DNA of 64,000 bases from Anaeromyxobacter sp. (lineage in GTDB: Bacteria > Myxococcota > Myxococcia > Myxococcales > Anaeromyxobacteraceae), in assembly GCA_049840735.1 (NCBI GenBank), contig JASGJN010000022.1, forward strand, positions 672,001-736,000, written 5' to 3'. Under the pieces are notes generated by a model. The model was not told the DNA's origin and did not search any database. It saw nothing but the letters and a program-made list of their open reading frames with translations. Shown piece by piece: positions 1-64,000 of the stretch (its first letter is position 1; each line of letters begins with the position of its first letter). A program made the position numbers and the translations under genes.

Positions 1-2
1 TC

Positions 3-218
3 TCGGTGGACGCCTCCGAGGCCACGCTCTACCTGTGGGTGCGGGTGCCGAGGGGCGAGACCTCGGCGTCGTATGCGCTCAGGTTGCTGGACGCCGGCAT
101 CGTGCTGGCGCCCGGCACCGCGTTCGGCGCGGCCGGCGAGGGGTACGTGCGGGTCTCGCTGGTGCCGACGCTGGCCGAGTGCGACGAGGCCATCGCGGCG
201 TGGCGGGCGGTGCGCTGA
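3..218 (+). CDS. dapC: C-terminal part of class I/II PLP aminotransferase, likely N-succinyldiaminopimelate aminotransferase (5' end outside window)
   Basis: GIVLAPGTAFG...EGYVRVSL C-terminal motif of class I/II aminotransferases; directly upstream of dapD-dapE. Confidence 0.75.
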   Translation, partial: SVDASEATLYLWVRVPRGETSASYALRLLDAGIVLAPGTAFGAAGEGYVRVSLVPTLAECDEAIAAWRAVR

Positions 219-230
219 TGACTTTCGAGG

Positions 231-324
231 CCGCTCGCCTTTCGACAGGCTCAGGGCGAGCGGTGGGAGCGGCATCGTCGGTGGCAGTCATCCGCTCGTG
301 GTGAGCTTGTCGAACCACGAGCGG
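231..324. repeat. Inverted pair of REP-like elements (REPIN-like)
   Basis: 231-263 CCGCTCGCCTTTCGACAGGCTCAGGGCGAGCGG and 292-324 CCGCTCGTGGTGAGCTTGTCGAACCACGAGCGG. Each has self-complementary ends, and the TTCGACARGCTCA core is in opposite orientations; intergenic. Confidence 0.75.
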
Positions 325-343
325 TGCTGAGAGAGGGAGCGGA

Positions 344-1168
344 ATGGCGGACTGGGTCGAGATCGAGAAGAAGGTCGCAGCGGCGTTCGCGGACCGCACC
401 AGGCTTTCGGACCCCGCCCACAAGGCGGCGGTGCTGGAGGCGCTGGCGGGGCTGGACCGCGGCGAGCTGCGCGTGGCCGAGAAGCAGGGCGCCGAGTGGA
501 AGGTGAACGCCTGGGCGATGCAGGCGGTGAACCTCTACTTCGCCATCACCGGGATGGAGACCACCGACTTCGGCCCGTTCCAGGTGCGGGACAAGATCCC
601 GCTCAAGAAGGACCTGGAGGCGGCCGGCGTGCGGGTGGTGCCCGGCGGCGTGGCCCGCTACGGCTCGCACCTCGAGCCCGGCGTGGTGCTGATGCCCGGC
701 TTCGTCAACATCGGCGCCCGCGTCGGCGCCGGCACCATGGTGGACACCTGGGCCACCGTCGGCTCCTGCGCGCAGGTGGGCAGGAACGTGCACCTGGCCG
801 GCGGCGTGGGCATCGGCGGCGTGCTCGAGCCGCCTGGAGCCCGCCCCAACATCATCGAGGACGGCGCCTTCATCGGCAGCCGCTGCATCATCGTGGAGGG
901 CGTGATCGTCGAGGAGGAGGCGGTGTTGGGGGCCAACGTGGTCATCACCGGCTCCACGCCCATCATCGACGTCACCGGGCCGCAGGAGGTCGTCTACAAG
1001 GGCCGCGTCCCGGCCCGCTCGGTGGTGATCCCCGGCACCCGCACCAAGCAGTATCCGGCCGGCGCCTACAACATCCCCTGCGCGCTGATCGTGGGGAGGC
1101 GCAGCGCCTCCACCGACAAGAAGGTCTCGCTCAACGCCGCCCTGCGCGACTTCGAGGTGCAGGGGTGA
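344..1168 (+). CDS. dapD: 2,3,4,5-tetrahydropyridine-2,6-dicarboxylate N-succinyltransferase
   Basis: DKIPLK, RVVPGGVAR, VNIGARVGAGTMVDTWATVGSCAQVG, GGVGIGGVLEP hexapeptide-repeat signature. Confidence 0.97.
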   Translation: MADWVEIEKKVAAAFADRTRLSDPAHKAAVLEALAGLDRGELRVAEKQGAEWKVNAWAMQAVNLYFAITGMETTDFGPFQVRDKIPLKKDLEAAGVRVVPGGVARYGSHLEPGVVLMPGFVNIGARVGAGTMVDTWATVGSCAQVGRNVHLAGGVGIGGVLEPPGARPNIIEDGAFIGSRCIIVEGVIVEEEAVLGANVVITGSTPIIDVTGPQEVVYKGRVPARSVVIPGTRTKQYPAGAYNIPCALIVGRRSASTDKKVSLNAALRDFEVQG

Positions 1169-2268
1169 GCGAGGCGGCGGCACCGCTCTCGCCGCTGGGC
1201 GAGTCGCTGGCCATCCGGACCGAGGCCCTCTGCGGCGTGCGGTCGGTGATCGGCGAGGAGCGCGCGCTCTGCGACCGGGTCGAGGCCTGGGCGCGGGCGC
1301 GCTTCCCGGCGGTCCGCCGCGTGAAGGACTCGCTGGTGGTCCAGGTGGACGGCCCGGCCACGCCCGGCCGGCCGCGCCTGGCGCTGTGCGGCCACCTCGA
1401 CACCGTGCCCATCCCGGCCGCCGACGCCGGCCACCCGCCGCGCCGCGAGGGCGGCCGGCTGGTGGCGCCGGGCAGCTCGGACATGAAGGGCGGCCTGGCG
1501 GTGATGATGGAGCTGGCCGAGCGGCTGCCGCGCGCGGCCCGCTTCGCCGATCTGGTGCTGGTCTTCTACGCCCGCGAGGAGGGGCCGTTCCTGGAGAACG
1601 AGCTGGGGGACGTGCTGCGCGAGGCGGACGAGCTCGGCGGCACCGACCTGGCGCTCTGCCTGGAGCCGACCGACAACGTGCTGCAGCTGGGCTGCGTCGG
1701 CTCCATCCACGGCACGGTGGTGTTCGACGGGCGCTCGGCCCACTCGGCCCGGCCCTGGCAGGGCGAGAACGCCGTGCACCGGGCCGGCGCGCTGCTGGCC
1801 GCGCTGCACGCGCGGGCGCCGCGCGAGGCCGTCTCGGGCGGCCTCACCTACCGCGAGGTGATGAGCGTCACCCGCATCGAGGGCGGGCGCGCGCGCAACG
1901 TGGTGCCGGATCGCTGCACGCTCAACGTGAACTACCGCTTCGCGCCGGACAAGGCGCTGGACGCAGCCGCGGCCGAGCTGGTGGCGCTGGGCCAGGCGCA
2001 CGGCGCAAAGGTGGAGCTCACCGACCTCTCGCCGGCCTGCCCCGCCTACGCCGACCACCCGCTGGTGCGCCGGCTGGCCGAGCGCACCGGCGCGCCGCTG
2101 GAGCCGAAGCAGGCCTGGACCGACGTGGCCCGCCTGGCCGCCGCCGGCATCCCGGCCGTCAACTTCGGCCCCGGCGCCACCGCCCAGGCGCACCAGCAGG
2201 GCGAGTGGGTCGCGCTCGACGCGCTGGAGCGCGGGTACCAGCTGCTGGAGCGGTTCCTGGCGGCGTGA
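1165..2268 (+). CDS. dapE: Succinyl-diaminopimelate desuccinylase (M20 family)
   Basis: GTG overlaps dapD stop (GTGA); GHLDTV, SDMKGG, REE, AHSARPWQGENA, WTDVAR, GPG..AQAH motifs. Confidence 0.93.
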   Translation: MSEAAAPLSPLGESLAIRTEALCGVRSVIGEERALCDRVEAWARARFPAVRRVKDSLVVQVDGPATPGRPRLALCGHLDTVPIPAADAGHPPRREGGRLVAPGSSDMKGGLAVMMELAERLPRAARFADLVLVFYAREEGPFLENELGDVLREADELGGTDLALCLEPTDNVLQLGCVGSIHGTVVFDGRSAHSARPWQGENAVHRAGALLAALHARAPREAVSGGLTYREVMSVTRIEGGRARNVVPDRCTLNVNYRFAPDKALDAAAAELVALGQAHGAKVELTDLSPACPAYADHPLVRRLAERTGAPLEPKQAWTDVARLAAAGIPAVNFGPGATAQAHQQGEWVALDALERGYQLLERFLAA

Positions 2269-2491
2269 TCCGCCGCGAGAGCGCCTGTCGGGCGGGAGGC
2301 GTCCTGGTGTCCGCGGCAGGTCGCCCGGCCCCTCCCGCGCCGGCTGCGCGCTCGCCGTGGAAGCCCAGCCTCCACCGGGACGCCCGGGCCACTCCCGGCT
2401 GGCCGAGCAGGCGCAGTGAGTGGTGCACATGCTTGCGCGGCCTCGCGAGCGACGCCGTCCTCTCCTTCCCCGCCCGCCAGGCGGAGACGCC

Positions 2492-3013
2492 ATGTCCCGC
2501 CGTCCGCTCCAGCTGCTCACCCTCGCCCTCGCGCTCGGCGCCCCTGCGAGCGCCCTCTCGCAGGGCATCTTCTCGCCGCAGACCTTCTCCGCCCGGCTGA
2601 ACGGGTTCAAGGAGGTCCCCACGCTGTCGACCCAGGGGTTCGGGACGTTCTCGGCCGACATCACCGTGGGTGACGCGGGGCCGACCATCGCGTGGACGCT
2701 GACGTTCAGCGGGCTCTCGGCGCCGGCCAGCGCGGCCCACATCCACCTCGGCCAGCCCGGCGTTGCGGGCGGCATCGCCGTGAACCTGTGCGGCGCAGGG
2801 AGCGCTCCCGCCTGCCCTGCCGAGGGCAGCGTGACCGGCACCATCGACGCCACCTCCGTCGTCGGCCCTGCGGAGCAGGGCATCGCTCCCGGCGAGCTGC
2901 AGGAGCTCCTGGTGGCCATGGTGGTCGGCGCCACCTACGTCAATGTCCACACCGCCACGTTCCCAACGGGCGAGATCCGCGGCCAGATCGGCCCGGATCT
3001 GCTGGGCAACTGA
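2492..3013 (+). CDS. Secreted CHRD-domain protein
   Basis: Signal peptide; L.G..EVP, AHIH.G.PG..G and YVNVHT..FP.GEIRGQI motifs. Confidence 0.9.
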   Translation: MSRRPLQLLTLALALGAPASALSQGIFSPQTFSARLNGFKEVPTLSTQGFGTFSADITVGDAGPTIAWTLTFSGLSAPASAAHIHLGQPGVAGGIAVNLCGAGSAPACPAEGSVTGTIDATSVVGPAEQGIAPGELQELLVAMVVGATYVNVHTATFPTGEIRGQIGPDLLGN

Positions 3014-3165
3014 GCGCCGGCCTCGCTCCGCCCCTCGGCGGCTGGCGAAGTGCGGCATCCCGGGGCCCCGCATGCGCCCCCATGCGGGACCTGAATCTGG
3101 CATCGCTGCGGTTACACATCCGCGACCAACCTCGCGCCACCGATGCCGGCCAAGGAGCCCCAGCC

Positions 3166-3771
3166 ATGAAGCGTCTTGCCCTCGTCGTCCTCTCGCTCGC
3201 CCTCCTGCCCGCCGCGGCCCTGGCCCAGGCCTCGACCTGGGACCTCGACTCCGCCCACACCCACTCCGCGTTCACGGTGCGTCACCTGGTGATCACCAAC
3301 GTGCGCGGCGAGTTCGGCAAGACCACCGGCAAGGTGGTGCTGGACGAGAAGGACGTCACGAAGTCCACGGTCGAGGCCAGCATCGACGCCACCACCATCG
3401 ACACGCGCGAGCCGAAGCGCGACGCGCACCTCAAGTCGCCGGACTTCTTCGACGTGGAGAAGTACCCGGCCATCACCTTCAAGAGCACCAAGGTGGAGAA
3501 GGCGGGCAGCGGCCTCAAGGTGACCGGCGACCTGACCATGCACGGCGTCACAAAGCAGGTGGTGCTGGACGTGGCCGGGCCGACCGCGGAGATCAAGGAT
3601 CCCTGGGGCAAGACCCGCCGCGGCATCGCCGCCACCACCACCGTCAACCGCAAGGACTTCGGCCTCAACTGGAACAAGGCGGTCGAGGCTGGGCCGGTGG
3701 TCGGCGACGAGGTGAAGATCGAAATCGAGGCCGAGCTGGTGAAGGCGGACGCCGCGGCCGCGGCAAAGTAG
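3166..3771 (+). CDS. YceI-family periplasmic polyisoprenoid/lipid-binding protein
   Basis: AAGGAG RBS, signal peptide; WDLDSAH, RDAHLKSPDFFDVEKYP, GDLTMHGVTK, NRKDFGL. Confidence 0.95.
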   Translation: MKRLALVVLSLALLPAAALAQASTWDLDSAHTHSAFTVRHLVITNVRGEFGKTTGKVVLDEKDVTKSTVEASIDATTIDTREPKRDAHLKSPDFFDVEKYPAITFKSTKVEKAGSGLKVTGDLTMHGVTKQVVLDVAGPTAEIKDPWGKTRRGIAATTTVNRKDFGLNWNKAVEAGPVVGDEVKIEIEAELVKADAAAAAK

Positions 3772-3775
3772 CGAC

Positions 3776-3846
3776 GCCCTTCGACTCCGCCGCGGCCTGG
3801 GCCGCGGCTACGCTCAGGGCGAACGGGTTCAGGCCCGTTCGCCCTG
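3776..3846 (+). repeat. REP-like element with internal hairpin, followed by a GC-rich stem-loop between convergent genes
   Basis: CCCTTCGACTCCG-[CCGCGGCCTGGGCCGCGG]-CTACGCTCAGGGCGAACGGG, then inverted CCCGTTCGCCCTG. Confidence 0.75.
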
Positions 3847-3858
3847 GCCCTCTTCAGC

Positions 3859-4584
3859 TCAGCGCGCCGCCAGCTGCCCCGCCGCGTCCGCGCGCATCGC
3901 GTCCAGGTCCACCCGGCCGCGCACGCCGGGGACGTGGCCGCGGGCGTGCCACTGCCAGAGCACCCAGCGGTCGGCGGGCTCGGGCCGGGGCTCGCGCAGG
4001 AGGTCGCGGATCCAGAGCACGTTGTCCACCTCGGCGCCGCGGATGAAGGCGCCATAGGCCTCGCCGGTGACGTACAGGATGGGCCGGACGCCGCGCTCGC
4101 GCTCCACCAGCTCGGAGAACGCGGCCAGCTCACGCCGGACCTGGTCCGAGGCCGGGCGGCGCCTGCAGTTGCCGCCGAACTCGAGGTCGATGGCCGGCGG
4201 CAGCTGATCGGGATCGGCGGGCACGGTGGCCAGGAAGTGCCGCGCCTGCGCCTCGCCCCCGCTGCAGAAGCTGAAGAAGTGGTACGCGCCGGTCCGCAGG
4301 CCGGCCGCGCGGGCCTCTCGCCAGTTGCCTTCGAACTCCGGGTCGGTGAAGTCGCCGCCCTCGGTGGCCTTGACGTAGGCGAACCCCATGCGCGGCTGGG
4401 CCGCCACCTGCGCCCAGTCAATCTCGCCCTGGTGGTGCGAGACGTCGACGCCCAGCACCGGGAACCGGTCCGGATCCGGCCGGGCCAGGCTCCACCAGCC
4501 GGTCGCGAGGGCGAGCACGGCCAGGCCTGTGAGGGTGGCGAGGTGGACGGCGAGCCAGGCTGCGGGGGAGAGGCGGAGGCGCAT
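3859..4584 (-). CDS. GH25 family lysozyme/muramidase with N-terminal membrane anchor
   Basis: GVDVSHHQG, YVKATEG, GAYHFF, DLE catalytic motif, WQW..G...G...VDLD. Confidence 0.93.
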   Translation of the reverse strand: MRLRLSPAAWLAVHLATLTGLAVLALATGWWSLARPDPDRFPVLGVDVSHHQGEIDWAQVAAQPRMGFAYVKATEGGDFTDPEFEGNWREARAAGLRTGAYHFFSFCSGGEAQARHFLATVPADPDQLPPAIDLEFGGNCRRRPASDQVRRELAAFSELVERERGVRPILYVTGEAYGAFIRGAEVDNVLWIRDLLREPRPEPADRWVLWQWHARGHVPGVRGRVDLDAMRADAAGQLAAR

Positions 4585-4748
4585 GGACGAGGGCCATAGC
4601 AAGCGGCGTTCCCCGGGGCCGGGCGGCGGGATCCCGAGTGAATCCGGTCCGCCGCGCCCGCCGGGGCGTCGCGGCCGGACCACGCTGTGGCAGCCCGGCG
4701 TGGTTGCGCTGACACGTCTTCAGTGGAAACCCCGGACTGCCCTGGCCC

Positions 4749-4798
4749 CCGTTCGCCCTGAGCGTAGCCGCCGCCAAGCGGCGGCGGAGTCGAAGGGC
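4749..4798 (-). repeat. REP-like element with internal hairpin (opposite orientation to the 3776 copy)
   Basis: CCGTTCGCCCTGAGCGTAG-[CCGCCGCCAAGCGGCGG]-CGGAGTCGAAGGGC. Confidence 0.75.
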
Positions 4799-4834
4799 AG
4801 GGGCAGAAAGGCCGTCCTCGCCTACCATGCCCAG

Positions 4835-6359
4835 GTGCCCCCAACGTCCTCCTCCGCCCCCGCCCGCTGGGCCCGCCGCCTGGTCCTGCTCCGCGCCGCG
4901 CTCGCCCTGGCGCTGATCGCCGCCCTCCTGCTCGGCCCGGGCGCGCTGGTAATCCACGGCCTCGCCACCACGCCGCGCGAGCCGGGAATCTCGCCCTTCG
5001 CGCTGCGGCTGTTCCGCTCGCTCACGCCGCGGTACGAGCGCTGGGCCCGGGAGCGGGTGGCGAGCGGGGTCGCGGCCCAGCTGCCCACCACCAACATCTC
5101 CGGCACCGAGTGGCCGGTCTACGGCTCTGCCTTCTACCTGGCCAGCGTGGTGGCGCTGCAGGAGGCCTGGGAGGCCGACCCGTCGAATCCTGTCCGAGGC
5201 ACCCGCGAGGACGGCGCGCGAGGCGGTGGAGGCCGCCACGGCGCTGGTGATCGACCCCGGCCACGCCGGCTGGGTGAAGCGTCACTGGGGGTCGCTCTAC
5301 CTCGAGCGCGAGAACGTCTTCTACCGGAGCCTGGTGATCTGGGCCCTGACCAGCCACGCCCGGCTCACCGGGAGCGCCGAGCACCTGGCGTTGCTGCGCG
5401 AGCAGGCCGAGGGGCTGGCCGGAGAGCTGGAGGCCTCGCCCCACGGCCTGCTGGACGACTATCCCGGTCAGTGCTTCCCGGCCGACGTGATGACGGCGGT
5501 CTTCGCCATCCGCGAGGCCGACCGCGTGCTGGGCACCGATCACTCCGCCTTCGTGGAGCGCGAGCGGCGGGCCTTCCAGGGCAAGGCGCTGGACGACCGC
5601 GCCCTGATCCCGTACTGCGCCTCGGCCAGCAAGGGCATCGCGGCCCATGACGCGCGCGGCAGCACCAGCGGCTCGGCCTCGATCTACGCGCCGGCGCTCT
5701 ACCCGGAGCTGGCGCGCGGCTGGTACGAGGGGAACCGGCAGCACCTCTGGCAGCAGCGCTGGGGCGCGGTCGCGTTCCGCGAGTTCTACCGCGAGACGCC
5801 CGATCGCGAGTGGTACTGGGACGTGGACGCCGGGCCGGTGCTGGGCGGCCACGGCTTCGCCGCCAGCGCCTTCGGCCTGGCCGCGGCGCGCGCCAACGGG
5901 CGGCTGGACGACGCCTACCCGCTCACGCTGGAGCTGATCGCCGTGAGCTGGCCGCTGCCGGACGGCTCGCTGGCCGTCCCGCGCCTCATCTCCGACGCCA
6001 CCGACGCGCCGCTGGCCGGCGAGGCCGGGATCCTCTTCATGCTGACCCGCCCCGAGCCGCGGGTGGTGAAGGTGGCGGAGGGCGGGGTGCCGCCTTTCGT
6101 CTGGGCGGCGCTGGCCTGCTACCTCGTGCCCGGCACGCTGGGCGTGGCCTGGGCGGTGTGGCGGGCCCGCCGCGCGCTGCGCCGGCTTCGCGAGCGCCGC
6201 CTGCCGGCGGGCTGGGTGCAGGTGGCGCTCATGGCGGGCGCGCTGCTGGCGGTGGTGCCGCTGGCGTGGTGGAGCGTGCCGGGGGCGGTGGGGGTGTGGG
6301 TCCTCGGCGGCGCGGGGCCGGTCACGTGGAAGGAGGCGCCGAGGCGGACTCCGGGTTAA
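4835..6359 (+). CDS. Membrane-anchored protein with linalool dehydratase/isomerase-like domain; frameshift near 5200
   Basis: N-terminal TM segment, LLDDYPGQCFPAD and WDVDAGPVLGG motifs, C-terminal TM helices; joins frame of ORF 4388..5650 to ORF 5226..6359. Confidence 0.5.
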
Positions 6360-6388
6360 GCTGCGGATTCACCCGGAGAGGAGCACCC

Positions 6389-7994
6389 ATGCCGCCTCGT
6401 CGACCGCGCTGGACCCCGCTCGCGCTGGCCGCGCTCGTTGCTTGCGGAGGTGGGGGCTCCGGCGGAGCTCCGGTCGACCCAGGCGCCGGCCCCTACTACC
6501 CGCTGCCGCTCATCCCGCTCGACGTGCCGCCCACCGCCGAGGCCGCGCGGGCGCTCATCACCGGGCGAGCCTACGTGGTCGACGCGGTGAACGGCAGCGA
6601 CGCCACCGGCGACGGCTCCCCCGCACACCCCTGGCAAACGCTGGCCCGGGCGCAGGCGGCGGCCGTGGGCGGCGACGGGATCCTGCTGCGCCCCGGGAGC
6701 TACGGGGTCTTGTCCGACGACCGGACCGACCGGACCGCCTGGCTGGTGGTGATGGCGGAGCGCGCCGACCGCCCCGCGCCGGAGCTCTTGGGCATCGACA
6801 TCTCGCCGGCGGCGCCCGGCGCCTCGCGCCTGCTCTTCCACGGCCTCCGCATCACCACCGCCTGGGTGGACCCCGGCGGCGACCCGCAGGACCCGGCCTC
6901 CACCGCCTCCAGCTACCAGGACACCGGCTACCCGGTGGTGATCCAGGACGCCACCGACGTGAAGCTGCACGCCTGCGAGGTGGTGGGGACGAGCAAGTAC
7001 CTGACCCCGGCCGGCGTCTGGCTGCAGCGGGCGGCGCGCGTCACCATCGCCGGGTGCGAGGTGCACGAGGTCGGCCGCGCCGTCCAGTACGACGCCACGC
7101 ACGACCTGCTCGTCCACGGCAACCACCTGCACCGGCTCACCGGCACGGCCGTCTACAGCGCCAACGACCAGAGCGGCCACATCCAGGTGGAGCGGAACCA
7201 CATCCACGACTCCAACTATGATTTTGGCGACGACTGGTGCGTGCGGGCGGTGGGCCAGAACCCGCACGGCTCCGCCGTCTCCATCCGCAGCAGCGGCGTG
7301 CTGGTCCGCAACAACGTCATCCACGACGGCTTCAACTCGGCCGGGATCATGACCTACGGCGACTCCGCCGAGCGGTTCGACGACCTGGTGCTCGAGAACA
7401 ACGTCCTCTACGACATCCGCAACACCTTCGTGCTGCGGCTCTACGAGGCCGGGCACGACGTCTGGATCCGCAACAATACCCTGGTCGGCCACCTGCGCTC
7501 GGCCAGCTCGACCTCGGCCATGCGCTACGAGACGGCGCTGGCGCTCCACTCGCTGGCGCAGGGCGAGGACGGCTCCGGGGTGCACCTGCAGAACAACGTG
7601 CTGGTGGGCAACGTGGACCTGGGCGGCTGGGCGGCGGCGGTGGACCAGGCGCACAACGTGGCCTACGCGCTGGAAGGCGCCTCGTCGGACTCGCTGGTGG
7701 TGCTGCCGCGAGTGGACCACGCCAGCTACTTCGAGGACGGCTTCTTCGTGGGGCCGGTGGACCTCAGCTGGACCACGCAGCCCAACCCAAACGACCCCGG
7801 CGAGCTCAACCCCGTCGGCCACGGCCAGCTGATCGACTGGCGTCTGGCGCCCGGGGCCGTGGCGGTCGGCTTCGGCGATCCGCTGCTCCAGGCCCATCGA
7901 CAGCCTGGGCGGGCTGGACGCGGATGGGGTCGTGCTCGACGACGGGGCGCCGCGGGGGGAGCCGGCGCACGATGCGGGGGCGTATCAGCGGTAG
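6389..7994 (+). CDS. Lipoprotein with right-handed parallel beta-helix domain; probable frameshift near 7893
   Basis: GAGAGGAG RBS, lipobox ALVAC, YVVDAVNGSD.TGDGS.AHPWQTL, repeated V.NNVI/L.NNVL; shifted frame ends DAGAYQR* at 7994. Confidence 0.75.
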
Positions 7995-8035
7995 GGGGGC
8001 ATCCGCTTCGATGACTCCCTGGATCGCGCCTGCGA

Positions 8036-8758
8036 TCAGGGCGGATCCAGTGGGACCGGCAAGTGACCTCGCCAGGCTGCGATCTGCCACCGGACGCTTC
8101 GGAGTGCGATCGTGCCGCGCCTCAGCAGCGTTGGTCGAGCGTTGGCCTTCGACGAGAGCGAGCAGAGGATCTCGTTTGCGGCAGCGAGCCGTTCCTGCAG
8201 GGAAGTGGCCTCGAGTACACGCTGCTTCAGCGCCGGGGAGGTGCGCGCGTTGGCGACCGCCATGTCGATCAAGTGTCCTGGGTCGGCGATCCGTGCACAG
8301 GTAACGACCCAGGAGAACGGCGCGGACTCCGCGTCCTGCAGCAGGAGCTCGAGGGTGCGTGCTCGGAACTCGGCCAGATCCGCGACGGTCGCCGTGGGCT
8401 CGTCATCGAGCGCCGCGATGTTCACGGACAGATAGGGAGAGCGTTGCACGAAGGACGTCACGTGAACGCGCGCAAGTCCCTGGATCGTGCAGGACAGGCG
8501 GCGTTGCTCCCTGCGCGTCCGCACGATCCTTGCCAGCGTCCCCACCGTGAGCAGTTCGGCGTCCAGGTGGTCTGGGGGCGCGGAGCGCGCCACGACCACC
8601 AGCGGCCCATCGCAGGCCAGGGCGGCTTCGGCTGCGGCCATGGTCTTGGGGGTTGCCAGCGACACGGGCAGCTGGCCCGCAGGGAAGAGGACAGTACCAA
8701 CCAGCGGAAGAAGCGGTACGACTGCTGGAATGTCGGATCGTTGAATCAGCGTGATCAC
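8036..8758 (-). CDS. Stand-alone Lon protease N-terminal (substrate-binding) domain protein
   Basis: VPLLPL..VLFP...LP, TVGTLARI, IQGLARV, KQRVLEATSLQERL; no AAA+ or protease domain; visibly more A/T-rich than flanks. Confidence 0.75.
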   Translation of the reverse strand: MITLIQRSDIPAVVPLLPLVGTVLFPAGQLPVSLATPKTMAAAEAALACDGPLVVVARSAPPDHLDAELLTVGTLARIVRTRREQRRLSCTIQGLARVHVTSFVQRSPYLSVNIAALDDEPTATVADLAEFRARTLELLLQDAESAPFSWVVTCARIADPGHLIDMAVANARTSPALKQRVLEATSLQERLAAANEILCSLSSKANARPTLLRRGTIALRSVRWQIAAWRGHLPVPLDPP

Positions 8759-8868
8759 TGCGTCCTATCCTATCAGGTCTCGTCTGGGGGCGACCGCGGC
8801 GCGGCCGCTGGGTCCGCCGCGCGGACCGCGGCGGCGTGTGCCGCCGCACGCTGGCGTGCGTTTCCTGG

Positions 8869-8884
8869 CGGCACTGGGCTTGCT
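8869..8884 (+). promoter_or_regulatory. Candidate sigma-54 (-24/-12) promoter for radC
   Basis: CGGCACTGGGCTTGCT has the exact GG-N10-GC spacing of the TGGCAC-N5-TTGCW consensus, 12 bp before the ATG. Confidence 0.4.
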
Positions 8885-8896
8885 CAGGGCCCTGCC

Positions 8897-9574
8897 ATGC
8901 CCCGCGCCTGCGAGACCTCCCCTCCCGACCTGCCCCGCGAGCGGCTCATCGCGGCCGGCCCGCGCACCCTCTCCGACGCCGACCTGGTGGCGCTCATCCT
9001 GGGCACCGGCGCCGCCGGGCGCTCGGCGCGGGAGGTGGCGCTGGCGCTGGTGCAGGCGGTGCCGCTGCCGGAGCTGGCCTGGTCGCCGCCGGACGTGCTG
9101 GCCGCCTGGCCCGGCATCGGCCTGGCCCGGGCCGCGGCGCTCGCGGCCGCCTTCGAGCTGGGCCGGCGCGGCGCCTGGTCACCGCCCCACCGCGGCGAGC
9201 GCTGCCTGGATCCCGGCCGCGTGAACGAGCTGATGCGCCCGGCCGCCTTCGCCGAGCGCGAGGGCTTCCACGTGATCCTGCTCGACGTGCGCGGGCGCCT
9301 GCAGCGGGCGGTGCAGGTGGCGGAGGGCTCGCTCTCGCAGTGCCCGGTCTCCCCGCGCGACGCGCTGCGCCCGGCGGTGCGGGAGGGGGCGCACGGGGTC
9401 ATCTTCGTGCACAACCACCCCAGCGGCAATCCCTCGCCCAGCGCCGACGACGTCGACCTGACCGAGCGCCTCCGCGCCGCCTCCGAGCTGGTGGGGGTGC
9501 TGGCCAGGGATCACGTGATCGTGGCAGCGGGAGGGTACTTCTCGTTCGTGGAGGCGGGGAGGTGGAGGAGGTAG
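8897..9574 (+). CDS. radC: RadC/UPF0758 JAB-domain protein
   Basis: PRERL...G...LSDADLVALILGTG, HNHPSG...PS.DD...T, DHVIV...YFSF. Confidence 0.93.
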   Translation: MPRACETSPPDLPRERLIAAGPRTLSDADLVALILGTGAAGRSAREVALALVQAVPLPELAWSPPDVLAAWPGIGLARAAALAAAFELGRRGAWSPPHRGERCLDPGRVNELMRPAAFAEREGFHVILLDVRGRLQRAVQVAEGSLSQCPVSPRDALRPAVREGAHGVIFVHNHPSGNPSPSADDVDLTERLRAASELVGVLARDHVIVAAGGYFSFVEAGRWRR

Positions 9575-9641
9575 CGCTGATAGGGGAAGCCAGAGGAGCC
9601 GCTACACGGGCTCGGAAAGCTCAGCCTGAGCCAAGCCGCTC

Positions 9642-10034
9642 TCAGGGAGACCTCAGCAGAGAGGTTTCGATCTGAATGGCAACCGTCTCGACTGCCCGAA
9701 TCAGTCCCTCCAGTCGCTGCTTCTCGGCCTCGAGTGGAGCCAGGTCGGCTGCGAGCCGAGCTCGCGCGCCATCACGCGACGTAACCTGTATCGCCCGAAT
9801 GAACCTACCCAGTCCGCCACCGCCCCTAACCATCGAGCCGCGCGCGCGGACCTTCGCGGTGTACTCGGCACGAATGGATCTCTGTTGCTCAGATACCGAT
9901 CGCTTGGCGAGCGAGAGCTCCCTCTTCCGCAGCCGCAGTTCTTTGAGTGCCAGCCGCGCCTCGGCTGGGGTAGCCGCTGATACTTGGACCCGGTTGGCTT
10001 CGATCAGAACAAGCTGCCTGGGTGCACTGTCCAC
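9642..10034 (-). CDS. Hypothetical coiled-coil protein in lower-GC insert
   Basis: GAGGAGG RBS before GTG at 10034; heptad-rich (ARLALKELRLRKRELSLAK). Confidence 0.6.
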   Translation of the reverse strand: MDSAPRQLVLIEANRVQVSAATPAEARLALKELRLRKRELSLAKRSVSEQQRSIRAEYTAKVRARGSMVRGGGGLGRFIRAIQVTSRDGARARLAADLAPLEAEKQRLEGLIRAVETVAIQIETSLLRSP

Positions 10035-10428
10035 GTACCCTCCTCGTCTTCGTTTGACGCCGTACGGTCTAGATAGCCCTCTAGCGAGGGGGCTGGACGC
10101 CCGCCGGTATCCTGGCGGCCTACTTGGACTCGATCCCATTTGACGCGCGCTGCCTCTGAGAGCAGCGTTGGCGGAGCGGGACCTTTCGAGGTACCCTGCG
10201 CGTACTCATGGACCGCGCACGCGAGTGCCGCCACGAACAGAAGCAGGTTCATGGCGCAGAGCGTACCCTGCGTCGGGCCGGCTGGTGGCCGATATTGACC
10301 GCTGCGCCGTCAACGTTCGGCGACTCCAAGGACGAGTGGGTATGGCCGCGGGCCTTGGCATCCCCGGAGCGCGGTAGCGGCAAGACCTCTGCGAAGTCGG
10401 TGACCAGGGGCGTCCGGAATCGGAGGGG

Positions 10429-10468
10429 GCTGGCCTGGTCGCCGCCGGACGTGTTGGCCGGCTGGCCC
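10429..10468 (+). repeat. Direct repeat of radC-internal segment 9073-9112
   Basis: 38/40 identical by direct comparison (GCTGGCCTGGTCGCCGCCGGACGTG[C/T]TGGCCG[C/G]CTGGCCC). Confidence 0.85.
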
Positions 10469-10612
10469 AGGCGGCGGCCTGGTGGCCGCCTTTAGCCGGG
10501 GCCGCAGCAGGTGCCTAGTCGCCGCGCGTTCACCGCAGGTCTGCTACCATCGCTCCTCCCAGGCGGCCGGCAGGCCCTGGGGTCACACCAGGAGCGACTG
10601 CGGAGTCGTCAC

Positions 10613-10942
10613 ATGGAGCTGTCAGCCATCCCCTTCGGCACCACCGACTGGTCCACCGTGGAGCAGACCGAGCACGCCGGCGAGACCGGCCTCGCCACCT
10701 GGCGCACGCGCCGGTTCGGAGCCGTCCGCGTGCGGATGGTGGAGTACACGCCCGGCTACAAGGCCGACCACTGGTGCTCGAAGGGACACATCCTGCTCTG
10801 CCTGGAGGGCGAGCTGCACACCGAGCTGGAGGACGGACGCGTCTTCACCCTGCGCCCCGGCATGAGCTACCAGGTGGCCGACAGGGCCGAGCCGCACCGC
10901 TCCTTCACGGCGGTGGGCGCGCGGCTGTTCATCGTGGACTAG
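10613..10942 (+). CDS. DHCW-motif cupin-fold protein
   Basis: IPFGTTDW..V...EH.GETG.A.W, VEYTPGYKADHWCSKGH, GMSYQV. Confidence 0.92.
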   Translation: MELSAIPFGTTDWSTVEQTEHAGETGLATWRTRRFGAVRVRMVEYTPGYKADHWCSKGHILLCLEGELHTELEDGRVFTLRPGMSYQVADRAEPHRSFTAVGARLFIVD

Positions 10943-11000
10943 GCACGGGCTCAGGCGCGAGGTCGGTCGCGTCCCGCCGCCGGTAGGGTACGCTCGCGCG

Positions 11001-12348
11001 ATGGACCCCGGCCTCGGCCCCCTCGAGTTCATCAAGCGGCCGCCGCGCAGCGCGGCGGTGCTGTTCGGCGTATTCACGCTGGTCGCGGTCGCAGGCGTGG
11101 CCTGGACGGGCAGCCACTTCCGGACCGCCCAGGACGCGCCGGCATTCCTGGGGAGCCTGGTCGCTGCCGTCGCGCTCGGCACGCTCCTGTGGATTGGCGG
11201 GTTCCACCTCCTGGCGCTTCCACCGCGACGGCGTGGTGGCGCGGCGGATGGGGAAGACCACCGTGCTGCGCTACTCGGACGTGATTGCGTACGCCTACCA
11301 GGAGCTCGAGGGCGGCGTGCGGCTGCCGGACGTCTGGGCGATGACGCTCCACGGCCGCCGCGGCGAGCGGGTCCAGGTCCGGGTGCAGCCGGACCTGAAG
11401 CGCGAGCTGGAGCTGCCGGCGCTCCACGCTCGGCTCCTCCCGACGCTGGTGGCGCAGCTGCGCAACCTCTCGCCCGAGGGGCTGGAGTGGGGGCCGCTGC
11501 GGCTGCGGCGCGAGGGGCTGCGGCTGCCGGATGGCCGAATCGTGGCCTACGGCCCGGAGCTGGGCACACGCAGCGCGACGTCGGCCGGAGGGCGCGGGCT
11601 GGAGGTGCTGTTCCGCGGGCAGCCGGTGGCGACGCTCGAGCCTGGCACGCTCAACCTGCACCTGGGCTTCGAGCTGCTGCGGGAGCGGGTGTCGGGGCGG
11701 GCCGCCCAGGACGTGGCGCCGCGCGCGACCGCGGAGGCCAGCGCCGCGCGAACGGCCAAGGACGTCCGCGAGCGGCAGCTGGGCTGGGTGCTGGCCGTCT
11801 TCTTCCTGGTCGCGACGGTCGGGGAGGGCGCGCTGTACGTGAGCACGCAGCGCGAGCTGCGCGCGCTGGGCGAGGCCCCACGGCCGATGACCGTCGCGGA
11901 GGCGGCCCAGCTCGGCGAGGATCTGCAGTGGGTGGAGCTCTCCGAGGGGCTGGAGGTGAGGTGCGATCAAGGGCTCCAGAAGTCGAGCCAGGGCTCGGTG
12001 CTGGACACCAGCTACCTCGCCAGCGACGAAGCGGGCGCGCGCTGGTTCTACGTGAAGCTCAAGGGCGAGGCGTCCTGCGAGCAGGCCAGCGCCCCTGGCC
12101 TGGTCGGGCTCGCGAAGCGGGCGTCGTCCGGGCTGCCGGACTGGCTGAGGAAGCGCGGGCTCGCGGTCGAGCCCGGGGTCCAGCAGCTCGTGGAGCTGGA
12201 GGTGGACGGCGGACCGGAGACGGTCGGGCGGGGCCTCTGGATCTACGGCGGGGGAGCGGGGTTCTTCGCCCTGCTCCTGGGCTTCTCGATCTACGTGATC
12301 GTCTCGCGCCGCCCGCGCCCGGCAGCAGGCGGGCGCGCCCGAGCCTAG
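11001..12348 (+). CDS. Hypothetical multi-pass membrane protein; frameshift near 11215
   Basis: Two TM helices in the ORF 11001 frame continue into ORF 11194..12348, which has two more TM helices. Confidence 0.55.
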
Positions 12349-12760
12349 GAGCTGTCCCGAAATTCGAGCTTGAGGTTGTAGAGGAAGGCCACGGCGGCGA
12401 CCGTGGATCCGAGGTGTCGCCCCGCCGCCGGTGGTCCCGGAGGACGCGCCAGTCTTTGAGGCGAGCGAGGACGTGCTCGACCCGGGCGCGCTGTTTGCGG
12501 TGACGGCGCCAGGCGGCGTCGCGGACGATCCGGTTGTGACGGAAGACCGGGATGCGGAGGCCTCGGACTCCCCGGTATCCGCCATCGGCGAGGACGACAC
12601 GGTGGCCTCGGCAGAGCGCCTCGACGGCGGAGCCGCGGAAGTGGACGGGGTCGTTCCGATTGCCCGGGCCACCGGCGGAAGTGTCAAGGACGCGACAATC
12701 GCGGCTCCGCACCAGCACCTGGGCGTTACATGACCAGCGGAAGTTCTTGGAATTCGCTGC
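12345..12760 (-). pseudogene. IS5-family transposase C-terminal remnant
   Basis: SKNFRWSCNAQVLV, GNRND, VLADGGYRG, HRKQRARVEHVLARLKDWRVLRDHRRRG; ends FRDSS* after a frameshift; N-terminus missing. Confidence 0.8.
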
Positions 12761-12850
12761 GCGGGCGGGCTCTCGGGAGCAGCGGGTGGGTCGGGAGAGC
12801 GTGGGCGGGGATCACCTTCGACCCACGAACGCCTTGGGCGCGCCAATCCA

Positions 12851-12866
12851 CTGAACAAGATGTCAG
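12851..12866. promoter_or_regulatory. Candidate LexA-type box upstream of TnpB-like fragment
   Basis: CTGAACAAGATGTCAG is CTG-N10-CAG; its reverse complement ends GTTCAG, like the myxobacterial LexA motif as I recall it. Confidence 0.3.
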
Positions 12867-12913
12867 GGCCTGGGTTCACGATGAGCGGGTGAGCGCGTCT
12901 GCCAAGCGAACCC

Positions 12914-13357
12914 GTGGTCCGAAACCGGCAGCGCCCTTGGACCCGCCGGCCCGAGGACGGGGTGTCGGTGCTCCGGCTCGCACTGGACCTCCACGACCCG
13001 GTGCAGCGACGACGGCTCGAAGGGATCTTCTCCGGGGCCTACCAGGTCCGGCGAGCGCTCCAGCGGACGGCGCGGGACCGGGTGCGGGCCTACTGGGCGG
13101 CCACGAAGGCACGGGACCGGAGTGCCTCCGAGACCCGGGCCAGGCTCGGCCTCTCGCGCGAGGCGCTGGAGCAGGCGGCCTACGCCCACCTCGACGCGGC
13201 GCCCCACCTCCGACGGAACGTCACCAAGGCGCTGGCGATGCACCTCGCCGACTCGGTCTGGACGCCGGTGGAGCGCCACCTGTTCCCGGACACGAAAGGC
13301 AAGCGGCAGGGACTTCTCCGCGTCGGGCGCTGGTTCGACTTCTCACGGCTTCCTGGC
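12914..13357 (+). pseudogene. N-terminal fragment (~148 aa) of a large TnpB-like / type V-U-like protein; no RuvC
   Basis: VSVLRLALD...VRRALQR...YWAA...RLGLSREALE...TKALAMHLADSVW..VERHLF.D..GKRQG..RVGRWFDFSRLPG resembles the N-terminus of TnpB-related 'transposases'; similarity stops at the IS right end. Confidence 0.55.
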
Positions 13358-13387
13358 TTCGCCAATTGGCGAATTGTGGGACAACTC

Positions 13388-14023
13388 TTAGCTACCGAGC
13401 CCGAGCCGCTCGGCAACCACTGGATCCGCCGGCAGGTAGACGCGCTCGCGCGGGAGCATCAGGCGGCTGGCGCCGTCCTTCACGTTGTCGCGCTGCTCGG
13501 CCACGAAGGACGAGATGTCCAGGATCTCCAGCGTCTCCTTCGTGCCGTACGCGGCCAGCGTGGCGCGGCGCAGCCCCAGCTGCAGCGCGCGCCGCTCGCA
13601 GGGCTGGCCGGTGGGGCGGTGGTCGGGGTCCCACTGCAGCCGGACGTCGGAGGCGGCCACCGCCGCCTGCCAGGACTTCTCGTCGGCGTAGCCGGAGCCG
13701 CGGAAGGAAGAGGGGACCGCCGCGGCCAGGAGCGCGTCGAAGAAGGTGCGCCTGAGGCGGACGGCCAGCACCACGGTCTGGTTCTCCGAGCGGCCCCAGT
13801 CGCTGCGGTACATCATCCAGAGGAAGTTGGGCTTCACCCAGCTCATCCGGTCGTAGCTGAACTCGCCCCCGAAGCGGCCGTGCTTGGCGGCGAACCGGCC
13901 GATGGCGGGCGCGTACGCCTGGTACACCACGACGGTCTCCGCGTCGTGCTGGGCCAGGATGTGCCGGCCGGTGGCGGGCCACTCGTCGCGCTGGACGAGG
14001 TAGGGGGCGGTCTCGAGCTTCAC
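13388..14023 (-). CDS. DUF4291 family protein
   Basis: VVVYQAY...I, FSYDRMSWVKPNFLWMMYRSDWG, VRLQWDPD, RRALQLGLR. Confidence 0.9.
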   Translation of the reverse strand: MKLETAPYLVQRDEWPATGRHILAQHDAETVVVYQAYAPAIGRFAAKHGRFGGEFSYDRMSWVKPNFLWMMYRSDWGRSENQTVVLAVRLRRTFFDALLAAAVPSSFRGSGYADEKSWQAAVAASDVRLQWDPDHRPTGQPCERRALQLGLRRATLAAYGTKETLEILDISSFVAEQRDNVKDGASRLMLPRERVYLPADPVVAERLGLGS

Positions 14024-14188
14024 TTCCTGGTCTCCGTGGGCGGGCGGCACGGGTACCACGAACGGCCTGTCCGCGCGACCTCGGGGCCGGAGCCCGCCGG
14101 CGGGGCGTGCGCGGCTGCACGCCCCCGGCGCAGGAGCGCGCGTTCCGCTCGCGGCGCCCCCCGGCTGAATCGGGGCCAGGAGGAAGCC

Positions 14189-14482
14189 ATGTCCCGCTCG
14201 CTCGCAGCCGTCCTGCCGCTTCGCCGCGCCCGCCATGCCGAGGAGCCACCGCGGCGCCAGCCAGAGTCCTTCGCGCTGGCGGAGTGGACGGTCCGGGCGA
14301 TAGACGTGCGCCCGCGCCGGCCGATCGTCGTCACCTGCCGCTCGGGCGAGCTGCTGGTGACCTTCGAGGGCGACGAGGTGGATCACATCGTGCCGGCTGG
14401 CGAGGCCTTCCGCATGGATCGGCCCGGCCGGCTGGTGGTGGCGGCGCTCAGGCCGAGTCGGGTGGAGGTGAGCGGGGGGTGA
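14189..14482 (+). CDS. DUF2917 family small protein
   Basis: AGGAGG RBS; VTCRSGELLVTFEGDEVDHIV.AGE.F....GRLVV.AL. Confidence 0.8.
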   Translation: MSRSLAAVLPLRRARHAEEPPRRQPESFALAEWTVRAIDVRPRRPIVVTCRSGELLVTFEGDEVDHIVPAGEAFRMDRPGRLVVAALRPSRVEVSGG

Positions 14483-14518
14483 GAGCGGCCTTCAACTGCC
14501 TCGGCGCTCAGGGCCTGG

Positions 14519-14566
14519 GCTTCGACTCCGCGAGCCCTGCGGGCTCGCTACGCTCAGCCCGAACGG
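14519..14566 (+). repeat. REP-like element with internal hairpin, at the head of the tandem array
   Basis: CTTCGACTCCG-[CGAGCCCTGCGGGCTCG]-CTACGCTCAGCCCGAACGG. Confidence 0.75.
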
Positions 14567-15033
14567 TGTTGGCAAGGTCGGCCTTCCACGGCTCTTCTGC
14601 AGGCTCAGCCCGAACGGTGTTGGCAAGGTCGGCCTTCCACGGCTCTTCTGCAGGCTCAGCCCGAACGGTGTTGGCAAGGTCGGCCTTCCACGGCTCTTCT
14701 GCAGGCTCAGCCCGAACGGTGTTGGCAAGGTCGGCGTTCCACGGCACTTCTGCAGGCTCAGCCCGAACGGTGTTGGCAAGGTCGGCCTTCCACGGCACTT
14801 CTGCAGGCTCAGCCCGAACGGTGCTGGCAAGGTCGGCCTTCCCGGCTCTTCGGCAGGCTGAGCCCGAACGGTGTTGGCAAGGTCGGCCTTCCACGGCACT
14901 TCTGCAGGCTCAGCCCGAACGGTGTTGGCAAGGTCGGCGTTCCACGGCACTTCGGCAGGCTGAGCCCGAACGGTGTTGGCAAGGTCGGCCTTCCACGGCT
15001 CTTCGGCAGGCTCAGCCCGAACGGTGTTGGCAA
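14552..15033 (+). repeat. Tandem array of about 9.5 x 51-bp units
   Basis: Unit GCTCAGCCCGAACGGTGTTGGCAAGGTCGGCCTTCCACGGCTCTTCTGCAG starting at 14552, 14603, 14654, 14705, 14756, 14807 (50 bp), 14857, 14908, 14959 and 15010 (partial). Confidence 0.95.
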
Positions 15034-15110
15034 AGACCGGCCTCCCCACGCCCTTCGGTCGGCTCGGGTCGCACGGGGTTCCACGGCGGGTGCAGCCCCG
15101 CCGCCGTTCC

Positions 15111-15461
15111 TCACCCCGCCCGCAGCCCGGCCACATGCGCCTCGAGCCGGTCCCGCGCGCCGGGATCCGACATCACGCGGATGTGGGCGCCGGCCACCTT
15201 CTCCAGCGCGGCCTGGCGGAGCGCGGGCGTCGCGCCGTGGCGGGCGTCGTAGCAGATGCGGAACGCGGCCTGCGCGGCCTCCGGCTCGGGGAGCCCGCCG
15301 TCGGCCAGGCCGAAGCCGACCACCGTCAGGTCGATGCTCTCCTGCTCGGTCATCCCGTCGATCCACTGCTCGAGCGTGGGCACCGGCCGGCGGCGCAGCG
15401 CTACCCAGGCCGCGGAGGCGGCGAGCAGGACGACCACGGCGATGACCAGCGCTGTCGGCAC
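15111..15461 (-). CDS. Small hypothetical protein with N-terminal TM helix
   Basis: Hydrophobic N-terminus (ALVIAVVVLLAASAAWVAL), GC3-rich codons, downstream of fadL on the same strand. Confidence 0.55.
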   Translation of the reverse strand: MPTALVIAVVVLLAASAAWVALRRRPVPTLEQWIDGMTEQESIDLTVVGFGLADGGLPEPEAAQAAFRICYDARHGATPALRQAALEKVAGAHIRVMSDPGARDRLEAHVAGLRAG

Positions 15462-15575
15462 GGGCCGCAGCGTACCGCGCGCGAGCGCTCGCTCGCACGC
15501 TCGCGGCTGTCCCGTGATCGGGTGGACGGTGCGTGTGGGCGGATATCGATCCGCGCGGCTACCTGGCGCGCGTGC

Positions 15576-16932
15576 TCAGCCCTTCCAGCCCGCCTGCACC
15601 ACCACCACGTTGGCGCTGCCCTCCACGCTGCCCACCAGCCGGTCGCCGGTGGCGCCGGGCTGGTCGATGTGCGAGGTGCCCAGCATCTGCACCCGCTGGT
15701 ACACGGCGCCGAGGGAGAAGCCCTTGCCGAAGGAGGCCTTGCCGCCGGCGCCCACCAGGAGCGAGTCGCGCTCGGGCAGCGTGGCCTGGCGGTACTTGTC
15801 GGTGATGGGGCTCTGCTCGTAGGCGGCGCCGCCGAACAGGTCCAGCCAGGGCTTCGCCGCCCAGATGGCGCCCAGCGAAGCGCGGAAGGCGTTCCGGAAG
15901 CCCTGCTTCGACTGGACGTCGAGCCCGTTGGCCGGGTCGTCCGGCTTGAGCTCCACCGTGTCGAAGCGGCCCCAGGTCGTGTACTGGAAGGCGGCGTCGA
16001 GCGTCACGCCGTGGCCCAGCGCCTGCTCGGCGCTGACGGTGAGGAAGTCGGGGAAGGGGAGGTCCACCGACGAGCCGGGCTCGCCGGTGAACCCGAGCAC
16101 GGCCAGCGCGGCGGGGTCGAAGCTCTGGTGCCCCTTCACGTGCCCCTCGCTCTCGTGCCGGTAGGCCACGCCGAGGGTGGTGCCGGCGGCGGGCTGGAAG
16201 GTGAGGCCGGCGGTGATCGTCCAGCCCCAGCCGTCGCCGGTGAAGCGGGCGTAGCCGTCCGAGCCGCCGGGCGTGAGCCCCTGGCCGGCGCAGGTGCCGA
16301 GGGGATCGGGATCGCCGGCCCCGGCCGCCTGGGCCACGCAGATGGAGCCCAGGTCCAGCGCCTGCCCGATGGTGGCGTGGTCGCGCCGCGCGGCCGCGCT
16401 CACGCCGACGGCGAAGCGCGGGTCGATGCGCCAGGCCAGGGCCGGGCCGAAGGAGAGGGCGGTGATCTCCCGACTCGACCCCCTGGTAGCGGCCGTAGAA
16501 GCCGGCGTCGCGGCCGTAGTCGGTGGCCTGGCCGAAGGGCGCGGCCACGAAGAGCCCCAGCGCCAGCTGCGGCGAGAGCCGGTGGGAGGCGAAGAGCCAG
16601 GGGGAGCCGCCGGTGCCGGCGCCGTCGGCGTTCGCGCCCGGCAGCGGCATGCCGCCCTCCAGCAGCGTGGAGCCGCCGTCGGTGTAGGGGGCGGAGGCGG
16701 CGATGAGCTGCCCGCCGACCACCACCTGCGTGCCGTCCAGCGACGCCAGGATGGCTGGGTTGGCGAACAGGCCGGCCGGGTCGCGGGTGGAGGCCGCGGC
16801 CGCGCTGGCGGTGCCGTTGGAGTAGAGCCCCTGGATGTCGAGGGCGAAGCCGTTGGCCCGGGCGGCGGCCGGCGCGAGCAGCGCCACGGCGAGGAGCAGG
16901 GAGCAACGGAGCGAGGCCGTGCGCTGGTGCAT
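15576..16932 (-). CDS. fadL: OmpP1/FadL/TodX-family outer-membrane channel for hydrophobic molecules; frameshift near 16470
   Basis: Signal peptide, then NGFAL...G.A.A.....D......NPA hatch motif, APFG..TDY, P.LAWRI, YEQSP...RQATLP. Confidence 0.88.
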
Positions 16933-16996
16933 GGCGAGTCCTCTCGTCGGCGGCGCCGCCGGGTCATGCCGGCGGGGCGGTGCCCGTTGGACCCGA

Positions 16997-17029
16997 AGGC
17001 TAGAGGGTCAATCTGTACAACGTCAAGAT
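16997..17029 (-). promoter_or_regulatory. fadL promoter with TetR-type operator
   Basis: Minus strand TTGACG-N18-TAGCCT; overlapping imperfect palindrome ATCTGTACAACGTCAAGAT (17011-17029). Confidence 0.6.
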
Positions 17030-17688
17030 GACCGGTCGGAGCGTGGGGTCTTCCGGCCCCGGGGGCGCGCCCGGCGGGCGGGCGGCTCCGGCTCGCCGCA
17101 CAGCTGCGAGGCCAGGGCCGCCTGCAGCAGCTGCCGGGGCGGGGTGCGGGCCAGGATCGTGTGTGGGATCTGGCGGTTGGTGAGGAGCGAGACCAGGCCG
17201 TGGGTCACCGACCAGAGCCCCACCGCCACCGTCTCGGGCGGCCCGGCCGCCACCACGCCCGCCGCCTGGCAGCCGCGCACCAGGTCCACCAGCGCCTCGA
17301 AGCTGCCGTTCGCCATGGTCATGTAGTCCGGGTGATCGTGCTCCTGCTCCATGGCGTTGGAGAAGGTCACCCGGTAGAGGTCGGGCTGCTCCAGCCCGAA
17401 GCGGACCGTCTCCCAGGCGGCCTCCTGCAGCTGCCGGCGCGGGTCGCCGGCGTGCTTGCGGACCGCCCCGGCGATCCGCTCGCGCACGACCCGGAGCCCC
17501 TCGGTGGAGATGGCCGCCACCAGCGCCTCCTTGTCGGGGAAGTGCGCGTACGGGGCCGAGTGGCTGACGCCGGCGCGGGCGGCCACCCGCCGGAGGGTCA
17601 GGCTCCCCACTCCCTCGTGGGCCAGCAGCTCCGCGCCGGCGCGGATCAGCGCGTTCTTGAGGTCACCGTGGTGGTACGGCTTCCGCAT
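17023..17688 (-). CDS. TetR/AcrR-family regulator (YHHGDL N-terminus, WHG-type C-domain)
   Basis: YHHGDLKNALI, LTLRRVAARAGVSHSAPYAHFPDKEAL HTH, WSVTHGL. Confidence 0.95.
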   Translation of the reverse strand: MRKPYHHGDLKNALIRAGAELLAHEGVGSLTLRRVAARAGVSHSAPYAHFPDKEALVAAISTEGLRVVRERIAGAVRKHAGDPRRQLQEAAWETVRFGLEQPDLYRVTFSNAMEQEHDHPDYMTMANGSFEALVDLVRGCQAAGVVAAGPPETVAVGLWSVTHGLVSLLTNRQIPHTILARTPPRQLLQAALASQLCGEPEPPARRARPRGRKTPRSDRSS

Positions 17689-17702
17689 GGGTCGCTCCGC
17701 CG

Positions 17703-17751
17703 ATATTGACAGTGTCTAGATCGTTCTCTAACGTCCAGACCACGTCAACCT
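17703..17751 (+). promoter_or_regulatory. Sigma-70 promoter and two TetR-type operator copies in the divergent tetR/aldolase intergenic region
   Basis: TTGACA(17706)-N17-TAACGT(17729); palindrome ATATTGACAGTGTCTAGAT (17703-17721) and degenerate GTCCAGACCACGTCAACCT (17733-17751). Confidence 0.7.
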
Positions 17752-17765
17752 ACCGCGGGGAGCGC

Positions 17766-18451
17766 ATGCCGTCCATGGTCCCGAGAGGCTGCAGGTGGTG
17801 GAGGCCGCCCGGCGCCTGTCCGCCAGGGGTTACCTGGTGGCCACCGGCGGGAACCTGTCGGTCCGCCTGCCGGGCCAGGCCGCCTTCGCCATCACCCCCA
17901 CCAACCTCGACTACGGCCAGATGACCGCCGAGGACGTCTGCGTCCTCGACCTCTCGCTGACGAAGCTGGCCGGCGAGCGGGTGCCCTCCATCGAGAGCTC
18001 GCTCCACGCCGCCATCTACCAGGCGCGCCCGGACGTGAACGCGGTGGTCCACACGCACCAGGCCTACGCCAGCGCGCTGGCCCTGATCGACGCGCCCATC
18101 CCCGCGCTCTTCGACGAGCAGGTCCGCTTCCTGGGGCGCTCGGTCGAGATCGTCTCCTACGGCCCCTCCGGAACCGGCGTGCTGCGCCGCGCCGTCGCGC
18201 GCGCGGTCCGCAGCCACGCCAACGCCTACATCATGAAGAACCACGGCGCCGTCTGCCTGGGAACGGACCTGACCCGCGCCGAGAACAACGTCGAGCTGCT
18301 GGAGAAGTGCGCCCTCGCCTACCTCCTGGCGCTCTGCACCGAGCGGAAGGTCAGCAGGATCCCGCTGGTCGTCCGCGAGGTGGCCTTCCACAAGCTCCGC
18401 TCCGACCAGCGCCAGGCCGAGGCGGAGGCGCAGTCCCGAGGCACGCCGTGA
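17766..18451 (+). CDS. Class II aldolase/adducin family (L-fuculose-1-phosphate aldolase-like); probable 1-bp loss just after the ATG
   Basis: GGNLSVR, ITP, PSIESSLHAAIY.ARPD..AVVHTH, NHG (catalytic Glu and Zn-His triad); GGGGAG RBS before ATG 17766; in-frame GTG at 17795. Confidence 0.88.
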
Positions 18452-19941
18452 CCAAAGCCCCCGCCCTGGCCTCCGCGGACGCCGCGGCCTCGGCCGCGCA
18501 GCGCTACGCCATCTCCAGCTACCACGACACCGACGAGGTCTACGCCCGGCTGAAGGAGCTGATCCGCCAGCCGCCCCGGCCGCTCCGGCGGGAGCGGATG
18601 CAGCAGGTGCTGGAGCACTTCGAGACCCGCCTGGCCGGTTCGCGCCGCCTCTCGGACGAGGCCAAGCGCTACATCCCGGGCGGCGTGCAGCACAACCTGG
18701 CCTTCAACCACCCGTTCCCGCTGGCCGTGGCGCGCGCCGAGGGGGCGCACCTCTGGGACGTGGACGGGAACCGCTACATCGACTTCCTCCAGGCGGGCGG
18801 GCCCACCGTGCTGGGCTCCAACCACGAGCCGGTCCGGCGCCAGGTGATCGAGCTGCTGGAGCGCTGCGGGCCGGTCACCGGCCTGCTGCACGAGTACGAG
18901 GCGAAGCTGGCCGCGCTGGTGCAGCGCTTCATGCCCTCCATCGAGCTGTTCCGGATGCTGGGCTCGGGCACCGAGGCGGTGATGGCCGCCGTCCGCGCCG
19001 CGCGCGCCTTCACCGGCAGGAAGAAGATCATCAAGGTGGGCGGCGCCTACCACGGCTGGAGCGACCAGCTGGTCTACGGCCTCCACGTGCCCGGCACCGG
19101 GCGGCTGGAGGCGGCCGGCATCCCGCGGGCCGCCAGCCGGCACACGCAGGAGTTCTTCCCCAACGACCTGGGCGCGCTGCGCCGCAAGCTCCGGCTCAAC
19201 CGGCTGCGCGGCGGGACCGCGGCGGTGATCCTCGAGCCGCTGGGGCCGGAGAGCGGCACGCGGCCGGTCCCGGCGGACTTCAACCGCGAGGTGCGCGCGC
19301 TCTGCGACGAGTTCGGCGCCCTGCTCATCTTCGACGAGGTGGTCACCGGCTTCCGCGTCGGCCTGGGCGGCGCGCAGGGCTACTTCGGCGTGAAGCCCGA
19401 CCTGACCGTCTTCGGCAAGTGCATCAGCGGCGGCTATCCCATGGCCGGCGGCGTCGGCGGCCGCAAGGACGTGATGCTCCGCTTCGCGGCGGGGATCGGC
19501 GGCATCGGCGAGCGCGCGTACGTGGGCGGCACCCTCTCGGCCAACCCGCTCTCCTGCGTGGCCGGGTACCACGCGCTGCTGGAGATGGAGCGGCTGGACG
19601 CGCCGGTGGTGGCGGGGCGCGCCGGCGACCGGCTCACGCGCGGCTTGCAGGAGATCATCGAGCGGAGGAAGCTGCCCTACGTGGCCTACAACCAGGGCTC
19701 CATCGTCCACCTCGAGACCTCGGGCGTCATGCTGCTGGACCTCCGCAACCCGCTCAAGCTGGCGCGCGAGCTCAAGCCGCGGAAGCACATGCTGGAGGAG
19801 ATGGGGGCGGCCTACCTGGCGGCGGGGCTGGTCACGCTGGCCGGCAGCCGCATGTACACCAGCATCGCCGACACCGACGCGGTGATCGACGACGCGCTGG
19901 GCCGCTTCGACGAGGTGCTCTCCGGCGTCGAGGGCGCCTAG
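18448..19941 (+). CDS. Class III PLP aminotransferase, glutamate-1-semialdehyde aminomutase (HemL)-like
   Basis: IPGGV, WDVDGNRYIDF, SGTEAVM.AVR.AR, YHGWSD, LIFDEVVTGFR, DLTVFGK, GGTLSANP; GTGA overlap with the aldolase. Confidence 0.92.
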   Translation: MTKAPALASADAAASAAQRYAISSYHDTDEVYARLKELIRQPPRPLRRERMQQVLEHFETRLAGSRRLSDEAKRYIPGGVQHNLAFNHPFPLAVARAEGAHLWDVDGNRYIDFLQAGGPTVLGSNHEPVRRQVIELLERCGPVTGLLHEYEAKLAALVQRFMPSIELFRMLGSGTEAVMAAVRAARAFTGRKKIIKVGGAYHGWSDQLVYGLHVPGTGRLEAAGIPRAASRHTQEFFPNDLGALRRKLRLNRLRGGTAAVILEPLGPESGTRPVPADFNREVRALCDEFGALLIFDEVVTGFRVGLGGAQGYFGVKPDLTVFGKCISGGYPMAGGVGGRKDVMLRFAAGIGGIGERAYVGGTLSANPLSCVAGYHALLEMERLDAPVVAGRAGDRLTRGLQEIIERRKLPYVAYNQGSIVHLETSGVMLLDLRNPLKLARELKPRKHMLEEMGAAYLAAGLVTLAGSRMYTSIADTDAVIDDALGRFDEVLSGVEGA

Positions 19942-19944
19942 CGC

Positions 19945-21542
19945 GTGGCCGCCCGGCGCGTCACGCTGGCGCTCGACCTGGGCACCTCCGGCGTGAAGGT
20001 CGCGCTGGTGGACCAGGACGGCGCCGTCCTCGGCTTCGAGGGCGTGCCGGTCGAGACCCACGTCACGCCGGACGGCGGCGCCGAGCAGGCGCCGGAGGAC
20101 TGGTGGCGCGGGTTCCTGGAGGCCTCGCGCCGGCTCCTGGCGCGCGGGCTCTGCGCGCGCGGCGAGGTGGCCGCAGTCTGCTGCTCCACCCAGGGCGAGG
20201 GCACGGTGCCGGTCGACCGCGACGGCCAGCCCCTGATGCGCTGCATCCTCTGGATGGACATGCGCGGCGCCGGGCCGCTGGCCCGGCAGTTCCGCGGCCG
20301 GCTCAACCTGGCCGGCGCCTCGGCCTGGCGCGTGCTGCGCTGGATCCGCCTCACCGGCGGGATGCCCTCCATGACCGGCAAGGACCCCGCCGGCCACATG
20401 CTGCTGGTGCGCGACCGCTTCCCCGAGGTCTACGCCCGCACCCACAAGTTCCTGAACGTCCTCGACTACCTCAACCTGCGGCTCACCGGCCGCTACGTGG
20501 CCACCCACGACTCCATCCTCACCTCCTGGGTGACCGACAACCGCGACCCCGACCGGATCCGCTACCACCCGGCGCTGCTGCGGGGCTGCGGCATCGACGC
20601 CGACAAGCTGCCGGAGATCGTCCCCTGCACCGCCGCGCTGGGGCCGCTGCGCCGCGAGGTGGCGGACGCGCTGGGGCTGTCCGCGGAGGTGCAGGTGGTG
20701 GCCGGCGCCATCGACAACACCGCCGCCGCCGTCGGCTCCGGCGCGGTAGCCGACCGGGCGCTGCACCTCTACCTGGGCACGTCCACCTGGATGGCCGCCC
20801 ACGTCCCCTGGAAGAAGACCGACCTGGGGAGCGCGCTGGCCTCGGTCCCCTGCGCCCTGCCCGGGCGCTGGCTCCTCACCGCCCTGCAGGCCACCGGCGG
20901 CGGCAACCTGGCCTTCCTGCGCGACCGGATCCTCTATCACCGCGACGCGCTGCTGCAGGAGGCGGGCGTCCCGGACGTCTTCAAGATCATGGACCGGATG
21001 GCGGCCGAGGTGCCGGCCGGCGCCAACGGCGTCCTCTACACGCCCTGGATTCTGGGGCGAGCGCGCGCCGGTGGAGGACCGGACGCTGCGCGCCGGCATC
21101 CTCAACCTCTCGCTGGGCAACGACCGCGCCGACCTGGTGCGCGCCTTCCTGGAGGGCGTGGCCCTCAACTCGCGCTGGCTCCTGGGGCCGGTGCAGCGCT
21201 TCCTGGGCGGGCGGGTGGAGCGGCTGCGGCTGGCCGGCGGCGGCGCCGCGTCCGACGTCTGGTGCCGAGATCTACGCCGACGTGCTGGGCGCCGAGGTGG
21301 ACCAGGTGGAGGACCCGGTGCAGGCCAACGCCCGCGGCGCCGGCCTCATCGCCGCCGCCGGGCTGGGCTGGCTGGACCTGCGCGAGGCCGGGGCGCGCGT
21401 GCCGGTCCGGCGGACCTACGCGCCCACCGCGGCGCACCGCGCCGTCTACGACGAGCGCTACGCGGTCTTCGTGGACGCCTACCGCCGCCTGCGCGGCCTC
21501 TACCGCCGGCTCAACGCCCGGCCAGCCCCCCCGGAGCCCTGA
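19945..21542 (+). CDS. FGGY-family carbohydrate kinase (xylulokinase-like); frameshifts near 21055 and 21265
   Basis: LDLGTSGVK, EQ.PEDWW, ILWMDMR, LGTSTW, GERAP, RAFLEGVA, GGGAASDVW; pieces in three frames ending at TGA 21542. Confidence 0.88.
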
Positions 21543-22761
21543 TGGCCACCGCCGTCCTCGCCGCGCCGGCCTACCCGCGTTACCGGTTCGTGGTGCTGGC
21601 GGTGTTCATGCTGGTCAACCTGACCATCCAGATCCTCTGGAGCTCGTACGCCACCATCACCGGGCTGGCGGCGCGCTTCCACGGGGTGAGCGATCTCGCC
21701 ATCGGCCTGCTGGGGATGGTCTTCATGATCGCCTTCGTGCCGCTCTCCTTCCCGGTCTCGTGGGCCATCGACCGCTTCGGCTTCCACCGCACCGTCGGGC
21801 TGGGCACCGTCCTCATGTCGGCGTTCGGCCTGCTGCGCGGGCTGGCCGGCGCCAGCTACCCGCTGGTGCTGGTGGGCTCCATCGGCATCGCCGCGGCGCA
21901 GCCCTTCCTGCTCAACGCCTGGACCACCGTGCCGGCGCGCTGGTTCCCGCCGCAGGAGCGGGCCACCGCGGTGGGCCTGGTGACCTTCGCCAACCTGGTG
22001 GGCACCGGCATCGGCTTCGCCCTCACGCCGGCGCTGGTGGCCCGCGCCTCCATCCCCTCGGTGCAGCTGCTCTACGGCGCCATCGCCGCGGTCTCGGCGC
22101 TGCTCTTCCTGGCGCTGGCCCGCGAGGCGCCGGCCGGCCAGGCCGGCCCGCTGGCGCCGGAGGCGCGGGCGCTGATGCTGGACGGGATCCGCCACGCCTT
22201 CTCGGTTCCGTCCTTCCGGCGCTACCTGGCGGTCTCGTTCGTGGGCATGGGCGTGTTCAACGGGCTGGCGCTCTGGATCGAGCCCATCATCCGGCCGCGC
22301 GGCTTCGGGGAGGAGCAGGCCGGGACGCTGGGCGCGGTCATGCTGGTGGGCGGGGTGGTGGGGGCGGTGGTGATCCCGCCATCTCCGACCGGCTCCGCCG
22401 GCGCAGGGTGTTCATCCTGGGCGGCATGGCGCTGGCCATCCCCGGCCTGCTGGGGCTGGCCTGGGCCACGACGCTGGCGGGGCTCCTGGCCGCGGTCTTC
22501 GGCCTGGGCTTCTTCCTGGTGGCCACCAGCCCGGTGGGCATGCAGTACGCCACCGAGATCACCCGGCCCACGCCGGAGGGGACCTCCAACGGCGTGGTGC
22601 AGCTGGCCGGCCAGCTCTCGGTGGTGTTCGTCTACGTGATGGAGGCGCTGCGCGGCGCGGACGGCTCCTTCACGCTGTCGCTGGTGCTGTCCGCCGCCGC
22701 GCTGGGGCTCTGCGCCCTGGCCGCCACCCGGCTCGTGGATCCACCCCGCGAGCCCAGCTGA
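21542..22761 (+). CDS. MFS transporter resembling the FLVCR/SLC49 family; frameshift near 22380
   Basis: YRFVVL.VF...N...QILW..YA.I, V.M...VP.SFP.SW.ID.FG, AQPFLLN.....ARWFP..ERATA; many TM helices; TGATG overlap with the kinase. Confidence 0.85.
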
Positions 22762-22773
22762 GCTGGAGACGCC

Positions 22774-23685
22774 ATGCGCCCGAGCCTGCCCCGGCCGACC
22801 CTCGCCCTGCTCCTGGCGGCGCTGCACCTCGCGCCGGCCCCCGCCGTCGCCGAGGAGGCGCAGGCGCCCCAGGGGCAGCACTGCATGGGCGAGCCGCGGA
22901 GCCGGGTCCTGCTCTCCAGCACGCTGGTGGCGCAGTCCGAGCCCATGGGGCTGGAGGAGCAGCTGCAGCTCGGCGCCTGCCGGCCGCTGCTGCGCACGCC
23001 GGGGATCCTCTTCGACCACACCAACGTGCAGGCCGGGCTGATCGTCTACGCCTCGCCGGTCTACGCCTTCCCCGGCGCCTTCGTCTCCATCGCGCCGCTC
23101 TCGGTGCTGGAGCTGCGCGCCGAGGCGGCGCCGTTCTGGGTCTGGCCCCTCGGCCTGGACGGCGCCGGCTACTTCCCGCGCGGCAGCGCGGACGAGCAGT
23201 TCGAGGACCTGCCCGCCGAGCAGGCGGAGTCGGCCAGCGGCTGGACCGCGACCTTCACCGGCACGCTGCAGGCCGAGGTGGAGCTGGCGCCGGGGCTCAC
23301 GCTCGCGGCGGTGGACGTGCTGTCCTGGTCCTTCTGGGACGTGGGGGACGCGCCCTACTACTACCACCCGCGCTACGACTTCACCTTGGCGCGGGAGGAC
23401 TGGGTGGGGAAGAACCAGGCCTTCCTGCTGGTGGGCCACCGGTTCTCGCCGACGCTGGTGGTGCGGGCCGGCGTGAACGACGAGTGGATGGGCTCGGCCC
23501 GGGCCGGGATCACCCAGAACATCCTGGCCGCAGCGCTGACCGCCGACGTGGCCGGCTGGCCGCGCCGGGGCGACCTCCTGCAGCCGTTCCTGCGCGTGGG
23601 CGGCTTCACCCACCACGAGTTCCGCACCGGGCTGGCCGTGCTGGGCGGCGTGGGGGTGACCTGGGACGTGACGCCCGGGCGGTGA
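22774..23685 (+). CDS. Exported hypothetical protein, possibly an outer-membrane beta-barrel; last gene of the operon
   Basis: GGAG RBS, 12-bp gap after MFS, signal peptide, aromatic-rich alternating strands, C-terminal GVGVTWD. Confidence 0.65.
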   Translation: MRPSLPRPTLALLLAALHLAPAPAVAEEAQAPQGQHCMGEPRSRVLLSSTLVAQSEPMGLEEQLQLGACRPLLRTPGILFDHTNVQAGLIVYASPVYAFPGAFVSIAPLSVLELRAEAAPFWVWPLGLDGAGYFPRGSADEQFEDLPAEQAESASGWTATFTGTLQAEVELAPGLTLAAVDVLSWSFWDVGDAPYYYHPRYDFTLAREDWVGKNQAFLLVGHRFSPTLVVRAGVNDEWMGSARAGITQNILAAALTADVAGWPRRGDLLQPFLRVGGFTHHEFRTGLAVLGGVGVTWDVTPGR

Positions 23686-23720
23686 GGTGCCGGGAGCCCG
23701 GAGCCGCTCCCTGGCGCCTT

Positions 23721-23791
23721 CCCGTTCGGCCTGAGCGTAGGGCCCGCCATCCGGCGGGCCCGGAGTCGAAGGCCAGGCCTCGACTCCGGGC
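23721..23791 (-). repeat. REP-like element with internal hairpin between convergent genes
   Basis: CCCGTTCGGCCTGAGCGTAG-[GGCCCGCCATCCGGCGGGCC]-CGGAGTCGAAGGCC plus inverted GGCCTCGACTCCGGG. Confidence 0.75.
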
Positions 23792-23805
23792 ATCGCCGCA
23801 GACCC

Positions 23806-25155
23806 CTACAGCGGGATGGCCTTCCCGTTCACCTCGAGCGCACCCTTGGTGAAGCGCAGCTTGCTCTTCACCACCGCGCCGTCGCGCACCACGAAGCCGC
23901 GCGACACGGCCTCGTCGATGAGGCGGTCGGCCGCCTCGGGGTCGGCGGGCACGCCGGCCTCCTCGGCCTTGCTGGCCGAGATCTTCTGCACCCAGGCCAC
24001 CGGGACCACCGCGTCGGCGGTGACCGTGGCCTTGGAGATCAGGGCCATGGGCGGCTGGCCGCCGTCCTCCTCGGTCACGCCCTTCACGGCGGCGTCGAAG
24101 GAGAACTCGCCCTGCTGGCCGTCGATCACCACCACCAGCTTGTCCACGGCGTAGTGCGGCTCGCGGGACAGCAGCTTCAGCAGGTCGGGCTGGATGGCCT
24201 CGAACAGCTCGCCGGGGCCGGACGCATTCTCCCGCTCGGAGAGCGCCGCCGAGAGCTTCTTGTAGGTGACCGCGTCCACCCGGTCGATCGAGAGGTGCAG
24301 CTCCACCTTGTCGATTCGAGAGGTCGTTCACGCGGCCGCTGCCGGTGAAGCTGCTCTGGCTGGCCAGCAGCCCATCCTCGATCACGTTCTTGAACCCGAA
24401 CTCGAGGTCCTTGAAGGCCACCGCGGTGCCCTTGGTGGGTGCCGCCTCCGGATCGAACGGCGAGGCCTTGGCCGGCTCGCTGAAGTCGAACAGCTCAAGC
24501 TCGCCCTCGCCCTGGCCCGCGCCCAGGTAGTCCTGGCCGGTGGGCTCCGAGACGAGGTGGAGCTTGAAGCCGCGCAGCGTGGCGCGGCCGCCGCCGTGCT
24601 CGGCGAACTCGAACCCGGGGACCGCGACGGTGTACTCGATCGGATGGCCGAGGCCGCGCCCGTGGAACTCGCCGGTGATCCCGTCCCACTTCAGGCGATC
24701 GCCGTCCTTGTCGTAGACGAAGGCAGGGCTGTCCAGGTGGGCGGTGAAGTGGCCGGTCAGGCCCACCACGGTGCGCAGGGTGAGCGGGGACTTCTCGCCC
24801 ATCACCTCGGTCACCTTCTCCTTCACCTCGTCCGGCACCACCAGCTCGGTTCCACCACCGCGCGCCCCAGCGTGCGGAACCCAGGCAGCGGCCCGTTCAG
24901 GATCCGGCTCCGGAAGGTGATGGCGGGGGAGCCGTCGGCCGCCTTCTGGTAGCGGACGGTGACGGTGGAGGTCGAGCTGAGGAAGCCGCGCTCGAACCCG
25001 CTCTCCTCGATGATCAGCCCCGGCACCTCCTCCTGCAGCTTGTCCAGCTCGGCGGTGAGCCCGCGCTCGATGGACCTGCTCATGTACAGCGTGGTGGAGA
25101 GCCAGGCCAGGGCCAGGAACGCCACCACGGCCCCTGCGACGACGATCTTCTTCAC
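23806..25155 (-). CDS. YdgA/DUF945-family protein; frameshifts near 24848 and 24320
   Basis: GAGGGGGAG RBS; KKIVVAG + TM, ERGFLSS, I.NGPLP, C-terminal G.LEVNGKAIPL. Confidence 0.75.
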
Positions 25156-25327
25156 GTACTCCCCCTCGAGCGCGGCGCGCTCCCGGTGTGGATAGGGGGG
25201 AGAGTCTAGCCCGCCGCGGCGAGCCCCGAGGCGACGCCGGTCAGGCGCAGGTGCGGCGGTTTGTCCTGTGTCGGAGGGACGCCGGCCACGGGCGCACCGG
25301 GATCGCGGACGCACGGTCCGGATCCGC

Positions 25328-28087
25328 TCAGCGCCTTCGCGCGGTCACTTCAGCCAGCGCGGCCCGGGCGTCGGGCGCGAGCGGGCCGCGGCCGGCGGCC
25401 TTGACCGCGCGCGTGGCGAGCGTCCTGGCCCCGGCGCGGTCGCCCTGGGCGTCGGCGGCGCGCGCCGCGGCCATGAGCAGGCGCGGGTCGTCGGGCGCGC
25501 GGGCCAGGCCGCGCGCCGCCGCCCGCCTGGCCTCCCGCGGCTGCCCTTCGGCGAGCCAGGCGGCGGAGACGATGCGGAGCGCCTCCAGGTCGGCGGGGCG
25601 CGCCAGCAGCACCGCGTCCGCCGCGGCGCGGGCCGCCGGCGGGTGGCCCGCGGCCAGCTCGGCCGCCGCCAGCGAGCGGCGCGCCTCCAGGTCGGCGGGA
25701 TCGGCGCTCACCGCCTGCTGCAGCTCCGGCAGGGCGCCGGTCGCGTCGCCGCGGGCCAGCAGGAGCGCCCCCAGGGCGGCGCGCGGCTCGGGCGCGGCGG
25801 CGTCGCGGGCGATGGCCGCGCGGAAGGCGGCCTCGGCGTCGGCCCCGCGCCCCTCGGCGGCCAGCGCCTGGCCCAGCGCCACGGCGGTGAGCGGCTGCGG
25901 CGCGCGGGCCCCGGAGAGCCGCTCCAGGAGCTCGCGGGCGCGCGCGGCCTTCCCGCTGCGCAGGTCGCAGACCGCGTACCAGACGGCGGCCTCGGCCGGC
26001 ATCTTGCCGTCGCGCGCGGTCCGCTCCAGCTCGGCGCGCGCCTCCGGGATCTGCCCCAGCTGCAGCCGGGCCACGCCGCGCAGCGTCCGCAGCGTCCGGT
26101 CGTCGCCGCTCCCGGCCGCGGCCAGCGCCTCCACGTAGCGGCCCCGGGCGATGCGGGCGCGGGCCAGCAGCGCCCGGGCGTTCACGTCGCCCGGCGCCAG
26201 CACGGTGGCCCGCGCGGCGGCGGCCTCGGCCCGGTCCCAGGCGCGGGCGGCCAGCTGGACCTCGGCCACCGCCAGCAGCAGCGGCGCGCTCTCGCCCAGC
26301 CGCGCCGCCGCGCGCCCCAGCCGCGCCGCGGCGTCGGCCGGCGCGCCGGTGGCGGCCAGCACGCGCGCGCTGGCCAGCTCGAAGCGGAGCCGCAGGTCGA
26401 GCGGCGGGGTGCTGCCGGCGTCGGCCTCCACCGCGGCCAGCTCGCGGCGCGAGCCGTCCAGGTCGCGCCCCAGCGCCAGCCGGGCCTCGGCCGCGCCCAC
26501 GGCGGCGCGCGGGTAGGTGGGGTGCGCCGTGAGCGCCGTGCCGTGCCAGGTCAGCGCCGCCTCTGCGTCGCCGGCCGCCAGCGCGGCGTCGCCCAGGTCG
26601 GCCAGGGCGCGCAGCAGCGGGGGCGTGGTCTGCGCCGCCTGCTCGAGCCGGGCGCGGCCGGAGACGGCCTCGCCGCGCGAGAGCAGGATCCGGCCGCCCA
26701 GCGCCTTCACCATGGGCTCGGCCGAGTCGACCGTGAGCACCGCCTGCTCGGCCTGCTTGCGCTCGGCGGCGGAGGTGGCCAGCAGCGCCCGGGCCACCAG
26801 CGCCCCATCGCCGGCGTCGGGGTCGTCGATCAGGGCGGTGGCCAGGGCGCGGGCCTCGGCGTCGCCGTAGTCCACCGCGCGCACCGCGGCGATCTGCGCG
26901 GCCAGGGAGGTCAGCTCGGGGTTGCCGGAGCTGCGGCGCACCGCGGCCAGGAGGTCGGCGGCCTCGGCCAGCGCGCCGGCGGTGTCGCGCGCCAGCCCGG
27001 CGCGCGCGCGGGGCGCGGCCTCCTGGGCCAGCCGCTCGGTCCGCGCCGACAGGACCAGCCAGGCTCCGCCGGCCACCGCCACCAGCACGGCGGCCAGGGC
27101 CAGCCAGCGCCAGCGCCGGCCGGGCGGAGGCGCGGCGGCGTCCTCGGCCAGGAAGCGCTCGCGGACGCGCTGCTCGTACTCGGCAGTGACGCGCTGGGCC
27201 TCCTCCTCGTCCACCGCGGCCGGGCGGGCCGGAGCCGGCGCCGGCTCGGGGCGGGCGGGCGCGGCGGTGCCGGGCAGCATCGAGAGGAGCGAGCGCGGGA
27301 GCTCGTCGCGGCCCAGGCCGGCGGGCGGAGCGGACGCGCGGATGGGCGGTGGTGCGGGCGGCGGCACCGGCGGGGCCGGGGGCGCCGCCGCGGCAGGGGC
27401 CGCCGCGGGCGCGGGCTGCACGGGCCTGGCCGGCGCGGGCGCTGCGAGCGGCGCCGGCAGGGGCGCGATGGGCGTGGGGGCGCTGCTGGAGGCGGGGATC
27501 TGCACCCGCTTCAGCAGCGGGGCCTGGATGGTGACCTCCTGCGTGTCCGCGGTGCTCCGCTCCGGCTGCGGCTCCGGCCTGGGCGCGATGGGGCGGTAGG
27601 GCTCGGTGGTCTCCTCGTCCACCTGGGCGGCCGCCAGCGGGCGCGGGCGGGCCTGGGCGGCCGCCGCGCCCGCGTCTCCGCCGGCGGCGCGGCGCCGCGC
27701 CTCCTCGAGCCAGCCGCGCACGCGCGGATCGGCAGGCTGCAGCTCGGCGGCGCGCGCCAGCACCGGGAGCGCCTGGCGGTACTGGCCCTTGGCCAGGAGC
27801 GCCTCGCCGATCAGGTTGTAGGCGTAGGGCCGGGCCGGATCGATGGCGATGGCGATGTCGAACTGGTCGGAGGCTGCCGCCGGGTCGCCGCGCTCGAGCA
27901 GCGCGCGTCCCCAAATCACGCGTCCCAGGATCGAGGAGGGGTGGTGCTCCAGCCCCTGCTGGCAGACCTCGATGGCGCGCTGGGCGTCGCCCTTGTCGAG
28001 CAGCGCGCGCGCGAGCTCCACGAAGATGCGCGAGCGGGGGTCGGCGGCCAGGATCTGCTCGTATTTCTCGACGATGGAGGCGGACAT
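25328..28087 (-). CDS. Bitopic TPR protein (N-terminal TPRs, Pro-rich linker, TM helix, C-terminal TPR array), myxobacterial type
   Basis: MSASIVEKYEQILAADPRSRIFVELARAL, AYNLIGEALL TPRs; WRWLALAAVLVAVAGGAWLVL TM. Confidence 0.85.
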   Translation of the reverse strand: MSASIVEKYEQILAADPRSRIFVELARALLDKGDAQRAIEVCQQGLEHHPSSILGRVIWGRALLERGDPAAASDQFDIAIAIDPARPYAYNLIGEALLAKGQYRQALPVLARAAELQPADPRVRGWLEEARRRAAGGDAGAAAAQARPRPLAAAQVDEETTEPYRPIAPRPEPQPERSTADTQEVTIQAPLLKRVQIPASSSAPTPIAPLPAPLAAPAPARPVQPAPAAAPAAAAPPAPPVPPPAPPPIRASAPPAGLGRDELPRSLLSMLPGTAAPARPEPAPAPARPAAVDEEEAQRVTAEYEQRVRERFLAEDAAAPPPGRRWRWLALAAVLVAVAGGAWLVLSARTERLAQEAAPRARAGLARDTAGALAEAADLLAAVRRSSGNPELTSLAAQIAAVRAVDYGDAEARALATALIDDPDAGDGALVARALLATSAAERKQAEQAVLTVDSAEPMVKALGGRILLSRGEAVSGRARLEQAAQTTPPLLRALADLGDAALAAGDAEAALTWHGTALTAHPTYPRAAVGAAEARLALGRDLDGSRRELAAVEADAGSTPPLDLRLRFELASARVLAATGAPADAAARLGRAAARLGESAPLLLAVAEVQLAARAWDRAEAAAARATVLAPGDVNARALLARARIARGRYVEALAAAGSGDDRTLRTLRGVARLQLGQIPEARAELERTARDGKMPAEAAVWYAVCDLRSGKAARARELLERLSGARAPQPLTAVALGQALAAEGRGADAEAAFRAAIARDAAAPEPRAALGALLLARGDATGALPELQQAVSADPADLEARRSLAAAELAAGHPPAARAAADAVLLARPADLEALRIVSAAWLAEGQPREARRAAARGLARAPDDPRLLMAAARAADAQGDRAGARTLATRAVKAAGRGPLAPDARAALAEVTARRR

Positions 28088-28252
28088 GCGGGCGCTCGGG
28101 GCGGAGCGAGCGTACCACGCAAGCTCGCCCCTCCGACCCGCCGCAGGCAAGACCACGGGGTGGGATGTCGGCGGGTGTAGACGCAGACATCCGACCACAT
28201 CAGGGCACTGGCGCCCGTGACGCAGGGTGTAACGGGCCCGGGGCGGTGCGGC

Positions 28253-28885
28253 TCACTCCACCAGCCGGTGCTTCAGCGCGTAGCGGGCGATCTCCACGGC
28301 GCTGGAGAGCCCCAGCTTCTCGGCGATGCGGGCCCGGTAGGTGGCCACCGTCCGCTCCGAGAGGTGCAGCTCGGAGGCGACCTCCTTGAGCGAGCGGCCC
28401 AGCGCCACCAGCCGCAGCACCTGCAGCTCCCGGGGCGTGAGCACGTCGTGGGTGGGGGCGGGGACGTCGCCGCCGATGGTCCCGGCCAGCCGCTCGGCCA
28501 GGGCCGGGGTGACGTACTTGCCGCCGGCCAGCGCGCGCTTCGCCGCGGCCAGGATCTCGGCCAATCCGCTGGTCTTGGTGACGTAGCCGGACGCGCCGAG
28601 CTTGAGGCAGCGCAGCGCGAACTCCTCCTCGGCGTAGGCGCTCACCACCAGCACCGGCAGGCGCGGCCACCGCTGCCGCAGGTCGGCCAGGATCTCCAGG
28701 CCGCCGCGGCCGGGCAGGTTGAGGTCCACCAGCACCAGGTCCCAGGTCCCGGACTGCAGCTGCGCGGTGGCCTCCTCGGAGGTGGCCGCCTCGCCGAACT
28801 GCGCGCCGGGCAGCTTGCCGGCCAGCGCCTGCTCGATGCCGCGCCGGGCGATCTCGTGGTCGTCGATGATGAGGACGCGGGTCAC
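28253..28885 (-). CDS. NarL/LuxR-family response regulator
   Basis: VLIIDDH, DLVLVDLNLPG, GASGYVTK, LTPRELQVL...LSERTVATYRARI.EKL. Confidence 0.95.
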   Translation of the reverse strand: MTRVLIIDDHEIARRGIEQALAGKLPGAQFGEAATSEEATAQLQSGTWDLVLVDLNLPGRGGLEILADLRQRWPRLPVLVVSAYAEEEFALRCLKLGASGYVTKTSGLAEILAAAKRALAGGKYVTPALAERLAGTIGGDVPAPTHDVLTPRELQVLRLVALGRSLKEVASELHLSERTVATYRARIAEKLGLSSAVEIARYALKHRLVE

Positions 28886-30939
28886 GCCGCCTCCGGGTGG
28901 GCCACGGGGATGCGGGCGATCACGGTCGTGCCGCCGCCGGGCCGGGGTTGTACGTCCAGCTCGCCGCCCAGCCGCTCCGCGCGCTCGCGCATTCCCACCA
29001 ACCCCAGACCGGCCGGGCGCGGCGAGGGGAGGCCGCGGCCGTCGTCGGCGACGGTAAGCACCGCAGCGCCGTCCTGCAGCGCGACCGACAGCTGCACCTG
29101 CCGCGCGCCGGCGTGCCGCGCCACGTTGGTCAGCGCCTCCTGGGCGATCCGGAAGAGCGCCAGCTCGACCTCGGGGCCGAGCGCGAGGTCCTCCAGCGCC
29201 TCCAGCGCGCAGTCCACGCGCGCGCGGGCGTGGAAGTCGCGGCACTCCTGGCGCAGCGCCGGCACCAGCCCGAGCCGGTCCAGCGCGGCGGGCCGCAGCC
29301 GGGCCACCGCCTGGCGCACGGCGTCCACGGCCCGGCTGGCCAGGCTGGAGGCGTCCACCACGCGGTCGAGCAGCTCGCCGCTGACGCGGTCCGGCGGCAG
29401 CGCGGTCACGGTCTCCTCGACCTGGTCCAGCGCCACCCGGAGGCCGGTGAGGAGCTGCCCCATGTCGTCGTGCAGGTCGCGGGCGATGCGCGCCTTCTCC
29501 TCCTCGCGGACCGCGTCGAGCCGGCCGGCCAGCGCGCGCAGCTCCTCGCGCGAGCGCTGCAGCCGGTCGCGGGCGTGGTCGCGCTCGGCGCGCGCCCGCA
29601 GCGCGGTCAGGCCGTAGGCCAGATCGGCGCCGAGCTGCGTCATCAGCTCGCGGACCTCGCCGATGAAGGCGTGCGGCTCGCCGGCGTAGAGCGCCAGCAC
29701 GCCCAGCACCCGGTCGTCGGACACCAGCGGGATGGCCATGCAGGAGTGGTAGCCGCGGGAGCGGGCCCGCTCGTGCCAGGGCTGGAGCGCGGGGTTCGCC
29801 TCCCAGTCGTCGATGATCACCGGCGCCCCCGAGCGCGCGGCGCGGCCGGCGGGGCCCTGGCCCAGCGGCACGTCCGCCCAGGAGAGCTCGAGCCCGTCGA
29901 GGTAGCCGTCCACGTGGCCGGCCCAGGCCACCGGGCGGATGGACCGGCGCGCGTCGTCCTCCAGCCAGCCCACCCAGCACATGCGCTGGCCGCCCGCCTC
30001 CACCACGGTGGCGCAGATGGCCTGGAGGAGCTCCTGCTCGGTGGAGGCCCGGACCAGCGCCTCGTTGCAGCGCAGCAGCGTCACCAGCGCGCGGTGGGCC
30101 AGCCGCGCCCGGGCCTCCAGCGCCAGGCGGTCGGTGAGGTCGCGGACCGAGGCCACGATCACCGGCTGGCCCTGGAGGAGCTCGCTCCGCGCCGTGGTCT
30201 CGACCGGGAAGGACGTGCCGTCGCGCCGGACGTGGCGGGCCTGCAGCAGCCGGCCGGCGGGGCTGATGCTGGCCAGCAGCTTCGCCACCACGGCGTCGTC
30301 GCCCGGCGCGTCCGCCCGGAGGTCGTGCACCCAGAGGCGCAGGAACTCCTCCCGCGTGTAGCCGTAGATCGCGGTGGCGGCCTGGTTCACGTCGAGGATC
30401 TTCCCGTCCGACTTCCGGATCAGGAACAGCCCGTCCTGGGTCAGGGCCGCCAGCCGCGCGAGCCGCTGGCGCTGCGCCTCGGCCTCGTAGGCCTGGGTCT
30501 GGTCCAGCAGCACGGCCACGGCCTGCCGCCGGGAGGAGCCGGCCAGCGGCGGGACCGGGGCCGCGCTCACGGAGCCGACGCGCCAGGAGCCGTCCGGGAG
30601 CTGGAAGTGCGTCTCCACACCGTTCACCGGCAGGCCGGTCAGCGCCGCCTGCACGCCCGGGATCTCCTCGGTCCGGTAGGGCGTGGCGCGGTCGGGCCGG
30701 AACAGCTGGTACGGCAGGGCGCTGAAGGGAGCGCCCGGCGGAGGCGGAGCGCCGGTCAGGCGCTCGTAGGCCGTGTTCCATGCCAGCACGCGGGGCGGGC
30801 CGTCCGGGCCGGCCTCCACCAGCACGACCGCGATGGGGAGCGCCGCCATGGCCTGCCGGATGGCCTCGGCCTCGGCGGGGCCGGGCTGTGACCACCAGTG
30901 AACTGGGCTCGTGTCGGCTGGCGGCGCTTCCTGGGGCAT
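28882..30939 (-). CDS. Cytoplasmic PAS-PAS-GAF sensor histidine kinase (HisKA_3)
   Basis: PAS motifs (VNQAA..IYGYTREEFL, RRDGTSFPVE), GAF, RIARDLHDDMGQ, RIAQEALTNVARHA, GLGLVGMRER. Confidence 0.93.
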   Translation of the reverse strand: MPQEAPPADTSPVHWWSQPGPAEAEAIRQAMAALPIAVVLVEAGPDGPPRVLAWNTAYERLTGAPPPPGAPFSALPYQLFRPDRATPYRTEEIPGVQAALTGLPVNGVETHFQLPDGSWRVGSVSAAPVPPLAGSSRRQAVAVLLDQTQAYEAEAQRQRLARLAALTQDGLFLIRKSDGKILDVNQAATAIYGYTREEFLRLWVHDLRADAPGDDAVVAKLLASISPAGRLLQARHVRRDGTSFPVETTARSELLQGQPVIVASVRDLTDRLALEARARLAHRALVTLLRCNEALVRASTEQELLQAICATVVEAGGQRMCWVGWLEDDARRSIRPVAWAGHVDGYLDGLELSWADVPLGQGPAGRAARSGAPVIIDDWEANPALQPWHERARSRGYHSCMAIPLVSDDRVLGVLALYAGEPHAFIGEVRELMTQLGADLAYGLTALRARAERDHARDRLQRSREELRALAGRLDAVREEEKARIARDLHDDMGQLLTGLRVALDQVEETVTALPPDRVSGELLDRVVDASSLASRAVDAVRQAVARLRPAALDRLGLVPALRQECRDFHARARVDCALEALEDLALGPEVELALFRIAQEALTNVARHAGARQVQLSVALQDGAAVLTVADDGRGLPSPRPAGLGLVGMRERAERLGGELDVQPRPGGGTTVIARIPVAHPEAA

Positions 30940-31189
30940 GGCGAGGCCGCCCAGACATTACCGTGCGCAGCCGGCCAGGCACAGGTCGCACGGGGATGGC
31001 AGGCGGCACGTGCCCTGGGTCGCTGGTCAGGCGGGCCGATCGCTGGTCTGCAGGGCCGGCGAGGCCTGCGAACCCCCATCCAGGCGTCGCGGTGCTCCCG
31101 GTGGGGTCCCCGGGGCCGGACGGAGGGCGGGGCGGCGCGCGCCGGGCACGAGTGCTTGATCTGCCGCGGGCGGATGTTACGCTGGGTCA

Positions 31190-32044
31190 ATGACGGACTC
31201 AGGGTATGTGATTCTCCGCCTGGCCGCGCTGCTCGGGCTGGCGCTCTCGGGTTGCCAGGGCTCGACCGGCGGCAGCAGCCTCCCGCCGCTCGCCTGCGAG
31301 GCGGGCAGCTGGCCGAGCGCCGGGACGACCGGCGTCCCGGCGGGCACCCCGGCGCTGACGGTCCTGGGGAGCGATTTGCACACCAGCGTCGACGGCCAGG
31401 TGTTCGACGCCGTGGAGCTGCGGGGACGCCTCTACGTCGACCACGCCGGGGTCACCATCCGCCGGTCGCGCCTGATCGGCGACGAGTACTACGCCGTCTA
31501 CGCGACAGCGGGCGGCCACGGCCTGACCATCGAGGACTCCGAGATCCTGGGCGGCGTCCGCATCCCGGACGGCTTCACGGGCCGGCGCAACCACCTGCAC
31601 GCCCCGGCCGGCGGGACGCGCGATGATGGGTGGTTCGTGAGCGCCTCCCACGTGCTCCTGGAGGACAACCTGATCGACGGGCTGGTGGGCGGCGACGGCG
31701 CCCACCTGGACGGCATCCAGGTCGCAGGGGGCCAGGACATCACCGTGCGGCACAACCGGGTGGAGGCCGTCTCACCGCCCATCTCGGGCGGCGGCGTCAA
31801 CGCGGCCATCTTCTTCGCCGCCGACCTGGGCGCGATCAGCGACGTCACCGTCGACTGCAACCTGCTGATCGAGCAGGACGGCTACTACCCGCTCCGCATC
31901 TACGACGCGCGCGGCGCGGTGGTGGTGCGCAGGAACCGCTGGGTGAGGGGCTTCCTGGGCGCGCCGGTGCACGTGGAAGACACGGGTCTCGCCGCCTGGG
32001 AGGACAACGCGTACGAGGACGGGGAGGCCATCCCGGCGCCGTGA
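31190..32044 (+). CDS. Lipoprotein with parallel beta-helix domain (start may be GTG 31208)
   Basis: Lipobox ALSGC; WP....TGVPAG, VLLEDNLI, H.DGIQ, ITVRHN. Confidence 0.7.
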   Translation: MTDSGYVILRLAALLGLALSGCQGSTGGSSLPPLACEAGSWPSAGTTGVPAGTPALTVLGSDLHTSVDGQVFDAVELRGRLYVDHAGVTIRRSRLIGDEYYAVYATAGGHGLTIEDSEILGGVRIPDGFTGRRNHLHAPAGGTRDDGWFVSASHVLLEDNLIDGLVGGDGAHLDGIQVAGGQDITVRHNRVEAVSPPISGGGVNAAIFFAADLGAISDVTVDCNLLIEQDGYYPLRIYDARGAVVVRRNRWVRGFLGAPVHVEDTGLAAWEDNAYEDGEAIPAP

Positions 32045-32047
32045 GGG

Positions 32048-32500
32048 TCAGCCCCGCGCCAGCTCCGCGGTGAGGCGATCCAGGTTCTCCTCGTTGGCCG
32101 GCCGGGCGAACCGCTCGACCTTCCGGTAGTCGGAGTCGGTGTCGAAGGTCTGCCGCCAGCCGAGCCGGGTGCCGCCCCCCTCCGGCGTGAGCGTCACTGT
32201 CAGCGTGTAGTACGGGTGCGAGCGGTGGCGGATGACGATCCGCTGCGCGTCGAAGGCCTCGAACGCCGACTCGTTCTGGTAGTTCCCGCCGGTCGGGCCG
32301 TGCATGGTGAAGCGCCACTGGCCCCCGGGCCGCGGCTCGAAGACGTGGAAGGTGTTGCGGAAGTCCCTCGGCCCCCACCAGCGGGCGAGCCGGTCGGCGT
32401 CGCTGAACGCGGCGAGGATCTGCGCGGGCATGGCGTCGAGGTGGCGGGAGGTGGCGAGCGTGCGCGCGTCGTCGGAGGTGGCCGCGGGGGTGGGTTCCAT
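32048..32500 (-). CDS. SRPBCC/AHSA1-family ligand-binding protein
   Basis: AFSD..RLARWWGP..F.NT...FE.RPGG.WRFTMHGP, NEENLDRL. Confidence 0.9.
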   Translation of the reverse strand: MEPTPAATSDDARTLATSRHLDAMPAQILAAFSDADRLARWWGPRDFRNTFHVFEPRPGGQWRFTMHGPTGGNYQNESAFEAFDAQRIVIRHRSHPYYTLTVTLTPEGGGTRLGWRQTFDTDSDYRKVERFARPANEENLDRLTAELARG

Positions 32501-32579
32501 GCAGGTCCTTCTGGCCGCCGGAGCCGATCGGCGCGAGCGGATCGTCGATCCCGGGAGGGGCCGCCGGCGGCGCGGCGGC

Positions 32580-33167
32580 TCAACCCTTCTTCAGGAACCC
32601 CTGCTCGACGCACTCCTGCAGCAGCCGCTCGGTGAAGGCCCAGAGCGCCTCCGAGCCGTGCTGGATGGCCTGCTTCTTCTCGTGGACGCGCTCGTAGTCC
32701 ACCCCGAACTCGACCCAGGTGCCGCCGCGGTTGGCGGCGTTCTGGAGGATCGGCTCCAGCCGGTCGAGCGCCTTGGCGAAGCGCGCGTCGGCGGTCCGGC
32801 CGGCCTCGAACTCCTCCCAGAGCGCGATCAGCTCCGCCGCCTGGGGCGCGGGCAGGAGCCCGAAGATGCGCTGCGCGCCCTGCCGCTCGGCCTCGGTGTT
32901 CGCGTGGCTGCGGGTGGTGTCGTAGATGAACGTGTCCCCGGCGTCGATCTCCACAACGTCGTGGATGAGGACCATCTTCATCACGCGCAAGAGGTCGATG
33001 GGCTCGTTCGCGTGCTCCGCCAGCACCACCGCCATCATGGCCAGGTGCCAGCTGTGCTCGGCGTCGTTCTCCCGCCGGTCGACGCAGATGAGCCTGGTCT
33101 TGCGCAGGATGGTCTTGAGCTTGTCGATCTCGCGGATGAACCCGAGCTGCCGGAGGAGCGCGTCCAT
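32580..33167 (-). CDS. HD-domain phosphohydrolase (HD_3, 5'-deoxynucleotidase-like)
   Basis: IDKLK.ILR, ENDAEHSWHLA, LIHDVVEIDAGD, ALDRLEP. Confidence 0.92.
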   Translation of the reverse strand: MDALLRQLGFIREIDKLKTILRKTRLICVDRRENDAEHSWHLAMMAVVLAEHANEPIDLLRVMKMVLIHDVVEIDAGDTFIYDTTRSHANTEAERQGAQRIFGLLPAPQAAELIALWEEFEAGRTADARFAKALDRLEPILQNAANRGGTWVEFGVDYERVHEKKQAIQHGSEALWAFTERLLQECVEQGFLKKG

Positions 33168-33362
33168 GGTCGGTGCGGACTAGAGCACAAGGCGGCGGCG
33201 CGTGCACGGGCCGGCGGCGGGCGAGGGCGAGAGCAGCGCACCGCCCGGGGAGGCCCCGGGCTGGCGACGCGTCCGGCGGCGCCCCTCCGGGCCTGTCCCA
33301 CCCGGCACGCACCGCGGGTGTGGGTCTGTACGCGATCACGCGCATCACTGGAGGTGGAAGTC

Positions 33363-34529
33363 ATGTCACGCGTCTCAGCGGCGGCCCTGGTGGCCGCCTC
33401 CGCCCTCGGCCTGGCCTGCGGCGGCTCGCCCGGCGGGAGCCCGGCGGACGCCTCCCGGGCGGACCAGCGGGGACAGGGGGGCCGGTACGTGCAGCGCAAC
33501 CTGGTGTCCGACGGCAGCGTCCAGGCCGAGCATGTGGACCCCAACCTGATCAACGCCTGGGGGCTGGCCCGCCTCCCGGCCAGCCCGTGGTGGGTCGCCG
33601 CGGCCGACGCGGGGGTGAGCACGCTCTACGACGGCGAGGGCGTGGCGAGCCCGCTGGTGGTGAGCGTGAGCGGTGCGGGCGGGCAGCCGGGCGCCCCGAC
33701 GGGCACAGTGGCCAACCCCACCGATGCCTTCGTGGTGACGAGCGGCGGCGCCAGCGGCGCAGCCCGGTTCCTCTTCGCCAGCGAGGACGGCACCATCAGC
33801 GGCTGGAACCCGCAGGTGCCGCCGCCCGCGGCCGGCGCGCGCTCCACCACCACCGTGGTCGCCGTGGACCGCTCGGCGGACGAGGCCAGCTACAAGGGGC
33901 TGGCGCTGGCGCAGACGGCCTCAGGTCCGCGGCTCTACGCCGCCGACTTCAAGCACGCGCGGGTGGACGTGTTCGACGGCGCCTTCGCGCCGGTGAGCCT
34001 CCACGACGGCGCGTTCGTGGACCCCGACCTCCCCGCCGGCTTCGCGCCGTTCGGCGTCCACGAGGTGAACGGCCACGTCGTGGTCACCTACGCCATGCAG
34101 GACGAGGAAGGCGAGGAGGAGGTGGCCGGCCCGCACCTGGGCTACGTGGACGCGTACACCACCGACGGCCACCTGGAGCGGCGCATCGCCTCGGGCGGCA
34201 AGCTCGACGCGCCCTGGGGCGTGGCGCTGGCGCCGCAGGCCGGCTTCGGCCGGCTCTCGGGGCGGCTCCTGGTCGGCAACTTCGGCGACGGGACCATCGT
34301 GGCCTACAAGCTCGACGGGCGCGGCCACTCCGACGGCGGCGATTACCTCACCACCGCCGACGGCCGCCTGGTCATCGACGGCCTGTGGGGCCTCGGCTTC
34401 GGGAACGGGGCCGCGGCCGGACCCGTCGACGCGCTCTATTTCGCGGCCGGCCCGGAGGAGGAGACGCACGGCCTGTTCGGGCGGATTGACTTCGCGGCGG
34501 CGCCCGGGGACGGCGACGGCGACCGGTAG
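33363..34529 (+). CDS. TIGR03118-family secreted lipoprotein
   Basis: GGAGG RBS, lipobox GLAC; NLVSD...DPNLINAWGL, FLFASEDGTISGW, YKGLA, LLVGNFGDG, IDGLWGL.FG, LYFAAGP. Confidence 0.9.
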   Translation: MSRVSAAALVAASALGLACGGSPGGSPADASRADQRGQGGRYVQRNLVSDGSVQAEHVDPNLINAWGLARLPASPWWVAAADAGVSTLYDGEGVASPLVVSVSGAGGQPGAPTGTVANPTDAFVVTSGGASGAARFLFASEDGTISGWNPQVPPPAAGARSTTTVVAVDRSADEASYKGLALAQTASGPRLYAADFKHARVDVFDGAFAPVSLHDGAFVDPDLPAGFAPFGVHEVNGHVVVTYAMQDEEGEEEVAGPHLGYVDAYTTDGHLERRIASGGKLDAPWGVALAPQAGFGRLSGRLLVGNFGDGTIVAYKLDGRGHSDGGDYLTTADGRLVIDGLWGLGFGNGAAAGPVDALYFAAGPEEETHGLFGRIDFAAAPGDGDGDR

Positions 34530-34581
34530 CGGCGGGGGGCGCCGGCTCCGGCCGGCGCCCACCATGGCGAGCAGGTGCAGG

Positions 34582-35480
34582 TCAGGCCGGCGACGACCGG
34601 TGCTCCGGCCCGCCCCCGACCCTGGCGAAGAGGCGCTGCAGCTCGTCCAGGTCGGGTGGCTTGGAGAGATGGGCGTCGAAGCCGGCCTGCTGGGCGTACC
34701 CGGTCAGCGCGATGGCGTACGGGGCCGCCGCGTGGCCGGCCGCGCGGGCCGCCGCGATCACCTTGTGACCGGTCATGTCGGGCAGGCCGACGTCGCACAG
34801 CAGCACCTGCGGACAGCTGCGCTGGATCTCCCGGATGCCCTCCTGGCCGGTGCGCACGACGCGGGTGGCGTGGCCCATCAGGCCCAGGATCTCGGCCAGG
34901 GTCTCGCCCGCGTCCTCGTTGTCCTCCACGATCAGCACGTCGAGCCTGCCCGCCTCGGACGCGGCGGCGAGCGGGGAGGCCGCCGGGCGGGGCTTCTGCG
35001 AAGGTCTCGAAGGTGATGGGCTCGTCCGGGCCCACGCCCCAGACTTCGCGCACGCGCGCGTCCCAGCCGATGGTCCCCGACACGATGCGTAGTCGTGGCT
35101 GCCCAGGCCGGCCGCGTCCCTGGCCAGGCGCAGCTGCTCCAGCACCGCCCGCAGCGCGGCCTCGGAGCGGGCCAGGGCCGCCGCGCTGCGCCGCGCCTCG
35201 TCGAGCGCCAGGGCGCGGTCCAGCGCCAGCGCGCAGCGCTCGGCCACCGAGAGCATCAGCTCGCGGTAACCTGGCGTGAAGTCCCGCTCGGCGAAGTAGG
35301 CCAGGCCGAGCGCGCCGCGGGTGCGGCCGTCCACGATCAGCGGGAGGGCGACCCAGGCGCGGTCCGGCCCGGAGGCGACCGCCGGCGCCCACTCCGGATA
35401 GGCCGCGATGGCCTCCTGGGGGGAGGCGACCCAGACCGCGGAGCCCGAGCGGAAGGCGTCGGGGCCGAGGATGCTCCGCG
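34582..35480 (-). pseudogene. Remnant of GAF-PAS hybrid histidine kinase fused to a receiver domain, with the kinase core deleted
   Basis: GAF (RTRGALGLAY, AERCALALDRA), start of PAS (WDARVREVWG), then directly REC (VLIVEDN, LLCDVGLPD, IALTGY, FDAHLSKP); no H-box or ATPase, no intact 5' end. Confidence 0.75.
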
Positions 35481-35494
35481 TTCACGCGCGAGAA

Positions 35495-35534
35495 ACGCGG
35501 AAGGGCACGAGGCGCTGGCCCCGTGCCCTTCGCG
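35495..35534 (-). terminator. Stem-loop downstream of ssb
   Basis: GAAGGGCACG...CGTGCCCTTC inverted repeat followed on the minus strand by a short T run. Confidence 0.55.
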
Positions 35535-35559
35535 TGAAGCTGGACTGCGCTGGTGCCAG

Positions 35560-36048
35560 CTAGAACGGGATATCGTCCGGCCCACCGCCGCCGCCGCCGC
35601 CGCCGCCGCCGTGGCCACCGCCAGGACCGGAATCCGGCTCCTCGAAGCCGCCCGGCGGCTCGTCCGGCATGCCGCCGCCGCGCCCGCCACCACCGGGGCC
35701 ACCAGGGCCGCCGGCGCCGCGGCCGCCCAGGAAGCGGACGGACTCGGCCACGACCTTCACCTTGTAGCGCTCCTGGCCGGACTGCTTGTCCTGCCACTTG
35801 TCGGTCTTGAGGCGGCCCTCGACGTAGACCTGGCGGCCCTTGGCCAGGTACTCACCGCACTGCTCGGCCTGCTTCCCCCAGACCTCGACGTCGTGCCACT
35901 CCGTCTCCTCCTTGCGCTGCCCGGACTGCTTGTCGGTCCAGGAGCGGGAGGTGGCGATGCGGAGGTTCGCGACCGCCTGACCGCCCGACGTGTAGCGGAC
36001 CTCGGGATCCTTTCCGAGGTTACCGATGAGGATGACCCTGTTCACCAT
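35560..36048 (-). CDS. ssb: Single-stranded DNA-binding protein
   Basis: [30 protein letters not shown], Gly-rich linker, C-terminal DDIPF. Confidence 0.98.
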
Positions 36049-36351
36049 GGCGATCGCTCCTTGAGTGGCCTGCGGAGGCCGCAGGCGTTCCTTTTACGGC
36101 CGTACAGCGCGGATGCTCCAGTGTGGATGACCTTCTAGCACCCGGGGCTGACAGGCGCCCGGGGGATCGGCCGGCCTGCCACGACAGATCGGTCAGGCGG
36201 TACGCGTGCTTTGGGGTTCCCGCCCGGGTCGCGGGAGGTTGCGGGGCTGGACGTCGAGGCGTACGGCGGCCACGGCAGGCCGGCGCCGGTCGCGGCGGCC
36301 GCTCACCTCAGGTCCCTTCGATGTCGCCGCCGCGGGTAGGAGCCCGGCGTT

Positions 36352-37683
36352 TCAGCGTGTCGCGGCGGCGACCTGGTGCGGGCGGAGGCCCGCGAGTTGC
36401 TCCTCGGTGGCGGCGACGAGGACATCCCGCACCGAGGCCAGGAGGTCTCGCCAGCGGGGCGCCCGGCCCTCGTCCGACCGCAGCGTGACCGCGCGGTAGA
36501 GCGCCAGTAACGTGTAGGCGATCCGCCTGAGCAGCAGCACCGCCAGCATGCCCTGCGGGTCGGCCTCGATCCACGGCCGCTCGTCCTCGGCGAAGGCGGT
36601 GTCGAGCGTGTGGTGGTTCTGGTTCTCGACACCCCAGTGGCTGCGGACGAGGAGCAGCCACTGAGCAGGCGTCAGCCTGCCCGGTTGCATGCTGCTCACG
36701 AACACCCGCGCGTCCTGCTCGATGACCTCGCCGCTGCGCCGCTTCACGTATTCCACCCTCAGGAAAGTCCCGGCGTGGCTCCAGACCGACTCCTCGGGCG
36801 TCTTGCTCGCGCTATAGCTCCAGCTCGGATCGACGCCCAGCAGCGTCAGGCTGCGGGTGACGGTGGTAGCGTTGTCGAGCACGTCCAACGTCTGGGCCGC
36901 CATCTCCTGCGAGCTCAGCAGCTCGCTCGCCAGCTTGAACATGGTCCGCTGCTCGCCCTTGAGCGTGAACAGGTAATCCTTGCCCGCGGCCACCACGGCG
37001 CTGGCGTTGGCCTCGGAGAGCGCGCCGGCGTCGTAGGTCACCACGCGGAAGATCCCGCCGTGGGCAGCGGTCAGGCGCTCGAACGCCTGCTGGAAGAAGC
37101 CCACCTCGTTCGACGCGGCCGGGATCGGGATGGCGTCGATGCAGGGCCGCCCCGCCGCCGAGACCAGCGCGCACGTCACCGTCCGCACCAGGCCGAACGG
37201 GACCGCCTGCCCCTCGATGTGGTTCTGCACCAGCGGGTGGTTGAGGACCGGCAGCATCGTCACCTTGCCGTCCAACGCCACCACGCCGAACGGCAGCCCC
37301 ACCGGCGCGAGCGCCTTGCGGCGCCAGGCCGCCCGGACGGCCCGATGCAGCACCGCCCGCAGCGACTCGAGCGGCACCCGGCAGAGCGCGTCCCGCGCCG
37401 TCGTGTCCGCCAGCCGCCGCGGCAGCCCCAGCCGGCGGCGCATCGCCGGCGCCAGGCTGTCGGTGAGCCGCTCCGCGTCCCACAGGCTGCGGCAGCCCGC
37501 CATCAGCCCCAGCAGCGTGGCCCGGAGGATCTGCGACAGCGCCCACCGCCCCTCTCGTGCCCGGGGGTCCGAGACCCGGTCCAGGTCCAGCTCCGGCAGC
37601 CGGGCCCGCAGCAGCCCCGCCACCCTCCTCACAGCCCTTTCCCTCACGGATCGCCTCTCGTATGATCTCGGGGTCGTTGGCAT
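36352..37683 (-). CDS. ISAs1-family transposase
   Basis: V.DPR, VVALDGK, VVTYDA, DYLFTLKG.Q, VRSHWGVEN..H..LD..F.ED motifs; uninterrupted 443 aa. Confidence 0.88.
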   Translation of the reverse strand: MPTTPRSYERRSVRERAVRRVAGLLRARLPELDLDRVSDPRAREGRWALSQILRATLLGLMAGCRSLWDAERLTDSLAPAMRRRLGLPRRLADTTARDALCRVPLESLRAVLHRAVRAAWRRKALAPVGLPFGVVALDGKVTMLPVLNHPLVQNHIEGQAVPFGLVRTVTCALVSAAGRPCIDAIPIPAASNEVGFFQQAFERLTAAHGGIFRVVTYDAGALSEANASAVVAAGKDYLFTLKGEQRTMFKLASELLSSQEMAAQTLDVLDNATTVTRSLTLLGVDPSWSYSASKTPEESVWSHAGTFLRVEYVKRRSGEVIEQDARVFVSSMQPGRLTPAQWLLLVRSHWGVENQNHHTLDTAFAEDERPWIEADPQGMLAVLLLRRIAYTLLALYRAVTLRSDEGRAPRWRDLLASVRDVLVAATEEQLAGLRPHQVAAATR

Positions 37684-37763
37684 CCGCCGGGCTCCTACCC
37701 GACGACAGCCGTAAGCGGCGGGCGATCGGCCAAGATCGCCCGCCGCTCTTCTTTCGTACCCTG
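36352..37763 (-). mobile_element. ISAs1-family insertion sequence (downstream boundary not resolved)
   Basis: Candidate upstream end CAGGGTACGAAAG starting at 37763 on the minus strand; no clean matching IR or TSD found at the other end. Confidence 0.55.
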
Positions 37764-37900
37764 AGTGGAGATGGGCCTGCGAATTTGTGCGTGCCCCACG
37801 GTCATGGGCTGCGGCGGCCTAACCCGGCGCCCTCACGGCCGACTACTTCGGGCGGGGCCTCGCGCTACCAATCACGCCTGGCCGGCCTGCCGCCAGGGCC

Positions 37901-38647
37901 CTACCAAGGCAGCGGTTTTCCGTCGCGGAAGAAGCCGCCGGTGGGGCCGTCCGGGCCCAGCTCGGCGGCCCAGACCACGCTGGCGGCCCCCACCGCCACC
38001 GGTCGGGCGCCCAGCTGGGCGCCGCCCGGGAAGGTGGCGGTGAAACCGGGGCAGACGGCGTTGACCTTGATCCCCTCGGCCCGCAGCTCGGCGGCGAACG
38101 AGGCGGTCAGCGCGTTGAGCGCGGCCTTGGCCACCGCGTAGGCCGGCCCCATGGCGTTCTCCGAGGCCAGCCCGAACTCGGGATCGCCGTGCGAGCCGGC
38201 GCCGCTGGACACGTTCACCACCCGTGAACGACCGGCACGCCGCAGCAGCGGCAGCAGCGCGCGGGTGGTGCGCCAGGCGCCGAAGAGCGCGACCTGGAGC
38301 GCCGCCTGCGCCTCGGCCAGCCGGGTGGTGGAGGGCGGGTTGCCGGGGGAGATGCTGGCGGCGGCGTTGTTCACCAGCACGTCCACGCGCCCGCGGGCGG
38401 CCTCCAGCCAGCGGGCGAGCGCCGCCACGCTCCCCTCGTCCGCGACGTCGAGGACGTGGGGCGCGACGTCCAGCCCCTCGGCCTGCAGCTCGGCGGCGCG
38501 GGCCCTGGCGGCCTGCGGGTCGCGCGCCGTGAGCACCACCGCGTAGCCTCGCCGCGCCAGCTGCCGGCACACCTCGAAGCCGATGCCCTCGGCGCGGCTC
38601 GCGCCGGTGACCACCGCCACCGGGCGGGGAGCCTCCTGTTCGGCCAT
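37901..38647 (-). CDS. Short-chain dehydrogenase/reductase (carbonyl reductase-like)
   Basis: VVTGASRAEGIG, DVLVNNA, VVNVSS, YAVAK, VNAVCPG, GPTGGFFRDGKPLPW. Confidence 0.93.
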   Translation of the reverse strand: MAEQEAPRPVAVVTGASRAEGIGFEVCRQLARRGYAVVLTARDPQAARARAAELQAEGLDVAPHVLDVADEGSVAALARWLEAARGRVDVLVNNAAASISPGNPPSTTRLAEAQAALQVALFGAWRTTRALLPLLRRAGRSRVVNVSSGAGSHGDPEFGLASENAMGPAYAVAKAALNALTASFAAELRAEGIKVNAVCPGFTATFPGGAQLGARPVAVGAASVVWAAELGPDGPTGGFFRDGKPLPW

Positions 38648-38745
38648 GCGCGCCTCCTGCCTCCGATCTGTGCCGCGCGCGGCCCCGCGTCCACCCGAAG
38701 CGCGCTGCAGCAAGTCGGGACGGAGGCCATGGGACCCGATGGCGG

Positions 38746-38792
38746 CCGTTCGCCCTGAGCGTGGCGGCGCGAAGCGCCGCGGAGTCGACGGG
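38746..38792 (-). repeat. REP-like element with internal hairpin, abutting the dacB stop
   Basis: CCGTTCGCCCTGAGCGTGG-[CGGCGCGAAGCGCCG]-CGGAGTCGACGGG. Confidence 0.7.
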
Positions 38793-41015
38793 TCAGCGTC
38801 CCACGCCGCTCGCAGGCACCGGCTCGAGCCGGGGCGCCTCCTGGCGCCGGCGCACCTCGTCGCGCGCCACCGCCAGGGCCGGCCCCAGCTCCCGCGCGAA
38901 GGGCGCGCTGGGGCCGTCGCCCGCGGCCAGCGTCTGCAGGCCGGCGGCGAACGGGGCATCGCCGTCCTCGGCGCGCCCGAGCCCGGTCACCAGCGACCGC
39001 AGCGCGGCCTGCCTGGCCGGCGGCTGCGCGAAGCGGAGCGCCTCGACCAGCTCGGCGGGCGCGGCGTTGGCGACCCCGGCCAGCGCGGAGGCCACCGCCG
39101 CCTCGAGGTGCGGCTCGGCCTGGGAGGGCTGCGCCAGCTCGACCAGCCTGCGCAGCGCCTCCGGCTCGGCGTCGGCCGCCAGGTCGGCCAGCGAGGAGAT
39201 CACCGGCGGCTGCGGCTCGTCCAGGAGGGCGGTCCAGAGGCGGACCACCGCCTGCGGGTCGGCGGCCAGCGCCTCCAGGAAGCTGCGCCGCGCCGCCTCG
39301 CCCTCGGGGTCGGAGAGGTAGACGCACTCGGCGATGGCCAGCCGGAGGGCCGGGTCGGCGGTGCTGCGCAGCGCGCCGCGGAGGAGCGGCTCGTTGCGCA
39401 GGTCGCCCTTGCGGCCGAAGCCGTAGAAGGTCCGGGCGGCGCCGGCCAGGTCGGGCACGGGCGCCGGTGGTGGGGCGGCGGCGGCGGCGAGCGCGCCGGG
39501 CGGGCCCCCGCTGGCGGCCAGCGTGGCCCCCACGGCGTCCACCGCGCGCAGCACCGGCCAGCGGCCGGGCGAGTCGTTGACCAGCACCGCGAAGGCCAGC
39601 ACCTTGCCGCCGGCGGTCTGGACGTAGCCGGCCAGCGAGACCACGCCCTCCAGCGAGCCGGTCTTGGCCCGCAGCCGGCCGGCGGCCTCGGTCCCTTCCA
39701 TGCGCCAGCGGATGGTCCCGTCGCGCGCCGCCACCGGCAGCGACCCCAGGTACTCGGGCTGGAGCGGGAAGCGGCTCCACATGGCCTGCAGCACCGTCAC
39801 CAGCTGGTGGGCCGAGAACCGGTTGGCGTCGTTCAGGCCGGAGCCGTTGGTCATGACGTAGGTGCCCGGCGCGACGCCCACCTCGGCCAGGAAGTCCTGC
39901 GTGACCGCCGTGCCCTTGGGCCAGCTGCCGGGCGCGCCCTTCACCTCGGCGCCCAGCGTCTTGAGCAGCTGCTCGGCGATGAAGTTGTTGGAGTGCTTGT
40001 TGAGGCGGCGGACGATGTCGGCCAGCTCGTCCGACTGCGTGACGTAGAGGAGCCGCGCGCTGGCCGGCACCGGGCCGGCGCGGACGCGCCCCACCTTCAC
40101 GCCGCGCAGCTCCAGGAGGCGGACCAGCGTGGCGCCCAGGTAGGCGGCCGGGTCCTCCACGCGGCGCCAGATCACCGTCGGCCGCGCGCCCAGCGGGATG
40201 CGCCCCTCCACCACCACGCGCTGCTTGCCGCCGCGCAGCTCGGCGCTGACCTTGACGCTGGAGCGGGCGGTGCGGCTCGCGGTCTGGGTCCGGTTCTCCA
40301 GGACCACCCAGCCGCTCTCCGGCTCCACCTCGACGCGCGCGCGCTGCCCGCGCGCGGGGCCGGGGGCCACGTGCACGCCAATGGCGTTGAAGTTGAGCGA
40401 GAGCGCGCCGGCCGGGGCCAGGTAGGCGCGGTCGCCCTCCTCCTGGTCGAAGCCCGGGCCGGTCCGCTCGGCGTCGAAGAAGCCGTCGTCCAGGACCAGC
40501 TCGTCCACGCGGCGCAGGCCGAGGTGGGCCAGGTCGCCGGCGATGGCCCAGAGCCGCTCGGTGACGAGCGAGGGATCGCCCCGGCCGCGGACGTGGAGCG
40601 CCTTCACGCGCGACAGGTCGGGCGCGCCGTCCACCAGGAACTCGGTGGCGAAGCGGTACTCCGGCCCCAGCCGCGCCAGCGCCGCCGCGGTGGTGACCAG
40701 CTTCACGTTGGAGGCCGGGTTGAGGAGCGCGTCGCCGTCCTTCGAGTACACCGCCGGGCCGCCGTCTGCGGGTGCGACGTAGATGCCGACGCGCGCCCGC
40801 GCCAGCGGATCGGCCGCGGCGATGGCGTTGAGAGCCTCTACCAGTTCTGTCCTGTCGGGGGTCGCCGCTCCGGGTGCGGCGAAACCATTACTCTGGGATA
40901 AGGAGGCCGAAGAATTACTCTGGGAGTTCGCTGAGGCTACCCGGACGGAGGGTTGGGGGGTGGCGGCGACGAGCGATGCGAGGACGGCGGCCAGGGCGCC
41001 GGTGGGCAGGGGCAC
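38793..41015 (-). CDS. dacB: D-alanyl-D-alanine carboxypeptidase/endopeptidase PBP4 (S13) with helical C-terminal extension
   Basis: PASNVK (SxxK), SNNF (SxN), AKTGSL (KTG), GRGDPSL, NGSGL; about 220 extra C-terminal residues. Confidence 0.92.
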   Translation of the reverse strand: MPLPTGALAAVLASLVAATPQPSVRVASANSQSNSSASLSQSNGFAAPGAATPDRTELVEALNAIAAADPLARARVGIYVAPADGGPAVYSKDGDALLNPASNVKLVTTAAALARLGPEYRFATEFLVDGAPDLSRVKALHVRGRGDPSLVTERLWAIAGDLAHLGLRRVDELVLDDGFFDAERTGPGFDQEEGDRAYLAPAGALSLNFNAIGVHVAPGPARGQRARVEVEPESGWVVLENRTQTASRTARSSVKVSAELRGGKQRVVVEGRIPLGARPTVIWRRVEDPAAYLGATLVRLLELRGVKVGRVRAGPVPASARLLYVTQSDELADIVRRLNKHSNNFIAEQLLKTLGAEVKGAPGSWPKGTAVTQDFLAEVGVAPGTYVMTNGSGLNDANRFSAHQLVTVLQAMWSRFPLQPEYLGSLPVAARDGTIRWRMEGTEAAGRLRAKTGSLEGVVSLAGYVQTAGGKVLAFAVLVNDSPGRWPVLRAVDAVGATLAASGGPPGALAAAAAPPPAPVPDLAGAARTFYGFGRKGDLRNEPLLRGALRSTADPALRLAIAECVYLSDPEGEAARRSFLEALAADPQAVVRLWTALLDEPQPPVISSLADLAADAEPEALRRLVELAQPSQAEPHLEAAVASALAGVANAAPAELVEALRFAQPPARQAALRSLVTGLGRAEDGDAPFAAGLQTLAAGDGPSAPFARELGPALAVARDEVRRRQEAPRLEPVPASGVGR

Positions 41016-41118
41016 GGTGTGGGGTCCGGTGGGCGGGCGGTGGCTGGAGGGGCGCTAGGGCTTGGGCTTACTTGGAAAAACGCCTGGTGGGGGGTCGCCT
41101 ATTTCGCCGCTGGGCGCG

Positions 41119-41148
41119 TTGACAGGTGCGGCACGGCACCGCTAGGGT
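41119..41148 (+). promoter_or_regulatory. Candidate sigma-70 promoter for the Fur-family gene
   Basis: TTGACA-N18-TAGGGT. Confidence 0.5.
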
Positions 41149-41214
41149 ACGACGAGCAAGGGGTCGAGACAGGGTCGCGCCTGGGGCCGCGAACCTGGCA
41201 TTGGGGTGGGTGAC

Positions 41215-41743
41215 ATGGACGCTCGCACGCAGGAAGCGCTGGACCGCTTCGAGCGGTTCCTCCACCAGAAGGATCTTCCGCCTCACCGAGGCGCGAGCCG
41301 CCATCGTGGAGGCCGCCCTCGCACGCCAGGGCCATTATCCCATCGAGGAGCTGATCTCGGACCTCAAGAAGCGGGGCATCCGGGGCTCCAAGGCCACCGT
41401 CTACCGCACGCTGCCGCTGCTGGCGGAGTGCGGCATCGTCGAGGCGGCCATCGTGGCAGGCGACGCCAAGAGCTACGAGACCACCTTCGGCCGCCACCAC
41501 CACGACCACCTGCTCTGCGCCCGCTGCAACAAGGTGGTCGAGTTCGAGTTCGAGGCCTTCGAGATCCTGCAGAAGGAGGTGGCGGCCCGGTACGGCTTCC
41601 GCCTCGACGGCCACCACCACGAGCTCATCGGGCTCTGCGGCGACTGCCTCGCGCGCGAGGGACTCTCGCCGCCCACGCCGCCGCCGGCCGCCAACTCGCC
41701 CGGCGAGGGCGGCGGCGGGACGTCCGAGTCCGGCGTGGCGTAA
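41215..41743 (+). CDS. Fur-family metalloregulator; frameshift near 41277
   Basis: MDARTQEALDRFERFLHQKDL joins RLTEAR, SKATVYRTL, HHHDHLLCARC, GLCGDC. Confidence 0.9.
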
Positions 41744-41758
41744 CGCGGCCCGCGGGGC

Positions 41759-41796
41759 GCCCTTCGACTCCGCGCCGCTACGCTCAGGGCGAACGG
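41759..41796 (+). repeat. Short REP-like element overlapping the methyltransferase stop codon
   Basis: CCCTTCGACTCCGCGCCGCTACGCTCAGGGCGAACGG. Confidence 0.7.
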
Positions 41797-43664
41797 CCGT
41801 TCTCGACACGGACCAGCTTCCGTGTGATCGACTCGGCATGCGCCAGCCGCGCGGCCACGCGCTCGAGCAGCGCGTGCCTCCGCCCCTCCGCCTCCGCCCG
41901 CGGCAGCCCCAGCGCCGAGGTGACCAGCTGGTCCAGCTCGCGCTGCGCGGGGCGGGCCAGCATGGCGCCGAGGTCGGTCGTGACCGGGGCCTCCGCCAGC
42001 GCGCCCCAGAGCGCCGCCAGGTCGGAGGCGAGCGGGGCCAGCGCGGCGGGCGGCGGCAGCGGCGCGGCGGCCAGCACGCGGCAGTCCACGTCGGCGATGG
42101 CCTGCGCGCCGGTCAGCTGGCGGGCGGCCTCGTCGATGGCCAGGCGCACCGGCGTGGCCGAGAGCAGCAGCGCCACCTGCCAGTCCGGCAGCGCGCGCGG
42201 GAAGAGCGCGTGCCACTTCTTGTCCTCCCAGAGCCCGGCGGCGTTGAGGAAGGCGAAGGCGCGCGCGCCGATCTTGGCGGGGTAGAGCACCGGCGCCGGC
42301 CCGCGCCCGGGGGCGAGCCGCCACCACGGGTTGCGCCCGGCGCAGGTGGCGCGGCGGTGCACGCCGGCGGCCTCGCCCTGCGCCAGGTACCGCCGCGCCG
42401 CCGGGGTCTCGCGGGCGGGCCGGAAGAGGAAGCTGGCCGGCTCCGCGACCGCCGGCGCCCGCGCCTCCTTCAGCGAGGCGAGCAGCGGCACCACCTCGCC
42501 GGCCCCCAGCGCCACCTCCCCGCACAGCGCGGAGCGGAAGCGCCCCGGGCCCGAAGGGCGCAGGTGGAAGAACGCGTTGCAGCCGGTCTTGGTGCCGAAG
42601 CGGACCTCGCACAGCTCGCCCAGCGGGACCGCGCCGCGCGGGGTCGCGCTGCGCCGCAGCAGCCGCACGCGCGGACCGCCGGCGCCGCGGGCCAGCGCGC
42701 ACAGCTCGGCGTCGGCCAGCCCGGCCAGCGGGACGGTGGCCTCGGCCTCCGGGCCGTCGGTCCCGCCCTCCGCCCAGACCACCAACCGCGTGTCCACCGA
42801 GACGGCGAAGGAGCCCGCCACGCGGGAGCGCAGGCGCAGCACGAAGCCGCCCCGGGCACGGGCCTCCGCGCCGAGCGGCGCGGCCGAGCGCGAGGTGTCG
42901 AGCGCCCGCGGCCAGACCAGCGCCGCCACCGGCGCGCGGCGCAGCGCCAGCAGCGCGAAGTGGGCCGAGAGGTCGGCCTGGCGCGGCAGCCCGGAGGCCT
43001 TCACCGCGGCCGCCTTCTCGCGGCCGGAGAGCCGCTCGTGGCGCAGGAAGGGCGGGTTGGCCAGCACCAGGTCGGCCCGGGGCCAGGGCGCGGTCAGGGC
43101 GTCGGCGCGGGCGACCCGGGCGTCGGCGTCGAGGAGCGCCAGCCGCGCGCGGGCCGCCTCGGCGGCCAGCGGGGCCAGCTCCAGGCCGTGCAGCGCCAGG
43201 CGCGCCCCCACCGCCTGCCCCAGCGCGGCCGCCGCGGCGAGCAGGGCGCCGCCGCCGCAGGCCGGGTCGAGCACCACCAGCCCCTCGATCGCGCGCGCCA
43301 GCGCCGGCGCGGGCGCGCCCGCCAGCAGCGCCTCCAGCGCCTCGGCCGGCGCCGGGCCGCCGCGGCGGCTCGCGGCGTGGGCCAGCCCCACTGCGGCCAG
43401 GTGCCGGGCCTCGGCCGGGGGCGTGAAGACCGCGCCGCGGGCGCCGTTCAAGGCGCGCGCGCAGAGCGCCTCGAGGAGCCGTCCGTCGAGCCGCTCGGGC
43501 GAGGGGTCGCGCTCGGAGCCCACCGGCAGCGCGCGCAGCGGGCCGCCGCGCTCGCCCCGCAGCCGCGCCGCCGCCGCCTCCAGCTGCGCGGCCGGGTCGA
43601 GCCGCTCCAGCGCGGCCAGCGCGGCGGCGTGGGCGGACGCGGCCGGGCGCGCGGAGGAGGTCAC
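41784..43664 (-). CDS. N6-adenine DNA methyltransferase-like protein (gamma class, TaqI/Eco57I-like)
   Basis: GAVFTP (motif X), VLDPACGGGALL (motif I), ANPPF (motif IV), G.KTG.N.FF in the target-recognition region. Confidence 0.8.
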   Translation of the reverse strand: MTSSARPAASAHAAALAALERLDPAAQLEAAAARLRGERGGPLRALPVGSERDPSPERLDGRLLEALCARALNGARGAVFTPPAEARHLAAVGLAHAASRRGGPAPAEALEALLAGAPAPALARAIEGLVVLDPACGGGALLAAAAALGQAVGARLALHGLELAPLAAEAARARLALLDADARVARADALTAPWPRADLVLANPPFLRHERLSGREKAAAVKASGLPRQADLSAHFALLALRRAPVAALVWPRALDTSRSAAPLGAEARARGGFVLRLRSRVAGSFAVSVDTRLVVWAEGGTDGPEAEATVPLAGLADAELCALARGAGGPRVRLLRRSATPRGAVPLGELCEVRFGTKTGCNAFFHLRPSGPGRFRSALCGEVALGAGEVVPLLASLKEARAPAVAEPASFLFRPARETPAARRYLAQGEAAGVHRRATCAGRNPWWRLAPGRGPAPVLYPAKIGARAFAFLNAAGLWEDKKWHALFPRALPDWQVALLLSATPVRLAIDEAARQLTGAQAIADVDCRVLAAAPLPPPAALAPLASDLAALWGALAEAPVTTDLGAMLARPAQRELDQLVTSALGLPRAEAEGRRHALLERVAARLAHAESITRKLVRVENGRSP

Positions 43665-43737
43665 GTGGCGCTCGGTGCCGCGGCTGGGATCACGCGGGGA
43701 TTGTACACGGGCCTGAGGTCTGGGGCCTGAAGCCCGC

Positions 43738-44079
43738 TCAGGCCCGCGCCCCGGCGCGCGCGCGCGGGTCCGGCACGAGCCGCGGCGCGTGGCGGGCGCT
43801 GGGCACCAGCGCCAGGCCCAGGAGCAGCAGCCCGGCCGCGAACTCGGCACCCGACGCCGCAGGCTCGGGGGCGGCGTGGCCGGTCCAGGCCAGCCAGGCG
43901 GCGGGGAGCGTCAGGGCGAAGCGCGCCGCCGGCCACTCCAGCGCCGCCAGCGTGCCGATGCAGACCAGCAGCCCCAGGGCCACGTCATGGAGGATGGGGC
44001 CGATCGCGGAGTAGCCGAGCAGCGCCGGGGCTGCCATCAGCCCCAGCCCCACCGCGAAGCTGCCCCAGCGAGCGTACAT
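43738..44079 (-). CDS. SPW-repeat small membrane protein
   Basis: GL.LMAAP.LLGY repeat, four hydrophobic segments. Confidence 0.65.
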   Translation of the reverse strand: MYARWGSFAVGLGLMAAPALLGYSAIGPILHDVALGLLVCIGTLAALEWPAARFALTLPAAWLAWTGHAAPEPAASGAEFAAGLLLLGLALVPSARHAPRLVPDPRARAGARA

Positions 44080-44332
44080 ACGGGATCAAGGTATCCGTGT
44101 GGCAGGGGACCGCAACAGCCCCGGTCACCTGCCTGGTCGCCCTCTTGGGGAGCGCCGCGGGGGGCAGGCCGCACGCAACCCCAGTTATCCCGCGGGTCTG
44201 CGGTTGCCGGGCGCGGCCGGGACCCGGAAACTGGCGGAGTCAGAATCCCCCGGCTAGGATGCACTCGCTTGCCGGGAACAGGGGGCTCCGATGCCTCGCG
44301 CCCGCTCGCGCAACCGCCGCACGGAAGCCTCG

Positions 44333-44596
44333 ATGACCTACGCCGACGAACGCGTCGCGGCCGAGATGGGCCGCGTGCTACTCGCCCTCTATCGCGCCGG
44401 GATGCAGGTCCGGGTCTGGCCCGACGCCATGAACGGCCGGGCCGGGGCGAAGATCGTGGCGGGGCCCTCAGCCAAGAAGCGCAAGGCCGAGGTGAAGTCG
44501 GCCACCGGCTCGGGCGAGTCGCCGCTGGCCGCCATCTACGCGGCGGTGGAGCGGATGAACGAGCGCGCCGGCGCGATCGTGGTGCGGCTGGACTGA
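44333..44596 (+). CDS. Small hypothetical protein
   Basis: 87-aa ORF with GC3-rich codons filling the gap between two minus-strand genes. Confidence 0.6.
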   Translation: MTYADERVAAEMGRVLLALYRAGMQVRVWPDAMNGRAGAKIVAGPSAKKRKAEVKSATGSGESPLAAIYAAVERMNERAGAIVVRLD

Positions 44597-44608
44597 GCGG
44601 GGCGGGGC

Positions 44609-44897
44609 CTACCCGAACAGCTTGTCCAGGTGCTGCTCGATTCTTGGTCTGCAGCTTCTCGCGCATGGCGTGCGGGACCATGATCGGGAACTTGAGCTCC
44701 ACCGTCACCTGCTCCGGCTTCACCTGGTAGGCGCCGTGCACGCCCATCTTCGAGACCTTGCCGGTCTTGGCGTCGCCGTCGCGGTGGTAGTGGAGCGAGT
44801 ACTGGTTCGCGATGTCCTCCATCAGCTCGTCCACCTTCTCGTAGATCTCGTCGGCCGAGCGGTTGGGGAAGGTGCGGTGGATGGTGTGATGGCTCAT
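44609..44897 (-). CDS. Small protein resembling the polyhydroxyalkanoic-acid-system family; frameshift near 44645
   Basis: MSHHTIHRTF...GVHG.YQV...QVTVELKFP...joins IEQHLDKLFG*; ATGA overlap with the queC stop. Confidence 0.6.
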
Positions 44898-45610
44898 CGG
44901 CTCTCCTGGGCGCCCTTGGCGTAGCGGGTGGGATCCGGGATCCCGGCCTCCTCGAACCCCTTGCGGCGCAGCTGGCACGCGTCACAGCGGCCGCAGGCGC
45001 GCCCGCCGATCGGATCGTAGCACGTGAGGGTCAGGCGGTAGGGCACGCCGAGGCGGGTGCCCAGCTTCACGATGCCGGCCTTGGACAGCTTGATGAGGGG
45101 CGCCTGGATCCGCAGCGGCCGCCCCTCCACGCCGGCCTTGGTGGCCACCCGCGCCAGCTTCTCGAAGGCGCGCAGGAAGGCCGGGCGGCAGTCCGGGTAC
45201 CCGGAGTAGTCGATGGCGTTCACGCCCACGAAGACGTCCTCGGCCCCGATGGTCTCGGCGTGGGCCAGCGCCAGCGCCAGCAGCACGGTGTTGCGCGCCG
45301 GGACATAGGTCACCGGGATGTCGGCGGCCATCTTCTTGGCGCTGCGCCCCTTGGGGACGGCGATGGCGCCGTCGGTCAGGGCCGAGCCGCCGAAGGCGGA
45401 GAGGTCCACCTTCACCACCCGGTGCGCCTTCGCGCCCATCACCCGGGCCAGCTGGCGCGCCCGGGTCAGCTCGCCCTTGTGGCGCTGGCCGTAGTCCACG
45501 GACAGTGCGTGGACCTCCAGGCCCTGGTCCAGCGCCACGGCCAGGCAGGTGGTCGAGTCGAGCCCGCCCGAGAGCAGCACCACCGCCTTGCGCGTCCTCT
45601 TCGCCTTCAT
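44894..45610 (-). CDS. queC: 7-cyano-7-deazaguanine synthase
   Basis: AVVLLSGGLDS, DYGQRH, TYVPARN, YSGYPDCRP, TCY..CG.CDAC. Confidence 0.97.
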   Translation of the reverse strand: MKAKRTRKAVVLLSGGLDSTTCLAVALDQGLEVHALSVDYGQRHKGELTRARQLARVMGAKAHRVVKVDLSAFGGSALTDGAIAVPKGRSAKKMAADIPVTYVPARNTVLLALALAHAETIGAEDVFVGVNAIDYSGYPDCRPAFLRAFEKLARVATKAGVEGRPLRIQAPLIKLSKAGIVKLGTRLGVPYRLTLTCYDPIGGRACGRCDACQLRRKGFEEAGIPDPTRYAKGAQESR

Positions 45611-46197
45611 CCGCCCTCCTGCCCGGCCACGCCGAGCGAGTAGATCGTGGTGCACGGCAGCTGGCAGGGCGCGCAGGCGTCCGAGCCGTCGCTGGCCGGG
45701 GGCGCGTCGTGCTGCGTCTCGGTGAGCGTCCCCTCGAACCCGGTGGCGCCGCCGCCGGCGGTGCCGGTCAGCGTGCCGTCCAGCACCACCGTGGTGAGCG
45801 GCTCGCAGGTGGAGGCGCAGGCCGCGAGCACCGCGCCCTGCAGCGTCACCTCCAGCCGGACGTGGTCGCCGTCGCGCGGGCCGCGCAGCGGCGCGGCCAG
45901 CCGGTGGCCGCTGCAGAACAGCGTCTCGCCGCTGCCCTCGTCCAGCGCGAAGGTGCCCAGGATGGTGGGCACCACCGCGTCGTCCGGGTTGGGGTCCTCC
46001 GGGTAGGAGGCCGGGACCTCCCAGCCGCCCCCGGGATCCGCCAGGCAGGCGCCCGACACCAGGGGCCCGGCCAGGCGGAGCCGCGCGAAGGTGCGGCCCG
46101 GGCACCCCTCCGGCTCCCGGGGGGCGCAGCCGGCGGCGAGCGCGAGGGCGGCAACGGCGGCCAGGGCCGCGCGGCGCGCGGGCGTGGAGGGCGGCAT
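45607..46197 (-). CDS. Cys-rich hypothetical lipoprotein
   Basis: Lipobox AAGC, several paired Cys; overlaps the queC start. Confidence 0.7.
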   Translation of the reverse strand: MPPSTPARRAALAAVAALALAAGCAPREPEGCPGRTFARLRLAGPLVSGACLADPGGGWEVPASYPEDPNPDDAVVPTILGTFALDEGSGETLFCSGHRLAAPLRGPRDGDHVRLEVTLQGAVLAACASTCEPLTTVVLDGTLTGTAGGGATGFEGTLTETQHDAPPASDGSDACAPCQLPCTTIYSLGVAGQEGG

Positions 46198-46209
46198 CGG
46201 CAAGGAGGC

Positions 46210-49200
46210 CTAATCTACCGCGACCCGCAGGTCCACGAACACGTCGGAGAGCGCGAACAGCGCCAGGTCGCGCACGTCCGGCAGCTCCAGCGCCGCGGCC
46301 GGGTCCTGCGGCGCGGCCTCCATGCGACGGTCGAGCGCGGCCAGCAGCCGCAGCGCCTCGCGCGGATCGCCGGCGTGGAGCAGCCCCATGCGGTTGGCGG
46401 TGCGGCGCAGGCCCGCGGCCAGCGCGCGCGGATTGAGCGTGGCCAGCTCGGCCGAGGCGGACGCGGCCAGCGGCTCGGCGCGCTCGCGCACGGTGGCCGG
46501 CACGGTCCGCTCCAGCGCCGCCAGGAAGGCGCCGGCGCGATCCGAGGGCAGGCCGGCCGAGGGCGGCGCGCCCCCGGCGAAGCGGCAGGCCAGCTCGAGC
46601 AGGATGGTCACGTCGCCGGGGGCGAACTTGCCGGCCAGCGCCCAGCCGTGCTGGACCAGGTCCAGCGTGCGGGCCGCCACGAAGGCCAGCGCCGAGGCGG
46701 GCAGCTCGGCCACCTGCGCGGAGAGGACGATGGCCGGCGGCTGGGTGTTCTCGACCGCCACCTCGAGGCCGGGGCGGCCGGTGAGGAAGACCGCGTGCGG
46801 CCGGGCGTGGGTGGCGCGCGCGGCCGACTCCAGCGCGCTGCGCAGCTCGGGGGCGCGCGGCGGGGCCAGCCAGTCGGCCGTGGTGGCGCCGCGCCGGGAG
46901 AGGTCGGCCGGGAAGAGCGGCTCGAGCCAGGGGGCCAGCAGCGAGAGCAGCTGCGCCAGGGGGCCGCTGGCCACCGGGACGGCCACCCGCTGCCGCGCGT
47001 CGGGCGGGAGCGCCGCGACCGCCGGCGCCGGCGGCGGCGCCATGGCGCCCACCGGCTCGACGTAGGCGGCCAGCGACGCCGCGGCCCGGCCGCGCTCGCG
47101 CAGGCGGGCCGACTGGCCCTCCGGGGCCTCGTCGGCGAGCCGCTCGCAGAGGAGCGCGGCGGCGGCCAGGGCGCTGGCGTCGGAGGGCTGGGCGCGCGCG
47201 ATGTCCAGCCAGACCTCCAGCGCGCGCGGCGCCCGCGCCGGGACGTCGGCCCAGACCACGGCCAGCTCGCGGCGGGTGTCGGTGTCCTCGGGCACCAGCG
47301 CCAGGGCCTTCTCCAGCAGCACCGCCGCCTTGTCCGGCTGATCCAGCCGCAGCCGGCGGACCTCGGCCAGATGGCGCAGGCGGGCCGCCGCGGCCAGCGG
47401 ATCGTGCGGGGCGATCACCTCCAGGCAGGCCTCGGCCAGGTCGACGTAGCGCTCGTACCGGCCCAGCTTCTCGGCCGCGCGCGCCATGTCGCGCGCCAGC
47501 GTGAGGTCGGAGGGGTCGCGCGCCAGGGCGTCGCCCAGCAAGTCGTAGGCGGCCTCCCAGCGGCCGGCGGCCAGCGCCTCGCGGCCCTGCGCGGCCAGCT
47601 CGGCCGCGGTGGGCTCCGGCGGGGCCTCGGGCCCGGACTCGGGGGCCGGCGCCGGCGCGTCGGGCGCGGTCTCCAGCGCGGGCGGGAACGCCTCCACCAG
47701 CTCCGGTGCCCGGGGGACCGCCTCGGAGGGCACGGGCTCCGGGGTGGGCTCCGGCGCCGCCTCGGGGGCCGGCGCCTCCTCCAGCGGCTCCAGCTCCAGG
47801 TCGTCGATGTCCAGCACCGGCTCGGCGTCGTCGGCCAGCTCGACCGGCGGCGGGGGCTCGGAAGGTGCGGGCGCCGCGGCCAGCTCCGGCGCGGCGGCGG
47901 GTGCCGGGGGCGGCTCCGCGGCCAGGAAGTCGGCGGCGAGGCTCTGCTCGAGCTCGGCCGCGAAGCCGTCGAGCGAGATGGGCGGCAGCTCCGGCGGCGC
48001 CTCGCCGGCGGCGGGCGCCTCCTCTGCCGGGAGGGGTCCGGCCTGGAGCGCGTCGGCGCGGGCCAGCAGCTCCGGGTCGTTCGCGGCCAGCGAGCGGAGC
48101 CAGACGCGGGTGAGCTCGCGCTCGGGGTCGGCCTGCAGCGCCGCCAGCAGCGCCCCGGCCGCGCCGGCGTGATCCCCGTTGCGCTCGAGGTGGCCGGCCA
48201 GCCGCTCGTAGAGCTCGGCCTGGCCCACGCCGGCGGCCATCTCGGCCTGGGCGCGGAGCACCTTGGCGACGGCGTCCTCGGCGCGCCCGGGGAGCGGGAC
48301 GGCCTCGCCCTCCGGCGCCGGGCCGGCCGCGGGGTGAGCCTCGGCGGGCGCCTCGGCGGCCGCGGGCGCCTCGGGCTCGGGCGGCGGCGGTGCCGGCGCA
48401 GCGGGCGCGGCCGGCTGGGCCGGGGTCGCGCGGGCCGCGCGCCGCTGCGCCTCCAGCGTGCGGAGCGCCTCGCGGGCCGGCGCGTGCGCCGGGTCGAGGG
48501 CCAGCGCCCGCGCCAGCGCGGCGTGCGCCTGGTCCAGCCGCCCGGCGTTCCAGAGCACCTCACCCTCCGTGACCGCCAGCGTCACCCGCGCCGCCAGGTC
48601 CTCTCCCAGGCCGGCGTCGCGGCGGGCCGCCAGGGCGCGCCAGGCGTCCACGTCCCCGCGGGCCAGGGCCAGCGCCGCGGCGGAGGCGAACGCCTCCAGG
48701 TCGTCCGGCTCGGCGTACAGGAGCGCGCTCCAGGCCGCCTCGGCGTCGGCGGTCCGCCCCGCGGCCTCGCAGGCGCGCGCCAGCCGGCGCCGGTGCATGG
48801 CCCGCTCGCCGGGGTGGAGCGCGTCCTGGTCGATGGCGGACAGGTGGACCACCGCGGCCTCGGCGTCGCCGGCCTCCAGCGCCTCCTCGGCCAGCGCGGC
48901 GCGGGCCGGCGCGCAGCCGGGCTGCGCGTGGATGGCGATGCGCCAGGCGCGCGCGGCCTCGCCCCGCTCGCCGGCGGCGTCGAAGAGCCGCGCCGCCTCG
49001 AGCGCGGCGGCCGCGGACTCCTGCTCGCCGCTGCGCAGCGCCACGTCCAGCAGCGCGCGCCCCGCCTCCAGGTGGTCGCCGGCCTGGGCCGCCAGGTGGG
49101 CGCGGGAGCGGAACGGCTCCACCGCGTCCGGGTCGGCGTCGGAGGCCAGGTCGAGCGCGGTGAGGAGGTCCGGCAGCGCGCCGCCGGCCGCGGCCAGCGC

Positions 49201-52200
49201 GTGCGCGTAGGCCACGAACCCGGCGCAGCGCTCGGCCGGATCCTGCGCCGCCAGGGCGCGCTCGGCGGCGGCCTGGGCCAGCGCGTGCGGATCGTCCGGC
49301 GCCGGGGGCGGCGGGGTGGGCGGTCCGGCCGGCGCCTCCGGGGCGGCCAGCGGATCGGCGAAGCGAGCCGTGGCGCCGGGCGGGAGCGCCACGTCGTCCG
49401 GCGCGGCCTCCTCCGGAGCGGCCCCGCGGCGCGGGCGCGAGCCGAGGAAGGGATCGACGAAGCGCGCCGTGGCGCCGGGCTGGGCCCGCTCGGCTGCGAG
49501 CGGCGCGGGCTGCGGCGGCGCTGCGGGCTCGGGCGCGGCGAGCGCGTCCAGCGGGGGCTCCGCCGGCTCGGGCGCGGCGAACGGGTCCTGCGGCGGCTCG
49601 GCCGGTTCGGGCGCGGCGAACGCGTCCAGTGGCGGCTCGGCGGGCTCGGGCGCGGCGACGCCTTCCACCGGGGCCTCGGCGGCCTCGCGCATCGCCTCGG
49701 CGAGCGGCTCGTCCGGCGCCTGGAACTCGTCCGGCGCGCCCTCGGCGGGCAGCTCCGGGGGCGGGGTGGGGACGGCCGCCAGGACGGGCTCCGGCTCCAC
49801 CTCCAGGCCGCCGCGCACCAGCGCCGAGCGCGCCCGGGCCGTCTCGCCCACCGCCTCCAGCGCGGCGGCGGCGCGCCGGCCCAGGTCGGCCAGCGCCTCC
49901 GGCTGGCCGGATTCGCCGGCGCGCAGGTCCAGCAGCGCGTCCAGGACCTCGGCCGCGTCTCGGCCAGGATCGCCCCAGCGCGCGGCCAGCTCGGAGCCGT
50001 CGTCCAGCGCGGCCCGCCACTCTGCGGGCAGCCCCAGCGCCACCGCGCGCTCGGCGCGGGAGCGCGCCGCGGCCAGGGCCAGGGGGCCGTCGCCGCGCGC
50101 GTCGTGGGCGGCCGCCAGCGCGGCCCAGGCGTGGCCGGCGCGGTCGTCCTCCGGCGCCAGCACCAGCGCCTTCTCGAGGTGGAGCAGCGTCTCCTCGTGC
50201 CGGCCGTCGGCGGCCGCGGCCAGGCCCAGCCGGTAGCGGGCCGGGGCCTCGGCGGAGGCGGCCACCTCGCCAGGCGCGTCGGCCGCGCGCGCCACCAGCC
50301 GCGCGTCGATGGCCCCCGCCGCGGCGTCGCCGCGGCTCTCGGCCAGGCAGGCGGCCAGCCCGGCCAGCGCGGCGGGGTCGTGCGGATCGAGGGCCAGGGC
50401 GGCCTGGTAGGCGGCGATGGCCCGCTCCGGCTTGTCGAAGGAGGCCAGCGCGTCGGCGCGGGCGCGGTGGCAGGCGGCGGCCTCGCGCGGCACCGCCCCG
50501 GCGCGGGTGGCCAGCACCGCGTCGATCCGGTCCACGTCGGTCACCGCGTCGCCCAGCACCGCCACGAAGGCGGTGTCGTCGGCAGGCCAGGCCTCGAAGG
50601 CGTGGCGCAGCGCGGTCCGGGCGCCGGCCTCGTCGCCGGCGGCGAGCAGCGCGCGGGCGGCCTGGTGCAGCCGCGCGGCGCGGGCCTCGCCGGTCAGCGG
50701 CTCGGCGCGGGAGAGGTGCAGCTGGGCCAGCTTGCGCGGCTCGCCGGCCAGCAGGCCGGCCAGCGCCGTGGCCACCTCCTCGTCGCCCGGGTCGCCGGCG
50801 AGCGAGGCCTGCAGGTGGGGCGCCGCCTCGGCGCCGCGGCCCTGCTGGACCAGGAACAGCCCTGCGGCGCGGCGCGCCGCCAGGTCGGAGGGATTGGCCG
50901 CGGCCACCGCCACCCAGGTGTCGGCGGCCAGCGCGTGATCGGCGGGATCCTCGGAGGCCCGCAGGGCGGCGGCGGCTTCGCGGCGGACCGCGACCGCCTC
51001 CTCCGGCGGGAGCTGCCCAGCGCGGGCCAGCAGCAGCCGGCCCCGCTCGGCGGGGCGCCCCAGCTCGCCCAGCACCGCGGCCAGCGCGTCGGCCGCCTCG
51101 CCGCTCTCCGGATCCTCCGAGAGCGCGCGGGACAGCTCCGCCTCGGCGGCGGCCAGGTCGCCGGCCTCGCGCCGCACGCCGGCCAGCGACACCCGCACCG
51201 CGGCCCGGTCCGGCCCCGGCTCGGCCGCGGCCAGCTTGCGCCCCAGCAGCTCCAGCAGGATGGCGGTGCCGTCCGGCCCCATGGCGCGGGCGATGGCCTC
51301 CAGCAGCGCGGCGGCCTCGGCGTCGGTGGGCTCCAGCGCCAGGGCGCGCTGCAGGGCCTCGGCGGCCTCGGGCAGCGCGCCGGCCCAGGCGTGCAGCTCG
51401 CCCGCCTCGCGGGCGTGGCCGGCGGCGGCGGAGCGGTCGTCGTCCTCCAGCGCCAGCCGCTCCAGCATGTCCACGTGGGCGGCGGCGGAGGCCAGCTGGC
51501 CGCGGTCGCGGGCGCGCGCGGCGGCGTCGGCCAGCAGCGCCTTGGCCTCCTCGCGGTCGCCGCGGTCGAGGGCGCTCTGCGCGGCCTCGTCGAGGGCCTC
51601 GGCCAGCAGGAAGGAGCGCTGGCCCTCGGCGGCGCGGAAGGCGTCCACGCGCCGCCGGGCCACCTGCGCGGCGCGGGCCGGCAGGCGGCGGGCGGCGTCG
51701 CGGGCGCGCCGGAACAGCGCGTCGGCCAGCGGCGCGTCGGCGATCTCGCCCAGGGCCGCCTCGGCGGCGGCGGCCAGCGCCTCGGCGCGGCGGGCGGCGG
51801 AGCGGCAGAGGTCCGCCTGGGCGGCCAGGTCGCGGGCGGCGCGCCCGCGGTCGGGATTCGAGCGCGAAGCGGCGCAGGGCCGCGTCCATGTCGGAGGGGC
51901 GCAGCGAGAGCAGCTCCTCCAGCGCGGCGCGCGCGAGGTCCAGGTCGCCCCAGTCCTCGGCCAGCTCGGCCAGCTGGCGGGAGACGGTGAGCGCGTCCTC
52001 CGGCGCCAGCTTCGAGAGCCCCTCCTCGAAGAGGCGGCGGTGCAGCACCAGCGCCTCGGCCGCGGAGCCGCCCACGTACAGGATGCGGGCCAGCAGCGGG
52101 CCGGCGAAGGCGAGGTCGTCGCGGGTGCGGGCGTAGGCGCGCCGGGCGCAGCGGAGCGCGCCCCCCAGGTCGCCGGCCGCGAGCGCCAGGGCCGCGCCGG

Positions 52201-55200
52201 CGCGCAGCGCGTGGGCGGCGTGGTCCGGCGGCACGCCCTCGCGGCGCGCGAACAGCTCGAGCGGCTCGGCGGCGGAGGCGCCGGGCAGGTGGGCGCGCCG
52301 GTGGAGCGCGTGGGCCTCGGCCAGGCGGCGATCGGGCGGCAGCGCCGCCAGCGCGTCGCGGTAGGCCAGGTCGGCCTCCGCGTGGCGCTCCAGCGAGGCC
52401 AGGAGCCGCGCCTGCTCCAGCAGCCGCGGGCCGCGCTGCGCCGGGAGCCGCTCGGCCAGCTCCCCCAGCCGCTCCGCCACCGCGGCCCGATCGCCGGCCG
52501 CCTCGGCGGCGGTCAGCGAGGCCTCGATGGCCTCCGGATCGCGCGGGGCCAGGGTGCGGGCCTCGTCGGCCGCCGCGCGGGCCGCGGCCGGGTCGCCGGC
52601 GGCCAGCGCCAGGGCCGAGAGGCGCAGCAGCGCGGCCGGGCGTCCGCCGGTGGGCAGCAGCGGGACCAGCGGGGCCAGGACCTCGCGCTCCGCGGCGGCG
52701 TCGCCGGCGGCGCGGGCCAGGTCGACCAGCGCGGTGCGGACCGCCCGCGACCACTCGCGCCCGGGGGCGGCCTCCAGCGCCGCGGCCAGCGCCTGGCGCG
52801 CGCCGGGCCGCCCGGCGGACAGCGCCGCCAGCGCGGCCTCCGCCAGCCGGTCGCCGGCGTCCGGCTCGCCGCGCTCTGCCGCGCGCGCGGCGCGGGCCTG
52901 CAGCGCCTCGGCGGCGCCCGCGGCGTCGCCGGCCCGGCCCGCCAGCTCGGCGCGCAGCTCCAGCGCCGCGTCGTCCTCCGGCGCCCGGGCCGCGGCCTCG
53001 CGCAGCGCGTCCAGGGCCTCGGCGTGCCGTCCCTCCGCGGAGAGCAGCTGGGCGCGCTGGCGGTGCGCGGCGGCGGCGGCCTCGGCTGGCGCGCCGGGGT
53101 GGGCCCCCAGCCGCGCCAGGAGCTCGGCGCGGCGCGCCGCCGGCACGGCCGCGGCGCGCCCGGGGGCGCACAGCGCGCGCAGCGCCGGCAGCGAGGCCGG
53201 GTCGTGCTCCAGGGCCTCCTCCAGCAGCGCCACCGCGCCGACCTCGTCGCCGCCGCCGGCCAGGAGCGCGGCCCGCTCCAGCCGGACCGCGACCGCGTCG
53301 GTGCCGCGGGCCACCGCCCGGCGCAGGTCCAGCACCTCCGCCAGCGCCGGCCGGTCGCCGGCGACGCGGTGGAGCGCGGCCAGGCGGGCCAGGGCGCCGT
53401 CGTCGTCCTGGACCAGCCCGCAGTAGGCGCTCAGGTGGCGGCGGGCGGCGTCGCCGTCGCCCAGCGCCGCGGCGCAGCCGGCGGCCAGCGCCAGCAGCGC
53501 GGGGCGCTCGGCCGGCTCGAGCTCGCCGGCCAGCGCGGCCTCGGCGTCGCCCAGGGCGGCGCGCGGATCCTGCCCGGCTCGCGCGGCGGCGCGGCGGGCG
53601 CGGGCCGGGGCGTGGCCGGGGTCGCAGGCCACCGCCACGTCCAATGCGCCGGGGTCGGGGTCGAGCGCGTGGGCGCGGCAGGCCAGCAGCGCCCCCTCGC
53701 GCCCGCCGGCGCGCCGGGCCTGGCGCAGCAGCGCGGTGGCCGCGCCCCGGGCGTCGCCGCCCGCCAGCCGCAGCTCGGCCAGCCGCGGCAGCGCGGCCGC
53801 GGCCAGCGCCTCGTCGTCGGCGGCGTGCTCGAAGGTGGCCAGCGCGCGATCGCCGTCGCCGGCCGCCAGCCACAGCTCGGCCGCCTCCAGCGGGCGGCCC
53901 ACCCGCTCCAGCAGCGCGGCGGCCTCGGCGGCGCGCCCCAGCTCCTGCAGCAGGGCCGCCGCCTCGGCGGGGTGGGCCAGGCCGGAGAGCAGCGCGCCGC
54001 GGTCGGCGGCGCCGGCCAGCAGCTCGGTCAGCAGCGCCCCCGCCTCCGGGCTGCGCGCCGCCACCGCCCGCTCGGCGTGCTCCAGCGCGGCGGCGGGCTC
54101 TCCCGCGGCCAGCGCCGCCCGGGCGGCCCGGACCTCCAGCGCGGGGGCCTCGCCCGCCGGCGCGCCGGCCAGCAGCGCCCGCAGCGAGCCCAGCGCCAGG
54201 CGCGGGTCCCCGGCCGCCTCGGCCAGCTCGGCCTGGGCGCGCAGCACCTCCGCATCGCCCGGCGCCGCCGCGCGGGCCTCGGCCAGCGCGGCCAGCGCGC
54301 CCTGGGCGTCGGACGGCGCCAGCAGCCGCGCCCGCTCCAGCCAGGCCGCGGCCGCCGCCGGCGCGTCGCCGCCCGCCGCCGCGCCCGCCGCCACCTCGAT
54401 GAGGAGCGCCGCCACCGCGGCGCCGTCGCCGGCGCGGCGGCAGAGCCGCAGCTCCGCCTCCAGCCGCTCGCGGGTGGGCTCGGCCTCGCGGGCCAGCCGC
54501 GCGGCGCGCGCGGCGCCGGCCAGGTCGCCGGCCCGCTCGCCGGCCACGGCGATCCGGTCGTGCAGCGCGGCCACCTCGGCCGGCGCGGCGGCGCCCGGCA
54601 GGAGCCGCAGCAGCGCGTCCCGCTCGGCCAGGCCGTCGCCGCGCGCGCCGGCGATGGCCGCCAGCCCCAGCAGCGCGGTCCGGCTCTCCGGCGCGTGGCC
54701 CAGCGCGGCGGCGAACCGGCGCTGCGCCTCGTCCGGCCGCCCGGCGGCCAGCAGCGCCTCGCCGGCCTCGGCCAGCAGCGCGGCGGCCTCCTCCGGCCCG
54801 GCCGCCAGCGGGGCCAGCCGGTCCAGCGCCGCGGCCAGCCCGGCGTGGCGCCCCAGCGTCCGCTCCAGCCCGGCCAGCCGCTGCAGCAGCGCCGCGTCCG
54901 CCGGCGTGGCCGCCGCGGCCGCCTCCAGGTGCGCGGCGGCGGCGGCCGGATCGGCCAGCCGGCGCTCGGCCACGTCGGCCAGGGCCACGCGGGTGCGGGC
55001 GGTGAGCGCCGCGGCGCCGGGCGCGGCCGGATCGAGCGAGGCCAGCACAGCGGCGTGGTGGTCGGCCGCCTCCTGCCACTGGCCCAGCCGCTCGGCCGCG
55101 GCGGCGGCGCGGGCGTGGACGTCGGCGGTGGGAGCCAGCTCGGCCGCCTCGCGGTAGCGGAGCAGCGCGTTCTCCGGGTGGGCCAGCGGCCCCTCCCAGA

Positions 55201-56701
55201 GCGCGGCGGCCTCCAGCGCGGCGGCGGCGGCGGCCGGGCGGTGGCCGCGCGCCACGTGCAGCGCCTTGAGCCGGTCCAGCGCGCGCACCGCGCGGAGCCC
55301 CTCTCCGGCCACCGCGCAGGCGCGGGCCAGCGCGGCCAGCGCGCCGGGGTCCTCGGGGGCCAGGCGCAGCGCCTGGTCCAGGTGCAGCCGGGCCGCGGGC
55401 GGGTCGGCGTGGAGCAGCAGCTCGCCCAGCTCGGCGTGGGCCCGGGCCTTCTCGGCGTCGTCCGGGTCGTAGGCCACGATGCGGCGGTCGGCGCGGAGCA
55501 GCGCCTCGCGGTCGCCGGCGGCGGAGGCCAGCGCGCGCAGGGCGCGCAGGGCCGGGACGTGATCGCGGCGCTGGGCCAGGGCCAGCTCCACCGCGCGCGT
55601 GGCGTCCTCGCGGGCCGCGCCGGGCAGGGCGAAGGCGGCCTCGGCGGCGGCCAGCGCGGTGAAGGCCTCGCCGCGCTCCGAGGCTCCCTGGGCCAGGCCG
55701 GCCAGCGCGCGGGCGGCGCGGGCCTCCTCGCCGCGGGCCAGCCGCACCAGCGCCTCGGCCATCAGCGAGGGCGCGAAGCCCGGGCGGCGGTTGAGCCAGT
55801 CGGCGGCCAGGTCCAGCGCCTCGTCGTGGAACCGCTCCTCCAGCGCCAGCAGCGAGAGGAGCCGCTCGGCGGCGAAGGGGTGGGCGGCGGCGGCGGGGCC
55901 GGCCTCCAGCAGGAGCTCGCGGGCGCGGTCGGTGTCGCCCGCGGCCAGCGCGGCCTCGGCGGCGGCGAAGGTGCGGGTGCCCTCCTCGGCCGCCAGCAGG
56001 TCGGCGTCGGCGGAGACCTCCACCGGGCCGGCGGCGCCGGTGGTCCAGGCCAGCACCGCCTGGCCGGCGGTGATCTGCGCCCGCGCCAGGCGCACCCCGG
56101 CGCCGCGCGGCAGCTTCCAGCCCCGCGGCGCCAGCACCTGCCGGAGCAGCGGCGCGATGGGATCGGCCTGCCAGGCGTCCGCGCCCAGCGCGGCGACCGC
56201 CCTGGCCGCGAGGTGCGGGAGCGCGGCGGCCGGGAGCGGCGCGGGGCCCAGCAGGCGCGGCGAGTGGAACAGGAGCCGGACGCCGTTCTCGCCCTCGCCG
56301 GCCAGCAGCCCGGCCTTGAGCGAGAACGCGGGCCCGGCCACCAGCCGCCCGGCCAGCTCGGCGAACCCCTCGCGCAGCGCCACGCGCAGGTCGGCCACGC
56401 CCAGCGCCGCCAGCGGCGCCCGGGCCGCGGCGCCCTCCAGCAGCGCGGGGCCGGCGGTGACGCGCAGCTCGGTCAGATCGCTGAGCCGGTGACGGAACTG
56501 CGCCGCGCCCTGGCCGGCGTCGAACGGGAGCTTCACGTCCGGTACGCGCAGCGAGAGGACCTGGAGCTGGAGGCCGGGGCTGATCTCCCGGTCCGCGAGG
56601 CGCACGGAGGCCCCGCCGCGCTCCAGGCGCAGCTCGAACCCCGTCCCGCTCCTGGGTGGCGTCGCCGGAGGGGCGGAGGCGGTCTTGTTCACCTCCGCCA
56701 T
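46210..56701 (-). CDS. Giant (~3,500 aa) Ala-rich TPR/helical-repeat protein with Pro/Glu linkers; frameshift near 51857
   Basis: ORF 48560..56701 frame (to ...RRFALE) joins the ORF 46210..51663 frame; recurrent TPR-like ALALDP/ALRLAP motifs. Confidence 0.8.
49515..49675 (-). repeat. Intragenic 39-bp (13-aa) tandem repeat, about 4 copies
   Basis: AAPEPAEPPLDAF / AAPEPAEPPQDPF / AAPEPAEPPLDAL / AAPEPAAPPQ. Confidence 0.8.
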
Positions 56702-56944
56702 GGGGGCGAATTCTACCGGAGGACCGGGAGGTTCGCGAATCGCCGCCCGCGGCCCGGGCCCGGCTGGCCGGGGCTGGGGTGGGAGCGGCGCTTACGTCGC
56801 ACGCCGTCGCGGCGGCCGCCGGTGCCGCACCGCTCCGGCGGCAGCGATATCGAGTCGGGGGAGCGTGGGGCAGGGGTCGCCCGACCGTCGGGTATTCCCG
56901 GGTGCGCTGGCCGCGCCGGCGGGCAGGCCGCCCCGAAGAGCGGA

Positions 56945-56973
56945 GGGCCCGAGGCGTTCGACGCCCCGGGCCC
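56945..56973. terminator. GC-rich stem-loop downstream of the S41 peptidase
   Basis: GGGCCCG-AGGCGT-TCG-ACGCCC-CGGGCCC; no clear U-tract. Confidence 0.35.
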
Positions 56974-56998
56974 AGGTCTGCAGCGAGCGGCTGCCCGC

Positions 56999-59900
56999 TT
57001 ACGGCGTCGCCGCCGCCGATCCCTTGGCCCGGCCGTCCTGGGCCACCGTCGAGGGCGGCCGGCGGTAGAGCACGAAGGCGCGGCGGGAGAAGAAGTCCTC
57101 GTCCAGGCGGGCGAAGACCACCACCGTGTTCATGCCGGCCTTGAGCGGCAGGTCGGTGCTGAACTCGATCCGCTGTGCGGTGGCGTCCTCCGGCTGGACC
57201 CGGAAGAAGACCTTCTGGTCGTTGACCATCACGTAGAGGTCGCGGAGGCGGGCCTGCGGGTCGGCGGAGGGCGGCAGCTCGGCGGCGCCCGAGAGCTTCC
57301 AGGTGTCCGCCTCGACGATGGGCAGCCCGCGCGCCGGGTCGGGCGCGAGCGTGATGCGCGGCGGCTCGCGCTGCCAGGCGGGCTCGGCGGCGCCGGGGCG
57401 GGCGGTGGCGGCGGCCGGCTTCACGGCGGCGGCCGGGACGAAGCCGAACCTGCCCTTGCCCCAGTCCACCCGGACCAGGTCGCCGGCGTGGCCGCTGACG
57501 GCCAGGACGGCGCCGCGGGCGGCGGTGGCCACCACCGGCGCGTCCAGGCTGGCGGCCGCGCGCACCGGCAGGCTCGCGCCCTCCACCCGGACGGCGCCGG
57601 TGGCCGGGGTGACCCGGGGGGGCTTCTTCGCGGCGGGGAGGTCCAGCTTGTCCTGGGAGAGCTCGACCATCTCGCCGTCCACCACCGCCACCTGCACCGG
57701 CAGCTCCTTGAGCGTGCCGTCGCGGAGCGAGACCTCCATGGTGGTGGACCTGCTCTCGCCCGGCTTCAGCGTGCCGACGACGTCGCGCCCCTTGTCGATG
57801 AAGAGCTTCTCGTCGCCAAGGTTCTTGAGCTGGACGTAGGTCTTGGCGCCGGACGGGCCGGTGCCGACGTTGTGCACGTCCACGCGCACCGTGAACGACT
57901 CCTTCGGCTGCGGGATGCCGTCGCCGTTGCCGCCGGTCCGGTCGTCCACCTGCACGCTGAAGGCGAAGGCCGGGCGGGCCAGCTCCTCGACGCCCAGCGA
58001 GGCGACCAGGTCGGGCGGCGCCTTGCCGCCGTCGTCGTCGAAGTGGAAGGTGACCTCGTCACGGCGCGTGAAGGAGCCCTTGGGCACCTTCACCGGCACG
58101 TTCCAGCTGCGCCGCTCGCCGGGGCGGACGGCGCCGAAGACGAACTCGCGCCGGTCCAGCTGCGCGTTGTTCTCGGAGGAGGACCAGGCCCGCAGCCGGT
58201 GGAAGGGGGCGTTCCCCTTGTTCTCCACGGTGAGCGTCCAGTTCATGGTCTCGCCGGCCTCCACGGTGCGCGCCTCCGGCGGCGTCCAGGTCACCACCGC
58301 GCGCGGCGTGCCGGCCTCGGCCTTCCCCGGGCTCCAGTCCACGCCCAGCTCGCGCAGCCGCTGCTCGATGCGGGCCTTCTCCTGGTCGGAGCGCTCCGCC
58401 ACCAGCTTCTCCGCCGCCTTGAGCAGCCGCGGGCGGTCGACGGCCTGCGGGGCCTGGCGCAGCAGCTCGCCGGCGAACTTGATCTGGTAGTCCTCGACGA
58501 ACTGGTCCGGATCGGCCTCGCTCTCCTCGTCCTCCTGCTGCTCGGGCGTGATCTCCAGCGAGGCGTGATCGGCCGGCTGCCCGGCCGCGTCGCGGGCCTT
58601 GCCCTTCTCCGGCTTGTCCTCCAGCAGGTAGCGCAGCTCCAGCGCCGCCTGCTCGACGCGCTTGGGCCGCGGGGCGTCGGCGGTGGCGGAGGGGTTCGAG
58701 AGGTGGGCGTCGAGGTCCACCTCGCCGGTGGAGCGGGGCGGGGCGAAGTAGCTGATCTGCTCCTTCACGGCCCGGCCGGGCAGCAGCAGCACGTCGGGGG
58801 TGATGCCGGTTCTCCTGGATGGAGATGTCACCCGGCGTGAGGTACTGCGCGATGGTGAGCTTGAGCGCGGCCGGCTCGTCCCGCTTCTGCTGCAGGGCGG
58901 GGTACTCGTAGAGCACCTGCACCGAGCCCTTGCCGAAGGTCTGGCGGCCCACGATCAGCGCCCGGTTGTTGTTCTTGAGCGCGCCGGCCACGATCTCGGA
59001 GGCGGAGGCGGAGCCGTTGTTGACCAGCACCACCAGCGGCAGGTCGGTCCGGTCGGCGCGGTCCGGGTCGGCCTCGCGCACGTCGTTGATGCTCTGCGCG
59101 TGGCCCGAGCCGACCGTCTTCACGATCACGCCGCGGGAGATGAAGAGGTTGGAGACCTCGACCGCCTGCTCCAGCAGGCCACCGGGGTTGCCGCGCAGGT
59201 CGAGCACCAGCCCGGTGAGCTTCCCGCCCGCCTGGCTGGTCTGGGCGTTGATGGCCTGGTCGAGGTCGCGCGCCGTGGTGCCGGAGAACTGCGAGAGCCG
59301 GACGTAGCCCACGTTGCCGGGCAGCAGCTGGGCCTGCGAGACCGTCTCCACGTTGATCATGTCGCGGCGGATCCGGATGGGCCGCGGGTCGCCCTTGCCG
59401 GTCTGCACGACCAGGGTCACCGGCGTGTTGGGCGTGCCGCGCAGCCGGTCCACCGCGTCCTGCAGGTCCATGTTGACGGTGGACTGCTCCTCGATGCGCG
59501 TGATGACGTCGCGCGCCTTGATGCCGGCGCGCTGCGCGGGGGTGTTCTTCAGCACCTTCACGACGGTGAGCTTCCCGTCGCGCATGGTGATGACGAAGCC
59601 CACGCCGCCGAACTCGCCCCGCATCTGGAGCTTCATCTCCTTGTACTGCTTCGGCTCCATCATCACCGAGTGCGGATCGAGGGTCTGGAGCATGCCGTTG
59701 GCGGCGGCGTACTCCACGTCGCTCATGTCCTTGTGGGCCACCAGGTTCTGGCGGATGAACGCCATCGCCTCCTGGATGGGCTCCTGCATCGTGATGAGGC
59801 TGTCGCGCTCGACCCTGGAGATGTCGATCTCGCGCCGCGCCTTGCCGACCGTCAGCACCAGCCGGTCGGAGGTGTCGTCGCCGGTGACCATCACCTCGGC

Positions 59901-60224
59901 CACGGTCTTCTCCACCGCCTCGAGCGCCGCCACGACCATCTTCCGCGCGTCGAAGCGCGACCGGTCCACGTAGCTGTCGTGCACGCGCCAGAGCGCCGCC
60001 GAGAAGACGTTCAGCCCCGCGCCGTCGGTGCGGTACCAGGGCGGGCGCGCGCTGGGCCCGTCGTACGCGACCGGCCCCGCGGCGCGGACCCCGCCCGCGG
60101 GCGGCGCGGCCGGCGGCTGGGTGGGGGCCGCGGCGGCGTCGGCGTGCGCGAGGCTGACGGCGGCGCCGAGGGCGAGGGCGGCCGTGGCCGCCAGGATGGC
60201 GGACAGGCGGAACGGGCGGTTCAT
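56999..60224 (-). CDS. S41 carboxy-terminal processing protease (PDZ + S41 + long C-terminal Ig-like region), myxobacterial type; frameshift near 58810
   Basis: Signal peptide, LDPHS, GEFGGVG PDZ, LDLRGNPGG, SASASEIVAGAL, TFGKGSVQ, GITPDV in the shifted frame. Confidence 0.9.
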
Positions 60225-60277
60225 GAAGGGCCTGGGCTGGAGAGGGGAGCGCAAACCGAAAGACCTGTGTTCAACGG

Positions 60278-60306
60278 AGCTTAGGTTGCTGCCGGGAAGC
60301 GTGCAA
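60278..60306 (-). promoter_or_regulatory. Candidate sigma-70 promoter for the S41 peptidase
   Basis: Minus strand TTGCAC-N17-TAAGCT. Confidence 0.45.
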
Positions 60307-60396
60307 GCAGATCGGCCCGGCCAGGGAACAACAGCCAGCCGCGCCGGCTATGCCCGCCGGGTGCCCGCCCGCCCTGCCTGGAGCAGCCCGGAGAGC

Positions 60397-60909
60397 TCAG
60401 TCCTCGCGCTCATGGGAGGCCGGAGCCGGCGCAACCCCTTGCCCCGCCGGCGCTCCCGGCTCCAGGTAGGCGCGGATGGCGCCGTGCCCGTACACCAGCT
60501 CGCCACCCCGCTTCCCGGCCACGAACCCCAAGCCGGCCACCCCGACCGTGCCCAGCGTGGCCAGCAGCGCCACGCCCGCCGCCCACCTGGCCGGGACCGC
60601 CAGCGCCGCCACGGCCACCACCAGCACCGCCGCGGCGGTCCAGACGAAGGCCTCGGCCACCTCCTCGTGGGCCTCCACCGCCTGCTCGCCCACGACGCGC
60701 TCCACCCGCGCCGCCTCGCGCTCCCCGGCCGCCATGGCCGTGAAGCCGCCGCCCACCACCAGCAGCAGCAGCGCCACCACCACGCCGAAGGAGGTGCGCG
60801 GCAGGCGCCCGGCGCGGATGGCGAGGGTGAGGCCCACGGCGACCAAAGGCAGCGCGATGGCGACGCCCAGCGGCAGGTGGACCAGGGCGGGGTGCAGGGG
60901 AATGTTCAC
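60397..60909 (-). CDS. DUF2231-family membrane protein
   Basis: AAGGAGG RBS; LHPALVHLP, AH(EE), GGELVY.HG; 4 TM segments. Confidence 0.82.
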   Translation of the reverse strand: MNIPLHPALVHLPLGVAIALPLVAVGLTLAIRAGRLPRTSFGVVVALLLLVVGGGFTAMAAGEREAARVERVVGEQAVEAHEEVAEAFVWTAAAVLVVAVAALAVPARWAAGVALLATLGTVGVAGLGFVAGKRGGELVYGHGAIRAYLEPGAPAGQGVAPAPASHERED

Positions 60910-61125
60910 GGAAGGTCCTCCTTGCGAGCGCTGCGGGGTGCAGCAGCCGCGACGAGGCATGGCATGGGATGGCCCCGCTGTCTGCCCTGGCGTGGGCCTG
61001 GCCCCGCGGCCCCGCGGGGGAGGGGTGCAGGGCACCTGGGCGCAGGAGGGCGGACGGGGCGAACGGCCACGCGACGGCGGACAGGCTGGTCCCGGCCGAG
61101 GCGCGCAGGTAGATTCCGGCGCGCC

Positions 61126-62490
61126 ATGTCGCTCGACGCCCGCGTCCAGGAGAGCCCGCCCATCGGCGGGATCGAGGAGCTCGCCCGCTACTTCGCCGAG
61201 CGGGAGCGCCCCCGCGCGGACTGGAAGGTGGGGCTGGAGCACGAGAAGCTGGTGATCCGGGCCGGCACCACCGAGGCCATCCCCTACGACGGCGAGCAGG
61301 GCGTGGCGGCGCTGCTGGGCGACTTCACGCGCTGGGGCTACGAGCCGTTCCGCGAGGACGGGCGGATCATCGCCTCGCAGTGCTCCGGGCTGACGGTCTC
61401 CATCGAGCCGGGCGGGCAGATCGAGCTCTCCGGGCGCCCCTTCGCCGACGTGCACGTGGTGGCGGCCGAGCTGGATCGCCACCTGGAGAAGTGCGCCGCG
61501 CTGGCGGCCGAGCGCAGGGTCGAGTTCCTGGCGGCCGGCTACCGGCCCTGGGGCACGCCCGCCACCACGCCCTGGATGCCCAAGAACCGCTACCAGGTGA
61601 TGCGGCCCTACCTGGCGGCCCGCGGGCGGCTGGGGCCGGACATGATGGCCATGACCGCCTCGGCCCAGGCCTCCTACGACTTCTCCTCGCCGGACGACAT
61701 GGCGGAGAAGCTCCGGGTGGCGCTGGCGGTCCAGCCCGCCGTCACGGCGCTGCTGGCCAACTCACCCATCGTGAACGGGCGGCCCAGCGGCTGGAAGAGC
61801 TTCCGGGTGGCGGTGTGGGAGGAGACGGAGCCGGCGCGCTCCGGGCTCCTGCCGTTCGTCTTCGAGCCGGGGTTCGTGGAGGACCCGTACCGTCGGTACG
61901 CGGCCTGGGCGCTGGACGTGCCCATGATCTTCGTCCGCCGCCGCGGCGCCTACCTCGATCCGCGCGGCCTCACCTTCCGCCGCTTCCTGGCGGAGGGGCT
62001 GGACGGGGAGCGGGCCACCCACGCCGACTGGGAGGACCACCTCACCACGCTCTTCCCGGAGGTGCGGGTGAAGGGCGTGGTCGAGGTGCGCGGCGCCGAC
62101 GCCGGCGACGCGGCCCACACCAAGGCGCTGGTGGCGTTCTGGAAGGGCATCCTCTACGACCGCGAGGCGCGCGCCTGGGCCTGGGACGCGGTGAAGCAGC
62201 TGACGGTGCCGGCGCGGCGCGCCCTGATGGTGGCGGCCGGCCGCGAGGGGCTCGCGGCGCGGCTGCCGGACGGCCGCACCCTGGCGCAGCTGGCCGGGAC
62301 GGTGCTGGAGGCGGCCCGGAACGGCCTCTGCCGCCAGCACTGCTGCGGCCAGCGCGGCGAGGACGAGCGGATGTGGCTCGACCCGCTGCGCGCCCGCGCG
62401 GCCTCGGGCCGGGCTCCCGCCGACGAGGCGCTGGAGGCGTTCGAGCGCGGCGGGGACGCGGCGCTGGCGAGGGCGCTGCGGATCGCCTGA
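61126..62490 (+). CDS. gshA: Glutamate-cysteine ligase (GCS2 superfamily, plant/alphaproteobacterial type)
   Basis: VGLEHEK, SIEPGGQIELSG, MPK.RY..M, ANSP, HLTTLFPEVR.K..VEVRGAD. Confidence 0.88.
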   Translation: MSLDARVQESPPIGGIEELARYFAERERPRADWKVGLEHEKLVIRAGTTEAIPYDGEQGVAALLGDFTRWGYEPFREDGRIIASQCSGLTVSIEPGGQIELSGRPFADVHVVAAELDRHLEKCAALAAERRVEFLAAGYRPWGTPATTPWMPKNRYQVMRPYLAARGRLGPDMMAMTASAQASYDFSSPDDMAEKLRVALAVQPAVTALLANSPIVNGRPSGWKSFRVAVWEETEPARSGLLPFVFEPGFVEDPYRRYAAWALDVPMIFVRRRGAYLDPRGLTFRRFLAEGLDGERATHADWEDHLTTLFPEVRVKGVVEVRGADAGDAAHTKALVAFWKGILYDREARAWAWDAVKQLTVPARRALMVAAGREGLAARLPDGRTLAQLAGTVLEAARNGLCRQHCCGQRGEDERMWLDPLRARAASGRAPADEALEAFERGGDAALARALRIA

Positions 62491-62498
62491 ACGGCGGT

Positions 62499-62537
62499 TC
62501 GTGATTCGTGATCACCTGACGGTGTCACGAATCACGA
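62499..62537. terminator. Perfect 13-bp inverted repeat between convergent genes
   Basis: TCGTGATTCGTGA (62499-62511) ... TCACGAATCACGA (62525-62537), with inner CACC/GGTG pairing. Confidence 0.6.
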
Positions 62538-62548
62538 CAGCCAGCTCG

Positions 62549-63283
62549 TCACACCAGCTCCAGATCGGCCCGCGCCACCCAGCCCTCAAGGCCGTTCTCC
62601 AGCTGCACGCGGGCGGCCTGGCCGCGCAGCTCCAGCAGCCGCACCGGGGTCCCCTCGTGCAGCTCGAAGGCCGGCTTGAGGGCCGGCTCCGGCCCCTCGC
62701 GCACCGGCGAGGCGGGCGCGGTCACCACCGCCACCGGGACGCGGCGGTCGGCGGCGCGGGCGGCCAGCAGCGCGCCCCCGGCGGCGGCGGCCAGCGCGCA
62801 AACCACGGCCAGGCCGGTGAGGACGCCGCGCGCCCCCGGGCCGGCGCGGCGCCGCAGCGCCAGGGCCAGCCAGAGCAGCGCCCAGGGGGCGGCGAAGAGC
62901 GCCGTGGCCAGGGCGTCGCCGGTCCGCGCCACCAGCCGCTGGAGCAGCGGCTGCCCGGCGGCGCCCACCACGCGGTCCACGTTGCCGGCCTGGGCCAGCG
63001 CCAGGTTGGCGCGGGCGTCGGCGTCGCCGGGGTCGAGCCGCAGCGCGCGCAGGAAGCTGGCGGCGGCGGCGCCGCGGTGGCCCAGCCGCAGCCGCGCGTT
63101 GCCCTGGTTGAGGTGGAGCGCGGGGCCGTCCCAGCCGGCGTCGAGCAGGGCCTGGTAGCCGCCGGCCGCGGCCTGGAAGTCGCCGGCCAGGTAGGCGGCG
63201 TTGGCGGCCTCGAGCGCGGCGGCGGCCTCGGCGCGCTCGGCGGGGGCGGCGGCCAGGGCCGCGGCGAGCAGGAGCGTGATCAC
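62549..63283 (-). CDS. BatE-like TPR + TM + SH3 protein
   Basis: AN.AY..GDF..A...Y, LHLNQGNA, RALRLDP...ARANL, FELHEGT.V, NGLEGWV. Confidence 0.85.
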   Translation of the reverse strand: MITLLLAAALAAAPAERAEAAAALEAANAAYLAGDFQAAAGGYQALLDAGWDGPALHLNQGNARLRLGHRGAAAASFLRALRLDPGDADARANLALAQAGNVDRVVGAAGQPLLQRLVARTGDALATALFAAPWALLWLALALRRRAGPGARGVLTGLAVVCALAAAAGGALLAARAADRRVPVAVVTAPASPVREGPEPALKPAFELHEGTPVRLLELRGQAARVQLENGLEGWVARADLELV

Positions 63284-63999
63284 GGCGCGACCTCCCCCGG
63301 CCGCCAGTCGGCCTCCTCGAGCAGCTCCAGCGCGCGCTGGGCGGCCTGGAGCACCTCCTCGCCGCGCGCGGCGCCGGCGCCGTAGCGCGACAGCTCCACC
63401 GCGTCCAGCGCCGCCGAGAGCGCCCGCACCGCGGGCGGGTGCGCGCCGGCGCGGGTCAGGGCCGCGGCCAGCGCCTCGCGGGTGAGGCCGGCGGCGGGGC
63501 GGCCCAGCCGCTGGCCGGCGTAGCCGACGAGCGCGCGCTCCACCTCGGCCAGGAAGCCGTCGCGATCACCGCGCGCCAGCCGCCGGCGGGCCTGCGCCAG
63601 CCGCTGCCCGGCCGCGCGACCGGCCACGCGCGCCGCGGGGCGGAGCGCCCGGGCCCGGCCGACGGCCCAGGCCAGCAGGAAGAGCGCCGGCGGCCCGCCC
63701 AGCAGCGCGCCGAAGAGCGGCTGCTCCCAGGGCGGCGGCGCCCGGCGCGCCAGCGTCCCCCCGGAGCGGATGGGGCGCAGCCCGGCCGCCAGCGTGTTGG
63801 TGCCGGCGGCGCCGGCCGCCACGCCGGCACGGGCGGCGGTCACCTCCACCCGCAGCGGCGGGGTGCGCGCCACCTGGTAGCTGCCGCTCTTCGGGTCGAA
63901 GTAGGGCCACTCCAGCCCGGGGAGCTCCAGCGTGCCGGTCCGCTCGGGCACCAGCACCGTCTCCACCGTGCGCGAGCCGCCCAGCCGCGCGCCGCGGCG
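63280..63999 (-). CDS. BatD-family protein, C-terminal part (5' end outside window)
   Basis: LVP...G.LELP.L...YFDP..G.Y, TM helix, GLTRE.L...L and RY motifs; adjacent to batE-like gene. Confidence 0.8.
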   Translation of the reverse strand, partial: RRGARLGGSRTVETVLVPERTGTLELPGLEWPYFDPKSGSYQVARTPPLRVEVTAARAGVAAGAAGTNTLAAGLRPIRSGGTLARRAPPPWEQPLFGALLGGPPALFLLAWAVGRARALRPAARVAGRAAGQRLAQARRRLARGDRDGFLAEVERALVGYAGQRLGRPAAGLTREALAAALTRAGAHPPAVRALSAALDAVELSRYGAGAARGEEVLQAAQRALELLEEADWRPGEVAP

Positions 64000-64000
64000 G

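Follow-up and report, generated by a model that had tools for sequence, protein, structure and literature searches.

What compound would be handled by an operon that combines an FGGY kinase and a class II aldolase, both of sugar-catabolic type, with an aminotransferase, an FLVCR-like transporter and a FadL-family outer-membrane channel? Such an operon lies in the stretch of DNA analysed here (the window; 64,000 nucleotides of an Anaeromyxobacter sp. contig). From its gene content, conservation, catalytic residues, predicted operators and genomic company, we infer a substrate, an order of steps and products: this is probably a TetR-controlled operon that imports a free sphingoid base, most probably phytosphingosine, and breaks it down in the manner of a sugar.

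The tetR and fadL genes, 90 bp apart with fadL downstream, are divergent from the run formed by the aldolase, aminotransferase, kinase, MFS and 303-aa genes (Table 1). The start of the aminotransferase overlaps the 3' end of the aldolase by GTGA, 3 bp separate aminotransferase and kinase, TGATG at 21540-21544 joins the kinase stop to the MFS start, and a 12-bp gap precedes the 303-aa gene. The earlier note had described a tightly coupled operon divergent from tetR and fadL, and our gene calls confirmed this at every junction. A scan for sigma-70 promoters and terminators returned none of either.

Table 1. Genes and predicted operators of the locus (window coordinates)
Feature	Coordinates	Strand	Basis
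FadL-family outer-membrane channel	15576..16932	-	Pfam PF03349, both pieces
Predicted TetR operator, upstream of fadL	17011..17029	.	Operator scan, 19.9 bits
TetR-family repressor	17023..17688	-	Pfam TetR_N + TetR_C_33
Predicted TetR operator, tetR/aldolase intergenic	17703..17721	.	Operator scan, 19.3 bits
Class II (Zn) aldolase, FucA-like	17765..18451	+	Pfam Aldolase_II
Class III PLP aminotransferase, GSAM/D-PhgAT fold, intact	18448..19941	+	Pfam Aminotran_3
FGGY kinase; xylulokinase is the nearest solved structure	19945..21542	+	Pfam FGGY_N/C
FLVCR/SLC49-like MFS transporter	21542..22761	+	Pfam MFS_1
Exported 303-aa protein, predicted outer-membrane beta-barrel, no Pfam family	22774..23685	+	

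The cassette is widespread and adjoins sphingolipid-degradation genes

Relatives of the enzyme core (n = 591, 55-80% identity) occur in many bacterial phyla. We collected 178 loci with the aminotransferase as query, near-duplicates and short contigs included, repeated gene calling for 12 of them in a second pass, and scanned family representatives and near neighbours among the 2052 called genes with Pfam. The aldolase recurred in 136 loci, the kinase in 125, TetR in 82 and an FLVCR-type MFS in 31, a recurrence showing that the grouping is not due to chance. Neither fadL nor the 303-aa gene, which represents a Myxococcota family, was found at any of the 178 loci. An HAD phosphatase adjoining the cassette of congeners was rejected as a member, being a core gene of the insertion site, and a transketolase block next to 10 Bacillota-type loci lies on the opposite strand.

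The earlier note had proposed a phytosphingosine-like substrate. Genomic comparison strongly supports the class of sphingoid long-chain bases and links homologous operons to lipid catabolism: 10 of the 178 loci, from separate lineages, adjoin a ceramidase, sphBCD, an S1P lyase or an endoglycoceramidase-like GH5. Among the neighbours for which that note had suggested a survey, ceramidase and aldehyde dehydrogenase (ALDH) were recovered and FadL was not. The ceramidase (E 3e-180) adjoins the cassette in L186 and L187, and sphB/C/D-like genes with a SphR-like AraC gene, a set known from PMC3900636, do so in L185, L187 and L188. S1P lyases are present at L109 (E 2e-205 to 3MAD) and L013, and L073 carries kinase, S1P lyase, ALDH, aminotransferase and aldolase in a single co-directional run. 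The endoglycoceramidase-like GH5 of L114 (E 3e-79 to EGCase II) lies 14 bp upstream of the aldolase, with weaker cases at L030 and L085, and one type of ALDH (at least 260 bits) is present in 19 of the 178 loci. Of two genomes of one genus, G303 has the sph island without the cassette, and G064 has the same island with the cassette between its DUF1302 and AraC genes. Ceramidase is rare in this genus (5 of 301 genomes), and both ceramidase genomes that have the aminotransferase carry the ceramidase at most 9 kb away.

All four markers are absent from the other 168 loci. Eight of the ten marker loci belong to a sister subclade, whose aminotransferases are about 70% identical. One (L013) falls in the subclade of the window itself, where the lyase is accompanied by a second kinase, and six further Anaerolineae loci carry no marker. 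Searches of the window genome matched neither S1P lyase nor endoglycoceramidase nor CerN; its one ceramidase-domain match is weak, and its best counterpart of the cluster ALDH, at 31%, is not a close orthologue. Among Anaerolineae, ceramidase-domain matches were weak and no commoner in cassette carriers (1 of 8) than in the whole set (30 of 161). The ceramidase family was not found in five cassette genomes, in a search whose controls were also blank, and gave no convincing match in five more; an EGCase query run without a positive control matched none of five genomes. An alanine-racemase-fold gene beside L022/L023-type clusters, considered as a SphD, was discarded as a marker because it shares only 24-25% identity with the SphD-like gene in the sph island.

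FGGY kinases of the same clade pair with S1P lyase in other bacteria

The kinase offered a test not seeded with the cassette. Of 22 actinobacterial genomes that encode an S1P-lyase homologue, nine (one of them, G744, unpublished) have an FGGY kinase directly beside the lyase, and the aminotransferase is absent from all nine. These kinases are 36-48% identical to the congener kinase and all nine sit in the window-type clade (support 100). FastTree joined lyase-adjacent and congener kinases in a 25-row clade with support 100, and a quick IQ-TREE run gave a 33-row kinase clade with an SH-aLRT of 100. Cassette kinases form their own subclade, separate from most lyase-paired kinases, and in L073 and L109 a single kinase is present for lyase and cassette. 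PMC5234717 makes no mention of a neighbouring kinase, and the two plasmid lyase-like matches (34-40%) that we inspected have no FGGY neighbour. Co-occurrence of lyase and aminotransferase in Actinomycetota (4/10 versus 18/290) was set aside, three of the four aminotransferases being only 44-47% identical and in other contexts.

The window kinase is nearer XylB than FucK (161 versus 59 bits); the XylB score, which covers the frameshifted gene only up to residue 372, is below the TIGR01312 cut-off of 380. The intact congener kinase matches 2itm (E 3e-40), yet falls outside the XylB-like outgroup. The kinases carry an insert, modelled as a helix, whose median net charge of +5 (background 0, 95th percentile +4) speaks for a sphingoid substrate; its hydrophobic moment, not above background, speaks against one.

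The substrate of S1P lyase is an amino 1-phosphate. Since the same kinase clade pairs with this lyase, it is more likely that the kinase acts before the aminotransferase. Of the route drawn in the earlier note, transamination, phosphorylation and then cleavage, the sphingoid-base class is supported, and the order should probably be revised to kinase first. More broadly, and a little more cautiously, we favor the view that these genes form a widespread bacterial exit route, in which the FGGY protein would be a new type of sphingoid base kinase feeding either S1P lyase or transaminase and Zn aldolase. The latter pair would yield DHAP together with an odd-chain aldehyde, and a RuBisCO-like variant would deal with bases that the aldolase cannot cleave.

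Proposed route and chemistry of the cleavage

The base would pass the outer membrane via FadL, and perhaps also the 303-aa barrel, and the inner membrane via the FLVCR-like MFS. The kinase would phosphorylate C1 and the aminotransferase convert the C2 amine to a ketone, yielding a (3R,4R) 2-keto-3,4-diol 1-phosphate that the Zn aldolase would cleave between C3 and C4 to DHAP and pentadecanal. The latter would be oxidised by an aldehyde dehydrogenase encoded elsewhere, and the route would feed the cell, detoxify an antimicrobial lipid, or do both. A CIP check agreed with the earlier assertion that phytosphingosine gives the (3R,4R) configuration of FucA substrates.

The aldolase, aligned to 4c24, keeps E77, H96, H98 and H160 at 93-99% in 73 sequences; these correspond to the catalytic Glu and the three Zn histidines of FucA. 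Some cassettes are of a two-aldolase type, with one copy degenerate. Its scores against L-fuculose-phosphate aldolase equivalog models, 112 and 79 bits, lie below the cut-offs of 264 and 400. Only the aldolase chemistry would favor phytosphingosine over sphingosine or sphinganine, and here there is tension: aldol cleavage requires the C4 hydroxyl, and several of the neighbours are known for sphingosine.

This tension could be relieved if a sphingoid base were degraded by other chemistry, with transamination first or with an MtnB-like dehydration/isomerisation of the 2-keto-1-phosphate, so that sphingosine and sphinganine were handled too. The sphBCD-type neighbours and the separate subclade of cassette kinases would suit such chemistry, as would a RuBisCO-like protein beside the aminotransferase in L019, L087, L098, L119 and L293, in most cases where no aldolase is visible nearby, a neighbour expected for a methionine-salvage-like intermediate. 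Nevertheless, the aldolase scores higher with FucA-type models (112-114 bits) than with MtnB (86) and retains the FucA-type Glu, and the single kinase of L073 and L109, common to lyase and cassette, also argues against this alternative, which we regard as unlikely although the strongest of those considered.

A predicted TetR operator ties a local FadL to the cassette

The window TetR is 44-68% identical to the TetRs of 15 related cassettes. We learned an operator model from 14 of 15 other loci and scanned it over the 6.67 Mb genome, where its two best matches precede fadL and the aldolase. No site of 19 bits occurred in five shuffled genomes or near the FadL orthologues of cassette-free relatives. 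Since the top two matches precede these genes, fadL belongs, by its predicted operator, to the TetR regulon in this genome. The earlier note had counted FadL as a member of the system; the operator upholds this for the present copy, but with fadL missing from all related loci it is a local recruit and no conserved part of the cassette. It is a third, divergent paralogue, about 25% identical to the housekeeping FadLs, and its two pieces score 42 and 117 bits with PF03349 (FadL/TodX family, cut-off 29.7) and 58 bits with the FadL equivalog model, far below the cut-off of 585. The operon does not belong to a SphR regulon, as the window has a TetR with a palindromic operator, not an AraC-type SphR with a direct repeat, and a SphR half-site/consensus scan of the 178 related loci gave scattered matches only.

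These results weigh on a second alternative, that the substrate is soluble, an amino-polyol or amino-sugar alcohol, and lipid-related neighbours are confined to the sister subfamily. Xylulokinase as nearest solved kinase and FucA as nearest aldolase are compatible with it, as are the lack of lipid markers at most loci and two Bacillota-rich kinase clades in which none of the four markers occurs among the 178 loci. We consider it improbable, because the annotated clustered neighbours include no recurrent sugar ABC, PTS or isomerase family, the predicted operator couples a FadL channel to this copy, and the window kinase lies inside the lyase-paired clade.

The frameshifts of this copy resemble sequencing errors

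Four single-base frameshifts interrupt the operon (fadL ~16470, kinase ~21049 and ~21269, MFS ~22382). This load, four in ~7.2 kb, compares with 0.6 expected from core genes (P ~0.003), whose density of 0.05-0.08 per kb is below that of the operon, and with two in 42.5 kb of local core genes. It would be expected of a decaying, dead operon, whatever the function of the family. However, none of the four is more than 6 nt from a GATC, GATTC or GAATC, and 15 of 20 background frameshifts elsewhere in the assembly are also at GATC-type sites (counted by eye; null 0.11; three in an Omp85/BamA-type gene), so they are probably sequencing errors. The operon has no in-frame stop and retains both predicted operators, the flanks of both kinase breaks are 58-81% identical to intact congeners, and two congeners carry an intact cassette; a dead copy is thus improbable too.

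Transporter, aminotransferase and two less likely readings

The only PDB matches of the MFS transporter are human FLVCR1/FLVCR2 (SLC49; E 7e-31), and the window protein keeps the equivalents of the amino-alcohol residues W125, Q214, N245 and Q471, as would suit a sphingoid base. Across 30 bacterial MFS of this type, W125 and Q214 are kept in all and Q471 in 26, whereas Y349 is Asn in all 30. Choline and ethanolamine are carried by FLVCR1/2 (PMC11168923), and S1P lyase releases phosphoethanolamine (PMC6148460), which could point to ethanolamine or phosphoethanolamine assimilation, with transamination giving glycolaldehyde (phosphate) that then condenses with DHAP. This is very unlikely: the kinase would be purposeless beside a lyase already making phosphoethanolamine, ethanolamine is not a product of the ceramidase, endoglycoceramidase or sphBCD neighbours, the Y349 position is changed, and a FadL channel would be unnecessary.

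The aminotransferase scores 173 bits with PF00202 (cut-off 30.5), as a class III PLP aminotransferase should, keeps K324 and D296 (PLP lysine and DEV motif) invariant, and gave a model with a TM of 0.79 to D-PhgAT. A 2,1-aminomutase of the glutamate-1-semialdehyde type is the least probable reading of all, since, although GSAM is the best match by sequence and fold, TIGR00713 (HemL) gives 288 bits against a cut-off of 527, the GSAM motif VNSPVRAF is replaced by VQHNLAF without its carboxylate-binding Arg (Q81/H82/N83/L84 invariant in 92/92), and contig C21 has a better hemL match. By sequence, the aminotransferase is a distinct uncharacterised family.

Relation to known systems

Our search of the mainly open-access literature found no description of this route, and a lyase-independent route for sphingoid bases appears to be undescribed. 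If confirmed, it would account for the way in which bacteria of soil, rhizosphere, sediment and gut turn over an abundant lipid, a backbone from plant and fungal membrane lipids. Phytosphingosine is the main plant long-chain base and is reported to inhibit plant-associated microbes (PMC8776846). The pathway would also furnish the kinase on which bacterial S1P lyases depend, lead to odd-chain fatty acids, and offer three enzymes open to inexpensive assay and a repressor that answers to a ligand and has a defined operator.

Comparable in predicted outcome is the sphingosine kinase and S1P lyase route of eukaryotes, with lyases also in Symbiobacterium, Burkholderia and Legionella. There, too, C1 is phosphorylated before a C-C bond is broken to release a fatty aldehyde. 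The sphingosine kinases known so far are of the DAGK family (PMC6148460), whereas the cassette kinase, whose clade pairs with S1P lyase in other bacteria, is FGGY; and the lyase cuts C2-C3 to release phosphoethanolamine, whereas in the cassette route a Zn aldolase would cut the deaminated compound at C3-C4, releasing DHAP. L-fucose/D-arabinose catabolism (FucK and FucA) shares the FGGY kinase, the Zn aldolase with FucA-type residues and the predicted cleavage of a (3R,4R) ketose-1-phosphate to DHAP and an aldehyde, but the cassette has an aminotransferase in place of the isomerase, a kinase nearer XylB with a cationic insert, and not a sugar permease but an FLVCR-like MFS and FadL.

The SphR/SphA/SphBCD/CerN system of Pseudomonas aeruginosa has the same proposed substrate class and likewise combines channel, regulator and catabolic genes, and SphR/SphBCD-type genes physically adjoin the cassette in three genomes of the genus Pseudomonas. 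Its regulator is an AraC activator, and the cassette enzymes have no homology to the Sph enzymes. SphBC act oxidatively in the periplasm, and the product of sphingosine metabolism was not identified even in this species (PMC11398299). Finally, FumI, a class III PLP enzyme of Sphingopyxis fumonisin degradation, removes the C2 amine from an amino-polyol that resembles a sphingoid base. Its substrate presumably has no C1 hydroxyl, hence no kinase or aldolase step, and its relation to the cassette aminotransferase, also class III, is distant (E 3e-29).

Conservation and distribution of the cassette

We found all seven genes and four junctions of the operon in the window as the earlier note had given them. 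The cassette (aldolase, aminotransferase and FGGY kinase, with an FLVCR-like MFS transporter and tetR) is a real, conserved and apparently uncharacterised catabolic unit. Its aminotransferase forms a tight family, clearly apart from HemL-like proteins in profile searches. The genome collection yielded at least 591 confirmed relatives and the metagenomes at least 589; the best 80 from each were kept for study. Among the matches listed, the family ranges over Chloroflexota, Pseudomonadota, Actinomycetota, Bacillota, Acidobacteriota, Spirochaetota, Planctomycetota and one Asgard archaeon, and it is patchy (4/301 genomes of the window's phylum, 16/301 of a Pseudomonas genus, 11/301 Actinomycetota, 8/161 Anaerolineae). 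Across 178 loci, the aldolase was present at 136 (fused to the aminotransferase at 14), the kinase at 125, TetR at 82 and an FLVCR-type MFS at 31. A second aldolase copy, common among the loci and absent from the window, lacks the metal motifs in 36/36 cases and is probably a structural subunit. In many diderm loci (L022-L024, L085, L099-L103, L185-L200) this copy comes after the aminotransferase, and in Bacillota it seems fused as a tandem second domain. A rhizosphere Burkholderia ambifaria carries its cassette on a conjugative plasmid (L248, NZ_CP152372.1), amid IS5 and Tn3 elements and together with a TorF porin, an aldehyde dehydrogenase (ALDH) and DUF962.

Sphingolipid genes adjoin related loci

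We consider it quite likely that the substrate is a sphingoid base. A sphingolipid-degrading gene adjoins 10/178 loci; arithmetically, a given 20-kb interval in a genome of 5 Mb would contain a particular single-copy gene in ∼0.4% of cases. Four Pseudomonas loci represent one lineage, and the remainder at least five further associations. In the Pseudomonas-genus genome G064, the order is ceramidase, DUF1329, DUF1302, TetR, kinase, aldolase, aminotransferase, metal-less aldolase and SphR-like AraC, followed by sphD-, sphC- and sphB-like genes, a set known from P. aeruginosa (available text of PMC3900636); G303, of the same genus, carries this sph island and no cassette. S1P lyase follows the kinase at L109; at L073 it belongs to a single co-directional run that also includes the kinase, an ALDH, the aminotransferase and the aldolase. 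At L114, 14 bp separate the aldolase from a homologue of endoglycoceramidase II upstream of it, and weaker GH5 relatives stand beside L030, L085 and, found later, L293. One ALDH type is present at 19/178 loci, and DUF962, which we take to be tied to yeast Mpo1, a factor of phytosphingosine breakdown, occurs at L108 and L189 as well as on the Burkholderia plasmid.

Weighing against this reading, most of the 178 loci carry no marker, and 8 of the 10 that do belong to a sister subclade. The window organism would use free bases that others release, since no convincing ceramidase, lyase or endoglycoceramidase was found in its genome or its nearest Anaerolineae relatives.

Three further arrangements were observed. 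At L227 (G303) and L185-L200, a DUF1302-DUF1329 pair, divergent from the SphR-like AraC and upstream of ceramidase, occupies the place of the porin SphA in P. aeruginosa and is a candidate alternative sphingoid uptake system. At L160, L162 and L163, outside the marker count, a GH30 hydrolase (a family that includes glucosylceramidases) and an MFS_2 transporter are convergent with a Bacillota-type cassette. A RuBisCO-like protein lies beside the aminotransferase at L019, L087, L098, L119, L293 (followed by two GH5 genes), L294, L295 and L298; several of these loci have a different kinase clade, most lack the aldolase, and they could process a 2-keto-1-phosphate intermediate by a variant route.

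The kinase probably acts before the aminotransferase

Among 301 Actinomycetota, 22 genomes were positive for S1P lyase, and nine of these (L252-L256, L261-L264; eight without the unpublished G744) carry an FGGY kinase within 1.5 kb of it. All nine kinases cluster with the window type, and the aminotransferase was found in 0/9 of these genomes. S1P lyase takes a base-1-phosphate (available text of PMC6148460), so the amino base is the most plausible substrate of the window-type clade. Phosphorylation would therefore precede transamination, and the transamination-first order proposed previously is less likely. Bacillota-rich kinase clades may have a different substrate. The kinase carries a cationic, helical insert that xylulokinase lacks, compatible with membrane docking, and its amphipathicity is not out of the ordinary.

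In the route we infer, the substrate would be imported, phosphorylated at C1, transaminated at C2 and cleaved between C3 and C4 by retro-aldol reaction to DHAP and pentadecanal; we lean moderately towards this full sequence. C2 oxidation of (2S,3S,4R)-phytosphingosine gives the (3R,4R) configuration of D-ribulose and L-fuculose 1-phosphates, both cleaved by FucA, so established chemistry agrees with the stereochemical argument of the earlier note. Phytosphingosine would be favoured on logical grounds, because bases lacking the C4 hydroxyl are not cleavable in this way. The window aldolase retains the FucA Glu and three His. For the aminotransferase, a GSAM/D-PhgAT fold is predicted (pLDDT 88), with an additional helix at the N-terminus. 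The enzyme has no GSAM motif, and its C-terminal R468, which is invariant, would suit the binding of a 2-oxo-acid partner. The MFS retains three FLVCR amino-alcohol residues (reference, available text of PMC11168923), with the pocket tyrosine replaced by Asn.

Our verdict is that the cassette probably turns known sugar-catabolic logic to a lipid. A search of the open-access literature, by main text, found no paper on the cassette or an FGGY sphingoid kinase. A Porphyromonas dihydrosphingosine kinase is reportedly the topic of one paper (PMC9045371), in whose listing "FGGY" does not occur. For P. aeruginosa, the available text of PMC11398299 describes the product of sphingosine metabolism as unidentified.

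A predicted TetR operator links FadL to the cassette

Using the sequences between tetR and the aldolase at 15 other loci, window excluded, we learned a predicted TetR palindrome, ATCTTGAC-N3-GTCAAGAT, present at 14/15 of them in the stretch examined. Its two top sites in the entire genome fall in the window (Table), the third-ranked scoring 16.2; no site reached 19 bits in five shuffled genomes, and FadL orthologues of four cassette-free relatives had none above 8.5. Because the top sites include the one ahead of fadL, the channel is predicted to be under the cassette's repressor in the window organism. The neighbourhood survey suggested by the earlier note recovered co-occurrence with ceramidase and ALDH, and fadL at 0/178 other loci; FadL is thus a predicted member of the regulon in the window, by its operator site, and not a conserved part of the cassette. 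Outer-membrane barrels of other kinds are frequent at the loci, with Gcw/TorF at 19 and DUF1302 at 8, and a 266-aa predicted Myxococcota barrel occurs in three relatives (Table).

Table. Positions of features in the window and in related loci
Sequence	Position	Feature	Remark
Window	∼9.6-25.3 kb	Region looking accessory	
Window	12059-13300	Transposase-like fragments by appearance	Left of the locus; by-eye judgement
Window	14490-15080	Head-to-tail repeat array, unit ∼39 bp	Immediately left of the locus; seen in ORF translations
Window	17011	Predicted TetR site	79 bp ahead of the fadL start
Window	17703	Predicted TetR site	
Window	17765	Probable aldolase start (ATG)	Gives 228 aa, same as homologues
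Window	23806-25314	DUF945 gene broken across several frames	Probably an assembly error like those suspected in the cassette
L165 (congener)	6196-6996	266-aa barrel	After the MFS
L166 (congener)	13522-14319	266-aa barrel	After the MFS
L245 (cassette-free G013)	10292-11092	266-aa barrel	After the FadL orthologue

Frameshifts in the window copy

In the window, three genes carry the frameshifts, fadL and the MFS with one each and the kinase with two; the reading frames of tetR, the aldolase, the aminotransferase and the 303-aa gene are unbroken. The window copy could be read as a dead operon, with four breaks in ∼7.2 kb versus 11 in 135 kb of core orthologues (2 in 42.5 kb near the window), but each of the four is no more than 6 nt away from GATC or from a GATC lengthened by a single base, and the same holds, by eye, for 15/20 frameshifts elsewhere in the genome (chance 0.11 per event). 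This clustering suggests motif-linked base-calling error, and we regard a dead copy as unlikely. The cassette is intact in two congeners (G014 and G025; aminotransferase identity 79-80%). Three of the GATC-linked breaks lie in one Omp85/BamA-type gene on another contig (C13), and the genome's best hemL match also sits in a shortened frame. Assembly indels gather at GATC sites genome-wide, making any frameshift finding there suspect.

The region around the locus looks accessory, because its orthologue was not found in the congener stretches tested. The exported 303-aa protein has Atlas neighbours mainly in Myxococcota.
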